Shown here: positions 1 through 54,304 of the stretch, piece after piece
How the letters are laid out: each line of letters begins with the position of its first letter
Numbering within the stretch: position 1 is the first letter of the stretch
Assembly: GCA_037441385.1 (NCBI GenBank)
Contig: JBBISH010000029.1
Location: 1 to 54,304 of the forward strand
Direction: 5' to 3'
Source: Myxococcales bacterium
Lineage (GTDB): Bacteria; Myxococcota_A; UBA9042
Length of the DNA stretch: 54,304 bases
Made by a program: the position numbers and the translations under genes
Notes under the pieces: model-generated
What the model was told of the DNA's origin: nothing
The model's input: the letters and a program-made list of their open reading frames with translations, nothing else
The model's database searches: none

Positions 1-296
1 GAAGTGTCCAGCTACTGGCTCAGGCCGCGCAACGCCAAAGTGTGCCGTTAGCGCTGGTCCGTCCTCGCGGTGGAGCATTGATAGAGCTATGATTTATTGT
101 GGGTTTGTTGGTTCTAGATCCGGTGGGTTGCGTTTTGGGGACTTGGAGGGTGTCGGGCGTGCGGGTTGCAGGGAGGTCTGGCGGCACGCGGGCCTTTGTC
201 CCTGCGCCGTCGGACTGCGGGAACCCCTTTCGGTCGCGGCGGCCAACGGGCGGGCGATCACACCACTTGCGACCCAGGCCCCTGCGCTGCTGGGGC

Positions 297-2141
297 TCAC
301 GGCCCCGCCACACACCGCACCCGGTTGCCAGCCTGCAGTAGGTGTCCTACGGCATCGCCCAGGCTGAAGTCGATGGCCCAGGCGAAGTTGGCGGCGCCGG
401 TGGGCGTGGCGGTCCAGTACCACGAGCTGGCGTTGCTGAAGTGGATGCGGATGCGCTGGCCTTGCGGGCGCGCTGGGTCGATGAGGGCGGTCAGCTCGGC
501 GCGGCTGGGTAGACGCCAATCGGTGCGGCCTGCCAGGCGCAAATTCCGGCAATAGCCGTGAGCTTCAGCCCAGTTCAGGCTGTAGGGCGAACCGGCCGCT
601 TGCCAGGTCAGGCCGGTCGCAGTGTCTGCCACCGTTTGGTCGGGACGGGCCAGCCAGCGGAGATCGCGTGGCTTTTCGGGCTCCGCTGCGCGCGGGCGCG
701 GCGTCGGGCGGGCTGGCGGCAAGGGGGTGGCGGGCGCGGCCACAGGCTCGGCGGCGGGCAGGGCAGGGGAAGCCGGTTTCGCAGCCACCTCAGGCGCTTC
801 AGGGATGGCTGGGGCGCGGGCCGCGGGGCCTTCGGCGCTGGCCGGGGCCGCCGCGGGGAGCGTGTCGGCCGTTACCGCAGGGATCACCGGCCGCTGATAC
901 GACCACACCACCAGCAGCACGATGCCGACGAGCAGCACTGCGCCCGACACGATCAGGCCGGTGGCGGCGTAGGCACTGCGCGGACCGGCGGGCGTGCTGC
1001 TGGCCGGCTGGGCAGAGGCCAAGGCCAGGCGCAGGCGGTCGTTTTCGCGCTCCAGCTCGCTGGCGCGGCTTTGCCAGTAGGCGTCGGTCGGGGAGCGCTG
1101 CGCGCGGGCTTCCAGCAACTGCGACAGGCCGTTCCATAGCGCCGCCGCCGAGTCCAGTCGCGCTTTGGGGTCGTACGCGACGGCCTTGCTCAGGAATGCT
1201 CGCTCGGCGCGGCTCAGGCCGGCCAGGTCGGCCAGGGGATCGAAACCAGGCTGCAGCTTGCGTCGGTCGATCTCGTCTACCGGTACGCCTTCCAGAAGGC
1301 GCTGGCCCGCCAGCAACTCGGCGAACAGGCAGGCCGCGGCATATAGGTCGGTCCACGGGCCGATCGACCCGCCGCTGAGCTGCTCCGGGGCCATGTAGCG
1401 CGGCGTCCCGGCCAGGCTGCGGGTCCGCAATCCGTCGCCCACAAACCTGGCGAGCCCAAAGTCCACGAGTTTCGGTACCAATTCCGGGTCGCGGCCGGTC
1501 AGCAGGATATTGGCCGGCTTGATGTCGCGGTGCACGATGCCCAGGGTGTGGGCGGCGGTCAGCCCCTTGCAGACCCCGGCCAGGATCTGCCGCAGTTCGG
1601 CGATCGCAAAGCCCGTTGTGCCTTGCCGTGTGCGCATTTCACTTTCCAGTGAACGACAATCCTCCAGGTACTCCATCGCCAGCCACGGACGGGCCTCGCC
1701 CAGGCCGTCCGCCAAATAGCGCACGATGTTGCTGTCTTGCAGGGTCTTGAGGGCCGCCACCTCGCGCTGCAGGGCCGACTCGCCCGCCGCGCCCTCCTCG
1801 GCCGCCCCGGCGGCATGGCTGTGCAGCAGCTTTAGGGCCACCCGCCGGCCGCGCGGGTCCACCGCCTGGAAAACTCGACCGAATTGCCCCGCACCCACAA
1901 AGCCGAGGAGCACGAATTCGCCCACCGCGGTGCCGATGGCGCGCGACGAGTCGATATCCCCTTGCTGATGCGCCTGTTCGGCCCATGGCTCGGGCAGGAA
2001 GCGATAGCCCCACTTCTGGCAGGCGCGGTTCGGGCACTCGGTCAGGCCTTCGCCGCGGCCGCCGCACTGCGGACAGGTGCCGGGCCGACCGTCGCGAACC
2101 AGCCACAGATCGACCAGATTCTCTCTACTGTTTGCGCTCAT
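297..2141 (-). CDS. Membrane-anchored Hanks-type Ser/Thr protein kinase with N-terminal Cys cluster and C-terminal DUF1566/Lcl-like domain
   Basis: Kinase motifs GAGQFGRV, VALK, HRDIKPAN, DFG, YMAPE. TM segment (LIVSGAVLLVGIVLLVVW), Pro/Ala linker, then 'TVADTATGLTWQ...WAEAHGYC...GRTDWRLPSRAEL...YWTAT...VRCV', typical of DUF1566. N-terminal CPQC...CPNRAC. Confidence 0.9.
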   Translation of the reverse strand: MSANSRENLVDLWLVRDGRPGTCPQCGGRGEGLTECPNRACQKWGYRFLPEPWAEQAHQQGDIDSSRAIGTAVGEFVLLGFVGAGQFGRVFQAVDPRGRRVALKLLHSHAAGAAEEGAAGESALQREVAALKTLQDSNIVRYLADGLGEARPWLAMEYLEDCRSLESEMRTRQGTTGFAIAELRQILAGVCKGLTAAHTLGIVHRDIKPANILLTGRDPELVPKLVDFGLARFVGDGLRTRSLAGTPRYMAPEQLSGGSIGPWTDLYAAACLFAELLAGQRLLEGVPVDEIDRRKLQPGFDPLADLAGLSRAERAFLSKAVAYDPKARLDSAAALWNGLSQLLEARAQRSPTDAYWQSRASELERENDRLRLALASAQPASSTPAGPRSAYAATGLIVSGAVLLVGIVLLVVWSYQRPVIPAVTADTLPAAAPASAEGPAARAPAIPEAPEVAAKPASPALPAAEPVAAPATPLPPARPTPRPRAAEPEKPRDLRWLARPDQTVADTATGLTWQAAGSPYSLNWAEAHGYCRNLRLAGRTDWRLPSRAELTALIDPARPQGQRIRIHFSNASSWYWTATPTGAANFAWAIDFSLGDAVGHLLQAGNRVRCVAGP

Positions 2142-2287
2142 GCCCAGGATTCGCGGTCACAGCCTGCTTGCGTCAAGCCATTGTCCCTGCAACGGCAAAA
2201 GGTAGCAACGACTGCGACCGGGCGAACGAACTGTCACTCACCCTTGCCGCCCCTCGCCGACATGCGCACAATGACAGCGAGGTCACC

Positions 2288-2917
2288 ATGCCGCAGCCCA
2301 AGCTCAACACGCCCCGGTCTTTCACCTACGCCGACTACCAGCACTGGGACGACGGCCAACGCTGGGAGCTCATCGACGGCGAAGCCTACGCGATGTCGCC
2401 CGCGCCTGTGGTCGACCACCAGACCGTGGTGGGCGAGGTGTTCCGGCAGGTCGCCAACGCCCTTCACGGCCAGCCCTGCAAGCCCATGCTCTCGCCGCTC
2501 GACGTGCTGCTGCCGGTCTCGCAAGAGGCCAACGACGACGTGACCACCACGGTCCAGCCCGACGTGCTGATCGTCTGTGATCCCAGCAAGATCGAGCGCA
2601 AGTGCGTGCGCGGCGCCCCGGACTTCATCCTGGAAGTCGTTTCGCCCGGTCACGCCAGCTACGACCACGTCCGCAAGCGCCGCCGCTACGAGCAGGCCGG
2701 CGTGCGCGAGCTGTGGCTGGTCGACCCCGCCGAGCGCGTGCTGTGGGTCTACGTGCTGGAAGAGGGGGCCTATCGTTCGGTCTCTGTTCAAGAATTGCTT
2801 GGGACTACGCCCCTGGCCATCCTGCCCCAGGTGGCCGTCCACTGGGACGAGGTGGTGGCCCAATTGCCGCCGCTGCCCGCGGATGCGCCGGAGCATCCGA
2901 GCGAGCCGCTGGTCTAG
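2288..2917 (+). CDS. Uma2 family (PD-(D/E)XK) endonuclease-like protein
   Basis: 'FTYADY...RWELIDG...MSPAP...H', 'VQPDVLIVCD', 'GAPDFILEVVSP', 'K...YEQAGVRELWLVDP'. ATG at 2288 chosen over the ORF-track start. Confidence 0.9.
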   Translation: MPQPKLNTPRSFTYADYQHWDDGQRWELIDGEAYAMSPAPVVDHQTVVGEVFRQVANALHGQPCKPMLSPLDVLLPVSQEANDDVTTTVQPDVLIVCDPSKIERKCVRGAPDFILEVVSPGHASYDHVRKRRRYEQAGVRELWLVDPAERVLWVYVLEEGAYRSVSVQELLGTTPLAILPQVAVHWDEVVAQLPPLPADAPEHPSEPLV

Positions 2918-3064
2918 ACGCCAATCGCAGCGCCCAGCCCCCTTGCCAGCCCGGCCTGCTTGTGTGATCTTCGGCGCGTTCGCGGAGTCGACAGGCCTAA
3001 GCAGCGTGCCCATGGCCGCGCTCCCTCCCCGACCCTCTCTCGGCGACCCATTTGGAGAAAGTCC

Positions 3065-3436
3065 ATGTCGTTCATGACCCAATTCGAGTTCACCCTGCCG
3101 CGCGGTTACGTCGACAAAGACGGCGTCGTCCACAAGAAGGGCGTGATGCGCCTCGCGACCGCCAAGGACGAGATTTTGCCGCTGCAGGACTACCGCGTGC
3201 AGAACAACCGCGCGTACTTGGTCATCATTCTGCTGTCGCGCGTGATCGAGCAGCTGGGCTCGCTCAAGTCGATCAACCCGTCGATTATCGAGTCGCTGTT
3301 CTCGGTCGACCTCGCCTACCTGCAGGACTTCTACCGCCGCGTCAACGAAGAAGGCACGGCGATGATCAAGGCCAAGTGCCCCGAGTGCGGCCACCAGTTC
3401 GAGGTCGACACCGGAGGTGATCTGGGGGAATCGTAA
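3065..3436 (+). CDS. Contractile injection system tail assembly chaperone (gpG-like)
   Basis: 'TQFEFTLPRGYVD..G.VH..GVMRLATAKDEILPLQDYRV..N.AYL.IILLSRVI', C-terminal CPEC, ends 'LGES'. GGAG SD upstream; directly precedes the sheath gene. Confidence 0.8.
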   Translation: MSFMTQFEFTLPRGYVDKDGVVHKKGVMRLATAKDEILPLQDYRVQNNRAYLVIILLSRVIEQLGSLKSINPSIIESLFSVDLAYLQDFYRRVNEEGTAMIKAKCPECGHQFEVDTGGDLGES

Positions 3437-3594
3437 GCTACCCCCTGGAACGGCTCTACCAGGAGGTAGCGTACATCGCCTACCACTTCCATTGGCCGCT
3501 CGACGAGATTCTGGACATGGAGCACAAAGAGCGCCAGGTCTGGGTCAAGGAGATCTCCGAAATCAATAAGGAGATCAACAAGTCGCGCAAGTAG
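3427..3594 (+). CDS. DUF6760-like small CIS protein (gpT-like), probably expressed as a -1 frameshift fusion to the upstream chaperone
   Basis: Not in the ORF track. Reads GIVSYPLERLYQEVAYIAYHFHWPLDEILDMEHKERQVWVKEISEINKEINKSRK* (TAG 3592-3594). In-frame TGA at 3418-3420 and no ATG/GTG/TTG ahead of the conserved part. G-GGG-GAA at 3424-3430. Confidence 0.8.
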   Translation, partial: GIVSYPLERLYQEVAYIAYHFHWPLDEILDMEHKERQVWVKEISEINKEINKSRK

Positions 3595-3686
3595 TCTGCA
3601 GTCTTGGGCGGCGCCGCGCCTAAGCCGCGTCCCCGCACCATCACGGGAGTGCCAGCCGGTCAGCCCGCCCGGACAGTAGGAGCAGC

Positions 3687-5483
3687 ATGGTCAACAACCG
3701 CGCCCCCGGTGTCTTCATGGAGCGCGGCCCCTCGCGGCCGACCGAGCTTGGCTTGTTGCCCAGTGGGATCCCCGTGTTCCTGGGCATGGCCCAGCGCGGC
3801 CCCACCAACGAGCCGGTTCGCGTCACCAGCATCGAGCAGTTCTACAGCGTCTTTGGCAAGCTGCCAGCCGAGATCGACACCTTCCTCGCGGCTTCGATCG
3901 ACGGGTTTTTCCTGAACGGTGGCCGCGAGTGCTACGTGATGCGCATCGCGCACTTGTTCGACCAGCCCACTGACGACGACCGCCCGAATTTCCGCGCTGG
4001 CGCGCCCGACCGCTTCGACTTCGCCATCAAGAGCTCCGCACGGCTCCGCGACGGTGCCAAGCAGAACACCCTGCTGGCCCAGGCGATGAGCGAGGGTGTG
4101 TGGGGCAACGAGATCCGCGTGTCGGTGGTGGCGCGGCCTTCGCCGGTGCAGACCTTCCTGACCGTCGACGGCCAGCCGGGCGACAACACGGTGATGGTCA
4201 AGTCGACCTACGGCTTTGCCCGCGGTACCCAGATCAAGCTGAGCGACGGCGTGCACGAGGCCTACCGCGTCATCACCGCCGTAGAAGGCCGCGTGCTGTA
4301 CTGGGGCGAGCGCGAGCCGCTCGAGACTACCTTCGCCTCGTCCGCGCCCACGCTCGTCGAGCCGGTGCACTTCGACCTCATCGCCGAAACCCACAGTCAG
4401 CGCGAGGTGTTCCGCGATCTCAACCTGGCCCGCCAGTCGCCCCGTTTTGCCGAGCGCGTCGTCAACGGTGTCTCGCAGCTCATCACGGTGACCGATCTGT
4501 CCAGCGACTCGCCGATGCCGCTGGCGTTTCCGGTCGAGGTGGCGAACCAGCGCTTGGAGGGCGGCGCCGACGGCCTGTTTACGGTCCGTCCCGAAGACTT
4601 CAACGGCATGGACAACGGCCCAGGCCAGCGCTATGGCCTGCTGGGTATTGCCGATTTTGAGCAGACCGACCTGGTGTGCATGCCGGACCTGGCTTGGTGC
4701 GTCAAGCGGGGCCTGTGGACGGTGCGCGACATGGAGGTCGTGCAGCAGCAGGCGGTGGCGATCTGCGAAGAGAAGCAGGACCGCTTTGCCATCCTGGACG
4801 TTCCGCCCGACTACACGCCCACCGGGGCCATGCAGTGGCGGCGCCTGTTCGACACTTCTTACGCGGCCCTGTACTACCCCTTTGTCAAGCCCAACAATTC
4901 GGCGCGGTTCGTCCCGCCGTCGGGCCACGTCGCCGGCATTTTCGCCCGCTGCGACCGCGAGATGGGCGTATACCGCGCGCCGGCCAACGAGGCGTTCCAA
5001 GGGGTGGTCGATCTGCAGCTCATCCTGCAGCAAGGCGATCTGGCCATGCTGAACGGCGAGGGCGTCAACTGCCTGCAGGTCCTGGGGCAGCGCGGTATCC
5101 GCGTCTGGGGTGCCCGCACCGCATCGTCCGAGCCGCAACTGCTGTACATCAACGTACGCCGCACGATCCTGGCCATTGCCCGCGCCCTGTATCGCGGCCT
5201 GCAGTGGGTGGTTTTCGAGCCCAACGACTACCAGCTGTGGCACATCATCCAGCGCGACGTGGGTTTCTTCCTCGATGCGCTGTGGCGGCAGGGCTATCTA
5301 AAGGGCGAAAGTGCCGAGCAGGCCTACGTCGTGCGCTGCGACGAGTCGGTCAACAACGCCGAGTCGATCACGCTCGGTCAGGTCGCGGTCGACGTCTGGC
5401 TGGCCCCGTTCCGCCCTGCCGAGTTCATCGGCGTGCACGTGGTGCAAGAAGTCGACTCGATGGCGCAAGAAGGTGGGGTCTAG
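3687..5483 (+). CDS. Contractile tail sheath protein (Afp2/3/4, gp18-like)
   Basis: 'APGVFME', 'FLGMAQRGP', 'GFFLNGGRECYVMRI', 'RFAILDVP', 'YAALYYP', 'PPSGHVAGIFAR.D', 'RAPANE', 'GIRVWGART', 'YINVRR', 'WVVFEPND', 'LAPFRPAEFI'. AGGAG SD. Confidence 0.95.
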   Translation: MVNNRAPGVFMERGPSRPTELGLLPSGIPVFLGMAQRGPTNEPVRVTSIEQFYSVFGKLPAEIDTFLAASIDGFFLNGGRECYVMRIAHLFDQPTDDDRPNFRAGAPDRFDFAIKSSARLRDGAKQNTLLAQAMSEGVWGNEIRVSVVARPSPVQTFLTVDGQPGDNTVMVKSTYGFARGTQIKLSDGVHEAYRVITAVEGRVLYWGEREPLETTFASSAPTLVEPVHFDLIAETHSQREVFRDLNLARQSPRFAERVVNGVSQLITVTDLSSDSPMPLAFPVEVANQRLEGGADGLFTVRPEDFNGMDNGPGQRYGLLGIADFEQTDLVCMPDLAWCVKRGLWTVRDMEVVQQQAVAICEEKQDRFAILDVPPDYTPTGAMQWRRLFDTSYAALYYPFVKPNNSARFVPPSGHVAGIFARCDREMGVYRAPANEAFQGVVDLQLILQQGDLAMLNGEGVNCLQVLGQRGIRVWGARTASSEPQLLYINVRRTILAIARALYRGLQWVVFEPNDYQLWHIIQRDVGFFLDALWRQGYLKGESAEQAYVVRCDESVNNAESITLGQVAVDVWLAPFRPAEFIGVHVVQEVDSMAQEGGV

Positions 5484-5514
5484 GGGCACCACCCTGCCAC
5501 ATTTCGCGTGACCC

Positions 5515-5530
5515 TGGCACGCATTGTGCA
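5515..5530 (+). promoter_or_regulatory. Putative sigma-54 (-24/-12) promoter upstream of the tube gene
   Basis: TGGCACGCATTGTGCA: one mismatch to TGGCACGNNNNTTGCW, exact GG-N10-GC spacing, in a 264-bp intergenic gap. Confidence 0.6.
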
Positions 5531-5747
5531 TACGATGATGGACGACGACGGCGGTGACGAACCCGGGCGCGACCCGTCAACAACCACCCCGTACAAGCAC
5601 AAGTGCTAACAGCGACTGCAACGACTCGCGCGCACTGACCCCGTCCGGGGTATCCCGCGCCGCGGTCGCCCAGTTCAAGACCAGCCCTGCTGCAATGGCA
5701 GCGCCGCTGCGCAACCCGTTCCACGTACCGGATTTTCGGAGGAAACC

Positions 5748-6572
5748 ATGGCAGCCAACCTCCCCACTACCCAGCCCGCCAGTCCGAGCTCGCCCAAGGC
5801 GTCGGGCTCTCGCAGTCGCGCCTTGCTGGTGGCCGCGGAGCCTTCGCGCTCGCAGGGCAACCTGGTCGCACTGCCGGCCACTGCGCCGGAGTGGATCGGC
5901 CCGCACGGCGAAGAGCAGTTGGCCCTCGCCGCCATGGACCAGCCTAAAAAGCCTGCGCCCAAGCCGGCTAAGCCCGCGCCCAAGCCAGCCAAGCCCGCGC
6001 CCAAGACGCCCGCCAAGACTCCTGCCAAGCCCAAAGCTGCGGCGCCCAAGCCGTGGCAGCCGCCTGTCCTCGACATGGTGGTCCCGGTCGGCGGTGGCGG
6101 TCAGGCCTCGCACAGCACCAAAGAGCCGGGTGACCCCGACGTTGCCTACGCCTTCAACCTGTTCATCACCGGCACGAAGTACGGAATGTTCAGCGAGATC
6201 GGTGGCTTGTCGTGGAAGGCCGAGCCCGTGCCAGTGCGCTCGGGCGGCAACAACGAGTGGGTGCACAGCCTGCGCGGCCCGGGCAAGTTCGAGCCCTTGA
6301 CGCTCAAGCGCGGCTGGTTCGCCTCGACCGGCGAGTTCTTCAACCTACTGCAGCTCGGCCTGCAGGGCACCAAGATTCCCACCGGCGCCGCCGGTCGGTT
6401 TACCTTGACAATCGAGTGCTTGGACCGCGGCTACCAGCCGATCGGCTACTACGATTTCGTCGAGTGCTTCTTTGTCGAGTACACCGGCCCCGGCTTCAAT
6501 TCGATGTCGGGTCAGGTCGGCTTCGAGCAGATTCGCGTCGCGTATGACTACTTTACCTACAGCCCCGCCTAG
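5748..6572 (+). CDS. Tail tube protein (T4 gp19/Afp1-5 family) with ~125-aa N-terminal low-complexity Lys/Pro/Ala extension
   Basis: C-terminal 'FSEIGGL...RSGGNNEWVHSLRGPGKFEPLTLKRG...YTGPGFNSMSGQVGFEQIRVAYDYF' is gp19-like. Strong SD GGAGG before ATG 5748. Confidence 0.85.
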   Translation: MAANLPTTQPASPSSPKASGSRSRALLVAAEPSRSQGNLVALPATAPEWIGPHGEEQLALAAMDQPKKPAPKPAKPAPKPAKPAPKTPAKTPAKPKAAAPKPWQPPVLDMVVPVGGGGQASHSTKEPGDPDVAYAFNLFITGTKYGMFSEIGGLSWKAEPVPVRSGGNNEWVHSLRGPGKFEPLTLKRGWFASTGEFFNLLQLGLQGTKIPTGAAGRFTLTIECLDRGYQPIGYYDFVECFFVEYTGPGFNSMSGQVGFEQIRVAYDYFTYSPA

Positions 6573-6612
6573 TCCGTAGGTCGTAGTCCAACCGCAGCTT
6601 GGGGAGGTACCC

Positions 6613-9600
6613 GTGGCTGAAAATACTCAAGATCTGGCCAACCAGAGCTCGACCGGCACGGCCGACGTCTTGACGCTCCACCACGCCATCGTCGCGCGCT
6701 GGGGCAACGAGCGTTCGCTGAGCCAACGGACGGCTTCTGCGTTCGATGCCAGTTCGGGCCGCCACAGCGATTGGATCGGCGGGCTCCACGGCCTCGCGTC
6801 TCTGGGCGGCAGCTTTGGGCCGCAAGCCTGGAACATCGCGTCCGAATTGGCCACGGCTCCGCAACTGCTGCAGCGCCTCAGCCCAGCTATGCGCGCGCTG
6901 CAGGTCGGCGAACTGGCTGACTTGGTGCAGATCATCCTCGAAGAAGAGGAGAACAGCGCCGAATTGGCCGATCTGGAAGAGCAGGTGTCAGCGACGGCGG
7001 CGGCGCGGGCCAACTCGGCGAAAGCGGGAGCCCAGGCAGGCAAGTCCCGCCATGCAGCCAAGGTGGCCAACGCGCAGGCGTCGCGCTCGCCCGCTCCCAA
7101 GAAGGCGGGGGCGACCAAGAAGTCCGCAGCTGTGCAAGGAAAGCTCCGCGAACTGCGGCGGTTGCTGACTCAGCTCCGCAGCGGCGCCGATGCCGCGGCA
7201 AGTGGGGCGTCGATGCCCCAGCAGGCCGGGGACGTGGGGCCGCTCAGCCCCAACGCGACGATCGCTCACGCGGCCGAGTCGGCGGTTCGCGTGCAGACTG
7301 CGTCGGCCGACCAGGCTCGGCAACCGATCGCCCAAGCCTGGCGCGATGTTCCGGCAGGTGGCGCTCTGGCGGCCATGCTGGCCCGCTCGACCGCCGTCCA
7401 GGCGGCTGGCGGCGCTCTGCCTCCATCGGGTTCGGCGGCCAATACGCCGTCGCAGCGCGCGATGGCGCTGAATCCGTGGGCAGCGGTGGCGCAAGTCCAG
7501 GCCGAATTGCCCTCGCGCGCCTTGCGCATGGCCGAAGCTGCGGCCGACATGGGCTTTGTGAATTTGGCCCCCGAAGCCGGCGATGCCCCGGCCTTTGATG
7601 CGGCCAGCGCTGGTGCGGTCTCGGCCGCTCCCAGCAGCGCCGCGATCGCTGGCGTCGCTCCCGCCGCTCGGCCCACGGCGCAGAACGCACGTACGGCCCA
7701 GGCCAACGCTCAGCCGCAAGCGACTCAGCAAGTCCGCGCTGCACAACAGGCTGCCGCTCCTGCCCAAAGCACCCAGGCTGGGGCCCGCGCTGCTCAGCCG
7801 ACGGCCGCCGCCCGCGTGGCGGGCCCCGTGGCTGCGCTGGCGCCCACCACGCGCCGGTCCGGTCAGGGTTCAGCTTTGGCGAATTTTGCGGCCGCGCAGC
7901 GTCAGTGGTTGGGGCTGGCGCCCGCGACGCTGTCTGCGACGGCTCCCGCGCTGCGCGAGGCCGCGGCCGCTGTTGCACAATCGCCGGTGGCGGGGGCTCT
8001 CTCCGCTACAGTCACCCTCTCCGCTACAGACACTCGCCCCAACACAGACACTCGCCCCAACACAGACACTCGCCCCAACACAGACACTCGCTCCAACACA
8101 GACAAGGGCAGGGTTCGTGGCCGGGCCGCCAAGGGCGTGCAGACCAACGACTTGGTGCAAGGCGTCGCCGGACCGGCCCTGGCCGCGGGGACCATGGCGG
8201 ACGTAGCCGCCGCGGGCCAGAGCAGCTTGCCGCTCGCGTCCCCGGCTTTGCCTGCCCCGTTGGCGGGTCAGCAGCCGGCTTCTGGGCGCGCAACGGTCGC
8301 GCTGCAGGGCATGGTTTCGCTCGCGCATCAGACCTGGCTGCGCGGCGAGCGTGCGGCGTCGTTGGCGCTTCGCGCCCATGCAGCGGGCCAGACCGTGCCG
8401 TCGCAGTTGGCCGCGGCCAGTGAACCTGCGTCGGCGTGGATGCGCTGGGCGGACGCGGCCGTGCAAGCCTACTCAGGTGCGGCGCTGGCTGGCAGCCCAG
8501 TCGGTACCGCGGTCCGCGAGTCGGCCCTGGCCGGCACCTCTCCCGACCGTTCGATGCTTGAGTTGGCGGCCGAAGCGGAAGCGGCTGCCGATGCTAGTGA
8601 TTTTGCGCTTCGCTCCGACACGGGTCGCGCTGCACTTGGTGGTGCCACTCCCGCTCGCGCTGCCTCGGCGTTGCCCGCGTGGTTGGCGCCGCGCGCCGCC
8701 CTCCAGGGACTGCGCCAAGCCCAGGCCACGGCCGCTCCGGCTCAGTCCCGCGCTGCGGTTGCGGCTCCAGCAGCTGTCGCGACCGTCAAATCGGCGCCGG
8801 CCCTGCGCAACGTGACGGCAGCGTTGGGCGAACCAGCCGCTGGTCCCGTGGGTGTCTTTGCCGAGCAGGCTGGGACGAGTCCCGCGACGTTCAGCCCGCG
8901 CGCTGCGACAGCAGAGTTGGCAACCCTGCGGACTCGCATGGGGCTTCCTGGGCTGATCGGCGCAGTGGCCGACGGCGTGGGCGCTCGGGTCGCTGGTCGG
9001 TCTGGCATGCCCAGCGGGACTGCCGATCTGGGCTGGTCCAAGCTGGCTGCGCCTACTGCGGCGAGCGGCCAAGTGGTCCGCGAGGCCCCAGGCGAGTGGC
9101 TGGACACCAGCGCGGAAGCGTTGGAAGCCGCGGCTGTCGCTGCTGAATCCGCCGCTCAGAACGGGGCGACGCGGCGTTTGGCCCAAGGGCAAACGGCTGC
9201 GGGTCCTGCGATTGCCGCCGCCAAGGCGGGTCAGGCGGCGCGTACGGTCGCCGCCGCAGCGTCCGTCGGTGCGGTCAAGGCCGTCGGCATGGGTCAGACG
9301 CCCGCGATCGCGGCCGCTGCCCGGGCCATCGACTTCTTGCGTGGCCGGATGCAAAGCCAGATCGCGCCTGCGCAAGTGGGCCATGGTGTCGTGGATCAGG
9401 TGGCAGGCCTGGGCGACCAGGGCCTGTTGGCGGTCCGCCCGATGGGCCGGGCCGACGCGCTGAGTCAGTGGCTGCGGCCAGCGGCCGAGCGGCAAGCGCA
9501 AGCCGATCGCGGCGAAACGGCGGGCGAACTGCTTGGGTTGGTCGACGAGACCGCGACCGACGACGCCGGGTCGCAGGCCGGTGCCAGCCATACCGCGGCG

Positions 9601-11202
9601 GGTTCTGGAGCGAGCACCAAGACGGTGGCTGCCACCCAGGCTGCGGCCAAGCGCATGGTCGCGGGGACCGCGCAGGCTTCGCGCCAGGCTCGGCAGGCGG
9701 CAACGCCGATCGCGTCGCTGGGGCTGCAAAACCCCACGCCGCGGGCGCTGCGGGCGATCCTGGAAGCGCTGGGCGAGTCCGTGCCGGGCGCCGCGAGCGA
9801 TGTGGCCACCGCGTTTGCCGCCAAATGGCTGGGCCGGGCCGACGTGGCGCGGCAGGTCCTGGCGCGGCAGGTGACGGCAAGCCAGACGCAGGCGGGTCTT
9901 GGCCGCGACGGTTCGGTGGGCGATCTGCTGAACACGGCGGACATGGCCGATGGCGCGGCCGAGTTCGGCCCGACCGGCGGGCGACGTACGACCCGCACTG
10001 CGGCCAGCAAGCTGGGTACGGCTGCGGCTCCGGCCGTGACGGATCTGCTGGCCCGCAAGTCCAGCGATCCAGTGACGGTCGCGGCGGATGGCGACGGCGT
10101 GGTTCTGACCGGGCTGGCGGCGCTCGCGGCGCTCAGCAGCGGCGATTTGTTCGGTGCCAAGCCGGGAACGCGGACCATGCGCGCCCCCGAGGCGGAGCAG
10201 ACCTTGCTCGAACCCGCTCCGGACGCAGCGCCTGCAGCGGAATTGGTCAGCGAGGCTCCCGCGGCTGCGGCCGTCAAGTCGGCAGTTCCGGCGTCCAAGC
10301 CGGCGGCCGAGTCGCGCAAGCTGGCGGCTGTCAAGGTCCATGAATTTGCTCCGGTTGGCCTGGGCCGCGGTCGCAACTTGCTGGGTCAGCAGCGCCGGGC
10401 GGCGTGGCTGTCGCGCAGCACGCGCGGCTTGCACACCACGCCAAAGGGCAACGTGCACGCCACCATCCAGAGCCTGTCGCGCATGGCGGCGCTCCGCGGC
10501 GAGCGGCGCTTCGGCTACGGCGCGGCGGAGTTGGGCGGCGGCGAGCTGCTTGGGCTCACGGGCGCGATGGCCGGCGAAGGCGATGCGTTCTTTGGCGAGA
10601 TGGCGCCGACCACGGGCGCGGCGCGCGGCGCGGATCGGCTGAGCCAGTCGGTGCTGGCGCGTCGGCACGGCTCGGCAGCGGCACCGCAGGCCCAGCGGGC
10701 CATGCATGTGCCTGACTTTGAAGGTGCGCCGGTCATCCCGACCAACTTCTCGGCCGGCGACGCGGGGGCGACGGTGCACTCGATGGCCGACGCGGTGGCG
10801 GCTTCGGGACGGCGCGGTGGCGCGACAGCGGCGGGCCAGGGCGCCCAGGCTGCGGCGATGACCCGCGTCCTGTCGGTGACCTCGAGCCCAGGCGGCAACG
10901 TGCTGCCATTGGTGGCTCCGGCGGCCCAAGCGGTGGTCGCGGCGGCGGCAGCCAAGCCGTTGTCCGAATCGATCGTGACCAGTGGCGCGGATCCGTCGCT
11001 TGGCGTGCCGATCGTCGGTGTGGGTGACCACAAGGCCGGCAAGGCAAGCAGCGGCGGCGAAGGCGGCGGCCAGAAGGCCCGCGACGGTGCGGACGAACAC
11101 GCTGCCAATGTTCAGGATATCGAGGCCTTGGCGATGAAGATCGCGCGGGCAGTGATGGTGCGGATCAAGCGCGAGCGTGAGCGAAGGGGGCTCCATGTCT
11201 AA
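6613..11202 (+). CDS. 1529-aa Ala-rich CIS protein, putative tape-measure protein
   Basis: GGAGG SD with GTG start. Lies between the tube and LysM initiator genes. C-terminal helix 'DIEALAMKIARAVMVRIKRERERRG' resembles the ends of long low-complexity proteins at this position in eCIS loci. Stop overlaps the next gene. Confidence 0.6.
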   Translation: MAENTQDLANQSSTGTADVLTLHHAIVARWGNERSLSQRTASAFDASSGRHSDWIGGLHGLASLGGSFGPQAWNIASELATAPQLLQRLSPAMRALQVGELADLVQIILEEEENSAELADLEEQVSATAAARANSAKAGAQAGKSRHAAKVANAQASRSPAPKKAGATKKSAAVQGKLRELRRLLTQLRSGADAAASGASMPQQAGDVGPLSPNATIAHAAESAVRVQTASADQARQPIAQAWRDVPAGGALAAMLARSTAVQAAGGALPPSGSAANTPSQRAMALNPWAAVAQVQAELPSRALRMAEAAADMGFVNLAPEAGDAPAFDAASAGAVSAAPSSAAIAGVAPAARPTAQNARTAQANAQPQATQQVRAAQQAAAPAQSTQAGARAAQPTAAARVAGPVAALAPTTRRSGQGSALANFAAAQRQWLGLAPATLSATAPALREAAAAVAQSPVAGALSATVTLSATDTRPNTDTRPNTDTRPNTDTRSNTDKGRVRGRAAKGVQTNDLVQGVAGPALAAGTMADVAAAGQSSLPLASPALPAPLAGQQPASGRATVALQGMVSLAHQTWLRGERAASLALRAHAAGQTVPSQLAAASEPASAWMRWADAAVQAYSGAALAGSPVGTAVRESALAGTSPDRSMLELAAEAEAAADASDFALRSDTGRAALGGATPARAASALPAWLAPRAALQGLRQAQATAAPAQSRAAVAAPAAVATVKSAPALRNVTAALGEPAAGPVGVFAEQAGTSPATFSPRAATAELATLRTRMGLPGLIGAVADGVGARVAGRSGMPSGTADLGWSKLAAPTAASGQVVREAPGEWLDTSAEALEAAAVAAESAAQNGATRRLAQGQTAAGPAIAAAKAGQAARTVAAAASVGAVKAVGMGQTPAIAAAARAIDFLRGRMQSQIAPAQVGHGVVDQVAGLGDQGLLAVRPMGRADALSQWLRPAAERQAQADRGETAGELLGLVDETATDDAGSQAGASHTAAGSGASTKTVAATQAAAKRMVAGTAQASRQARQAATPIASLGLQNPTPRALRAILEALGESVPGAASDVATAFAAKWLGRADVARQVLARQVTASQTQAGLGRDGSVGDLLNTADMADGAAEFGPTGGRRTTRTAASKLGTAAAPAVTDLLARKSSDPVTVAADGDGVVLTGLAALAALSSGDLFGAKPGTRTMRAPEAEQTLLEPAPDAAPAAELVSEAPAAAAVKSAVPASKPAAESRKLAAVKVHEFAPVGLGRGRNLLGQQRRAAWLSRSTRGLHTTPKGNVHATIQSLSRMAALRGERRFGYGAAELGGGELLGLTGAMAGEGDAFFGEMAPTTGAARGADRLSQSVLARRHGSAAAPQAQRAMHVPDFEGAPVIPTNFSAGDAGATVHSMADAVAASGRRGGATAAGQGAQAAAMTRVLSVTSSPGGNVLPLVAPAAQAVVAAAAAKPLSESIVTSGADPSLGVPIVGVGDHKAGKASSGGEGGGQKARDGADEHAANVQDIEALAMKIARAVMVRIKRERERRGLHV
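7999..8103 (+). repeat. In-frame 18-bp tandem repeats (VNTR) inside the tape-measure-like gene
   Basis: ACAGACACTCGCCCCAAC x3 plus one variant copy (8026-8097, TDTRPN/TDTRSN), preceded by CTCTCCGCTACA repeated at an 18-bp period (7999, 8017). Confidence 0.95.
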
Positions 11203-11872
11203 CTTCACGATGGCCCGGATCGGGATCTACGGTGACGACGCCAAAAAAGGCAAGTTCTCCGCAGAGTTTCACGAGTTCATGTTCAACCCCGAGGCCGTGC
11301 GCGTCACCAAGTCGATGACGCCCAAGCAAGGCCGTTCGGCGAGCTCGAGTGCGCCCAAGCACCAGTTCACGTCGGGCAACCCGGCGCAGCTGGAATTCGG
11401 CGAGCTGTTGTTCGACGAGTTCGATGCGCGGGCCAACGTCTACGTCAAGCACGTCGCGTGGTTCGAGCAACTGCTCAAGGCCGACGAGAACCTGCACCGT
11501 CCGCCGCGGGTGGTGTTCATGTGGGGTCCGGGTTGGGCGGCCGAGGCCAGCCCCAACAAGGTCAACACGGGCATCTGGTTCGTCACCGGGCTGGATGTCA
11601 ACTACACCATGTTCTTGCCCGACGGCACGCCGGTGCGCTGCACTTGCAAGCTGACCCTGGCCGAGGAGCCGCCAGAGGGAGGCGAGACCAAGAACAGCCC
11701 CGACACGGCGCACGTGCACATGGTCGGCCGCGGCGACACGCTGCAGGCGATCTCGGCCTCGGAGTACGACGACCCGGCGGAGTGGCGGCGCATCGCCCAG
11801 GCCAATGGCATCGACGACCCCATCCACCTCAAGCCCGGTCAGCGTTTGCTGATTCCGCCCATCCTGCGCTGA
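11195..11872 (+). CDS. CIS tube initiator with C-terminal LysM domain (Afp7-like)
   Basis: 'FMFNPE', 'HRPPRVVFMWG', 'YTMFLPDGTPVRCTCKLTL.E', then LysM 'HMVGRGDTLQAISASEYDDPAEWRRIAQANGIDDP..LKPGQRLLIP'. Confidence 0.9.
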   Translation: MSNFTMARIGIYGDDAKKGKFSAEFHEFMFNPEAVRVTKSMTPKQGRSASSSAPKHQFTSGNPAQLEFGELLFDEFDARANVYVKHVAWFEQLLKADENLHRPPRVVFMWGPGWAAEASPNKVNTGIWFVTGLDVNYTMFLPDGTPVRCTCKLTLAEEPPEGGETKNSPDTAHVHMVGRGDTLQAISASEYDDPAEWRRIAQANGIDDPIHLKPGQRLLIPPILR

Positions 11873-11941
11873 TTTGTTCGCGTCCGTTTCGAACCAGACG
11901 AGTCGGAACCAAGCGAGTCCCAACTGAGCGAGGGAAGTGTC

Positions 11942-13099
11942 ATGGACAAGAACGTTGCAAGCCTGACCGTAAAACTTGCAGGCAGCACGTCGATCAAGAC
12001 CGACGCGGGGCCGAATCTGGAAACCCGTGCCGGCGAAGGCATCGTGTCGGTGTCCGTCGACCTGCGTCTGGATCAGCCCGACATGTTCACGGTCGAGTAC
12101 GACATGATGAAGCTGGAAAAGCTGAATCTGATCGACTCGTTCAAGCCGGGCGCCGAGGTCGAGATCGGCATCGGTCTGGACAAGCAAGAGACGTTGCTGT
12201 TTGGCGAAATCAGCTACATCGAGCCCAGCTTTGACGTGGAACAGGGCTATCACACCACGATTTCGGGCTACCACAAGGTGCACCGCCTGACGCGCGGCCA
12301 GCGCAGCAAGACCTGGGGCGACGGCCTGAAGCCGGAAGTGTCGCCGACGACGCCGATCAAGGACGTCATCAACAACTCCAAGGCGAATCAGGGCGGCACC
12401 ACCAGCGACAAGATGAGCGCCGGTGACGTGGGCTCGACGGACGTCAAGCATCACTATGTGCCGCAGCTCAACGTCTCGGACTTCGAATTCCTGCAGGCCG
12501 TTGGCGCCAGCTTGGAGATGAAGGCCGGCGACGACGGCGCGACCAAAGTCACGTTCCGCAAGCCCGATCCCAGCAGCGCGCCGGTCATGAAGATCGCCCG
12601 CGAGCGTTCGGGCCAGGGCGGACAGAGCGAGGCGGGATCGTTCCTGCACCTGAACTTCCGCCTGTCGATTGTGCAGCAGTACGCGGCCGTGGAAGTCCGC
12701 AGCTGGGACTTTGTCACCAAGAAGAACATCGTCGCCAAGGTCACCTCGTCCAAGTACAACTTCGACGGGACCAAGGGCCACAGCGACACCGGCACCGGCC
12801 TGTGGGGCGGCGGTTCGACGGGCCGCAAGTTCGTGGTAGTCGACCAACCCGTCAACACCAAGGCAGAAGCCGAGGCGCTGGCGCAGTCGCTCTTTGACCA
12901 GTTCTCGATGGACTTCTTGACCGGCGAAGTGGTGCTGGACGGCAACCCCAAGTGCATCCCCGGCAAGACCATCGAATTCGAGGGCTTTGGCAAGGCGTTC
13001 AGCGGCAAGTACTTGATCACGTCCGCGACGCACACCTATCGCCCGGACGAAGGCTACCGCACCTCGGTCTCGTTCTCGCGCAACGCCAAGGGCGCCTGA
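11942..13099 (+). CDS. Baseplate hub (gp27/phage late control D; N-terminal half of VgrG/Afp8), no spike domain
   Basis: 'LLFGEISYIEPSF', 'HRLTRGQRSKTW', 'Q.NVSDFEFL', 'VEVRSWD', 'GNP...PGKTIEFEGFGKAFSGKYLITSATHTY...GYRT'. Ends at 385 aa with no gp5 OB-fold. Confidence 0.85.
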   Translation: MDKNVASLTVKLAGSTSIKTDAGPNLETRAGEGIVSVSVDLRLDQPDMFTVEYDMMKLEKLNLIDSFKPGAEVEIGIGLDKQETLLFGEISYIEPSFDVEQGYHTTISGYHKVHRLTRGQRSKTWGDGLKPEVSPTTPIKDVINNSKANQGGTTSDKMSAGDVGSTDVKHHYVPQLNVSDFEFLQAVGASLEMKAGDDGATKVTFRKPDPSSAPVMKIARERSGQGGQSEAGSFLHLNFRLSIVQQYAAVEVRSWDFVTKKNIVAKVTSSKYNFDGTKGHSDTGTGLWGGGSTGRKFVVVDQPVNTKAEAEALAQSLFDQFSMDFLTGEVVLDGNPKCIPGKTIEFEGFGKAFSGKYLITSATHTYRPDEGYRTSVSFSRNAKGA

Positions 13100-13294
13100 T
13101 CGCCCGCCCGCCTGGGGCCAATCCGCTGAATTTTCGCCACGTCGCGCAATAGGGGCCAGAGCCGATCGCGCCGATGGCCCATGTGCAGCGGTATGCGCGG
13201 CGGCTGTCTGCCCGCGATCCATCGAAATTACAAGTCATTTCTTGTCCCCACCGCAGGCGCCGCCGACGATTTTCGCCGACCGCCGCCGGTGCCG

Positions 13295-13322
13295 TTGACA
13301 GCATGGGTCCCGTCGCTACGAT
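13295..13322 (+). promoter_or_regulatory. Putative sigma-70-type promoter ahead of the baseplate wedge genes
   Basis: TTGACA (13295-13300), 16-nt spacer, TACGAT (13317-13322), in the 277-bp gap before gp25. Confidence 0.55.
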
Positions 13323-13376
13323 GGTCGGGCGTTTCGTCTGCCCAGGCTATCAGTGCGCCCGACGCAGGGGATGGGA

Positions 13377-13778
13377 ATGGTCAAGAACTTTCTCGGTCAC
13401 GGTCTAAAGTTCCCGTTGCAGGTCAACGCGGTCGGCGGATTGGCCATGTCCGAGGGGGCCGACAACATCGAAGAGGCGGTGCGCCTGATCGTCGGGACGG
13501 CGGTGGGCGAGCGCGTGATGCGCCCCCTGTTCGGCTGCCGGATCCACGACTACGCCTTCCACCCCAACTCCACGGCGACAGCCGGCATGGTGGCGTTCTA
13601 CGTTGCCGAAGCGCTGAACAAGTGGGAGCCGCGCATCACCGATGTGCGTGTTTCGGCTAACCCAAGTGATATCAACGAGTCGCTGATGAACGTGTCGATC
13701 CGGTACAAGATCCGCTCGACCAACGTCGATCGCAACTTCGTGTATCCCTTCTACCTGAGGCGGGAGCAGGATCTATGA
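13377..13778 (+). CDS. GPW/gp25 family baseplate protein (Afp9-like)
   Basis: 'FLGHGLKFP', 'I.EAVRLIVGTAVGERVMRPLFGC', 'ALNKWEPRI', 'NFVYPFYL'. Alternative ATG at 13371. Confidence 0.92.
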   Translation: MVKNFLGHGLKFPLQVNAVGGLAMSEGADNIEEAVRLIVGTAVGERVMRPLFGCRIHDYAFHPNSTATAGMVAFYVAEALNKWEPRITDVRVSANPSDINESLMNVSIRYKIRSTNVDRNFVYPFYLRREQDL

Positions 13779-16700
13779 TCCCAAGTCCGAATCTTGACGA
13801 TCGCACGTTCGAGGACATCGTCCAAGAAGCGATCCGACTCATCCCGCAGTACTGCCCGGAGTGGACCAACCACAACCGGTCGGATCCCGGCATCACCCTG
13901 GTCGAGCTGTTCGCCTGGATGACCGAGATGACGCTTTACCGGCTCAACCGCGTGCCGGAGAAGAACTTCTTGGCCTTCTTGGAGCTGATGGGCATCACCC
14001 TGGCTCCGCCGCAGCCGGCGCGAACCGTGTTGAAATTTGGGCTGAACCCCAAGGCCGACATGGTGGTGGTGCCGCGTGGCGCGCGGGTGGGCACCAAGCC
14101 CGGGCCCGACGGCACGGCGATCGGCTTCGAGACCGAGAACGACCTGTGCGTGACCAACGCGGCGCTGGCGATGTGCATGAGCCAGTACCACGAAACCTTT
14201 AGCGATTACACCGGACTGCTGGGCCGCAAGCGCGAAGGCGTGGAGCTGTGGTCGGGCGTGCGCAGCGTAGAACGCTACTTGTTCCTGGGCGACAAGCGCC
14301 TCAAGGCGTTCAACGAGACGTCGATTCTGACGATTCGCACCACTGCGCCGGGCTCGACGCCCACGCCGCTGTGCAAGCAGCTGGAGTGGGAGTACTTTGA
14401 CGGCGAGCGGTGGCGCGCCCTGGCCAGCCCGCCGCTCGAGACGGAGGCCGACCAGGTGTCGCTCATCGGGCCGCCCGCGCTGGCCGAGTCGGTGGTGGGC
14501 GAGTTCCAGGGCCTGTTCCTGCGCGGCAAGCTCATTGAAGTGCCCAGTCAGCCTAGCGATACCTTGCTGGACACGGTGTCGATGCGCCTGGAGGTCATCG
14601 GCGAGGGCGAGCCCCCGGATCTGGCGTACTCGGATCGCTCGGGCGGCATGTTCCAAAAGCTGGAAGTCGACCGGCTGATGCTGCCGTTTGGCAACGAACC
14701 CGTCGTGGATTCGGCCCTGTACGTGGCCTGCGCCCGGGTGCTCGACCACCCCGACGCCGACGTGCGCATCGACTTCGAGCTGGCCGACCCGTCGGTGGTG
14801 CCGGCGCCGCAGGGTTCGGGCGATCTGGTGCTGGTGTGGGAGTACTTCAACGGCAAGCGTTGGCGTCTGATTGGCCGCAACGGAGTGGGCGACTTTGATG
14901 TCGAGGATCCGGGCTTCAGCTTCAAGGACGATACCAGCTGCCTGACCGTCTCGGGCGCCGTGTCGTTCAAGCGGCCCAAGGACATCAAGCCTTGCGAAAT
15001 CAACGGCAAAGAGGCCGTGTGGGTGCGCGCCCGCATCGAGCGCGGCGATTTCGGCGTCCAGGGCACCTACGAGCTGGAGAACGACCGCTGGGTGTGGAAA
15101 GACAGCCGGCCGCTGCGTCCGCCGACGCTCAAGGGCCTGGCCCTGCGCTTTGTGGAGCAGGAGCACGAGTTCGAGCGCGTCATCGCCTACAACGACTTCC
15201 TGTTCAGCGACTATTCGGCGCTGGCGGTGCCCAGCGAGTCGGGCAAGCCGTTCCAGCCGTTCCAGCCGATCGCTGAGGAAAGCCCAACACTGTACCTGGG
15301 TTTCAAGCTGGCCACCTACGACGGCAACGCACCGCCCGGACCGCAGCCCTTCCCCAACGAGCGGATCCAGCTGTATTTTGAGCTGAGCGAGAGCGACGGC
15401 CCGGGGCGCCGTCTGCGCGCGGGCGCCGGTCAGACCAGTCGGCAGCTGGCGCAGGTCCACGCCGAGCAGGTCATCAACTGGGAGTACTGGAACGGCAAGG
15501 ACTGGATCTCGCTGATTACCCGCGACCAGACCTATGGTTTTACCCAGTCGGGCTTCATCGAATTCGTGGGCCCGAACGATCACCGCTCGCACAAGCGCTT
15601 TGGCGTGCCGCTGTACTGGGTTCGCGCTCGTTTGGAATTCGGTGGTTACGACGAGCCGCCGCTGCTGCGCAACATCCTGCTCAACGCCTGCTACGCGACC
15701 AACGTCACCAGCTACAACGAGGAGGTGATGGGCAGTTCGCGCGGCACGCCCAACCAGAGCTTCAAGTTCGTGCGCGGCCCCGTGCTGCCCGGCCAAGAGA
15801 TCTGGGTGCGCGAGCGCGAACGGCCGCCCACGCCGGATCTGGTCGAGCTCGAACGCGAATTCGGCGATCGCTTCTTGGAAGACAGCCCCGAGGGCGGCGT
15901 GATGGTGCGCTGGATCGAGATCGACAGCTTGTACGAAAGCAAGCCCGGCTCGCGCCACTACGTCAAAGACATCGTCACCGGCGAAGTCAAGTTCGGCGAC
16001 GGCATCCACGGCCTGATCCCGCCCAAGGGCGACCGCAACGTCGTGTGCAAGCGCTATCAGGTGGGCGACGGTGAGCGGGGCAACGTGCCGCCGGACTCGG
16101 TGTCGGTGCTGCTGCAGAACGTGCCGTACGTCGACTCGGTGCGCAATGTGTTTGCCGCGTCGGGTGGTTGCGACCTAGAGACCATCGAAGAGGCCAAGCG
16201 CCGCGGGCCACACAGCCTCAAGGCCAAAGGCCGCGCGGTGACGGCGGAAGACTTCGAGTGGTTGGCGATCGAAGCGTCCAATTCGGTGGCGCGCGTCTGC
16301 ACGCTGCCGACCTACGACCGCGAAGGCGAAGTGACGGTAGTGATCGTGCCCAAAGTGGCCGAAAACCATCCGGACTTCTTGGACAAGCCGATCCCGTCGA
16401 CCGAGCTGCTGCGCAAAGTGCGCAACCACCTGGCCGATCGCAAGCTGATCTCGACGATCCTGAACGTGCAGCGCCCCACTTTCCGCGAGATGTCGGCCCA
16501 GGTCGAGATCGTCGTGCTGCAGGCGGCCGGTTCGGACCGGGTCAAGCGCGAGATCGAGCGGCGGATCCGCATGTTCCTGCACCCGCTCAAGGGCGGCAAA
16601 GACGGCAAGGGCTGGCCGTTCGGCCGGCCAGTCTACCGCGTGGACCTGTACCACGTCATCGAAGACGTGCCGGGCGTGGACTTTGTCGACCGCGTGCGCC

Positions 16701-16813
16701 TCATCGACGAGACCAGCAAGCTCGAAGTCGACCAGTTCAAGGTCGGCGCGGGCGAGCTGGTCCACGTGGTGCGCGTGGAAGTGATCGAAAAGGCGCACGA
16801 ACGCATCGTGTAA
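13775..16813 (+). CDS. Baseplate J-like wedge protein (gp6/Afp11-like), 1012 aa
   Basis: 'PNLDDRTFEDIV...IPQYCPEWTNHN.SDPGITLVELFAW', 'GSSRGTPNQSF', 'VKFGDGIHGLIPP', 'GG.D.ET.EEAKRR', 'RAVTAEDFE', 'FLHPLKGG.DGKGWPFGR'. ATGA overlap with gp25. Confidence 0.93.
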   Translation: MIPSPNLDDRTFEDIVQEAIRLIPQYCPEWTNHNRSDPGITLVELFAWMTEMTLYRLNRVPEKNFLAFLELMGITLAPPQPARTVLKFGLNPKADMVVVPRGARVGTKPGPDGTAIGFETENDLCVTNAALAMCMSQYHETFSDYTGLLGRKREGVELWSGVRSVERYLFLGDKRLKAFNETSILTIRTTAPGSTPTPLCKQLEWEYFDGERWRALASPPLETEADQVSLIGPPALAESVVGEFQGLFLRGKLIEVPSQPSDTLLDTVSMRLEVIGEGEPPDLAYSDRSGGMFQKLEVDRLMLPFGNEPVVDSALYVACARVLDHPDADVRIDFELADPSVVPAPQGSGDLVLVWEYFNGKRWRLIGRNGVGDFDVEDPGFSFKDDTSCLTVSGAVSFKRPKDIKPCEINGKEAVWVRARIERGDFGVQGTYELENDRWVWKDSRPLRPPTLKGLALRFVEQEHEFERVIAYNDFLFSDYSALAVPSESGKPFQPFQPIAEESPTLYLGFKLATYDGNAPPGPQPFPNERIQLYFELSESDGPGRRLRAGAGQTSRQLAQVHAEQVINWEYWNGKDWISLITRDQTYGFTQSGFIEFVGPNDHRSHKRFGVPLYWVRARLEFGGYDEPPLLRNILLNACYATNVTSYNEEVMGSSRGTPNQSFKFVRGPVLPGQEIWVRERERPPTPDLVELEREFGDRFLEDSPEGGVMVRWIEIDSLYESKPGSRHYVKDIVTGEVKFGDGIHGLIPPKGDRNVVCKRYQVGDGERGNVPPDSVSVLLQNVPYVDSVRNVFAASGGCDLETIEEAKRRGPHSLKAKGRAVTAEDFEWLAIEASNSVARVCTLPTYDREGEVTVVIVPKVAENHPDFLDKPIPSTELLRKVRNHLADRKLISTILNVQRPTFREMSAQVEIVVLQAAGSDRVKREIERRIRMFLHPLKGGKDGKGWPFGRPVYRVDLYHVIEDVPGVDFVDRVRLIDETSKLEVDQFKVGAGELVHVVRVEVIEKAHERIV

Positions 16814-16842
16814 TTCGCCACCCCTGTCGGAGCTGAGCCAAC

Positions 16843-17790
16843 ATGGCCGTTGCCAGTATCGGTGCCAGTACAACCAGCGGTGGCGGAATCCCTCCCGGCG
16901 GCGGACAGGGCGGCGGTGCGCGCGGTCCCCGACCCCTGGAGCGGCGCGTCAAGAAGGTCATCGTTCCCGAAGTGACCGGCCTGCTCTATCGCGACGCGAT
17001 CATCGTGCTGCAGCAAGCGGGGTTGCCCGCGCCGCTGGCCCGCTATACCGAGGCGTATGCCGACGAGAGCACCGTCGTCGAGCAGTACCCGATCCGCGGT
17101 CAGCTGGTCGACAGCACCACGCAAGTGTCCGTCTCGATTGCCAAGTCGAGCTGGATGGCCTTCTTGCCGCAAGTGTTCCAGGTCTCGGTCAACAACGAGA
17201 ACCAGTTCCTGCATGAATTCATGTGGGTGTTCCAGCAGTTGCACGAGCACATCGACCAGGTGCTGACGCGGATGCCCTGGCTGTTCCGCCCGCAAGAGAC
17301 CGATCCGGCCTTCTTGCCGTGGCTGGCCAGCTGGATTGCCCTGGGGCTCGAAGCCGATTGGCCGGTGGAGCAGCAGCGCAAGTGGCTCCGCTGTGCGCCC
17401 GCGCTCTACAGCATCCGTGGCACCAAGCAAGCGCTTGAAAGTCTGCTGGAAATGTACACCGGGCTGCGACCGCGCCTCATCGAGAACGAGTGGCCCTTCG
17501 AGCCGATGCGCGTGGGCGTGTCCTCTGAAATTGGTGTGACGTCGGTGATTTTGCCGGCGATCAGCATGGCGCATTGTTTTGTGGTCGAGCTCCCGGTGCA
17601 GGCCGGAACGCTCACCGACGACCAGATCATCCGCATCCACCGGGTGATCCAGGCCGAAAAGCCAGCGCATACGATGTACTTCCTGACGTTCTCGAACCAG
17701 GCCAAGCTCGACGAAGAAGAGCACGGTCTGGTCATCGGCGAAGCCTTTGTCGAAGGCGAGTCCGACGTCGACTGGTCCGAAGAGCCGTAG
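16843..17790 (+). CDS. Phage tail protein I-like (gp7/P2 gpI) baseplate protein with N-terminal PASTA-like domain
   Basis: gpI-like 'FLPQVF', 'F.P.ETDPAFLPWLASWIAL', 'LYSIRGTKQALE', 'I.AEKPAHT'. Residues ~38-102 'VIVPEVTGLLYRDAIIVLQQAGL...TVVEQYPIRGQLV....VSVSIA' match the PASTA pattern. Confidence 0.85.
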   Translation: MAVASIGASTTSGGGIPPGGGQGGGARGPRPLERRVKKVIVPEVTGLLYRDAIIVLQQAGLPAPLARYTEAYADESTVVEQYPIRGQLVDSTTQVSVSIAKSSWMAFLPQVFQVSVNNENQFLHEFMWVFQQLHEHIDQVLTRMPWLFRPQETDPAFLPWLASWIALGLEADWPVEQQRKWLRCAPALYSIRGTKQALESLLEMYTGLRPRLIENEWPFEPMRVGVSSEIGVTSVILPAISMAHCFVVELPVQAGTLTDDQIIRIHRVIQAEKPAHTMYFLTFSNQAKLDEEEHGLVIGEAFVEGESDVDWSEEP

Positions 17791-17874
17791 ACGCGGCGCC
17801 GACACGATTTGACCGCCTGCCTGCGCGGGCGCCCTGGTCCGACTGCCCGCTGAACGCGGCACAATAGAGGCAAA

Positions 17875-19416
17875 ATGGCCGAGATTACTGAACGCAACTA
17901 CCGAAGGCTGAACTTCTTTCGCGGCTTTCGCACCACCGAGAAGGACTGGAACGACGGCGAGCGCTACCACGTAGAAAAGCGCCGTCTGCACAACCGCATG
18001 ATGCACGGTCCGGGCCTGGTGCCGCACGCGCTGGGCGGTTTCCGGGTGTCGGCGCGCTCGCAGGGCCAACTGGCGGTGGAAGTCCAATCGGGCTACGCGG
18101 TCGACGGGCAGGGCAACGACCTGTTCCTGTGGGAACCGGAAATCAAGCAGTTCAACCCGAACGACTTCAAGCTGCCGGCGACCATTTACCTGGTGGCACG
18201 TTACATCGAAGAGTTCACCGACTTCATCTCGTACAAGGAAAACCTGGACTTCAAGGGCCACCGCAAGGTCGCCGAGTCCATCAAGATCGAGTGGAGCGTG
18301 ACCGAGCCCGATCTGCACACCGAAGTGGAGTTGGGCCGCATCAACGTGACCAAGGACGTCAAGCGCTTGCTGGACGCCAAGGACCCCTTCAACCCGCAGC
18401 CCAATGAGCTGGACCTGCGCTTTGTGCCGGTGGCGGGCATCGTCGGCTCGTTCCTGTCGCCGCAGATGCTGTGGGATCTGATGGAGATGGTGCGCCGCAG
18501 CAAGACCATCTACGCGCTGATGTACCACAAGCTGCACATCACCACGGCGTCGGACGTGCTGCACGCGTTCATCACTCTAGAGATGCTGCTGCACGCGCAA
18601 CTGGTGGATTTGCGGAACTTCTTCTCGCTGTACCTGATCATCTTGAACCACCAGTGGACGATGGTGCAGGACATCGAGCAGAACCAGCCGCAGATCTCGA
18701 GCCAGCGTGACTTCAGCAACTACAAGAAGCACGTGGAGATGAGCCTGCAGCGCTTTGAAGAGCGGCAGTTCTCGCTGGAATTCCTGGGCGGCCTGATGAG
18801 CTACGGCAACGAATGCCAGAAGTTCATGGAGACCATCTTTGCCAAGGAGCTCAAGGCGCCCAAGAAGCTCGAGGTCAAGCAGACCGACACCTCGACCGTC
18901 ATCGAGGCCATGAAGGTTCGCTCGGTCACCTTCGAAGAGCGGATGAGCATCGAAGGCCAGGACATGCTGCTGATCGATGCGATCAACCCGATCGACCCCG
19001 AAAGCGAGCGCGCCCACAACTTGCGCATCATTGGCGAGCGCGACAAGTACCGCACCCGCCAGAAGCTCAAGTACCCCGACGGCGTCATCGTCGAGTCGGC
19101 CGGTGTGGCCTTTGAGGGTGGGCAAATCGAGTACGAACTCAAGAACGTGGAGCCGGGCAAAGACGTGTACATCGTCTGGCGTATGGACTACGCCCACGGC
19201 GACTGGGAGGCCGAGGTCGAGGCCAACGACCGCCGCCAGGCCAACTGCATCTGCGCGGGCTCGGACCGCAAGAACCGTTGGCGCAACTGGGTCTACGTGG
19301 TGCCCGCCGAGCACGTGCGCGAGGTGACTCTGCGGATGAAGCTCAAGCCGATCACCGCCGGCCGCGACATCAACATGTTCGAACTGTGGGCTTACCAGCC
19401 CGTCAAGCGCGGCTAG
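17875..19416 (+). CDS. Putative CIS fibre/receptor-binding protein: baseplate-anchor N-terminus, helical middle, C-terminal beta-sandwich
   Basis: N-terminal 'RLNFFRG...DWNDGERYHVEKRRLHNRMMHGPGLV...VEVQSGYAVDGQGNDL' resembles eCIS fibre attachment domains. Follows the wedge genes. Confidence 0.65.
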   Translation: MAEITERNYRRLNFFRGFRTTEKDWNDGERYHVEKRRLHNRMMHGPGLVPHALGGFRVSARSQGQLAVEVQSGYAVDGQGNDLFLWEPEIKQFNPNDFKLPATIYLVARYIEEFTDFISYKENLDFKGHRKVAESIKIEWSVTEPDLHTEVELGRINVTKDVKRLLDAKDPFNPQPNELDLRFVPVAGIVGSFLSPQMLWDLMEMVRRSKTIYALMYHKLHITTASDVLHAFITLEMLLHAQLVDLRNFFSLYLIILNHQWTMVQDIEQNQPQISSQRDFSNYKKHVEMSLQRFEERQFSLEFLGGLMSYGNECQKFMETIFAKELKAPKKLEVKQTDTSTVIEAMKVRSVTFEERMSIEGQDMLLIDAINPIDPESERAHNLRIIGERDKYRTRQKLKYPDGVIVESAGVAFEGGQIEYELKNVEPGKDVYIVWRMDYAHGDWEAEVEANDRRQANCICAGSDRKNRWRNWVYVVPAEHVREVTLRMKLKPITAGRDINMFELWAYQPVKRG

Positions 19417-19503
19417 TGGTTGCGGACCCTGGTCCGCCATGCCATGCTTGTGTCACACGCCGCGTTGCCCACTGGACCGTAGCGGCGCTGGTCGGAGCGA
19501 GTT

Positions 19504-20145
19504 GTGAGCAACCCGATTGTCGATTTTTTCCGCAATCTCGGCCAGCAGCGCGTCGACGCCGCCGTCAACTCGGTCAACGCCAAGAAGATGGGCGCCATCG
19601 CCAAAGCCAAGTCGGGCGCTGCCAAAGAGTTCAATAAGGCCGTCAACGCGCCAATGAAGGCCGCCAAAGAGGCAGCGGGCGGCGCCAAGAAGGCCGCGGC
19701 CGACAAGGCCAAGCCCAAGGAGGGAGGCGACATGGGATGGTTTGGTAGGAAGAAAGCCGAGCCGATCGACGAGCCTGCCGAGGAATACGGCGGCGGCGAA
19801 AAGACCGTCGCGATCAACCTGAACGACATCAACCGCAGCACTTTCAAGCCGGTGGTGGGCTGGGTGGTGGTCCTCTCGGGCGAGCTCCGCGGGCGCGACT
19901 TTCGCCTGGTCGACGGCAAGAACACCATGGGCACGGCGGCCGACTGCGACGTGGTGCTGACCGACCCGTACTTGTCGAGCAAACACTCGGTGATCCGCCA
20001 CGAGAACGGGACCTTCACCGTCAGCGACCTGGACTCGACCAACGGCACCTTTGTCAACGACCGCCGCATCAGCCGGATGGACATCATCGACAACGACAAG
20101 ATTCGGTTGGGGCGCACGGAACTGAAGTTCAAGTCGCTGGAATGA
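19504..20145 (+). CDS. FHA domain protein with Lys/Ala-rich N-terminal extension
   Basis: 'GWVVVLSGELRGRDF', 'CDVVLTDPYLSSKHS', 'DLDSTNGTFVN', 'DNDKIRLGRTEL'. GTG start 19504; second in-frame ATG at 19732 with its own GGAGG SD. Confidence 0.85.
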   Translation: MSNPIVDFFRNLGQQRVDAAVNSVNAKKMGAIAKAKSGAAKEFNKAVNAPMKAAKEAAGGAKKAAADKAKPKEGGDMGWFGRKKAEPIDEPAEEYGGGEKTVAINLNDINRSTFKPVVGWVVVLSGELRGRDFRLVDGKNTMGTAADCDVVLTDPYLSSKHSVIRHENGTFTVSDLDSTNGTFVNDRRISRMDIIDNDKIRLGRTELKFKSLE

Positions 20146-20180
20146 TTCCCAATCTCAAGTTCCCGCCCAAGGAGCGAACC

Positions 20181-21716
20181 ATGCGCCTGCGCGCAAGCCT
20201 TACCAAGCGAGTCCTGTCCAGCCTGACGCTGCTGGCGATGCTGGGCAGCCTATTGGCGCCGTCGACGTTTGCCGATGCCGAAAAGCGCGTGCTGATCGAC
20301 ATCGTCGGCTACGAACCGTCGACCAAGACGCTGACGATCAACGCCGACATCTTGGACACGTCGGGCGAGCCGATGCCCAAGGTGGAGCCGGGCGACCTCG
20401 AGATCCTGTTGAACGGCCAAGCGCCTGAAATTACGGACATTCAGATCGAGACGGCCGAGAAGGCGCAGGAGCCGGTGGCGGTCTGCATCCTGCTGAACGC
20501 GTCGAGCGGCTATCAGCAGCAGGCGGGCGAGGCGCACTCGACCTTTGACCAAGAAAAAGAAGGCGCGTCGCGGCTGATCAAGACCTTGAGCGGCAACGAC
20601 AAGGTCGCCGTACTGCGCTACCGCGAGGGTCAGGCCCACGAGGTGGTGTACGCCTGGGCGTCGAACTTCAACCAGGCCAAGGACGAAGTCGACAATAACA
20701 AGGCGCCGCAAGGCCCCGAGGAAGGCAACGAGCAGCTCCAGGGCGCGCAAGCCAAGCAGAAGACGTTGGCGCCCGAGTCGCTGACGGCGATCGACAAGGC
20801 CATGAACTACATGGTCGAGAACGCCGAGAAGTTGAGCCAGGCCCGGCGCAAGTACCTGATTATCATGTCGGACGGCAAGAACCGCGAGACCGATGTCAGC
20901 AAGCTGCAGAACAAGCTCAAGGACATGCTCGAGCGCTACAGCGACCAGAGCATTCGTGTGTACGCCATCGGCTTTACCGCCGATGATCCCAAGTACCTGC
21001 CGCTGCTGCAAAACGTGGCCAACTCGACCGGCGGCGTGTATCGGCGTATCGAGACCGACAAGTTCATCAACATCCCTGGCGTGTGGGACTCGCTGGCGCG
21101 CCGCATCAAGAAGCAGTTCATCATCAAGGTCACCTTGAAAGACCTGCCGAGTAACGGCGACGTCATCAAGGGCAAAGACGAGATGAAGTACAACCTGGTC
21201 ATGAAGACCAAGTTGAAGGACGGCGCGACCGAAGAGGGCGTCTACAACGACATTCGTCTGCCGGCGCCTAGCATCAACTGGAAGAACATCCTGAAGTGGG
21301 TCGGCATCGTCGTGGGCGGATTGCTGGGCGTTGGCCTGATCATCCTGCTGATCGTGTTCCTAGCCCGTCGCAAGGGCGAGGCGGCGCCGGTACAAGTCGA
21401 GCGCAGCGAGAAGCCCGACGGTCCGCACCGCGGCCGCCTGTCGGTCATCGCCGGCCCGATGGCGGGCAACGAGTTCTACCTGGTCGACGACGTCACCACC
21501 ATCGGCCGCATCAAGGGCAACACCGTGGTGATCCCCGATCCCAGCGTGTCGAGCCGCCACGCCGCGCTGAAGATTGACCAGATGCGCTACGAGATTGCCG
21601 ACTTGAATTCGCAGAACAAGGTGCTCGTCAACGGTCAGCAGGTCCACAAGGTCTTCTTGAAGGACGGCGACCGGGTCAAGCTGGGCGACACGGAGTTCCA
21701 GTTCTGGCTCAAATAA
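20181..21716 (+). CDS. Membrane protein: signal peptide, vWA-like extracytoplasmic domain, TM helix, cytoplasmic FHA domain
   Basis: AAGGAG SD; signal-like 'LSSLTLLAMLGSLLAPSTFA'. vWA features 'VAVCILLNASSG', 'LIIMSDGKN', 'IRVYAIGF', 'LQNVANSTGGVY'. TM 'WVGIVVGGLLGVGLIILLIVFLA'. FHA 'TIGR...VSSRHA...DLNSQN.VLVNG'. Confidence 0.85.
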   Translation: MRLRASLTKRVLSSLTLLAMLGSLLAPSTFADAEKRVLIDIVGYEPSTKTLTINADILDTSGEPMPKVEPGDLEILLNGQAPEITDIQIETAEKAQEPVAVCILLNASSGYQQQAGEAHSTFDQEKEGASRLIKTLSGNDKVAVLRYREGQAHEVVYAWASNFNQAKDEVDNNKAPQGPEEGNEQLQGAQAKQKTLAPESLTAIDKAMNYMVENAEKLSQARRKYLIIMSDGKNRETDVSKLQNKLKDMLERYSDQSIRVYAIGFTADDPKYLPLLQNVANSTGGVYRRIETDKFINIPGVWDSLARRIKKQFIIKVTLKDLPSNGDVIKGKDEMKYNLVMKTKLKDGATEEGVYNDIRLPAPSINWKNILKWVGIVVGGLLGVGLIILLIVFLARRKGEAAPVQVERSEKPDGPHRGRLSVIAGPMAGNEFYLVDDVTTIGRIKGNTVVIPDPSVSSRHAALKIDQMRYEIADLNSQNKVLVNGQQVHKVFLKDGDRVKLGDTEFQFWLK

Positions 21717-21749
21717 CGCCGCTCCTCTCCCCGACGCCTTACGGCGTCT

Positions 21750-21792
21750 GCCCCTCTCCTCAACGCGCTGAGGAGAGGGGCTTTTGCGTTTT
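21750..21792 (+). terminator. Intrinsic terminator closing the CIS operon
   Basis: 13-bp perfect stem GCCCCTCTCCTCA/TGAGGAGAGGGGC, 6-nt loop, followed by TTTTGCGTTTT. Confidence 0.8.
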
Positions 21793-21894
21793 GGGAGGTT
21801 GGGTGGTGTCATCGGCCCGCGCTAGGGGCTTGAACCAGCGGCCCCCACGTGCCCGACCGGATGGGCGAGTCCAGCGGACTCGACCAAGTTGGGA

Positions 21895-21980
21895 CCTGAG
21901 CCTGAACCTGAACCTGGACCTGAACCTGGGACGACTCCGGTTCGGGGCTCCAGCTCCGGCTCCCGTTCGGGTTCCGGCTT
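21895..21980. repeat. Degenerate hexamer tandem repeats in inverted arrangement
   Basis: CCTGAG CCTGAA CCTGAA CCTGGA CCTGAA CCTGGG, followed by a tract whose reverse complement reads CCGGAA CCCGAA CGGGAG CCGGAG CTGGAG. Confidence 0.6.
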
Positions 21981-22008
21981 GGGAATCAGTGACTTGTGGG
22001 GTGCCGGG

Positions 22009-22131
22009 CTAGGCCTGCGGAGCGCGCTTGGTCGGGATCGCGTGCACGATGAGCCGCATCGCGAGGTCGGCCGTGGCGAAGGCCAGGCTGACGCCAGCAC
22101 CAATTGTTCCTGCCAAGATTGCCAGTTCCAT
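22009..22131 (-). CDS. Putative 40-aa hydrophobic small protein
   Basis: MELAILAGTIGAGVSLAFATADLAMRLIVHAIPTKRAPQA*, with GGAGGGG directly upstream of the ATG. Confidence 0.5.
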   Translation of the reverse strand: MELAILAGTIGAGVSLAFATADLAMRLIVHAIPTKRAPQA

Positions 22132-22249
22132 CGTCCCCTCCGCGCGCGCACCATGGTCGGTACGTGGCGAATGTAGATCCGCGGCGCGGCGCCGCAAGAA
22201 ATTTGGCGATCGCGGCAGTTGACCGAGTAATGCTAGTGGTATTCGCTGG

Positions 22250-23905
22250 TTATCGGGCTGTGGCCCGCAGCTCCTGACCCAAGGCGCGGCTGAGTGCGGC
22301 CACGCGGTCGTCCGACAAACCGATGGCCTCGTGCTCGAAGTGGGGGCGCAGGCGCCCCTGCTCGTCGCGACGCGCGCTGACCTTGACGGTGAGCTGAGCG
22401 TCGAGTTCGCCCCAACGCAACAGCGCGCGATCGGGCAACAATTCTGCGGTGGCAAAGGCCAGTTCGCCCAGCGGGCGGCCTCGCAGGCGCGCGGCGACGC
22501 TGGCCACGACCTGCTGCGCTTGGCGGGCCACCTGACCCTGCTGCGCCGCCTGCTGCTGCCAGCTGGCCTGGAAGCGCTGCCACGAGGCGGCCGTGGGCCC
22601 CGTGTCGCCCAGCGCGCTAGCGATGGCTGTGGCGAGCTCTTGGGCCCCTTGCAGCGCCGCCGCATCGGGCATCGGCGCCCGCAGCGCGGCCGCTTGCCAG
22701 CGCTCGGCGACCAGCGTGCCCATCGCGTTGGGCAAGGGGGCTCGCCCCGCACGCTGCAGGCGCCACAGCCAAGGGCCCTTGCGCACACTCAGCTGGCCGG
22801 CGCGCTCGTCCACGCCCTCGACCTGCAAGCCGGCCTCACGCAGGGGTTTTTCGGTGAGCACCGCAAAATGGCGGCCGTCGAGGTCGTGCTGCCACAGGCG
22901 CTCGGCGTCGACCGGTTGGAACTCGGCGTTGCCGAAAAACTCGCGGTACGTGTCGAACACGCCCGAGCAGCGGCTTTGGAACACGCACTGGCTGCAGCTG
23001 GGCAAGTAGTGCTTGTCGCTGCGTTTGTCGGCGTATTTGTCAAAGCCCTCTTGGGTGTTGCCCTGGCCGTCGGCCGCGACCGTCACCGTGTCGCCGCCGT
23101 CGTGGTGAATGCGGTGGCTGATGGGCAGGCCCGTGCAGTAGGGCAGGTTGCCAAAATTCAGGTCCCAGTCTGGCCCAAGCTGGCGGTCGACTTCGCGCGA
23201 CAACGCCAGGAACGCCTTGGCCATGTCGGTGTAGCGCGGCAGCATGCCCCGCAATTCGTGCTCGCTGCGTTCGCCCGCATCGCGGGGGCGCATGACGTCG
23301 ATGTGCAAGTTTTCGAGCCGGTATTTCTTGGCGATGTCGGCCAGATGCACCACCGACCGGTAGTTCGACTCGACCGCGCACATGTTGCCCGACAGACGCG
23401 CGCCTTGACCGTGCAGGATGGCAAGCGAGTCGAGAATCCGCTGAAAGGATCCTGGGTTCACGGTGGTCGCGTCGTGGCTGGCGTGGTCGCCACCCTGCAG
23501 CGAGAACCGCCACACCGTCCGGCGCTGGTGTTCCGGACCCAGCCGCGCCAGCAACTCCAATGTGCGCTGGCGAAAGCCCTCGCGCGGCGTCATCACGCCG
23601 TTGGTAAAGATCACCACTTCGTCAAAGTCGAGCTCAACGGCCGCTTGCAGGATCTGCGCAAACGAGCGCTGAATGGTCGGCTCGCCGCCAAGCAACGTGA
23701 TGCGCCCCGCGCCGTTTTGGCGCGCCTCGCGGATCTGCCGCAGGATCGGCTCGACCGGCAGCTGCGGCGCGCGGTCCTGCTCGCTAAGCTGGCCCGACAC
23801 ACAGAACACGCAGCGGTTGTTGCACAAGTGCCCAAGCTGGACTTCGACCTGGCGCTCGGGATGCGCGCCCAGCTCGGCAGCGGTGGCGGCGGGGCGGTCA
23901 GTCAT
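22250..23905 (-). CDS. Radical SAM protein (HxsC-like, with Cys-containing auxiliary motif and C-terminal extension)
   Basis: CNNRCVFC (CxxxCxxC), 'GGEPT', 'IFTNG', 'NLPYC', 'CSQCVFQSRCSGV...Y...FG..EF.P'. GGGAG SD before ATG 23905. Confidence 0.88.
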   Translation of the reverse strand: MTDRPAATAAELGAHPERQVEVQLGHLCNNRCVFCVSGQLSEQDRAPQLPVEPILRQIREARQNGAGRITLLGGEPTIQRSFAQILQAAVELDFDEVVIFTNGVMTPREGFRQRTLELLARLGPEHQRRTVWRFSLQGGDHASHDATTVNPGSFQRILDSLAILHGQGARLSGNMCAVESNYRSVVHLADIAKKYRLENLHIDVMRPRDAGERSEHELRGMLPRYTDMAKAFLALSREVDRQLGPDWDLNFGNLPYCTGLPISHRIHHDGGDTVTVAADGQGNTQEGFDKYADKRSDKHYLPSCSQCVFQSRCSGVFDTYREFFGNAEFQPVDAERLWQHDLDGRHFAVLTEKPLREAGLQVEGVDERAGQLSVRKGPWLWRLQRAGRAPLPNAMGTLVAERWQAAALRAPMPDAAALQGAQELATAIASALGDTGPTAASWQRFQASWQQQAAQQGQVARQAQQVVASVAARLRGRPLGELAFATAELLPDRALLRWGELDAQLTVKVSARRDEQGRLRPHFEHEAIGLSDDRVAALSRALGQELRATAR

Positions 23906-24020
23906 TGGCACTCCCAGCCGGCGGCGGCGGTCGCTTCAGCATACACGGGGCAGGCTGGCTCGCAACGGGCCGGTGCTTGGCCGCCCAAGAAGTGCTGGGA
24001 CTGCGCAGAGTTGGGCCTGA

Positions 24021-24512
24021 TCAGGCCGGACGCTTGGCCGCCAGCCACCGCTCGAGCACCAGCCGATTGGGCTGCGAGGGGCGCCGCTCGGTTACCTGCT
24101 GCCAGGCCGCGTCCAGCTCCATGCTGGCGTGCTGCACCAGGTAGGCGATGGCCACGGTTGGTGAACGGTTCACCCCGGCGCTGCAGTGCAAATAGACCTG
24201 ATGACCACCGCGGCGCAGCTCGTCCACGGCCGCCACCGCGGCATCCAGTCCCGCCAGAAGCGCCCGATCGTCAAAGTCGGTGATGGCGTGGCGCTGACAA
24301 GCCAGGCCCTGTGCCAACATGAAGCGCCACATCAGGTTCCACGACATGCCCAGATCGCTCAGGTCGCCGTCGGTCTGCACACTGAGCACGGCGCTGATCC
24401 CGGACCTGCGCAAATGCAGGATGCGCTCGGGCGAATTGGGGCACGGCCCCACCCACAGGCCTGTGGCGACTTCGTGGATGGTGAACTGAGAAGCTGCACT
24501 CAAAATGCCCAT
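24021..24512 (-). CDS. Dual-specificity protein phosphatase
   Basis: P-loop 'VYLHCSAGVNRSPTVAIAYL' (CX5R), 'GLWVGPCP', 'ITDFD'. Start uncertain (ATG 24512 or TTG 24503). Confidence 0.88.
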   Translation of the reverse strand: MGILSAASQFTIHEVATGLWVGPCPNSPERILHLRRSGISAVLSVQTDGDLSDLGMSWNLMWRFMLAQGLACQRHAITDFDDRALLAGLDAAVAAVDELRRGGHQVYLHCSAGVNRSPTVAIAYLVQHASMELDAAWQQVTERRPSQPNRLVLERWLAAKRPA

Positions 24513-25345
24513 CCGATGCGGGCTACCCCGCCGCCGCGTGTGCCACTGACCTGGATTTGGAACGGTCGCTCTTGCACCGGTGCTTGTTGGTCGAGCGTGT
24601 TCTTGAGCAGGACCGTGCCGCCGATGAAACCGGCCGCGCCCAGCGAAAAGGCGCCCCAGCGCCCCGCGTCGCCGCCGTAGTCCTTCCAAGTCACGGTCGC
24701 GTCAACCACCAGGGCCGCCACGACCAAGGCGCCGCCCACCGCGATGCTGGTCCAAGCCATGGTGACTCGGCCGCCTGGGTCGAAGCGTTCGAGCTCTGGA
24801 GTCACGGTCGCGATTTTGCCCACTTGCACGGCAACGCTTCCCTTCTGGCCCTGGTAGCCCACGCGCTGGACGACCAAGCTGCGGTCGCCGGGCTCAAAAT
24901 CGCCGGCAAAGACCCCGTCTTGCACGGGCAAGGCCTTGCCATCGACCTGCACCTGCGCATCGGCAGAGGCTTTGACCCGCAGCTGACCGCGGCTGACCAC
25001 CGCCACATTCTTGCGCTCGCCTGCCGCCAGGGTCAGGTCCAACTGGGCAACGGCCCGGCCTGCCTTGCTGGTCACGGCAACCTTGACTGTGCCCGCAGGT
25101 ACGTCCAGATCGTTGTCGCCCTTTTTCAGCCCCACCAGGCGGGGTTCGCCAGCGTCGGTGCGCAACTCGACGACCAGATCGTCCGCGTCGGCTTGGATGA
25201 CCAGGTGAGCGGCCTGCGGGGCTGTAGCTGTGGCGTCTGCGGGCAGGGCGGCCGGGTCGGCCACGGCTGGCACGGCCCACATCGCCGTCGACAGGCAGAC
25301 CAACTGCACTAGGCGACCGAATAAGAACTTGCAGGTTGGAAGCAT
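24500..25345 (-). CDS. Exported PEGA-like domain protein with C-terminal hydrophobic segments
   Basis: Signal-like N-terminus; 'GQLRVKASADAQVQVDG...PGDRSLVVQRVGYQ'; two C-terminal hydrophobic helices. Confidence 0.6.
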   Translation of the reverse strand: MLPTCKFLFGRLVQLVCLSTAMWAVPAVADPAALPADATATAPQAAHLVIQADADDLVVELRTDAGEPRLVGLKKGDNDLDVPAGTVKVAVTSKAGRAVAQLDLTLAAGERKNVAVVSRGQLRVKASADAQVQVDGKALPVQDGVFAGDFEPGDRSLVVQRVGYQGQKGSVAVQVGKIATVTPELERFDPGGRVTMAWTSIAVGGALVVAALVVDATVTWKDYGGDAGRWGAFSLGAAGFIGGTVLLKNTLDQQAPVQERPFQIQVSGTRGGGVARIGWAF

Positions 25346-25364
25346 CGCAGCGGTCCTTTCGCAA

Positions 25365-25988
25365 CTACTCGGGGGTGCGGGTCGGCGCCTTGCGCGCGGC
25401 CAAGATCGAGGTGCGCTTGTTCAACCGCTCGGCCAGCGCCTGCAGCCCAGAGAATTCGCTGATATCCACACCAAAACGCTCGACAATCGTCAGCGGGAGC
25501 GCCAGGGCCAGATCGGCCGGCGACAGGGCCTCGCCCACCAGCCACTGCCGACCACCCAGGATCTGCTCAAAGATGTTCAGCGTTTGCCGAATCTTCTGTG
25601 TCTCGGCGCGGTACACCACCATGTTCCACTCTTCGGCGGGTTTGCCGCCGATTTCGCGGTCCAGCTTGAGCATGGGTGGGAGCAGGGCCTCGTCGACCAG
25701 ATCTTCGGCCATTGCCACCCGCGCTTCGGCCAGTGGATCCGCGGGGATCAGTGGCTCGCCCTCGGCCAGGCGGTCGACGAAGCGGATGATGGTCCGCGAC
25801 CCGAACACCGGCCGGCCCTTGTCGGTCACCCACACGGGCAACTTGCCCAGCGGCGTGAGCGAGTAGAGCTCGGGGGGCGGATGGCCGCGCTCGACCAGGT
25901 TGCTGGCGTACTTGACCTCGCGCTCGGCCAAGAAGGCGCGCACGCGGAAGCAGTAGGGGCAGTCGTGGTAGTGGAACAGGGTCGGCAT
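25365..25988 (-). CDS. Glutathione S-transferase family protein
   Basis: 'LFHYHDCPYCFRVR', 'PLGKLPV', 'SRTIIRFVD', 'WLVGEALSPADLA'. Confidence 0.9.
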   Translation of the reverse strand: MPTLFHYHDCPYCFRVRAFLAEREVKYASNLVERGHPPPELYSLTPLGKLPVWVTDKGRPVFGSRTIIRFVDRLAEGEPLIPADPLAEARVAMAEDLVDEALLPPMLKLDREIGGKPAEEWNMVVYRAETQKIRQTLNIFEQILGGRQWLVGEALSPADLALALPLTIVERFGVDISEFSGLQALAERLNKRTSILAARKAPTRTPE

Positions 25989-26171
25989 GGCTCACCGCGC
26001 CGGCAAAAGGCGGACTCCCCGGCAGACATAGCAGATTTGCGGTCAAAGCGAAACCGCCGAACGGGCAACTGCAGGCCCATGCTTCAAATCGAATAGGCTT
26101 GTAGTCCGGCCGGCATGTCCGTACGCTACACGCGCTGAGGCTTGCGTACCCGCGCCCCGGCCGGAGCGAAG

Positions 26172-27284
26172 ATGCGTGCGATTGCAATGACCTGGGCAGT
26201 AGCGCTGGTGGTCGTTGGTGCCGGCTGCGAACAAGAGGATGCCGACGCCAAGCTGACCTCGGCGGGTGGCGCAGGCGCCGATGCCAATGGCAGCCAAGAT
26301 GGCTCCAGCAATTTGGACGCGTTGGGCAGTAAAGACGGCGGCCTGAAAGAAGTGCTGATTCTGGATGCCAACAATCCGGGCGGCTACGCCACGGTCTGCG
26401 CCAAGAACGACGACTGCAAATCCAAGGGCCTCAACTGCTACGAGACCAATCCCGCCACGGGCGCTGGCATCTGCTCGTCGCTTTGCAGCACGAGCGCCGA
26501 ATGCCCAGTCGGCCTGTTCTGCAACCCGCAGTCAGGCAATCTGATTTGCACGCCGCCGCGCTTCTGCAATCCCTGCGGGCAAGACTCGGACTGCTGGGAC
26601 GCCTCGCCCGGCATCAACAACGACAAGGTCTTTTGCCTCAAGGGCGCCAACGGCAACTTCTGTAGCCAACACTGCGCGCTGGGCGACTCCACTTGTGGCC
26701 CGGCGTCGACCTGCAAGCAATTCGGCTCGGGCATCGACGATTTTGCATGCCAGCCCGACGCGGGCACCTGCAAGGGCGACGGCAGCGCATGCAGCCCCTG
26801 CAACGGCCCGGGGGACTGCGGCGCGGGCCTGGATTGCCACTACGCCGCCAGCACCGGCGAGCGCTTCTGCGCCCAGTTCTGCACCATGGGAGCGGCCGGC
26901 GGCTGCCCCGCCGGGACGATCTGCAGCCAGCCTAAGGGTTCGAGCAAAGCCTATTGTTTCAAGAATGTGGGCGGCAAGGGCGTAGAGACCTGCGCGCAGG
27001 GAACCAAGCAGTTCTGCGAGTCGTGCAAGGCCGACTACGAGTGCGCCTCGGGCCGCTGTGCCCTGAAGAACGGCGCCAGCTACTGCGCGCACCCCAGCGC
27101 CTGCACCAGCAACAACGACTGCCCCTACGGTGGCGAGGCCACCTTCTGCGTCCCCAGCGACAACGGCGTGGGGGCCATCTGCGCACCGCCGATCTCGTGG
27201 GGCTGCATGGGCTTTTTGTCGTGTTTGGGCCACCCGTGCAACGGCGATCAGAAGTGCGTCAAAGGCCAGTGTGTTGCCGGATAG
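26172..27284 (+). CDS. Cysteine-rich repeat lipoprotein
   Basis: Lipobox 'VVVGAGC' after a hydrophobic stretch; repeated 'C..C..D.DC....C' modules; GGAG SD. Confidence 0.8.
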   Translation: MRAIAMTWAVALVVVGAGCEQEDADAKLTSAGGAGADANGSQDGSSNLDALGSKDGGLKEVLILDANNPGGYATVCAKNDDCKSKGLNCYETNPATGAGICSSLCSTSAECPVGLFCNPQSGNLICTPPRFCNPCGQDSDCWDASPGINNDKVFCLKGANGNFCSQHCALGDSTCGPASTCKQFGSGIDDFACQPDAGTCKGDGSACSPCNGPGDCGAGLDCHYAASTGERFCAQFCTMGAAGGCPAGTICSQPKGSSKAYCFKNVGGKGVETCAQGTKQFCESCKADYECASGRCALKNGASYCAHPSACTSNNDCPYGGEATFCVPSDNGVGAICAPPISWGCMGFLSCLGHPCNGDQKCVKGQCVAG

Positions 27285-27331
27285 CGGCCCCAGTTGATCG
27301 GCGCGACCGTGGCGATCTCGGGTGGGCGCGG

Positions 27332-27360
27332 TTGACATGGCTTCCCTTCAACCCTAGACT
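27332..27360 (+). promoter_or_regulatory. Sigma-70-type promoter
   Basis: TTGACA, 17-nt spacer, TAGACT, upstream of the PxxKW gene. Confidence 0.7.
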
Positions 27361-27504
27361 GCGCGCCGCTTTTGCCCCGCCCGGCCTGGCCGTCTGCGGG
27401 GCGCCGCCGCCTGTGCACCCCGCCATGCTCGCAAAGGTCGAGCCAGAGCGAACGGTGCCGCCAGGTTGCGCTTGCCCGACCGACCGGTCGACCCGAGGAA
27501 TCCC

Positions 27505-27771
27505 ATGAGCGACGCCATCAACGCTCCCGCCGCCGATGCCGCCACCGTAGCCCGTTTCGCCAAGTTCGGCTTCCAGGCCGTGGCTTCGCAGTGTGTCGGC
27601 TGCGGCCACGTCCGCCTGTCGGACAGCGTGGCCTACTGCAACGTGTACCAGAACCCCGCGGCCAAGTGGGCTGGCGGCATGTGCAATTTCGCGACGCACG
27701 CCAAGGTCGAGAAGAAGGTTGACACCAAGATGGTCAACCCGTTGAAGGCCAGCAAGCGCGGCGGCAAGTAA
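27505..27771 (+). CDS. PxxKW family cysteine-rich small protein
   Basis: 'CVGCGHV...CNVYQNPAAKWAGGMCNFATH...KMVNPLKASKR'; GAGGA SD. Confidence 0.85.
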   Translation: MSDAINAPAADAATVARFAKFGFQAVASQCVGCGHVRLSDSVAYCNVYQNPAAKWAGGMCNFATHAKVEKKVDTKMVNPLKASKRGGK

Positions 27772-27817
27772 GCTCGCTAGAGTATTGGACCCATCTCACC
27801 CGCTGCGGGGTGCTGCC

Positions 27818-28597
27818 ATGGACGAGTTGGTACTGGTCGATCGCCAAGAAGCGGTGGCCATCGTGTCCATCAACCGGCCCAAGGCTCTCAACGCGTTGAA
27901 TATGCAGGTGCTCGTGCGCCTGGATCAACGGTTGGACGAGCTGGCAGTCGACCCCGCGGTGGGTGCAGTCGTTTTGACCGGCGCCGGCGACCGTGCCTTC
28001 GTCGCTGGCGCCGACATTGCCGCCATGCAGCCCTTTGGCGCGGCCGAGGCGGAGCAATTCAGCCGGGCCGGCGCGGCCATCATGCAAAAGATCGCGGCGA
28101 TGCGTTTTGCCGTGATCGCGGCGGTCAACGGTTTCGCCTTGGGTGGTGGCCTGGAGCTGGCGCTGGCGTGCGACATCGTGCTCGCCTCGACCAAGGCCAA
28201 GCTGGGCGTGCCCGAGACGACCCTGGGCGTCATCCCCGGCTTTGGCGGCACGCAGCGGCTCGTGCGCATCCTGGGCCGTCACGGCGCCAAGCGCTGGACT
28301 TTGAGTGGCGACGTTTTTGGCGCGGACGAGGCGCTGCGGTTGGGTGTCGTGCAGGAGCTGCACGAGCCAGAGGCGCTGCTGCCCAAGGCCATCGAGCTCG
28401 CGGCGCGCATCGCCTCGCGCGGTCCGCTGGCGGTCGCTGAGGCCAAGCGCGTCATCGAAGCAGGCGCCGATGTCGGTCTGCCAGCTGCGATTGAGTTGGA
28501 ATCGCAAGCGTTTGGTCGCTGCTTTGCCACTGCGGACCAGAAAGAAGGCATGGCCGCGTTCTTGGCCAAGCGTCCGGCGCAGTTCAGCGGTAACTAA
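27818..28597 (+). CDS. Enoyl-CoA hydratase/crotonase family protein
   Basis: 'INRPKALNALN', 'AFVAGADI', 'AVNGFALGGGLELALACD', 'PETTLGVIPGFGGTQRL', 'DQKEGMAAFLAKR'. Confidence 0.93.
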   Translation: MDELVLVDRQEAVAIVSINRPKALNALNMQVLVRLDQRLDELAVDPAVGAVVLTGAGDRAFVAGADIAAMQPFGAAEAEQFSRAGAAIMQKIAAMRFAVIAAVNGFALGGGLELALACDIVLASTKAKLGVPETTLGVIPGFGGTQRLVRILGRHGAKRWTLSGDVFGADEALRLGVVQELHEPEALLPKAIELAARIASRGPLAVAEAKRVIEAGADVGLPAAIELESQAFGRCFATADQKEGMAAFLAKRPAQFSGN

Positions 28598-28632
28598 ATC
28601 TCGGCAGCCACGCCGGCGGATTGGCCGCGGAT

Positions 28633-30498
28633 CTAGTCGCCGGCTGGGCGCAATTCGACCTGCACCGTCGCGCGGCTGCCATCCAGGCGGACTTCGGCGC
28701 GCAGGTCGGTGTCACCACGGCGCATGTGCACCAAGTGGGTCCCTAGCGGCAAGCGCCCCAGACTGCGGCGCGCGCCGTTGGCCAGAGGTTGCAGTGCCAA
28801 CTGATCCAGGCCCACGTCCACGCTGCCCCCGCTGCGGTTGATCAGCTCGATCTCAACTTGTTGGGCATTCGGGCCGGCAACTTGGACCTGCTGGGTCGGC
28901 AAGACGTGGGCCGTGCGCGGGTTGGGATCCTGCCCCGGCGCCGCCACTTGACCGTGCACGGCGCCCGGACCGGCCGGCAGCATCACCGAGCGACCTGGCG
29001 CCACCGTCGCCACTTTGCGGCCGTCGATCCACAGCGCAAAGGCCTGGTCCGAGTCGTTGTCGAGATGCAGCGCCCCGCCGGGCGGCGTGAATTGGACCTC
29101 GCCGTGGTCGCCGTCGTGCACGTCGATCCGGGCCGTCTCGCGCCATTGTGCAGAAGGTACGCGGGCCTCGATGCGGTGCCGGCCCGCCAGCAGCGGCAAT
29201 CGGTAGTCCCCGTTGGGCCGAATGGTGCCGGCACGGCGCTCGTCCACGTACAGTTCGACCGCCGTGTTCCAACTGCTCTTGGCCACCACGTAGGTCGACG
29301 CCGCGGCAATGTTCCACACCGCTTCTTGGTTGCCGCGCAAGAACATCTTGACATCCAATGGCTTATCTCGACCTGGCAAGTTCGCGGTTAGGGCCAGCTT
29401 GCCCGCCGGCACCCTCAGCATCGCCCGCGTGCCCGTGCCCATCGGCAGCGGCCCCAGGGTCGGCACTTCGACTTGGATCGGTTGGCCCGAGGCGTTGACC
29501 AGCCGCAACGTGGCAACCGGGCGGCGAATGTCCCATTGCAGCGTTGCCGGGCCGCGTTTGCGGATGTCCAGACGATAGGGGAGGCCAGAGCGCTGGCCGG
29601 TCAGCACCACCCCGTATTCGCCGCGCGGCAGGCTCCAGGTCAGTTTGGCGCGCGGCGCCACCGTGGCCGCCACGTCGCGCAAACCTGAGGGGGTATCCAA
29701 GGCTTCGCCGGTTCGATTGTGCAGCGCCACGCGCACCCGCGGCGAAGCGCGCTCGCGCGGATCGTCGGCCTGAGCTACCTCGCGCACCACCTTGCCCGAG
29801 TCGCGCGCTGCCCACTGCACTTCGTGGCCGCCTGGCGCAAATCCCAGGGCCACCAGCTTGGCGCCGGCTTCGACGTTGCCCAGCGCCCGCCCGTCCACCG
29901 CCAGCGCGGCCAGTTCGTCCAACGGATTCTGCAGGCGGAGCGCGCCTTGCGGTGCCGGCAAGCGGAGCTGCACGGTCGCGCCGGGGCGCAGCTTGAGCGT
30001 CGTTGCCCACACTGCGGAACTCCGCAGCGACTTGGCCTGGATCTCGCGTTCGCCGGCAATGATGGGACCCAGTGTGCGCTTTTCGCCGGGGGCCAGCCGC
30101 GCCACGACGGAGCCGTCCAGCGCCAGGGCCTGCGGCTCCCCCGTCAAATTGGTCACGGCCAGCGTTGCGCCCGGGGTCGCCAGCGTCACGATGCGCCGCT
30201 CGCCCAGGCCAATGGTGGCCTGACCGCGGTACAGCCAACCGGATGTGCTGGCGGTCCAGGCCACTTCAGGACCCGGCGAGCACCACCGCGCCACCCGGTA
30301 GCCTGCCAATTGTCTAGGAGTCACGCCAGGAAGCGTGATGGTCATCGGCTTGGCGCCAATGTTGCGCAGCAGCAGTTGCCGATCGCAGGTGGCGCTGGCG
30401 TCGCCCGCCAGCCCAACCTCTTCGGCTTGGGCCGAGCCAGCCTGCAACAGCCCGGTCAGAGCGGTCCCAACTAGAAGAATCCCGAGGTTCAGTTGCAT
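28633..30498 (-). CDS. Secreted protein made of tandem beta-sandwich (PEGA-like) repeats
   Basis: Signal peptide 'MQLNLGILLVGTALTGLLQAGSAQA'; recurring 'L.L.N......L.VDG...G.V.PG......L..G.H' units. Upstream in-frame ATG at 30618 also possible. Confidence 0.6.
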   Translation of the reverse strand: MQLNLGILLVGTALTGLLQAGSAQAEEVGLAGDASATCDRQLLLRNIGAKPMTITLPGVTPRQLAGYRVARWCSPGPEVAWTASTSGWLYRGQATIGLGERRIVTLATPGATLAVTNLTGEPQALALDGSVVARLAPGEKRTLGPIIAGEREIQAKSLRSSAVWATTLKLRPGATVQLRLPAPQGALRLQNPLDELAALAVDGRALGNVEAGAKLVALGFAPGGHEVQWAARDSGKVVREVAQADDPRERASPRVRVALHNRTGEALDTPSGLRDVAATVAPRAKLTWSLPRGEYGVVLTGQRSGLPYRLDIRKRGPATLQWDIRRPVATLRLVNASGQPIQVEVPTLGPLPMGTGTRAMLRVPAGKLALTANLPGRDKPLDVKMFLRGNQEAVWNIAAASTYVVAKSSWNTAVELYVDERRAGTIRPNGDYRLPLLAGRHRIEARVPSAQWRETARIDVHDGDHGEVQFTPPGGALHLDNDSDQAFALWIDGRKVATVAPGRSVMLPAGPGAVHGQVAAPGQDPNPRTAHVLPTQQVQVAGPNAQQVEIELINRSGGSVDVGLDQLALQPLANGARRSLGRLPLGTHLVHMRRGDTDLRAEVRLDGSRATVQVELRPAGD

Positions 30499-30612
30499 AC
30501 GCCTTGCACTTGCGGCACCGATTGGCCGCCGGGCATGGTACCAAGCGCGCGGGCGAAATACCACGCAAGTTCCGGGGGCCTTGGCGCACTGCCGGCGAGC
30601 GGGCCGGTCCCT

Positions 30613-30747
30613 GCTCATACGCACCCCACCTGATCCACGCCTGTACGGCTTCCCGGACCCGCCATGCAACTGGCGAGAATCAGGCGGGGACCCCGGTTCG
30701 GGCCCGAAGAATTGCCCGAGTTTTCGATCCGATTCGGACGGAACCGG
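30613..30747 (-). repeat. ~135-bp structured dispersed repeat, copy 1
   Basis: Near-identical to 37964-38097; contains an 18-bp imperfect stem CCCCGCCTGATTCTCGCC/GGCGTGGATCAGGTGGGG on the minus strand. Confidence 0.9.
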
Positions 30748-30765
30748 TTCCAGTCCACACCAGAT

Positions 30766-31926
30766 TCAGTCCGCATCCGTGTCAAAAAGTTCCTGGGCGA
30801 ACAAGTGCGGGTCAAAATCGCGCAAATCACTCATCCGCTCGCCTACGCCCACCAGCTTGACGGGCAGCCGCAGCTGCTCGGCAATCGCAAGCACCACGCC
30901 GCCCTTGGCCGTGCCGTCCAGCTTGGTCAGCACGATGCCCGACACGGCCACCGCATCGCGGAACTGTTCGGCCTGCTTGACCGCGTTCTGACCCATGGTT
31001 GCGTCCAGCACCAGCAGCACTTCGTGGGGCGCGCCGGCCTGGGCCTTGCCGCAGACGCGCCACGACTTCTTGAGCTCTTCCATCAGATTGTGGTTGGTGT
31101 GCAGCCGCCCGGCGGTGTCGACGATGACCAGATCGAAGCCCTCGGCCTTGCCGCGCTCTACGGCCGCAAACGCCACGCTGGCCGGATCCGCGCCGTCCTT
31201 GCCGCGGTGAATCGGCACACCGGCGCGCTGGCACCACACTTCCAGCTGATCCACGGCCGCGGCGCGGTAGGTATCGCCCGCGGCAACCAGCACTTTCTTG
31301 CCCTCGCCGGCCAGGCGGTGCGCCAGCTTGCCGATGGTCGTGGTCTTGCCCGAGCCGTTTACACCCACCACCATCCATACGGCCGGTCCGTCGGCGGCTG
31401 CCGTGACCAGCGGGCGGGCCCCAACCGACACCAACAGGTCTTCGGACTTCTGCCGCAGACGCTGCCACACCGCCGCGGGGTCGCTCAGTTCCTTCTTGGC
31501 CGCTTCGGCTTTCAGTTCGGCGATCAGGCTTTGGGTGGTCTTGACGCCCAGATCGGCGCGGAACAGGACCTCTTCGATCTGCTCGACCAGCGCGTCGTCC
31601 AACTGGTGCTCGCCAAAAAGCTTGGTCAGGCGGGCGACAAAGCCTTCTTGGCGGGTCTTCTTCAAGCCGGCACGCAGGTACTCCTGCTCGGTCGATCGGC
31701 CCTTGTTCGCCGCGACTTGCGTGGCCTGTTCCAGCAACACGTCGCGGCGCGTGGGGCCGTCCAGATCGGCCATGCGCTGCTGTTGCTGGCCGCGCTGGGC
31801 CCGCAGCACCCGCCACGCCACCAGGCCCACCAGCACCAGCATGGCGACCAGCGCGGCAATTCCGCCGGGCGACAGGCCCTCGCTGGGGGTTGCCTGGGCC
31901 AGCAGCAGTCCAATTCCCACTTGCAT
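30766..31926 (-). CDS. ftsY: Signal recognition particle receptor FtsY
   Basis: 'GVNGSGKTTTIGKLA', 'DTYRAAAVDQL', 'DTAGRLH', 'DATMGQN', 'TKLDGTAKGG'; N-terminal TM anchor. Confidence 0.96.
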   Translation of the reverse strand: MQVGIGLLLAQATPSEGLSPGGIAALVAMLVLVGLVAWRVLRAQRGQQQQRMADLDGPTRRDVLLEQATQVAANKGRSTEQEYLRAGLKKTRQEGFVARLTKLFGEHQLDDALVEQIEEVLFRADLGVKTTQSLIAELKAEAAKKELSDPAAVWQRLRQKSEDLLVSVGARPLVTAAADGPAVWMVVGVNGSGKTTTIGKLAHRLAGEGKKVLVAAGDTYRAAAVDQLEVWCQRAGVPIHRGKDGADPASVAFAAVERGKAEGFDLVIVDTAGRLHTNHNLMEELKKSWRVCGKAQAGAPHEVLLVLDATMGQNAVKQAEQFRDAVAVSGIVLTKLDGTAKGGVVLAIAEQLRLPVKLVGVGERMSDLRDFDPHLFAQELFDTDAD

Positions 31927-32089
31927 CCTGAGCTCGCGTCCCGCGGCGGCGGGCGGCGCAAATTAGTGGCGACGGCCGCATAGATCAAGCGCAACCTGCC
32001 ACGTGCGCGGTTGCCGGCCCGGCGCTTGTCACGGCCGTGCGCTCAGTTCAGAATCCGCGGCCGTTCGCTTGCATGAGGCCCACAACACC

Positions 32090-33586
<1,497 letters not shown>

Positions 33587-33630
33587 AACGATCGATCCGG
33601 GGAAACCACTTGCAGTTTTTTGGGGGTTCC

Positions 33631-34149
33631 ATGGGCACTGAGTATTCCGTCAGCCGCGGCGGACACAGCCGCAGCGTCGAACTGATCGCCGACCGCGGCC
33701 ACGAAGTCGTGCTGCGCAGCGAGGGCCGCGAGATCGTGCTGCAATTGCACCGCCTGCCGGATGGCCGCACCGCCGTGCGCAGCGAGGGACTGGGCCAGAT
33801 CTTGGCGCGCCACTACCGCGAGCGCGGCGAAGTGGTGGTGGTGGCTGGCCATCAGGACTATCGCTACGAGGTCGCCGACGTCCGCGAGAGTTGGCTGCAG
33901 GGCGGCGCCGGTGGCAAGGGCGGCAAAGGCGGCCACATCAAGGCCTCGATGCCGGGCCGGGTGGTGCGCTTGACCGTGCAGCCCGGCGACGTGGTGCCCG
34001 AGGGCGGCGTGGTCGCGGTGCTTGAGGCGATGAAGATGGAAAACGACGTGCGCGCCGCCGCGGGCGGCGTGGTCAAGAGCGTGTCCGTGACCGTGGGCCA
34101 GGCGGTGGAAACAGGCGCCGTGCTTGTAGAATTGGAGGCTGCGTCGTGA
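33631..34149 (+). CDS. accB: Biotin carboxyl carrier protein
   Basis: 'IKASMPGRVV', biotinylation motif 'EAMKMEN'. Confidence 0.85.
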   Translation: MGTEYSVSRGGHSRSVELIADRGHEVVLRSEGREIVLQLHRLPDGRTAVRSEGLGQILARHYRERGEVVVVAGHQDYRYEVADVRESWLQGGAGGKGGKGGHIKASMPGRVVRLTVQPGDVVPEGGVVAVLEAMKMENDVRAAAGGVVKSVSVTVGQAVETGAVLVELEAAS

Positions 34150-35063
34150 GCGGAGCCATCGATTGCGTCGAGCTGCAGCTCACGTTGCCCGAGCGCATCC
34201 TGCCGCAGCTAGAAGGTGTGCTGTGGCTGCTGTCGCCCAATGGCATCCAGGTCGAAGACGCGCTGTGTCTGGCGGGCGGCGATTTGGACCAGGGCTACTC
34301 GCGCGTGCGCCTGTACGTGGCGCCCGAGCACGCGGAAGCGGCGGTGGCGGCGTTGCGCCGGCAGGGCGAGCAACTGGGCCTGGCCATCGACGTGATCGCC
34401 CGCGAAGTGGAGCAGCAGGACTGGAATCGCGTTTGGAAGCTGCACTACAAGCCGATCGACCTGGGCGGGCGCCTGCGCATCGAGCCAGCGTGGGAGCAGG
34501 GCCCGGATCGCCCCGGCTTGGTGCGGATCGCCATCGATCCCGGCATGGCCTTTGGCACCGGCAGCCACGAGACCACGCAATTGTGTGCCCAAGCGCTGCT
34601 CCATTGGTCGGACGAGCAGGGCGCGCGCGCGATCGACCTGTCCAAGCTGCGCGCCCTGGACCTGGGGACCGGCTCGGCGATCCTGGCGATCCTGGCGGCG
34701 CGCCTGGGTGTGGGGCACGCGGTGGGCACCGAGGTCGATGCCGCGGCCCTGACCACGGCCCGCACCAACCTGGCGCTCAATCACGTGCAGGATCAAGTCA
34801 CGCTGCTGCATTCCGGCGATCCGCAGGTGGTGGCGCCCGAGCGGTTCCCATTGGTGGTCGCCAACATCCTGGCCAGCGTGCTGGTGCCGCTGTGTCCCCA
34901 AGTCGTGGGGACCGTGCAGCCTGGGGGGGCGCTGATCCTCTCGGGCATCCTGGCCCGCGAGTCGGACGAAGTGGCGCAAGTGTACGTCGATCAAGGCATG
35001 CAGCTGCAGAGCACGGCGACGCAAGGCGCGTGGGCCTGCCTGGTCTTGCGCGCCCCGGACTAG
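34146..35063 (+). CDS. prmA: Ribosomal protein L11 methyltransferase
   Basis: 'QDWNRVWK.HYKP', 'IDPGMAFGTGSHETT', 'LDLGTGSAILAI', 'VVANIL', 'LILSGIL'. Confidence 0.93.
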   Translation: MSGAIDCVELQLTLPERILPQLEGVLWLLSPNGIQVEDALCLAGGDLDQGYSRVRLYVAPEHAEAAVAALRRQGEQLGLAIDVIAREVEQQDWNRVWKLHYKPIDLGGRLRIEPAWEQGPDRPGLVRIAIDPGMAFGTGSHETTQLCAQALLHWSDEQGARAIDLSKLRALDLGTGSAILAILAARLGVGHAVGTEVDAAALTTARTNLALNHVQDQVTLLHSGDPQVVAPERFPLVVANILASVLVPLCPQVVGTVQPGGALILSGILARESDEVAQVYVDQGMQLQSTATQGAWACLVLRAPD

Positions 35064-35069
35064 CCCAAG

Positions 35070-35831
35070 ATGCGGCAACTCCTTGTAAGTCTGGGCGAGA
35101 TCACTGGCGATTGCTTGTCGGTACCAGCCGAGGTCCGCCATCGGCTGGATCGTGTCTTGCGCCTGGCGCCGGGCACCGCGTTGACCCTGGCCGACGGGGC
35201 AGGGCGCCGCGTGCACGTCCGCTACCAGCAAGAGGTCTTTCAGATCGACCACGTTGAGCCGACTCAACCTCTGCCTGCCGTGGCTGTGACGTTGGCTGCG
35301 GGCCTCATCAAGGGCGACCGTTGGGACTGGCTGGTCGAAAAAGCAGCGGAACTGGGCGTGGATACGTTGGTGCCGCTGGCGTGCGATCACAGCGTCGTGC
35401 GGATCGACCCGAGCAAGGCGGCGGACAAGCAGGCCCGCTGGCAGTCGATTGCCCAAGAAGCGTTCGAGCAGTGTGGCCGTGCGCACCTGTGCCGGGTGGC
35501 CGCGCCGACTACGATCGCGCAATTTGTGCACTCGCTCGCTGGTGAATTACCTCTGCAAATTGCCGCATTTACCTGTGACGAAGCCATGCCTCCCCTGGGT
35601 CTGCAGCGCGGTGTGCAGCGCGCCTTGGCGGCGAGTCAAGAAATTCGGCAGGTCGTGGTGGTGGTAGGGCCCGAGGGCGGTCTGTCGGCAGTCGAGTGGA
35701 ATTGCCTAGATCATGCAGGATTTGAACGGGTTTGCCTGAGCCGGGCCGTTCTGCGCGCCGAGACGGCCGGGCTGGCGGCGGCCTTGATCGTTCGCGACGC
35801 AATTGATGCCAATTTGACAGCCGTGCGCTAG
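35070..35831 (+). CDS. rsmE: 16S rRNA m3U1498 methyltransferase
   Basis: 'RVLRL', 'KGDRWDWLVEKAAELGV', 'EAFEQCGR', 'VGPEGGLS', 'VLRAETA'; follows prmA. Confidence 0.92.
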   Translation: MRQLLVSLGEITGDCLSVPAEVRHRLDRVLRLAPGTALTLADGAGRRVHVRYQQEVFQIDHVEPTQPLPAVAVTLAAGLIKGDRWDWLVEKAAELGVDTLVPLACDHSVVRIDPSKAADKQARWQSIAQEAFEQCGRAHLCRVAAPTTIAQFVHSLAGELPLQIAAFTCDEAMPPLGLQRGVQRALAASQEIRQVVVVVGPEGGLSAVEWNCLDHAGFERVCLSRAVLRAETAGLAAALIVRDAIDANLTAVR

Positions 35832-36178
35832 ATCATGCCGAATTCAAAGCGATAATCAGAATGACACCACACCCCCTGCCCTGACCGGCCACAGTGCGAT
35901 CCAAGTGCGTGTGTCCTGATTCAAGTGGCGAAAATCAAATCGAAACACCAAGCGTGTCACGGCTCTGTCGCGGGCAATGCGCGAGCGACAGGTAACGGCT
36001 TGTAAAGCAAAAGCTATCTGTCAAACATCCGCTGCTGGCCGGCCTAATGGCGGTTTTTGGTTGTCGCAGGCCGGCGGCTCGCGTACCTTCGTTCGGCGTC
36101 GCTGTTCCTGGACATGTGAACGCGCAGCCCACCACGCGCCAACGCCTACTACGCCCCTCTGGGGCGCGGGACCACTGC

Positions 36179-37183
36179 ATGACGTTGAAAAAGAACCCCT
36201 TGTTCCTTGGCACCCTGCCGCCGCTGCTGGCAATGCTGCTGGCCCCGCTGCTCGCCCTGGTGGTCGCCGCGGGCACGCTTGGCGCTGCCGGTACCGCCCT
36301 GGCCAGTTCGAGCGACAGCCAAGAAATCGGCGAGGACCAGACGATCTCGCCCGAGGATCTGCGCGAACTGGGCATCAGCCCCGACGCGACCGAAGAGGGG
36401 GCACAGCGATCGTTTGGCGCCTCTACCCGCAACACCATCCGGCTCGGCAAGACGGTCGCCAAGTTGGGCGACACGGTGCGCGCGGTGGCCTATCGCTACT
36501 TTACGTCGCCGTCGCTGGTGGCCCTGGTCAACCACATTCCGTTTGCTCGCGGCGCGGATCCGGTCTTGCCGGTTGGCACGACGGTGCAGGTCCCGATCGC
36601 GCACGGCTCGGTGTCGGGCTTTGGCGAGGGCGCGCAACTGCTGCCCGGCCCTGGCATTCAAATGGGCGAAAACCTGGATCGCAAGTGGGGCCGGCCCCAG
36701 ACCGTGCAGCTGCTGCGCCAGGCGTTTGCCGATGTGGCCCGCCGCTGGCCGCAGCGCCACCCAGCGATCGTCGGCTCGCTGTCGCGTCAAGGGGGCGGCA
36801 AGCTGGGGCGGCACAAGTCGCATCGCTCGGGCCAAGACGTGGACATCGGCTACTACACCAAGGAAGCCAACCGCAAGGACTGGGGCACGCCGGCGCTAGA
36901 CGACATCGACTACGAGCGCACCTGGCACCTGGTCGACTACCTGGAACAGACCGGCCACGTGGCGGCGATCTTCATGGCGCCCGCGGTCCAGCGCCGGCTC
37001 TACGCGTACGCCGTCACCAAGGGCGTGGCCGAAACGCGCCTGCGCAGCCTGTTCCAATACGGCCCCAAGGGCAGCAATGGTGGCGCACTGATTCGCAATT
37101 CGCCCGGCCACCGCGACCACCTGCACCTGCGGCTGTGGATCCCCGAAGACATGAAGGACATCCGCGCCGATCTGGGCGTGTGA
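36179..37183 (+). CDS. LysM-containing penicillin-insensitive murein endopeptidase (MepA-like)
   Basis: Signal peptide; LysM-like 'GDTVRAVAYRY....LVALVN'; 'HKSHRSGQDVDIGY' and 'HRDHLHLR' zinc motifs. Confidence 0.85.
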   Translation: MTLKKNPLFLGTLPPLLAMLLAPLLALVVAAGTLGAAGTALASSSDSQEIGEDQTISPEDLRELGISPDATEEGAQRSFGASTRNTIRLGKTVAKLGDTVRAVAYRYFTSPSLVALVNHIPFARGADPVLPVGTTVQVPIAHGSVSGFGEGAQLLPGPGIQMGENLDRKWGRPQTVQLLRQAFADVARRWPQRHPAIVGSLSRQGGGKLGRHKSHRSGQDVDIGYYTKEANRKDWGTPALDDIDYERTWHLVDYLEQTGHVAAIFMAPAVQRRLYAYAVTKGVAETRLRSLFQYGPKGSNGGALIRNSPGHRDHLHLRLWIPEDMKDIRADLGV

Positions 37184-37189
37184 ACGCCG

Positions 37190-37969
37190 CTACACCGCAA
37201 GAAAGTCCATAATCTCACTCGTAATCGTCGCCGTATGCGGCCCCAGCAGCAGCAGATGCTCGCCGCCGCGGACCAAGCGCAGCCTGGGCTCGCTGCCCAG
37301 CACTTGCCGAACCGCCTGCAGGGCCGGGCCGGCTTGGATGGTGAGGTCGCGATCGCCGTGGACCACGAGCACGGGCTGGGCCAGGGGCTGGACGCGATCG
37401 ACAACAAACTCTTGGAGCTCAAGGAGCTGGGCCACCGACCGGATCGGCATCGCGTCGTAGCGTGGGCCAGGACGCACAGCCGGGCGGGCGCGCAAGATCG
37501 GCTGCCAGCCCAGCCGTTGCAGGGCACGCGTCGCGGCGCGCTCGACCGGCCGCAGCGCAAACGCCGGCGCCAGCAGCACCACCTTGCCGCGGCGCGCGGG
37601 CTCTTGCTCCGCGGCCAGCAACGTCGCGAGCAGCGCACCCATGGAGAAACCGACGATGTGGACTGTGGAACAGTGGCCGTTCAGCCACTGCAGCGCGGCC
37701 TGGGCCGAGGCGCGCCAATCGCGCCAGTTCGTGGCCGCCAACGCACCAACTTGAGTGGCATGGCCTGCAAGCACGGGCATGGCCAGGGACATTGCCGAGT
37801 CGCGGAGCGGCTGCGCCAGCGCGGCCAGCTCGGCGGGCGAACCCGTCAGGCCGTGGAGCAGCAAGACCCCGGCACCGGCGCGACCTTGGTGGTGCTGCGG
37901 CTCGGCGCCCGGCAGGCAGCCGTGGGGGGACACAAGGCACTGCGGTAGCATCCGCTTGGTTTGGCTCAT
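37190..37969 (-). CDS. Carboxylesterase (alpha/beta hydrolase)
   Basis: 'LLLHGLTGSP', 'GFSMG' nucleophile elbow, 'HGDRD', 'GEH'. Confidence 0.88.
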   Translation of the reverse strand: MSQTKRMLPQCLVSPHGCLPGAEPQHHQGRAGAGVLLLHGLTGSPAELAALAQPLRDSAMSLAMPVLAGHATQVGALAATNWRDWRASAQAALQWLNGHCSTVHIVGFSMGALLATLLAAEQEPARRGKVVLLAPAFALRPVERAATRALQRLGWQPILRARPAVRPGPRYDAMPIRSVAQLLELQEFVVDRVQPLAQPVLVVHGDRDLTIQAGPALQAVRQVLGSEPRLRLVRGGEHLLLLGPHTATITSEIMDFLAV

Positions 37970-38097
37970 ACGCACCCCACCTGATTCGCGCCTGTACGGC
38001 TTTCTGACCCGTTCTGCAACTGGCGAGAATCAGGCGGGGACCCCGGTTTGGGCCCGAATAATTGCCCGAGTTTGCGATTCGATTCGGATGGAACTGG
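37964..38097 (-). repeat. ~135-bp structured dispersed repeat, copy 2
   Basis: Near-identical to 30613-30747, same orientation; fills the entire gap between the THUMP methyltransferase and esterase genes. Confidence 0.9.
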
Positions 38098-38099
38098 AC

Positions 38100-39254
38100 T
38101 CACGGTACGGCTCCGGTTGGGGGTAGGCGGCGCACGGTGCCCCGCACCAGCCACACGGCGTGGCCGCCCGCGCGGCAGCGCAGGGTCTCGCAGTCGTCCA
38201 GTCCCAGGGCTTCGGCCAGCTGCGGTTCGGCCACCACCACAGCGGCCCGCCAGCCCGCGGCCGACCGGCGCACCACCGCAGCCCAGCGCTGCGCGGTGCG
38301 GCGCGCGTCGGCCCGTTGACCCAAGCGCAAGCCCCAAGGCAGATTGCCCGCCACCAGGCCAAAATCGCCCATAGTCTGCCGCCATTGCGCCATCTCGGCG
38401 TGCTGCACGACCAAGCGGTCTGACAAACCCGCGCGTTCCACGTTGCGCCGCGCCCGCTCGACCGACTCAGCCGCCATGTCGCCGGCCCAGCCGTGGGCCA
38501 AGGCGGGCGCCGCGGCGGGGATCTCTTGCACCGGCAATGCGTTCCAGCTCCGGCAGGCCCAGTCGCGCTCGAGCGCCTGGTAGAGCAGCAGGCCCTCGAT
38601 AGGCAGCGTGGCCGAGCCACAGGTGGGATCCCAAATGTTCATCTCGGCTTGCATGCCTGCCCACAGCAACAGGGCCGCCGCCACGGTCTCGCGCAGCGGG
38701 GCCTCGCCGGGCTCTAGTCGGTAGCCGCGCTGGTGCAACGGCCAGCCGGCCGGGTCTAGCGCCACTTCGACCCGATCGCGGAACACGCGCAGATGCAGCA
38801 CTTGCCGAGCGCCCTGACCCCTGGGCAAGCGGCGTTGCAGGTTGGCCTGCACCCAGCGCGCGCGATCCGCGGAGCAGCCCACCGTGTGGACTTTGACGTG
38901 GCAATCGGCGTCGGCCGCGAGCCAGCCTTGGCCCAGACGATCGGCCAGCGCGTCCAGATCGGCAGCCGACTCGGCCCTGGCGGTGCCCAGCTGCACTAGG
39001 ATCTGCTCCACGGTGCGGACTCGCGCCAGCAGAGCCACCAAGCGAGTCGGCGGCACGGACAGGCGCAGGTCATCGCCGTCGCGCGCTACCTCGGCACCCA
39101 GCGCCGCCAGTTCGTCCTGGGCGATGGGACCCAGCCCTTCCAACGTGGTCGCCCATAGGCGCAAAGGCTGCGTGGCGGGCCACGGACCTTGTGGGAACAG
39201 CCCCGGCTCGGCGGTATTTTTGGCTTGCCGTATGTCGTTTCTGGTTTGACGCAT
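38100..39254 (-). CDS. THUMP-domain RNA methyltransferase (RlmL/YpsC-like)
   Basis: 'LHQRGYR...APLRETVAAALL', 'DPTCGSATLPIE', 'NLPWGLRLG'. Start uncertain. Confidence 0.85.
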   Translation of the reverse strand: MRQTRNDIRQAKNTAEPGLFPQGPWPATQPLRLWATTLEGLGPIAQDELAALGAEVARDGDDLRLSVPPTRLVALLARVRTVEQILVQLGTARAESAADLDALADRLGQGWLAADADCHVKVHTVGCSADRARWVQANLQRRLPRGQGARQVLHLRVFRDRVEVALDPAGWPLHQRGYRLEPGEAPLRETVAAALLLWAGMQAEMNIWDPTCGSATLPIEGLLLYQALERDWACRSWNALPVQEIPAAAPALAHGWAGDMAAESVERARRNVERAGLSDRLVVQHAEMAQWRQTMGDFGLVAGNLPWGLRLGQRADARRTAQRWAAVVRRSAAGWRAAVVVAEPQLAEALGLDDCETLRCRAGGHAVWLVRGTVRRLPPTGAVP

Positions 39255-39328
39255 GTGGCTTAGAACGGTATCCTGCTTCGTTCGTCGCGGCGCCCCACCT
39301 GGGTCCCTTCGCCGCCACCCGAGGCCCC

Positions 39329-41860
39329 ATGTTCGCACGCTCCGCGCCCTCCGTCACGCTGCCCGCGTTTGCTGCTTCTTTGATCGGCGCCACCCTGCTC
39401 GCCGCCGCACTCTCGGCTTGCAGCGCGACGCCCAATGGTCAGAACAACTCGGCCTACAATCAGTACTTGCCCGATGGCCAGTACATCGGCAACGATCTGG
39501 GCGGCGGCGGCAGTCCCGACAGCACTGGCGGCGGCACCGACAATCCCGGCGAAGACACCGGCAGCGGCACCGGCGGCGACGACGCCTCGACGGTCATCCC
39601 GGGCGGCGGTCCCTACGTCTCGCCCGAGCTGCGCGTCCGCATCGTGGGCCCATCGGGTCGCGGCCACGCCGTGGTCTCGGGCGCGATCGTCGAGGTCGCG
39701 GGCGTCGTGTTCGGCAACGCCGACAGCATCACTTGGAGCACCGACACCGGCGGCTCGGGCAGCGCCCACGGCGCCCCGTTCTTCCAAAGCGACCCGATCA
39801 CGCTGGTGCCCGGCGACAACGTGGTCACCGTCACCGCCAAGAACGCCACCGAGCAGGTGACCGACACGCTGGTCGTGACCTACAACCCCGTGTTCCAGTT
39901 CCAGGACCGCCTGCGCGCCAACCCCGGCGTGGTCAAGGTGGGCAAGAATACCCCCATCAACGCCACCATCGCCGTGGGCAAGGCCACCAACGTGCTCAAG
40001 GGCAGCGTCAAGTTGTTCCGCGTCGACGCCAACAACGGCACCATGACCACCTACGGCGTGATGGACGACGACGGGGCTCTCAGCGGCAGCTCGGGCGACG
40101 AAATCAAGGGCGACGGCATCTATTCGCGCAAGATCAACGTGACCGAGTCCCAGCCTGGCCAAGTCCGACTGCGCGCGTCGGTGCAGGTCAACGCCGGCAC
40201 CCAAACCGTGACGGCCTACTCGGATGTGCTGGTCATCGACGTGGTCAAAGACATCACCAGTGCCGAGTGCAATCAAGTCGTGGGCGCCTTGAAGTCGGCC
40301 AAAGACGCGGGGGACCAGGCGGCCATCATCGCGGCGCTCAAGTCGAATCCCGACGTCGCCGATGCGGGCGAGACCCCCGGCACCGGCGTGTGGGTCCGCT
40401 TCAACAACGGTCTGCTGGGCGCCGTCAACGTGCGCAAAGACGGCAACCGCGGCGGCGGCGACGCTCCGGCAGCGGGCGATCCCGGCACGGACCCGAACTT
40501 GGCGCTGTCCACCGTTCAGGTGCAAAGCAAGCGCGCGTTGCTGCTCGATCCTGCGGCGGCCGAGTTCGGCAAAGACGAGATCGCGTCCTTTGGCGACATC
40601 CTGAAGGCCACGGCCTGTCCAGCCTACACCGTCGACATGGGCAAGGGTACCGCGGCCGACCTGCACTACTACCGCCAGATGTACCTGTACGGCATCACCG
40701 CCATGGCCAATCACGGCGACGCCAACTTTGGCACGATGGACGCGGGCTCCAAGTCCACGTACGACTGGCAGCACCCCGGCTCGCAAGAGACCGTGTGGAC
40801 CGGCCACGCGGTCTCGTGCAACTACTTTGGCGCAAACGGGGCCAACCCCGGTACCTGCAGCGAGTCCAAGGCCTGCGGCCCCGAGTCTGAGTGCGTCATC
40901 AATCAGGCGGGTGGCAACGGCGTGTGCGTCGACCACTTGACCGCCGACCTGCGCCGCGGCCGCGTCATCATCGGCTCGGACGGCACCTACGGCATCCTGC
41001 CCAGTTTCATCCGCCGCCACGCGACCGAACCCTATCCCAAGAGCCTTGTCTACCTGGGCGGATGCCGCAGCTTGTACAACGGCACCATGGCGGGCGAACT
41101 CTTTGCCGCCGGCGCCGCCGCCGTGTCGGGCTTCACCGGCCCGGTCCGCAACGACTTCGCCGTCCAGTGGGGCACTACCTTCTTGACCAACATCGTCGCC
41201 GACAAGAAGCTGTCGGGCGTGGCGCACGTGCAGATCGGCGACACGGGCAATCCAGGTACGCAGTTCTCGCTGGTGGGCGCGCAGAACCTGGATGCGTTCT
41301 TCAGCGACATCATCAACCCGTCGTGGGAGACGGGCAATCTCCAGGGCTGGATCAAGTCGGGCGACGGCCGTGTGATTTCGCGCCTGGGCTCGACCGTACC
41401 GGTGGGCGGCAAGTTCATGGGCATCATCTCGACGGGCCTGGGCTACACCGCGCAGACCGGCGAGGTCAACCAGCGCTTCTGTATCCCCGAAGGCAAGACC
41501 AAGGCCAGCTTCTGGTGGAAGTACTACTCCGAGGAATTCAAGGAGTATTGCGGCTCGACCTTCCAAGACTCGTTCACCGGCCGCTTTGAAGGCATGGTCA
41601 ACGGCAAGGCCGCCAACATCACCCTGGTCAGCGCCAAAGTCGACGACCTCTGCGACGGCGGCCCGCAGTACAAGGGCTTGACGCCTGCCGACGTGGGCTT
41701 TGATCAGGGCGGCGTCTACATGACACCGTGGGTGCAGTCCACCAAGGACATCTCGCCGTTCGCCGGCAAGGGCTCGGTGCTGCTGCGCTTCTTTGCCAGC
41801 GACGTCGGCGACTCGATCTACGACACCGCGGTCTTGGTCGATAAGGTCGAGTTCAACTAG
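39329..41860 (+). CDS. Large multidomain lipoprotein (Ig-like, DDG/DGIY motif domain, possible caspase/gingipain-fold domain, C-terminal jelly-roll)
   Basis: Lipobox 'LSAC'; Gly/Asp linker; Ig-like 'ITLVPGDNVVTVTAKN'; 'MDDDG...DEIKGDGIYS'; 'ANHG' and 'VYLGGCRS'; C-terminal 'NPSWETGNLQGW...DVGDSIYDTAVLVD'. Confidence 0.75.
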   Translation: MFARSAPSVTLPAFAASLIGATLLAAALSACSATPNGQNNSAYNQYLPDGQYIGNDLGGGGSPDSTGGGTDNPGEDTGSGTGGDDASTVIPGGGPYVSPELRVRIVGPSGRGHAVVSGAIVEVAGVVFGNADSITWSTDTGGSGSAHGAPFFQSDPITLVPGDNVVTVTAKNATEQVTDTLVVTYNPVFQFQDRLRANPGVVKVGKNTPINATIAVGKATNVLKGSVKLFRVDANNGTMTTYGVMDDDGALSGSSGDEIKGDGIYSRKINVTESQPGQVRLRASVQVNAGTQTVTAYSDVLVIDVVKDITSAECNQVVGALKSAKDAGDQAAIIAALKSNPDVADAGETPGTGVWVRFNNGLLGAVNVRKDGNRGGGDAPAAGDPGTDPNLALSTVQVQSKRALLLDPAAAEFGKDEIASFGDILKATACPAYTVDMGKGTAADLHYYRQMYLYGITAMANHGDANFGTMDAGSKSTYDWQHPGSQETVWTGHAVSCNYFGANGANPGTCSESKACGPESECVINQAGGNGVCVDHLTADLRRGRVIIGSDGTYGILPSFIRRHATEPYPKSLVYLGGCRSLYNGTMAGELFAAGAAAVSGFTGPVRNDFAVQWGTTFLTNIVADKKLSGVAHVQIGDTGNPGTQFSLVGAQNLDAFFSDIINPSWETGNLQGWIKSGDGRVISRLGSTVPVGGKFMGIISTGLGYTAQTGEVNQRFCIPEGKTKASFWWKYYSEEFKEYCGSTFQDSFTGRFEGMVNGKAANITLVSAKVDDLCDGGPQYKGLTPADVGFDQGGVYMTPWVQSTKDISPFAGKGSVLLRFFASDVGDSIYDTAVLVDKVEFN

Positions 41861-42501
41861 CGAATAAGCTTGAGCTGCCCGGACTTGAGCAGCTCGGCCA
41901 GCTTGCGGCGCATCACCGGCTGCTCTTTGGCTGTGTAGCCGATGCGCCACGGCGGCGGCCAAGCCCGCGGCGTCTTGTTCATGATCGACGCGGCCTCGCT
42001 GCTGTGGGGCAGGCCCAGGACGTGGCCCAGCTCGTGCGCGAGCACCCACCTCCAGGCGCTCTGGGCCTCGATCACCCAGAACTCGCTGTCCTTTCGCCAA
42101 GTCACGCCCTTGCGGACCTGGCTCGCATCCACGTTGTCGGCCAAGTGGTCCACGACGAACCACCGCAGCGGCGTCTGCCGACCGAGTGCCCCCAGACGGT
42201 TGCGGTGCGCCACCGCGTCGATCCGGCGGAGCTGAGACGGCAATTCGGCAATCGCCGTGACCTGCACAGCGGCGTCGATGACGGCCAGGCGGTCGTTGGC
42301 TGCCTCTAACTGGCGGATCAGCCAAGCTTTGGGCTCGTCGCCGGCCGGCAGCCACAGCTCCACGGCGATGCACGTTTTTGCCTTGGCGGGGCAGCTGGGC
42401 AGGTCACTTGGTGCCAACGCCGCAATTGCGCCCGGCCAGCCAATCAGCGCGGCGCAGGTCAGCGCAACAACGGCAGGGCGATGGTCCTGGGCGGGCCTCA
42501 A
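41857..42501 (-). CDS. Secreted metzincin (matrixin-like) metalloprotease
   Basis: 'HELGHVLGLPH' plus Met-turn 'SIM'; signal-like N-terminus. TTG start overlaps the nuoN stop (TTGA). Confidence 0.8.
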   Translation of the reverse strand: MRPAQDHRPAVVALTCAALIGWPGAIAALAPSDLPSCPAKAKTCIAVELWLPAGDEPKAWLIRQLEAANDRLAVIDAAVQVTAIAELPSQLRRIDAVAHRNRLGALGRQTPLRWFVVDHLADNVDASQVRKGVTWRKDSEFWVIEAQSAWRWVLAHELGHVLGLPHSSEAASIMNKTPRAWPPPWRIGYTAKEQPVMRRKLAELLKSGQLKLIR

Positions 42502-44120
42502 TTGTCGGCGACGGGCTTGACCTCGGGCGCCGGGCGCTTGACGGCGGCCTCGCGTACAGGCTGCGCACCCGGCTTGGCCTGCTCGTAGTGCAGGTTCTTG
42601 ATGGCCGTGATGGTGCGGATGGTGGCCACGCCGCGCTGGCCCGCCTGCAGAGCACGCTGCGGCAGGATACCGACAAGCACAATGCCCGCCGCCGCCAGGC
42701 CCATGGCCCAGGTGAGCGACGTTTCGCGAATGTACTCGGGCGCCTGCCGGGGCTCGGGGCGCATGTAGACCCACACGGTGATGCGCAGGTAGTAGTAGGC
42801 GCTGACCACCGAGTTGAGGACCAGGATGATGATGTGCGGCAGGAACTTGCCACCGTCCACGCCCAGCACGTCGCGCGCCAGCTGCAGCTTGCCAAAGAAG
42901 CCGAGCGTGGGGGGCACGCCCGCCAGCGAGATCATGGCCAGGGCCAATACCGCGCCAGCAAACGGGTAGTTGCGGCCCAAGCCGATCAGCTGCTCTTCGC
43001 CGGTGCGCTCTTCGCCACCCTTGCCCACTACGGTCAGCGCGGCAAAGCCGGCCAGCGACGCAAAGGCGTAGCCCACCAAGTAGAACGGCACGGCGCCGGT
43101 CGGCTGCATGTAGCCAGGCAGGCGGGGATCCGCGACCACCGCGACGCAACCCAGCAGCAGGTAGCCGGCGTGGGCAATCGACGAGTAAGCGAGCGTCCGC
43201 TTGGCGCTTTTTTGCGACAGCGCCAGGAGGTTGCCCACCGTCATGGTCACCACCGCGATGGTCGCCAGTACTGTCGGCACCTGGGCATGCAGCGTATTCA
43301 TCGCCGGGCCGCCCAGGCAGGCGTACAAGAACTTGAGTAGCGCCGCAAAGCCCGCCGCCTTGACCGCCGACGACATCAGGCCGGTGACCGGCGTGGGCGC
43401 GCCTTCATAGGCATCGGGCGTCCACATATGGAACGGTACGGCCGCGACTTTGAAGAGGAACGCCGCGCTGGTCAGCAAGACGGCCAGGCTCAGCCACAGC
43501 GTGTTGCCACCGGGCTGGCTCAAGGCGCGGCTGATTTCGAGGTACGACGTGCCGCCCGACAGGCCGTACAAGAACGCCATGCCGTACAGCAAGAAGGCCG
43601 AGGCCACCGAGCCCATGATGAAGTATTTCATGCCGGCCTCGACCGAGGCCTGCGACGTGCGCTTGATCGCCACCATCACGTAGATGGCCATCGACATGAT
43701 TTCCAGGCCGACGAACAGGGTCAGCAAGCTCTCGGACGCGACCATGGCGCCCATGCCGAAGGCAGCGAAATTCAACAGCGCGTAGTACTCGCCCCAGGCG
43801 CTGCCGTGCTCGCTCAGGTACTTGGGGCTGGCCAAGTGTGTGATCAGGGCGCAGACGCCCGTGAGCGCGACGAAGAACAGGCTGTAGTGGCTCATCGACA
43901 GGTGCTGGGCGAAGGCCGGGGTGTGCATCTCGAGCGAGCCACCGAACTTCCACAGACCCACCGCAGCCAGGATCGAAGCCGCCGACGCGGCCGCGCCAAA
44001 ATAGGCCCAGAAGCGGCGGTTGTCGTCGCCCGCCGGCAAGAAGGCGTCGACCACCAGGGTAAACACCGCGGCGAACAGCAGGATCAGCAGCGGCGCGGTC
44101 AGGACCAAATCGTGGAGCAT
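42498..44120 (-). CDS. nuoN: NADH-quinone oxidoreductase subunit N
   Basis: 'LFVGLEIMS', 'EAGMKYFIMGS', 'FKVAAVPFHMWTPDAYEGAPTP', 'RTLAYSSIAHAGY'. Confidence 0.95.
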   Translation of the reverse strand: MLHDLVLTAPLLILLFAAVFTLVVDAFLPAGDDNRRFWAYFGAAASAASILAAVGLWKFGGSLEMHTPAFAQHLSMSHYSLFFVALTGVCALITHLASPKYLSEHGSAWGEYYALLNFAAFGMGAMVASESLLTLFVGLEIMSMAIYVMVAIKRTSQASVEAGMKYFIMGSVASAFLLYGMAFLYGLSGGTSYLEISRALSQPGGNTLWLSLAVLLTSAAFLFKVAAVPFHMWTPDAYEGAPTPVTGLMSSAVKAAGFAALLKFLYACLGGPAMNTLHAQVPTVLATIAVVTMTVGNLLALSQKSAKRTLAYSSIAHAGYLLLGCVAVVADPRLPGYMQPTGAVPFYLVGYAFASLAGFAALTVVGKGGEERTGEEQLIGLGRNYPFAGAVLALAMISLAGVPPTLGFFGKLQLARDVLGVDGGKFLPHIIILVLNSVVSAYYYLRITVWVYMRPEPRQAPEYIRETSLTWAMGLAAAGIVLVGILPQRALQAGQRGVATIRTITAIKNLHYEQAKPGAQPVREAAVKRPAPEVKPVADN

Positions 44121-44150
44121 GACGGACTCCTGGAAGTACCTAGCGTTGGA

Positions 44151-45800
44151 CTAGCGCGTGGGCTGGGGGCGAAGCATCGCCGCGTTGCGCATCTCGCGCT
44201 GGAAGTCGGCCTTGGAGCGGACTTGCTGAATCTGCGGGCGCAGCGGCTGTACCATGGCGTGCACGGTGGTCTCGCTCAGCTTGAGCGCACCGCCGGGAGC
44301 CAGGCCGATCCACAGCACGAAGACCGAGATCGTGCCGACCAGGAAGCGCTCGCGCCAGGTCAGGTCCTTGAGCAGCTCGTTGGCAGCATTGGTGATCGGC
44401 CCAAAGAACACCCGCCGCACCATCGACAGCATGTACACAGCGCCCAGCACGATGCCCAAGGTCGCCACGCCGGTGCAGGTCAGCACCATCGTCCGCCACG
44501 CCATGCCGCCGCCGTCCGGGGGCAGGATCGACGACTGCACGCCCTCTTTGAACGAGCCGGCAAAGATGAGGAACTCGCCGACAAAACCGTTGGTCAAGGG
44601 CAGGGCGATCGAGCTCATGGTGATGAACACGAAGAACGCCGTGTAGACCGGCATGGTCTTGGCGATCCCGCCAAAGTCGGCGATGGCGCGCGTGTGGCGC
44701 CGCTCGTAGACGAACCCCACCAAAAGGAAGAGCGCGCCCGTCGACAGGCCGTGGTTGACGCCCTGCAGGATCGCGCCTTGCAGGGCCTCTTCGTTGAAAA
44801 TCGCGATGCCCAGCATCACGAAGCCCAAGTGCGACACCGAGCTGTAGGCCACCAGGCGCTTGACGTCAGTCTGCACGTAGGCCATCAGGGCGCCGAACAC
44901 GATGCCGATTGCCGCGAGCACGGCCAACAGCGGCGCCGCCTTGCCCATCGCCGCCGGGAACAGCGGGATCGCGAAGCGCAGCAGGCCATAGGTGCCCAGC
45001 TTCAGCAGCACGCCGGCCAGGATCACCGAACCCGGGGTCGGCGCCTCCGTGTGGGCATCAGGCAGCCAGGTGTGGAACGGGAACACCGGCACCTTGATCA
45101 TGAACGCCAGGGCAAAGGCGGCGAACAGCCAAAGCTGCTCTTTGTCGCTCAGTTGCACGGCGGCCAGGTCAGCCAGCACAAAGCTGCCGCCGGCCTTGTG
45201 GTACAGGTACAGGATCGCGACCAGCATCAGCAGCGAGCCGAACATGGTGTAAATGAAGAACTTGACGGTGGCGGCGATGCGCTGCTTGCCACCCCAGATG
45301 CCGATGATGAGGAACATCGGCACCAGCATGATCTCCCAGAACACGTAGAAGGTCATGAGGTCGGTGGCGACCAGCGAGCCGAGCATGCCGGTCTCGAGCA
45401 CCAGCATCGCGATGCCGAACTCTTTCCAGCGCTTCTCGATGGCGGACCAGGCGCCGATGAGGACCAGCGGCGTCAGGCCCACAGTCAGCAGGACGTAGGG
45501 CAGCGACAGGCCGTCGACCCCCACCAGCCAGCGCACGCCCAAGCTGGGGATCCAGCTGAAGTTGTCGACCATCTGCATGCCCACGGCCGCGCGGTCGAAT
45601 TGGCCGAGCACCACCAGGCCCAACAGGCCGGTGATGAGCGAACCGACCAGCGACATCGCCTTGTGGGCAAAGCTCATTTCGCCCGGGATGAACAGAGCGA
45701 AGAGGGCGAACAGCATCGGCAACAGCGTGAGCGACGTCAGCAGCGGAAAACCGCCGCCCGAGACCGTCTGCAGCCAAGCTTGGGTGAAAGTGCCGTCCAT
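44151..45800 (-). CDS. nuoM: NADH-quinone oxidoreductase subunit M
   Basis: 'GVDGLS', 'FYVFWE', 'KVPVFPFHTWLPDAHTEAPT', 'AYSSVSHLG', 'FVGEF'. Confidence 0.95.
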   Translation of the reverse strand: MDGTFTQAWLQTVSGGGFPLLTSLTLLPMLFALFALFIPGEMSFAHKAMSLVGSLITGLLGLVVLGQFDRAAVGMQMVDNFSWIPSLGVRWLVGVDGLSLPYVLLTVGLTPLVLIGAWSAIEKRWKEFGIAMLVLETGMLGSLVATDLMTFYVFWEIMLVPMFLIIGIWGGKQRIAATVKFFIYTMFGSLLMLVAILYLYHKAGGSFVLADLAAVQLSDKEQLWLFAAFALAFMIKVPVFPFHTWLPDAHTEAPTPGSVILAGVLLKLGTYGLLRFAIPLFPAAMGKAAPLLAVLAAIGIVFGALMAYVQTDVKRLVAYSSVSHLGFVMLGIAIFNEEALQGAILQGVNHGLSTGALFLLVGFVYERRHTRAIADFGGIAKTMPVYTAFFVFITMSSIALPLTNGFVGEFLIFAGSFKEGVQSSILPPDGGGMAWRTMVLTCTGVATLGIVLGAVYMLSMVRRVFFGPITNAANELLKDLTWRERFLVGTISVFVLWIGLAPGGALKLSETTVHAMVQPLRPQIQQVRSKADFQREMRNAAMLRPQPTR

Positions 45801-45869
45801 GGCGTTCCCCGTTGGGTGTTGCGCGTGGCCCAGGGGCCCGGCGCGAAGGACAACTCGACGTCGGAGCTG

Positions 45870-47996
45870 CTAGATGAAGTACCACGCCAGCGCCGCGACG
45901 CCGACCACCAGACCCACCAAGTAGGCCTGCACTTCGCCGTTCTGCACCACACGGCCCACATTGGACAGGCCGAGCAGGATCAAGCCCGGTCCCCGCACCA
46001 TCAGGGCGTCGACCAGGAAGCGGTCCACCAACTGGAACAACAGTTGCGACACCGCCCGCAGGGGCTTGATGATCGCCGCGAAGTACAGCTCGTCGACCCA
46101 GTATTTGTTGAGCAGCAGGTTGTGAACCGGGCCCGAAGCCGCTGCGATCTTGGCCACTTGCTCGCTTGGGCCGGCCTTGTACAGCGACCAGGCCAGGCCG
46201 ACGCCGATCGCCGCCACCACCGTGGAGCCGGCCATCAGCCCGTACTCCATGGCAGGCTCCAAGTGGCCGTGCACCAGCTCTTTGCCGCGGCCCAGCACCG
46301 GCTCTAGCCACTGGAAGAACTTGTTCCACTCGCCGTGGTGGAAGGGCATGCCCAGCCAGCCGCCCACCACCGACAGGAACGCCAGGATGATCAGCGCCGA
46401 AGCCATCGGCCAGGGCGAGTCGTGGGCGTGATCCCAGGTGTGGTGATCGCCGCGGTACTCGCCGGCAAACGTCATGAAGTACAGGCGGAACATGTAGAAC
46501 GCCGTCATCAGCGCGGCCAGCAGGCCCAGGCCAAAGGCGATCTTGCGGAACACGCCCAGGCCGTGCACGGACTCGACGTAGGCCTTGCGCAGCTCGGACG
46601 ACTTCTTCTCGACGTCCTTTTTGTCCACTTCGCCCAAGGTCTTGCCCTTGGCCAGCGCTTCGGTGGCGACCTGCGCCTCGGCCTGCCGCTCGAAGCCGGG
46701 CTCGAAGTACTTCTCGAGCTTCTCGGTCTCGGGATGGAAGGCCAGCGTTTCCGCCAAGATGGCATCTTTGCTGAAGAAGCCCGCCAGCGGCGGCAGACCG
46801 GCGATGGCGATGCACGAGATGAGGAAGGTGGCGTGCACCTTGGGCAATTTCTTGCGCAGTCCGCCCATGTTGCGGATATCCTGCTCGTGGTGCATGGCGT
46901 GGATGACCGCGCCCGCGCCCAAGAACAAGCAAGCCTTGAAGAAGGCGTGGGTGAACAGGTGGAACACGCCCGCCGCGAACGCACCGGCCCCGACGGCGAT
47001 GAACATGTAGCCCAGCTGCGAAACCGTAGAGTAGGCCAGGACTTTCTTGATGTCGTTCTGCACCAGGCCGATCGACGCCGCCATCAGCGCGGTCAGCGCG
47101 CCCACCACCATCACCACCGTCATGGCGTGGGGGCTCAGCGCAAACAGAAAGTTCAGGCGGGCGATCATGTACACGCCGGCGGTGACCATGGTGGCGGCGT
47201 GGATGAGGGCCGAGACGGGGGTCGGGCCGGCCATGGCGTCGGGCAGCCAGACATACAGTGGGATCTGCGCGGACTTGCCGGCGGCGCCGACGAACAGCAG
47301 CAGGCAGATGAGCGTGATGGTCGGCGCGTGCGCCAGGGTCTTGACCGAGTCCGAGAACAGCAGCTTCAGGTTATCGTAGTCGACCGAGCCGTTGCCGTAG
47401 GCGAGCAGCAAGAAGATCGCCACTACGAAGCCGATGTCGCCGATGCGGTTGACCACAAAGGCCTTTTGCCCGGCCTCGGCCTTGTCCATGTCCTTGAACC
47501 AGAAGCCGATCAGCAGGTACGAGCAGGCGCCCACGCCTTCCCAGCCGATGAACAGCATCGCCAGGTTCTTGCCCAGCACCAACATCAGCATCGAGAAGAT
47601 GAACAGGTTCAAGTAGGCGAAATAGCGCCAGTAGCCGGGGTCATCGTGCATGTACGAGGTGGAGTACAGGTGCACCAGGAAGCCGACACCCGTGACCACC
47701 AGGATCATCACGCTCGACAGCGGATCCAGCAAGAACGCCATGTCGAACGAGTAGTTGCCCGCGGCGATCCAGTGGAACAGCTCGGTGCGGAACGCCGCCT
47801 CGGGATTGGCGGCCGTCGCCTGGCGCAGCGACAGGAAGCCCATCACCGACAAGCAGAACGACGCCAGCACGGCGGTGTTGGAGATGAAGAAGACCGTCTC
47901 GCGCGAGAACCGCTTGCCGAACAAGCCGTTCACGATGCCGCCCAGCAGCGGCAGGCCGACGATCAGGGGGAGGAAGGCAGAAGGATTCCAGTCCAC
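45870..47996 (-). CDS. nuoL: NADH-quinone oxidoreductase subunit L
   Basis: 'GWEGVG', 'NRIGD', 'GKSAQIPLYVWLPDAMAGPTPVSALIHAATMV', 'THAFFKACLFL', 'GFFSKD'. Confidence 0.95.
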   Translation of the reverse strand: MDWNPSAFLPLIVGLPLLGGIVNGLFGKRFSRETVFFISNTAVLASFCLSVMGFLSLRQATAANPEAAFRTELFHWIAAGNYSFDMAFLLDPLSSVMILVVTGVGFLVHLYSTSYMHDDPGYWRYFAYLNLFIFSMLMLVLGKNLAMLFIGWEGVGACSYLLIGFWFKDMDKAEAGQKAFVVNRIGDIGFVVAIFLLLAYGNGSVDYDNLKLLFSDSVKTLAHAPTITLICLLLFVGAAGKSAQIPLYVWLPDAMAGPTPVSALIHAATMVTAGVYMIARLNFLFALSPHAMTVVMVVGALTALMAASIGLVQNDIKKVLAYSTVSQLGYMFIAVGAGAFAAGVFHLFTHAFFKACLFLGAGAVIHAMHHEQDIRNMGGLRKKLPKVHATFLISCIAIAGLPPLAGFFSKDAILAETLAFHPETEKLEKYFEPGFERQAEAQVATEALAKGKTLGEVDKKDVEKKSSELRKAYVESVHGLGVFRKIAFGLGLLAALMTAFYMFRLYFMTFAGEYRGDHHTWDHAHDSPWPMASALIILAFLSVVGGWLGMPFHHGEWNKFFQWLEPVLGRGKELVHGHLEPAMEYGLMAGSTVVAAIGVGLAWSLYKAGPSEQVAKIAAASGPVHNLLLNKYWVDELYFAAIIKPLRAVSQLLFQLVDRFLVDALMVRGPGLILLGLSNVGRVVQNGEVQAYLVGLVVGVAALAWYFI

Positions 47997-48020
47997 GGAA
48001 GGCTCCTCAGTCGGTCAGAC

Positions 48021-48329
48021 TTAGCGCTTCAGGAGCTTGAGCTCGTCGACGTACACGGTTTGCTTCAGACGGAACACAGCCAGCACCATCGCCAAGCCCA
48101 CCGCCGCTTCGGCTGCCGCCACCGCGATGATGAAGAAGGCCAGGACATGACCCTCGGTCCAGCCGTTGTAGCGCGAGAACGCCACCAGGGTCAGGTTGAC
48201 GGCGTTGAGCATGACTTCGATCGACATCAGCATCACAAGGACGTTGCGCCGCGTCATGACGCCGATCATGCCCAGCGTGAACAGCGCAGCGGCCAGAATC
48301 AGCAGGTGTCCCAAAGGAATTGCGGTCAT
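48021..48329 (-). CDS. nuoK: NADH-quinone oxidoreductase subunit K
   Basis: 'RRNVLVMLMSIEVMLNAVNL', 'VAAAEAAVGLA'. Confidence 0.95.
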   Translation of the reverse strand: MTAIPLGHLLILAAALFTLGMIGVMTRRNVLVMLMSIEVMLNAVNLTLVAFSRYNGWTEGHVLAFFIIAVAAAEAAVGLAMVLAVFRLKQTVYVDELKLLKR

Positions 48330-48355
48330 GGCAGGCTCCGTTTGGTGGGTGGCGT

Positions 48356-49021
48356 CTAGTGGTGGCCGTGATCGTCGTGGGCGGGCGCCGCCTCGGGCTT
48401 GTTGGCCAGGCGGTTCAGCTTGGCCGGCGGCGGCTCGGGCTGATCGATGTAGTGCAGCGAGCGCTTGGCCAGGACGACCGCGCCCACCGCCGCTACCAGC
48501 AGCAAGACCGACACCAGCTCGAACGGTACCAAGAAGGTGCTGTACAGCATGCGGCCTACGGTGCGGATGGTGCCGTAGTTCTCGTAGCCGCCAGCGGTGA
48601 GCGTTTTCCACTCGTTGCCTTCCAGCTTGCCGGCGTAGGGCGTCAGGTCCACGCTTTGCGCGCCGCCGGTCGCCAAGGTGATCGCGGTGATCAGCTTGCC
48701 GAACACGAACAGGCCGATGATGCCGGCGATGACCTTGATGGCGGTCAGGCGTACGGGTTGGATCTCGTCGGGCTGCAGGTTCAGCAGCATGATCACAAAG
48801 GTGAAAAGCACCATCACCGCGCCAGCGTAGACGATGATCTGCAGGGCCGACAGCAAGTGTGCGCTCAGCAGCGCGTACAGGCCCGCCAGGCAGAACAGCG
48901 ACCCAACCAGCGACAGCGCCGAGTGGATGGGGTTGCGGCCCACGTTGGGCAGCAGCATCGCCGCGGCAAAGGCCAGAGCGCCGCCGCCGAGCACATAAAA
49001 CAGGATGAGTTCCATGGACAT
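48356..49021 (-). CDS. nuoJ: NADH-quinone oxidoreductase subunit J
   Basis: 'NPIHSALSL', 'QIIVYAGAVMVLFTFVIMLLN', 'PFELVSVLLLVA.VGAVVLA'; GAGGAG SD. Confidence 0.93.
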   Translation of the reverse strand: MSMELILFYVLGGGALAFAAAMLLPNVGRNPIHSALSLVGSLFCLAGLYALLSAHLLSALQIIVYAGAVMVLFTFVIMLLNLQPDEIQPVRLTAIKVIAGIIGLFVFGKLITAITLATGGAQSVDLTPYAGKLEGNEWKTLTAGGYENYGTIRTVGRMLYSTFLVPFELVSVLLLVAAVGAVVLAKRSLHYIDQPEPPPAKLNRLANKPEAAPAHDDHGHH

Positions 49022-49078
49022 CCCGTCCTCCTCGCAGCGCAACCCAGCCATTCGGCTCGTCGCGCTGGCGCTAACCCG

Positions 49079-50327
<1,249 letters not shown>

Positions 50328-50335
<8 letters not shown>

Positions 50336-50912
50336 GGGAGTGGCCTCCGTGCTCGTGGCCGGTCCAGCCGACCGACGGACCAAGTCGCGCGCCCTCTTGC
50401 TGCAGTTCGGCAAGGATTTCGCGCATCTTGGTCGGCGTCACGTTGAAGTAGTCCTTCTTGTTGATCTGGAGCGTCGGGGCGCGCTCGCAGGCGCACAGGC
50501 ACTGGACCTGCTCCAGCGTGAACAGACCGTCGGCGCTAGTCTCGCCGGGGCCGATGCCCAGCACTTCGCGGGCCGCCGCCACCAGATCGTCGGCGCCGAG
50601 CAGGAAGCACGACACGTTGGTGCAGATCTGGATGTGGAAGCGCCCGTGCGGCGTCTTGTACAGCATCGTGTAGAACATCGCCGTAGCCAGCACAGTGGTT
50701 ACAGGGAGTTCCAACGTGCGCGCCACCAGTTCCATGGCGCCCGGCTTCAGCCAGCCGAACTCGTCTTGCGCCAAGTACAGCGTGGGAATCAGCGCGCCCT
50801 GCTTGCGCGGGTAGCGCGTCAGCAGGTCCTGGATTTTGGCTTGGGTCGCCGCCGAGAAACTCAAGTCCTCGTGCGGGCTTTGGGTATCGTGGTCCATCTG
50901 GTGCGCAGCCAT
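50328..50912 (-). CDS. nuoE: NADH-quinone oxidoreductase subunit E
   Basis: 'ALIPTLYLAQ', 'FYTM', 'ICTNVSC', 'QCLCAC.RAP' 2Fe-2S ligands. Confidence 0.93.
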
Positions 50913-51148
50913 CGTTGCCTCGGGCGTCCGCTCGTGGGCGGCAGCGGGGCGCGACCGGAAAGACCGGTCGACGCGGGCGGTAGTTAGCTCCAGGCGGCTG
51001 GCAGTGTCAAGGATGCCGGGCGCTCCAGCGTCATTGCATCGTCGCGGGGGCAACGTGCTTGGTTTTTGCCCTCTGCGCGGGCTGGGTTACGCTGGCGCCG
51101 GCTTGGCGGACTGGGCCCGCTCAAGCGCTGAAAAAACCGAGGTTAGGC

Positions 51149-51889
51149 ATGCGCGGATTCATCTTGGCGGCGGGATTGGGCACACGGCTGCGGCCCCTGA
51201 CGGATCACACCCCCAAACCGCTGGTGCCGGTGGCCGGAGTGCCGCTCGTCGAACGAGCCGTGCTGCAGCTCCGCGACGTGGGCGTGCGCGAAATCGGCGT
51301 CAATCTGTTCCACCTGGGGCAGCAGATTGCCGACTACCTGGGCAGCGGCGAACGCTATGGCGTGGCGTTGACCTACTTCTTTGAGGGCCCGGAGATTTTG
51401 GGCACCGGCGGCGGGCTGAAGAACGCCGAAGTATTCCTGCGCGGCGGTGGCGACCGCTTCGTGCTGGCCAACGGCGACGTGTGGCACGACTTTGACTTGC
51501 GGACGCTGCTGCAGGCCCACCGGCCCGAGGCGCTGGCCACGCTCCTCGTGCATCGCGCGCCGCACCGTCCCGAGCTGCACAGCGTCTTTGTGCGCCAAGA
51601 CCAGCCCGGTTCCGGGACGTTGGCGCACATTCGCGGCAAGCCCCGCGAGGTCCCCAGCGACTTTGCCGTCATCTACACGGGCATCGGCGTGTATGCGACG
51701 CGGCTGCTGGACCGATTGCCGGCGGGGCGGGCGGCGTGCCTGGTGCAAGATGGCATGTTGCCCGCGCTGGCCGAAGGCGACGTAGTGCGTTGGGTTGAGC
51801 CGCCCGGCGCCTGGTTCGACTGCGGCACGCGCGCCGAGCTGCTGCGGGCGTCGCTGTACGCCCTGAAGCGGCGTGGTGAAAATCGCTGA
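51149..51889 (+). CDS. Sugar-phosphate nucleotidyltransferase (MurU-like)
   Basis: 'ILAAGLGTRLRPLT...PKPLVPV', 'LGTGGGL', 'NGDV', 'WFDCGT'. Confidence 0.88.
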   Translation: MRGFILAAGLGTRLRPLTDHTPKPLVPVAGVPLVERAVLQLRDVGVREIGVNLFHLGQQIADYLGSGERYGVALTYFFEGPEILGTGGGLKNAEVFLRGGGDRFVLANGDVWHDFDLRTLLQAHRPEALATLLVHRAPHRPELHSVFVRQDQPGSGTLAHIRGKPREVPSDFAVIYTGIGVYATRLLDRLPAGRAACLVQDGMLPALAEGDVVRWVEPPGAWFDCGTRAELLRASLYALKRRGENR

Positions 51890-51901
51890 TAGAAATCCGA
51901 G

Positions 51902-52462
51902 CTACTCGATCTCGACCGCGCGCGCCAGGTGACCGTGCTGGTCGCAGAGCAGGGTCACGCGCTGTCCCGCCAACGGTTGGTGGCGGTTGCCCAACGCGGC
52001 GAGTTCTAGCGGAACCTGGCGCCGGCCGCTGTCGATCAAGGCACCGAGATGCAGCCGCGCTGGCACGCCCCAGTCCAGGAGCGCGCCCAGGGCCGCGTGC
52101 GCCAGCCAACCGCTGCCCAAGACATCGGTCAGCAGGAGTAAGTCGGCGCCCGTCACCGGTCCCGGCAGCGCGGTCGGCAGCACAGCAAAGTCGTCGTCGA
52201 CGTCGAGCAATTGGGTGTGGCGCGACACCGCCAGCGTCGCTAGGACCGGCGTTTCACCGCTATCCAGGGCCAGGATGGCGGCCACCTCACCCGCGACCGC
52301 CACGCCGCCCGGCGAGTACGCTACGAGCCACGGCAGCGGCGCCTCGGGGCCCGCACGCAGCGCCAGGACGTCGTCGGCCAAGTTGCGCAGCAGCTGCTCC
52401 AGGTCGCCGCGCTCCAGCACGGCCGGGCCCTCGGCTATTTGCTCGGATCCCAGTTGTCGCAT
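51902..52462 (-). CDS. Degenerate PyrR-like phosphoribosyltransferase-fold protein
   Basis: 'PTALPGPVTG..LLLLTDVLGSG...AALGALLDWGVPARLHLGALIDSGRRQVPL' parallels the PyrR C-terminal half, but the DD..TGRT motif is altered. Confidence 0.65.
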   Translation of the reverse strand: MRQLGSEQIAEGPAVLERGDLEQLLRNLADDVLALRAGPEAPLPWLVAYSPGGVAVAGEVAAILALDSGETPVLATLAVSRHTQLLDVDDDFAVLPTALPGPVTGADLLLLTDVLGSGWLAHAALGALLDWGVPARLHLGALIDSGRRQVPLELAALGNRHQPLAGQRVTLLCDQHGHLARAVEIE

Positions 52463-53544
52463 GTTTCCCCCGGCACGTCTTGGTGCACCGCTTGGAACAT
52501 GCGCGACCATACGGGCTTGTACCAGTCTTCGTCAAAGGCCCACCAGCGCACCGCGGCCTTGCCCTTGACGGTATCGAGCGGCACCAGGCCAAAGAACCGG
52601 CCGTCCTTGCTGTTGTCGCGGTTGTCGCCCATCACCAACAAATTGCCCGGCGGGACCACAAAATCCGGGAAGTTGGGGTTGTCGGGCGGGCTGTACTGCT
52701 GGGCGTGCGGGCCATAGCGCAGGCCGTTCCACAGCGGCGGCGGCCAGTCGGGGTTGTTGTCGGCGTCGCTCAGGTCGGCCTCTACGGCCACGTGGTGCTG
52801 GGTCACGTACAGATGACCGCCCACACACTCTTGTGCGATGCGGCACTTGCGGCCCGCCATCGACTCTTGGCCGCACTCCCCTAGTTCCGCCAGGATCTTG
52901 CGCTTGACCGGCTTGCCGTTGAGCCAAAGCACGTTGTCTTTGAGGCGCACGCGGTCGCCCGGAACGCCAATGACACGCTTGATCAGGTCCTTGCCGCCCG
53001 AGTCCGCGTCCTCGTCGTACGGATACTCAAAGACCACGATCTCGCCCGGCTTGGGGTCGCGTAGGGGCAGGAACTTGGTGCGGGTAAAGGGGATCTTCAA
53101 CCCGAACATGAACTTGTTCACGAACAAGTGATCGTGGATCTGCAGCGTGGGAATCATCGAGCCGGTGGGGATCTTGAACGCCTCGAAAACAAAGGCGCGA
53201 ATGCCCAGGGTGAGCAGCACGGCCCAGGCGATGGCCTCGACGTACTCGCGGGTCGGGGACTTGCGCCACGCGCCCAGGTGAAGAGTCAGACTTTCGTCAA
53301 AAACGGCCACAGCGCGGTCGAATTGTTCGACTTGTTCGGCGCTCGCGTCGGGCGGAGTGCTTTGGCGATGGGCGCGCAAGTTGCCCAGTTGATCGGCCAA
53401 GACGGCCTGCACATCGGCGGGCAAGTGTTTGCCGTGCTTCTTGATCAGGCGCGCGCCCGTCACGTCGAGGTAGTCTGCCTTTTCGCGCAGGTCGCGCACC
53501 CAGCGGCGCAGCGCTCGCGGGTTGGTGGTGGGATGGACAGTCAC
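52435..53544 (-). CDS. lepB: Signal peptidase I
   Basis: 'EAFKIPTGSMIPTL', 'DLIKRVIGVPGD', 'MGDNRDNSKDGR'; N-terminal extension. GTG start inferred. Confidence 0.93.
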   Translation of the reverse strand: MTVHPTTNPRALRRWVRDLREKADYLDVTGARLIKKHGKHLPADVQAVLADQLGNLRAHRQSTPPDASAEQVEQFDRAVAVFDESLTLHLGAWRKSPTREYVEAIAWAVLLTLGIRAFVFEAFKIPTGSMIPTLQIHDHLFVNKFMFGLKIPFTRTKFLPLRDPKPGEIVVFEYPYDEDADSGGKDLIKRVIGVPGDRVRLKDNVLWLNGKPVKRKILAELGECGQESMAGRKCRIAQECVGGHLYVTQHHVAVEADLSDADNNPDWPPPLWNGLRYGPHAQQYSPPDNPNFPDFVVPPGNLLVMGDNRDNSKDGRFFGLVPLDTVKGKAAVRWWAFDEDWYKPVWSRMFQAVHQDVPGETCDNWDPSK

Positions 53545-53662
53545 GTGGGGCGTACCTTGAGCCGCGGTCGAACGGGGCGGCGCGTTGCAGTGCAACACCC
53601 CTGGGGTGTGCGTGATTCCTTGGGTGTGCGCCGCTCGACGCGGCAGGCGCTGCCGCCGCGAC

Positions 53663-53713
53663 GCAAAAACGCCCAGCGGCGGCTGAGGGCCAAGAGCCTA
53701 CAGCCGCCGCTGG
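53663..53713 (-). terminator. Putative intrinsic terminator
   Basis: 13-bp stem CCAGCGGCGGCTG/CAGCCGCCGCTGG, followed on the minus strand by GCGTTTTTGC, just after the stop at 53736. Confidence 0.6.
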
Positions 53714-53735
53714 ATCTTCTCAACCTGGCGCGGCC

Positions 53736-54304
53736 TTATTTGTCGGCGCGCACCATGATGTCTTCGACGAAGATGCCCGCGCTGGAGTTCCAGAGCGGCG
53801 CGGTGCCGGCGTTGTTGGTGCAGTCACCCGAGTCGAAGATGAATTCGACCACGACCTTCTTGCCCACCAGCGCCGAGACGTCCAGCGAGATGACGCCCCA
53901 CTTCTTGTAGATGAGCGACTTGTCCGGCGTAAAGGTGGTCGCCGCATTGGTGACCGCGTCGCGCACCACCACGGTGAAGGCGTCCCAACCACCCGAGGTC
54001 TCGCCGTCGAACAGGGCCTTGAACGTGAGGAACGTCTTGGCACCGGCGGTCGGCGAGGCGGCGATCGTGAACGCGGCCGTCTTGGCGGTACCACCCACCT
54101 TGGTCGCGCCGGCCGGACAGCTGAAGTCGTACTGGCCCTTGACCGTCGCGCTGGCCGCACTGACGTTCAGCGAGCAGTCGCCCGACAGGTACGCCTTGCC
54201 GCCGTTGTTGTCGACGCCCCAACCCACAGCGTTGAAGTTGTTGAAGGTAAAGGCCGTCGCGTTGGCGCAGGTCACCATCTCGCCGTAGGACGGCGCGGGG
54301 ATTT
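53736..54304 (-). CDS. 3' part of a probable secreted protein (C-terminal beta-sandwich), truncated by the window edge
   Basis: Frame open to the window end; 'W...SLDVSALVGKKVVVEFIFDSGD...GIFVEDI.V' jelly-roll-like ending. Confidence 0.6.
   Translation of the reverse strand, partial: IPAPSYGEMVTCANATAFTFNNFNAVGWGVDNNGGKAYLSGDCSLNVSAASATVKGQYDFSCPAGATKVGGTAKTAAFTIAASPTAGAKTFLTFKALFDGETSGGWDAFTVVVRDAVTNAATTFTPDKSLIYKKWGVISLDVSALVGKKVVVEFIFDSGDCTNNAGTAPLWNSSAGIFVEDIMVRADK

What the first reader, a model, noticed from the sequence alone, without database searches (positions are those of the whole stretch)
3418..3594. Probable programmed -1 frameshift (G-GGG-GAA) joining the CIS chaperone to a start-less DUF6760-like ORF
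Seen: the chaperone ends CTG GGG GAA TCG TAA. The -1 frame is closed upstream by TGA (3418-3420) and then reads GGG GGA ATC GTA AGC TAC CCC... through 'LYQEVAYIAYHFHW' to TAG 3594. It has no ATG/GTG/TTG before the conserved region. Known: tailed phages make gpG and gpGT tail chaperones by a -1 frameshift at a slippery heptamer near the end of gene G. Inference: this eCIS keeps the G/GT mechanism, giving 123-aa and ~176-aa products. DUF6760-like ORFs may generally be the 'T' halves. The missing start codon makes this a clean example.
Basis: partly seen in the sequence, partly recalled or inferred. Interest (0 to 1): 0.8.

Follow-up and report, generated by a model that had tools for sequence, protein, structure and literature searches.

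The report
Frameshifted tail chaperone in injection-system cluster
A small chaperone gene at the head of a phage-tail-like injection gene cluster very probably makes a short and a long protein, because some ribosomes slip back one base at GGGGGAA; this is the trick tailed phages use, and it explains a protein family of so far unknown function (DUF6760).

Summary
ORF-A (3065-3436, 123 aa) ends CTG GGG GAA TCG TAA. The -1 frame (3421-3594) encodes a DUF6760 domain with no ATG/GTG/TTG before ATG 3517.

- Phage homology: ORF-A matches a phage tail-assembly-chaperone family (phrog_508) and has a chaperone-like predicted fold. DUF6760 resembles the E' extension of phage P2 gpE+E', which is made by a -1 frameshift.
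- Slip site: GGGGGAA is the 'five-two' slip motif of about a thousand actinophage chaperone genes (PMC10885494).
- Conservation: all 99 true relatives from genomes and 8 of 8 IMG/VR contigs keep the -1 phase. In the 96 non-redundant loci tabulated, NNG GGG is always in phase, and 43 have no canonical start.
- Elongation, not initiation: the Val codon after the slip site occurs as GTA, GTG, GTC and GTT. The invariant Tyr-Pro lies upstream of the proposed CTG start.
- New here: a hairpin starts 6 nt after the heptamer (-21.2 kcal/mol) and is far more stable than synonymous recodings in 89 of 96 loci.

No protein-level evidence exists. This is a new member of a known kind, in a chromosomal cluster rather than a phage.

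The parts
3065..3436 (+). ORF-A, 123 aa: tail-assembly-chaperone-like protein (the 'G/E' half), the product of normal decoding
   Evidence: phrog_508 'tail assembly chaperone', E 8.8e-6; 21 of 24 family members match. AF2 model pLDDT 77.8. Best structural matches: YqbN 3klu Z 7.2, HK97 tail assembly chaperone 2ob9 Z 6.2, 3fgx Z 5.5; next unrelated row Z 3.2.
3413..3417 (+). GGAGG, Shine-Dalgarno-like element 6 nt upstream of the heptamer (possible stimulator; inferred only)
   Evidence: an anti-SD duplex of -8 kcal/mol or stronger within 24 nt upstream in 64% of 96 loci, against 2% of control windows inside ORF-A. In another clade AAGGAG lies about 11 nt upstream. The region also encodes a Gly-rich linker, so this is suggestive only.
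3424..3430 (+). Slippery heptamer G_GGG_GAA, in ORF-A phase (Gly121 GGG, Glu122 GAA)
   Evidence: The five Gs are invariant in 93 of 93 loci with the standard spacer. Variants are G_GGG_GGA, G_GGG_GGG, G_GGG_GAG and G_GGG+stop. The motif is documented for phage chaperone frameshifts.
3431..3436 (+). 6-nt spacer TCGTAA, which contains the ORF-A stop codon TAA
   Evidence: The spacer is 6 nt in 93 of 96 loci although its sequence and the stop position vary.
3437..3470 (+). Stem-loop: GCUACC-C-CCUGG / 10-nt loop / CCAGG-A-GGUAGC (11 bp), putative frameshift stimulator
   Evidence: -21.2 kcal/mol, z -4.22, 0 of 200 shuffles as stable; median observed -21.2 against -10.1 for synonymous recodings; 89 of 96 loci have at most 5% of recodings as stable. 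The rare Val codon GTA in the 3' arm is kept in 91 of 96 loci, against 4% of Val codons elsewhere.
3421..3594 (+). -1 frame open stretch (57 codons plus TAG) encoding DUF6760, the 'T/E'' half. After the shift, 3430-3591 (54 codons, IVSYPLERLYQEVAYIAYHFHW...) would be decoded.
   Evidence: hhalign of the DUF6760 alignment against P2 E': probability 90.6%. PF06528 is matched by 12 of 24 members.
3065..3594 (+). Predicted trans-frame product, 176 aa: ORF-A residues 1-122 joined to 54 -1-frame residues (junction ...DLGE/IVSYPLER, or ...DLG/GIVSYPLER if only the P-site tRNA slips)
   Evidence: Inference. One natural in-frame fusion of the same design exists (P0124, 174 aa, junction ...LGQAWGIVSYPLE).
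3687..5483 (+). Tail sheath gene (context)
   Evidence: Phage_sheath_1 E 1.5e-16 and Phage_sheath_1C E 8.9e-10.
5748..6572 (+). Tube protein gene, gp19-like, with an N-terminal extension of about 130 aa (context; candidate partner of the T-like domain)
   Evidence: Phage_T4_gp19 E 1.8e-19 at residues 133-270. GGAGG lies before ATG 5748.
6613..11202 (+). 1529-aa ORF with no family match, in the slot where a tape-measure-like protein would be expected (context; inferred)
   Evidence: No Pfam or PHROGs hit. The assignment rests on position only.
11177..17790 (+). Baseplate and spike block: CIS_tube+LysM, phrog_52 tail protein, gp25, Baseplate_J, Tail_P2_I (context)

Best explanation
ORF-A and the DUF6760 ORF form one programmed -1 ribosomal frameshift unit of the phage tail-assembly-chaperone type (lambda G/GT, P2 E/E+E').

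Most ribosomes read ORF-A to TAA 3434 and release a 123-aa chaperone. A fraction pause on G_GGG_GAA (3424-3430) with tRNA-Gly on GGG and tRNA-Glu on GAA. The pause would be caused by the stem-loop that starts 6 nt downstream (3437-3470), possibly helped by an upstream SD-like GGAGG. These ribosomes slip back one base: GGG re-pairs with GGG, and GAA's tRNA re-pairs with GGA through a G:U pair. They then continue with ATC GTA AGC TAC CCC ... to TAG 3592, giving a 176-aa protein that carries the DUF6760 domain at its C-terminus.

By analogy with lambda and P2, the shared N-terminal part would coat the tape-measure-like protein, and the DUF6760 (E'/T-like) part would recruit tube subunits. This would set up tube and sheath polymerisation of this chromosomal contractile-tail machine, and neither chaperone form would stay in the finished particle.

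Shown here: the two frames, their homologies, and the conservation of the heptamer, phase, spacer and hairpin.
Inferred: the slip itself, its efficiency and the binding partners.
For: 1. Anatomy at the stated coordinates.

2. Both halves are phage-chaperone-like.
- ORF-A matches phrog_508 'tail assembly chaperone' at E 8.8e-6, and 21 of 24 members match.
- Its AF2 model's three best structural matches in a search of 48,161 chains are YqbN, the HK97 tail assembly chaperone and 3fgx, at Z 7.2, 6.2 and 5.5. A fourth row scores 4.7, and the remaining rows 3.2 or less.
- PF06528 'Phage_P2_GpE' is the E' extension of P2 gpE+E' (E 2.1e-22 on the -1 part; the P2 record is annotated '-1 frameshift; essential tail protein').
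- DUF6760 matches PF06528 weakly: window E 0.002, 12 of 24 members at E up to 0.05. hhalign gives probability 90.6% over 33 columns with shared FHWP..E..M..E..W.

3. [quoted passage not shown]

4. Conservation.
- DUF6760 lies in the -1 frame directly behind ORF-A in 69 of 69 true relatives, in 30 of 30 loci drawn from across the phylum and in 8 of 8 IMG/VR contigs.
- In 96 non-redundant loci, NNG GGG is in phase in all 96. The first codon is CTG, ATG, CAG, GTG, TTG, TCG or CCG, so six different amino acids all end in G. This is a nucleotide constraint, not a protein constraint.

5. No consistent start.
- 43 of 96 loci have no ATG/GTG/TTG at all in the open -1 frame up to two codons past the invariant Tyr-Pro.
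- 29 have a GTG or ATG, present only where the stop codon happens to create it.
- 14 have only a TTG at the Leu behind Tyr-Pro.
- 10 have only starts further upstream, inside the stretch that overlaps ORF-A, which look like chance.
- The Val codon is GTA, GTG, GTT or GTC.

6. Canonical cassette.
- The spacer is 6 nt in 93 of 96 loci.
- The hairpin is -21.2 kcal/mol, z -4.2.
- It is more stable than at least 95% of synonymous recodings in 89 of 96 loci. GTA is kept in 91 of 96 although it is 4% of Val codons elsewhere.
- The Leu codon (CTG against TTG/CTT) changes together with CAG against AAG on the opposite arm.

7. In-frame fusions are nearly absent, so the two-frame layout is maintained. 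One was found among the 4 proteins matched (of 66 candidates) in the 'longer' search. None of 25 extended ORF-A family representatives carries DUF6760.
Against: - There is no protein, ribosome-profiling or reporter evidence; the slip is inferred.
- The A-site re-pairing (tRNA-Glu on GGA) needs a G:U pair at the middle codon position, and I know of no measured efficiency for this motif.
- 29 of 96 loci do have a GTG or ATG between the heptamer and Tyr-Pro. The codon after the slip site is ATC/ATA/ATT/ATG in 93 of 96. Some independent or coupled initiation therefore cannot be excluded.
- The gene pair is not in the canonical place between the tube and tape-measure genes; it lies upstream of the sheath gene.
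- ORF-A shows no sequence similarity to P2 gpE itself, and its structural Z-scores are middling.
- Seven of the 96 loci fail the recoding test. Five of them have weak hairpins in the tested segment (L052, L056, L057, L067, L098), and for L067 and L098, which have an 18-nt spacer, the segment did not cover their own downstream hairpin.
- The loci are related species, so the counts are not independent events.
Confidence: 0.8

Rival explanations
1. DUF6760 is a separate small protein. Ribosomes that terminate at the ORF-A stop re-initiate (translational coupling), or 30S subunits initiate de novo, at a nearby codon: GTG where present, otherwise a near-cognate such as AUC 3430, GUA 3433 or CUG 3445. 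The G-run would serve as a Shine-Dalgarno sequence.
For: - 29 of 96 loci carry a GTG or ATG overlapping the stop (the classic GTGA/ATGA overlap).
- The codon after the G-run is ATN in 93 of 96.
- GGGGG can pair with the anti-SD.
- Gene callers annotate 49-78-aa stand-alone DUF6760 proteins.
Against: - 43 of 96 loci have no canonical start.
- The putative GTG position also occurs as GTA, GTC and GTT, a synonymous pattern that is lethal for a start codon.
- CUG 3445 lies behind the invariant Tyr-Pro and is CTT or CTC in some loci.
- The G-run ends 1 nt before ATC and 4 nt before GTA, too close for a normal SD spacing (general knowledge).
- A selected -21 kcal/mol hairpin starting 7 nt after the supposed start would hinder initiation.
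- The invariant third-position G of the preceding codon and the fixed ORF-A phase of the G-run have no role in this model.
Confidence: 0.12
2. The shift happens at the RNA level. RNA polymerase stutters on the G5 run and adds one G to a fraction of transcripts, which then encode the fused protein in one frame.
For: A homopolymer run sits exactly at the junction. One database protein (P0124) is an in-frame fusion whose sequence fits a G-run that differs by one base.
Against: - Five G is far shorter than the runs of A or T that are known to give efficient transcriptional slippage (general knowledge; review PMC5009743, passages read, treats slippage separately).
- The fixed codon phase of the run, the 6-nt spacer and the downstream hairpin are ribosomal-frameshift features and would be needless here.
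- Three contigs from RNA libraries of relatives cross the junction without an indel, although contigs drop rare variants.
Confidence: 0.04
3. The arrangement is an artefact or decay: a sequencing or assembly error in the G-run or at GTA 3433, or a recently broken gene that was once a single ORF.
For: Homopolymer runs are error-prone, and the window comes from a metagenome-assembled genome.
Against: The same two-frame layout occurs in 99 independent species genomes and 8 IMG/VR contigs, with purifying selection on both frames. In-frame versions are nearly absent.
Confidence: 0.02

Closest known systems
Phage P2 gpE / gpE+E' (tail assembly chaperones of a contractile-tailed phage, made by a -1 frameshift)
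   Same: - A short upstream ORF is followed by a start-less -1 extension of about 50 aa, and the slip occurs a few codons before the upstream stop.
- The extension is homologous: PF06528 covers P2 E' and is weakly matched by DUF6760 (hhalign 90.6%).
- The neighbours are sheath, tube and P2-type baseplate genes (gp25/W, J, I).
   Different: - The slip site is GGGGGAA instead of P2's T-run.
- ORF-A is not detectably similar in sequence to gpE (PF10109).
- The pair lies upstream of the sheath gene instead of between the tube (FII) and tape-measure (T) genes.
- The cluster sits among housekeeping genes with no head genes in the 54-kb contig, and the family occurs in 125 of 301 sampled Myxococcota genomes.
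Lambda gpG/gpGT and the conserved tail-assembly-chaperone frameshift of long-tailed phages (Levin 1993; Xu, Hendrix and Duda 2004, 2013, 2014; as summarised in PMC5009743, passages read)
   Same: Two products come from one start through a -1 slip near the end of the first ORF. The expected division of labour is that the shared part binds the tape measure and the -1 part binds the tube subunit. The ORF-A model resembles the HK97 chaperone structure 2ob9.
   Different: There is no sequence similarity to lambda G or T, the gene position differs, the element is chromosomal and non-viral, and the ratio and partners are untested here.
Actinobacteriophage (SEA-PHAGES) tail assembly chaperone frameshifts with the GGGGGAA 'five-two' motif (PRFect paper, PMC10885494)
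   Same: The heptamer is identical and the proposed re-pairing is the same (tRNA-Glu on GGA through a G:U pair), in high-GC genomes and in the same kind of gene.
   Different: Those are siphophage genes in front of the tape-measure gene. Here the host is a Myxococcota chromosome, the tail is contractile, and a conserved 6-nt spacer plus hairpin is documented.
Extracellular contractile injection systems (Afp/PVC type) and related CIS
   Same: Sheath, gp19/CIS-type tube, LysM-tube, gp25, Baseplate_J and P2_I-type genes lie in one operon-like block without head genes.
   Different: No Afp15-type AAA ATPase or Afp16/DUF4255 cap gene was found among the ORFs I scanned. From recall, described eCIS are not reported to use a frameshifted chaperone pair; my literature searches found none.

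Membership tests
Tail assembly chaperone -1 frameshift pair (lambda G/GT, P2 E/E+E' type) | Two overlapping ORFs, the second in the -1 frame and without its own consistent start codon | tested here: met
   Window. Relatives: the -1 phase holds in all 99 genome loci and 8 IMG/VR contigs that encode the pair. 43 of 96 loci have no canonical start.
Tail assembly chaperone -1 frameshift pair (lambda G/GT, P2 E/E+E' type) | Slippery sequence in the correct phase inside the overlap, conserved among relatives | tested here: met
   G_GGG_GAA at 3424-3430. NNG GGG is in phase in 96 of 96 loci, with 85 having the exact heptamer and the others G_GGG_GGA/GGG/GAG or G_GGG+stop. The motif is documented for chaperone frameshifts.
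Tail assembly chaperone -1 frameshift pair (lambda G/GT, P2 E/E+E' type) | Upstream ORF is a tail assembly chaperone | tested here: met
   phrog_508 E 8.8e-6, 21 of 24 members. Structural matches: YqbN Z 7.2 (rmsd 4.1, 91 aligned) and HK97 chaperone Z 6.2 (rmsd 4.0, 85 aligned), standing above the rest. No Pfam hit and no similarity to P2 gpE, so the relationship is distant.
Tail assembly chaperone -1 frameshift pair (lambda G/GT, P2 E/E+E' type) | Downstream part related to a known frameshift-encoded extension | tested here: met
   PF06528 is P2 E'. DUF6760 against PF06528: E 0.002, below the gathering score, with 12 of 24 members at E up to 0.05. hhalign 90.6%. This is distant homology, not formal Pfam membership of PF06528.
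Tail assembly chaperone -1 frameshift pair (lambda G/GT, P2 E/E+E' type) | Located between the major tail/tube gene and the tape-measure gene | tested here: not met
   The order here is ORF-A, DUF6760, sheath, tube, 1529-aa ORF. In P2 the order is FI, FII, E/E', T.
Tail assembly chaperone -1 frameshift pair (lambda G/GT, P2 E/E+E' type) | Two protein products in a fixed ratio, both needed for tail assembly | not testable with these tools
   Needs western blot or mass spectrometry and genetics.
DUF6760 (Pfam PF20546) | Score above the Pfam gathering cut-off | tested here: met
   57.6 bits against 27. 24 of 24 aligned relatives match.
Extracellular contractile injection system (Afp/PVC-like eCIS) | Sheath, tube, baseplate (gp25, J, I) and spike genes in one cluster without head genes | tested here: met
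   The rest of the 54-kb contig is housekeeping genes: Nuo, FtsY, biotin carboxylase, PrmA and signal peptidase.
Extracellular contractile injection system (Afp/PVC-like eCIS) | Afp15-type AAA+ ATPase and Afp16/DUF4255 cap protein (features recalled from the eCIS literature) | tested here: inconclusive
   No such Pfam hit among the ORFs scanned. Several cluster ORFs (6613-11202, 11942-13099, 17875-19416) have no Pfam match, and not every small ORF was scanned.

The most novel reading that the evidence does not exclude
This would be a cellular, vertically kept programmed -1 frameshift. It is a three-part cassette: an SD-like element, G_GGG_GAA, and a 6-nt spacer plus hairpin. It is maintained in a chromosomal contractile-injection cluster found in about 40% of sampled Myxococcota genomes. 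In this reading DUF6760 is the general 'T/E'' tube-recruiting domain of these machines. The cluster would be one of the very few non-viral, non-IS bacterial gene sets that depend on -1 frameshifting, and CIS-type machines would be assembled with a phage-style chaperone pair that current CIS models do not include.
Probability: 0.6. Interest if true: 0.65.

Novelty: new member of a known kind. Interest (0 to 1): 0.55.

Why it matters
- It gives a concrete, testable function to a Pfam family of unknown function. DUF6760 would be the frameshift-encoded E'/T-like half of a tail assembly chaperone.
- It shows that hundreds of database entries for this family carry arbitrary start codons. Predicted lengths of 49-78 aa depend on whichever start happens to be in frame.
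- It extends the conserved phage chaperone frameshift to a chromosomal contractile-tail cluster that is widespread in one bacterial phylum.
- It adds a candidate to the short list of cellular -1 frameshift genes.
- It supplies an unusually complete cassette (heptamer, fixed spacer, selected hairpin) for the GGGGGAA motif, whose mechanism has so far been discussed only from phage annotation.
- For people who engineer or study injection systems, it points to an assembly factor pair that is missing from current part lists.

Tried and rejected
- Complex prediction of the DUF6760 alignment with the tube domain (residues 120-274 of the 5748-6572 product): no verdict, score 0.00. This says nothing either way.
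- Folding the natural fusion P0124 without an alignment: pLDDT 38.5, unusable.
- Foldseek against the PDB with the ORF-A model: nothing at E up to 0.001. The HK97 chaperone appeared only as a weak row, and the exhaustive aligner was needed.
- hhalign of ORF-A against P2 gpE: no similarity.
- Pfam and NCBIfam on ORF-A: no hit. NCBIfam on DUF6760: no hit.
- Rfam on 3000-3700: no family.
- RNAalifold on 22 junctions: the lower stem is invariant and the upper stem uses shifted registers between clades. Column-wise covariation is therefore almost nil (1 pair), and I used synonymous-recoding controls instead.
- Other phyla: the two weak hits from Hydrogenedentota and a cyanobacterium (L070, L071) are only zinc-ribbon-like fragments, and their genomes lack DUF6760. 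The family outside Myxococcota was therefore not examined at the DNA level.
- RNA-library contigs of relatives (4 runs) cover the junction in 3 runs without an indel. They are contigs, may contain DNA, and cannot show rare slipped transcripts or expression level.
- Earlier scan notes: none on this place or sequence.
- Literature: 'DUF6760' gave 0 papers. 'contractile injection system' + frameshift + 'tail assembly chaperone' gave 2 irrelevant papers. eCIS + frameshift gave nothing relevant. 'contractile injection' + 'ribosomal frameshift' gave 3 reviews without such a case, judged from the listing only. Tailocin + frameshift + chaperone gave 1 irrelevant paper.
- Ideas considered and dropped: the G-run pairing with the downstream C-run (the slip site cannot be paired while it is being decoded), and the +1-frame ORF 3417-3569 (no family, wrong frame).
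Full report
**The observation.** ORF-A starts at ATG 3065, behind GGAGAA, and ends CTG GGG GAA TCG TAA (3422-3436), giving 123 aa. One base back, the -1 frame is closed by TGA 3418-3420. It then reads TCT GGG GGA ATC GTA AGC TAC CCC CTG GAA ... to TAG 3592-3594, 57 codons in all. The first ATG/GTG/TTG in that frame is ATG 3517, behind the conserved LYQEVAYIAYHFHW. The frame is real coding sequence: Pfam DUF6760 (PF20546), E 1.3e-15, 57.6 bits against a cut-off of 27. It also gave a weak hit to PF06528 'Phage_P2_GpE' (E 0.002).

**The surroundings.** Downstream lie the following genes:
- a sheath gene (3687-5483);
- a gp19-type tube gene (5748-6572);
- a 1529-aa ORF without any family match (6613-11202);
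- a CIS_tube+LysM gene;
- a phrog_52 tail protein;
- gp25, Baseplate_J and Tail_P2_I genes;
- two FHA-domain genes.

The rest of the 54-kb contig is housekeeping: complex I, FtsY, biotin carboxylase, PrmA and signal peptidase. No head genes are visible. This is a chromosomal contractile-tail (CIS-like) cluster. I did not find an Afp15-type ATPase or a DUF4255 cap among the ORFs I scanned, so 'eCIS' in the strict sense stays open.

**What the two ORFs are.**
- *ORF-A sequence.* It has no Pfam or NCBIfam hit. It matches PHROG 508, 'tail assembly chaperone', at E 8.8e-6, and 21 of 24 diverse relatives do the same, the best at 4.3e-8.
- *ORF-A structure.* An AlphaFold model from a 24-sequence alignment (pLDDT 77.8) was aligned to 48,161 PDB representatives. 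The top hits were YqbN 3klu (Z 7.2, rmsd 4.1, 91 residues), the HK97 tail assembly chaperone 2ob9 (Z 6.2, rmsd 4.0, 85 residues) and 3fgx (Z 5.5). A fourth row scored 4.7 and the remaining rows 3.2 or less. These Z values are middling, but the hits are of the expected kind and stand apart from the rest.
- *DUF6760.* I fetched phage P2. Its record annotates gpE+E' as '-1 frameshift; essential tail protein'. PF06528 matches the E' extension (E 2.1e-22) and not gpE, which is PF10109. So the weak PF06528 hit of DUF6760 points to the frameshift-encoded half. A profile of 24 DUF6760 sequences aligns to P2 E' with hhalign probability 90.6% over 33 columns, sharing FHWP..E..M..E..W. 12 of 24 members hit PF06528 at E up to 0.05.
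- *ORF-A against P2 gpE.* They are not detectably similar in sequence.

**The slip site.** In ORF-A phase the sequence is (CT)G GGG GAA. After a -1 slip, tRNA-Gly re-pairs perfectly with GGG, and tRNA-Glu re-pairs with GGA through a G:U pair in the middle position. [quoted passage not shown] It gives the same G:U argument (PMC10885494, passage read). The heptamer is therefore a documented chaperone slip site of high-GC phages.

**Conservation.**
- *Loci found.* A scan of species-representative genomes with ORF-A gave 71 loci. Of these, 69 are true relatives (66-100% identity, Myxococcota MAGs), and 2 are fragmentary hits whose genomes lack DUF6760. A family search found DUF6760 in 125 of 301 Myxococcota genomes, including 23 of 23 in the window's own family, and gave 30 loci from across the phylum. 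Eight IMG/VR contigs also carry the pair.
- *Phase.* DUF6760 lies in the -1 frame directly behind ORF-A in all 69, all 30 and all 8. My motif pattern missed L020, L024, L055 and L110; inspection shows that they conform. L020, L024 and L055 are not part of the counts of 96 below.
- *Slip site in 96 non-redundant loci.* NNG GGG is in phase in all 96. The breakdown is 85 G_GGG_GAA, 6 G_GGG_GGA, 1 G_GGG_GGG, 1 G_GGG_GAG and 2 G_GGG followed directly by a stop. The codon before GGG is CTG, ATG, CAG, GTG, TTG, TCG or CCG. The amino acid varies but the final G never does, which is what the X position of a slippery heptamer requires and what a protein constraint does not explain.
- *Stop position.* The stop follows at 0, 1, 2 or 6 codons after the heptamer.

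**Start codons.**
- 43 of 96 loci have no ATG/GTG/TTG anywhere in the open -1 frame up to two codons behind the invariant Tyr-Pro.
- 29 have a GTG or ATG, which appears only where a TGA stop creates it.
- 14 have only a TTG at the Leu behind Tyr-Pro.
- 10 have only chance starts further upstream.
- The codon at the window's GTA 3433 is GTA 50, GTG 25, GTT 4 and GTC 3, plus a few Ile, Thr, Ala and Leu codons. This is a synonymous spread that fits an elongation-read Val and not an initiator.
- Database gene calls reflect this confusion. Predicted DUF6760 proteins are 49-78 aa long, depending on which start happens to exist.
- In-frame fusions are nearly absent. The 'longer' search returned one 174-aa fusion (P0124, junction ...LGQAWGIVSYPLE) among 4 hits. 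None of 25 extended representatives of the ORF-A family, which has 1524 representatives at E up to 0.001, carries DUF6760.
- A layout kept in two frames in nearly every case found is the signature of a programmed shift that gives two products.

- *The hairpin.* Six bases after the heptamer a hairpin begins: GCUACC-C-CCUGG, a 10-nt loop, then CCAGG-A-GGUAGC (3437-3470). It folds at -21.2 kcal/mol with z -4.22, and none of 200 shuffles is as stable.
- *Spacer.* The spacer is 6 nt in 93 of 96 loci, although its letters and the stop inside it vary.
- *Recoding control.* Both arms are coding, so I recoded the 13 codons synonymously using the loci's own codon usage. The median observed energy is -21.2 against -10.1 for the recodings, the median z is -3.7, and in 89 of 96 loci at most 5% of recodings are as stable.
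- *Rare codons.* The 3'-arm Val codon is the rare GTA in 91 of 96 loci, against 4% of Val codons elsewhere in these genes. The Ser codon AGC in the 5' arm is kept in 90 of 96, against 13% of Ser codons elsewhere in these genes.
- *Paired changes.* Where CAG became AAG on the 3' arm, the Leu codon on the 5' arm is TTG, CTT or CTC in 21 of 23 loci. With CAG it is CTG in 63 of 66. These clades are related, so this is supporting evidence, not proof.
- *Exceptions.* Seven of the 96 loci fail the recoding test. Five of them show weak hairpins in the tested segment (L052, L056, L057, L067, L098). For L067 and L098, which have an 18-nt spacer, the segment did not cover their own downstream hairpin.
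- *Upstream element.* An SD-like element lies upstream in 64% of loci, against 2% of control windows. It overlaps a Gly-rich linker, and I treat it as suggestive only.
- *Rfam.* Rfam has no family here.

**Mechanism, most likely.** Normal decoding gives the 123-aa chaperone. A fraction of ribosomes, held by the hairpin on G_GGG_GAA, slip back one base and make a 176-aa protein: residues 1-122 plus IVSYPLER...SRK. By analogy with lambda, G binds the tape measure, the T domain binds the tube subunit, and the ratio is about 30:1 (review PMC5009743, passages read). P2 behaves similarly. I therefore infer that the common part coats the 1529-aa tape-measure-like protein and that DUF6760 recruits the tube protein.

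- *Shown:* the frames, homologies, slip site, spacer, hairpin and their conservation.
- *Inferred:* the slip, its rate and the partners. A complex prediction for DUF6760 with the tube domain gave no verdict and counts for nothing.

**Rivals.**
- *Independent or coupled initiation.* This remains possible as a minor route where a GTG or ATG exists. It cannot explain the start-less 43 loci, the synonymous Val codons, the invariant residues upstream of CTG, the phase-locked G-run, or a selected hairpin that would sit on the initiation region.
- *Transcriptional slippage.* On five Gs this is unlikely, and it would not need the phase, spacer or hairpin. RNA-library contigs of relatives cross the junction without an indel, which is weak evidence.
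- *Sequencing error or decay.* The conservation excludes this.

**Novelty.** The mechanism and the motif are textbook for phages. What appears new:
- the place, a chromosomal CIS-like cluster kept in about 40% of sampled Myxococcota genomes;
- the assignment of DUF6760 as the E'/T-like half;
- the documented spacer-hairpin module.

My searches found no paper on DUF6760 and none linking contractile injection systems with a frameshifted chaperone. Subscription journals are not covered. The earlier notes of this scan have nothing on this sequence. One of them (e1-6160921) independently names the GGGGGAA chaperone sites as known.

**Verdict.** New member of a known kind, well supported by comparative evidence, with protein evidence still missing.

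Noticed in passing
window 5748-6140: The gp19-type tube protein has an N-terminal extension of about 130 aa with a Lys/Pro/Ala repeat (KPAPKPAKPAPK...) ahead of the tube domain. ATG 5748 has a strong GGAGG in front of it, so the extension looks real.
   Followed up: partly
window 297-2141 (-), 19504-20145 (+), 20142-21716 (+): A Ser/Thr protein kinase (with an Lcl_C domain) lies just upstream of the cluster, and two FHA-domain proteins (one with a VWA domain) lie at its end. This recalls the kinase/FHA phospho-switch that controls some type VI secretion systems.
   Followed up: no
window 6613-11202: A 1529-aa ORF with no Pfam or PHROGs match and a lower GC3 (0.78) than its neighbours (0.86-0.88) sits where a tape-measure-like protein would be expected.
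   Followed up: partly
L059 (1-538) and proteins P0128, P0130, P0132, P0136: Some relatives carry two ORF-A domains in tandem in one reading frame (two matched stretches, 244-252 aa). These are duplicated chaperone modules.
   Followed up: no
P0145, P0146: Distant members of the ORF-A family (1524 representatives at E up to 0.001) have long acidic, low-complexity C-terminal tails in frame instead of DUF6760. The family is much wider than the Myxococcota clade studied here.
   Followed up: no
L056, L057 (junction region): These two loci keep G_GGG_GAA and the -1 phase but have lost the downstream hairpin (-7.6 and -6.8 kcal/mol). Both arms are changed (TAT for Tyr, GTC for Val).
   Followed up: partly
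L067, L098, L110: A second junction type: NNG GGG is followed directly by the stop (TAG or TGA), with an 18-nt spacer in L067 and L098 and, in L067, a different hairpin (-19 kcal/mol). This would be a slip with the stop codon in the A site.
   Followed up: partly
window 1985-2917 (+) against 297-2141 (-): The Uma2-family endonuclease ORF, as listed from its first ATG, overlaps the kinase gene on the other strand by about 157 bases. Its Pfam match begins at residue 116, so its true start is probably later.
   Followed up: no
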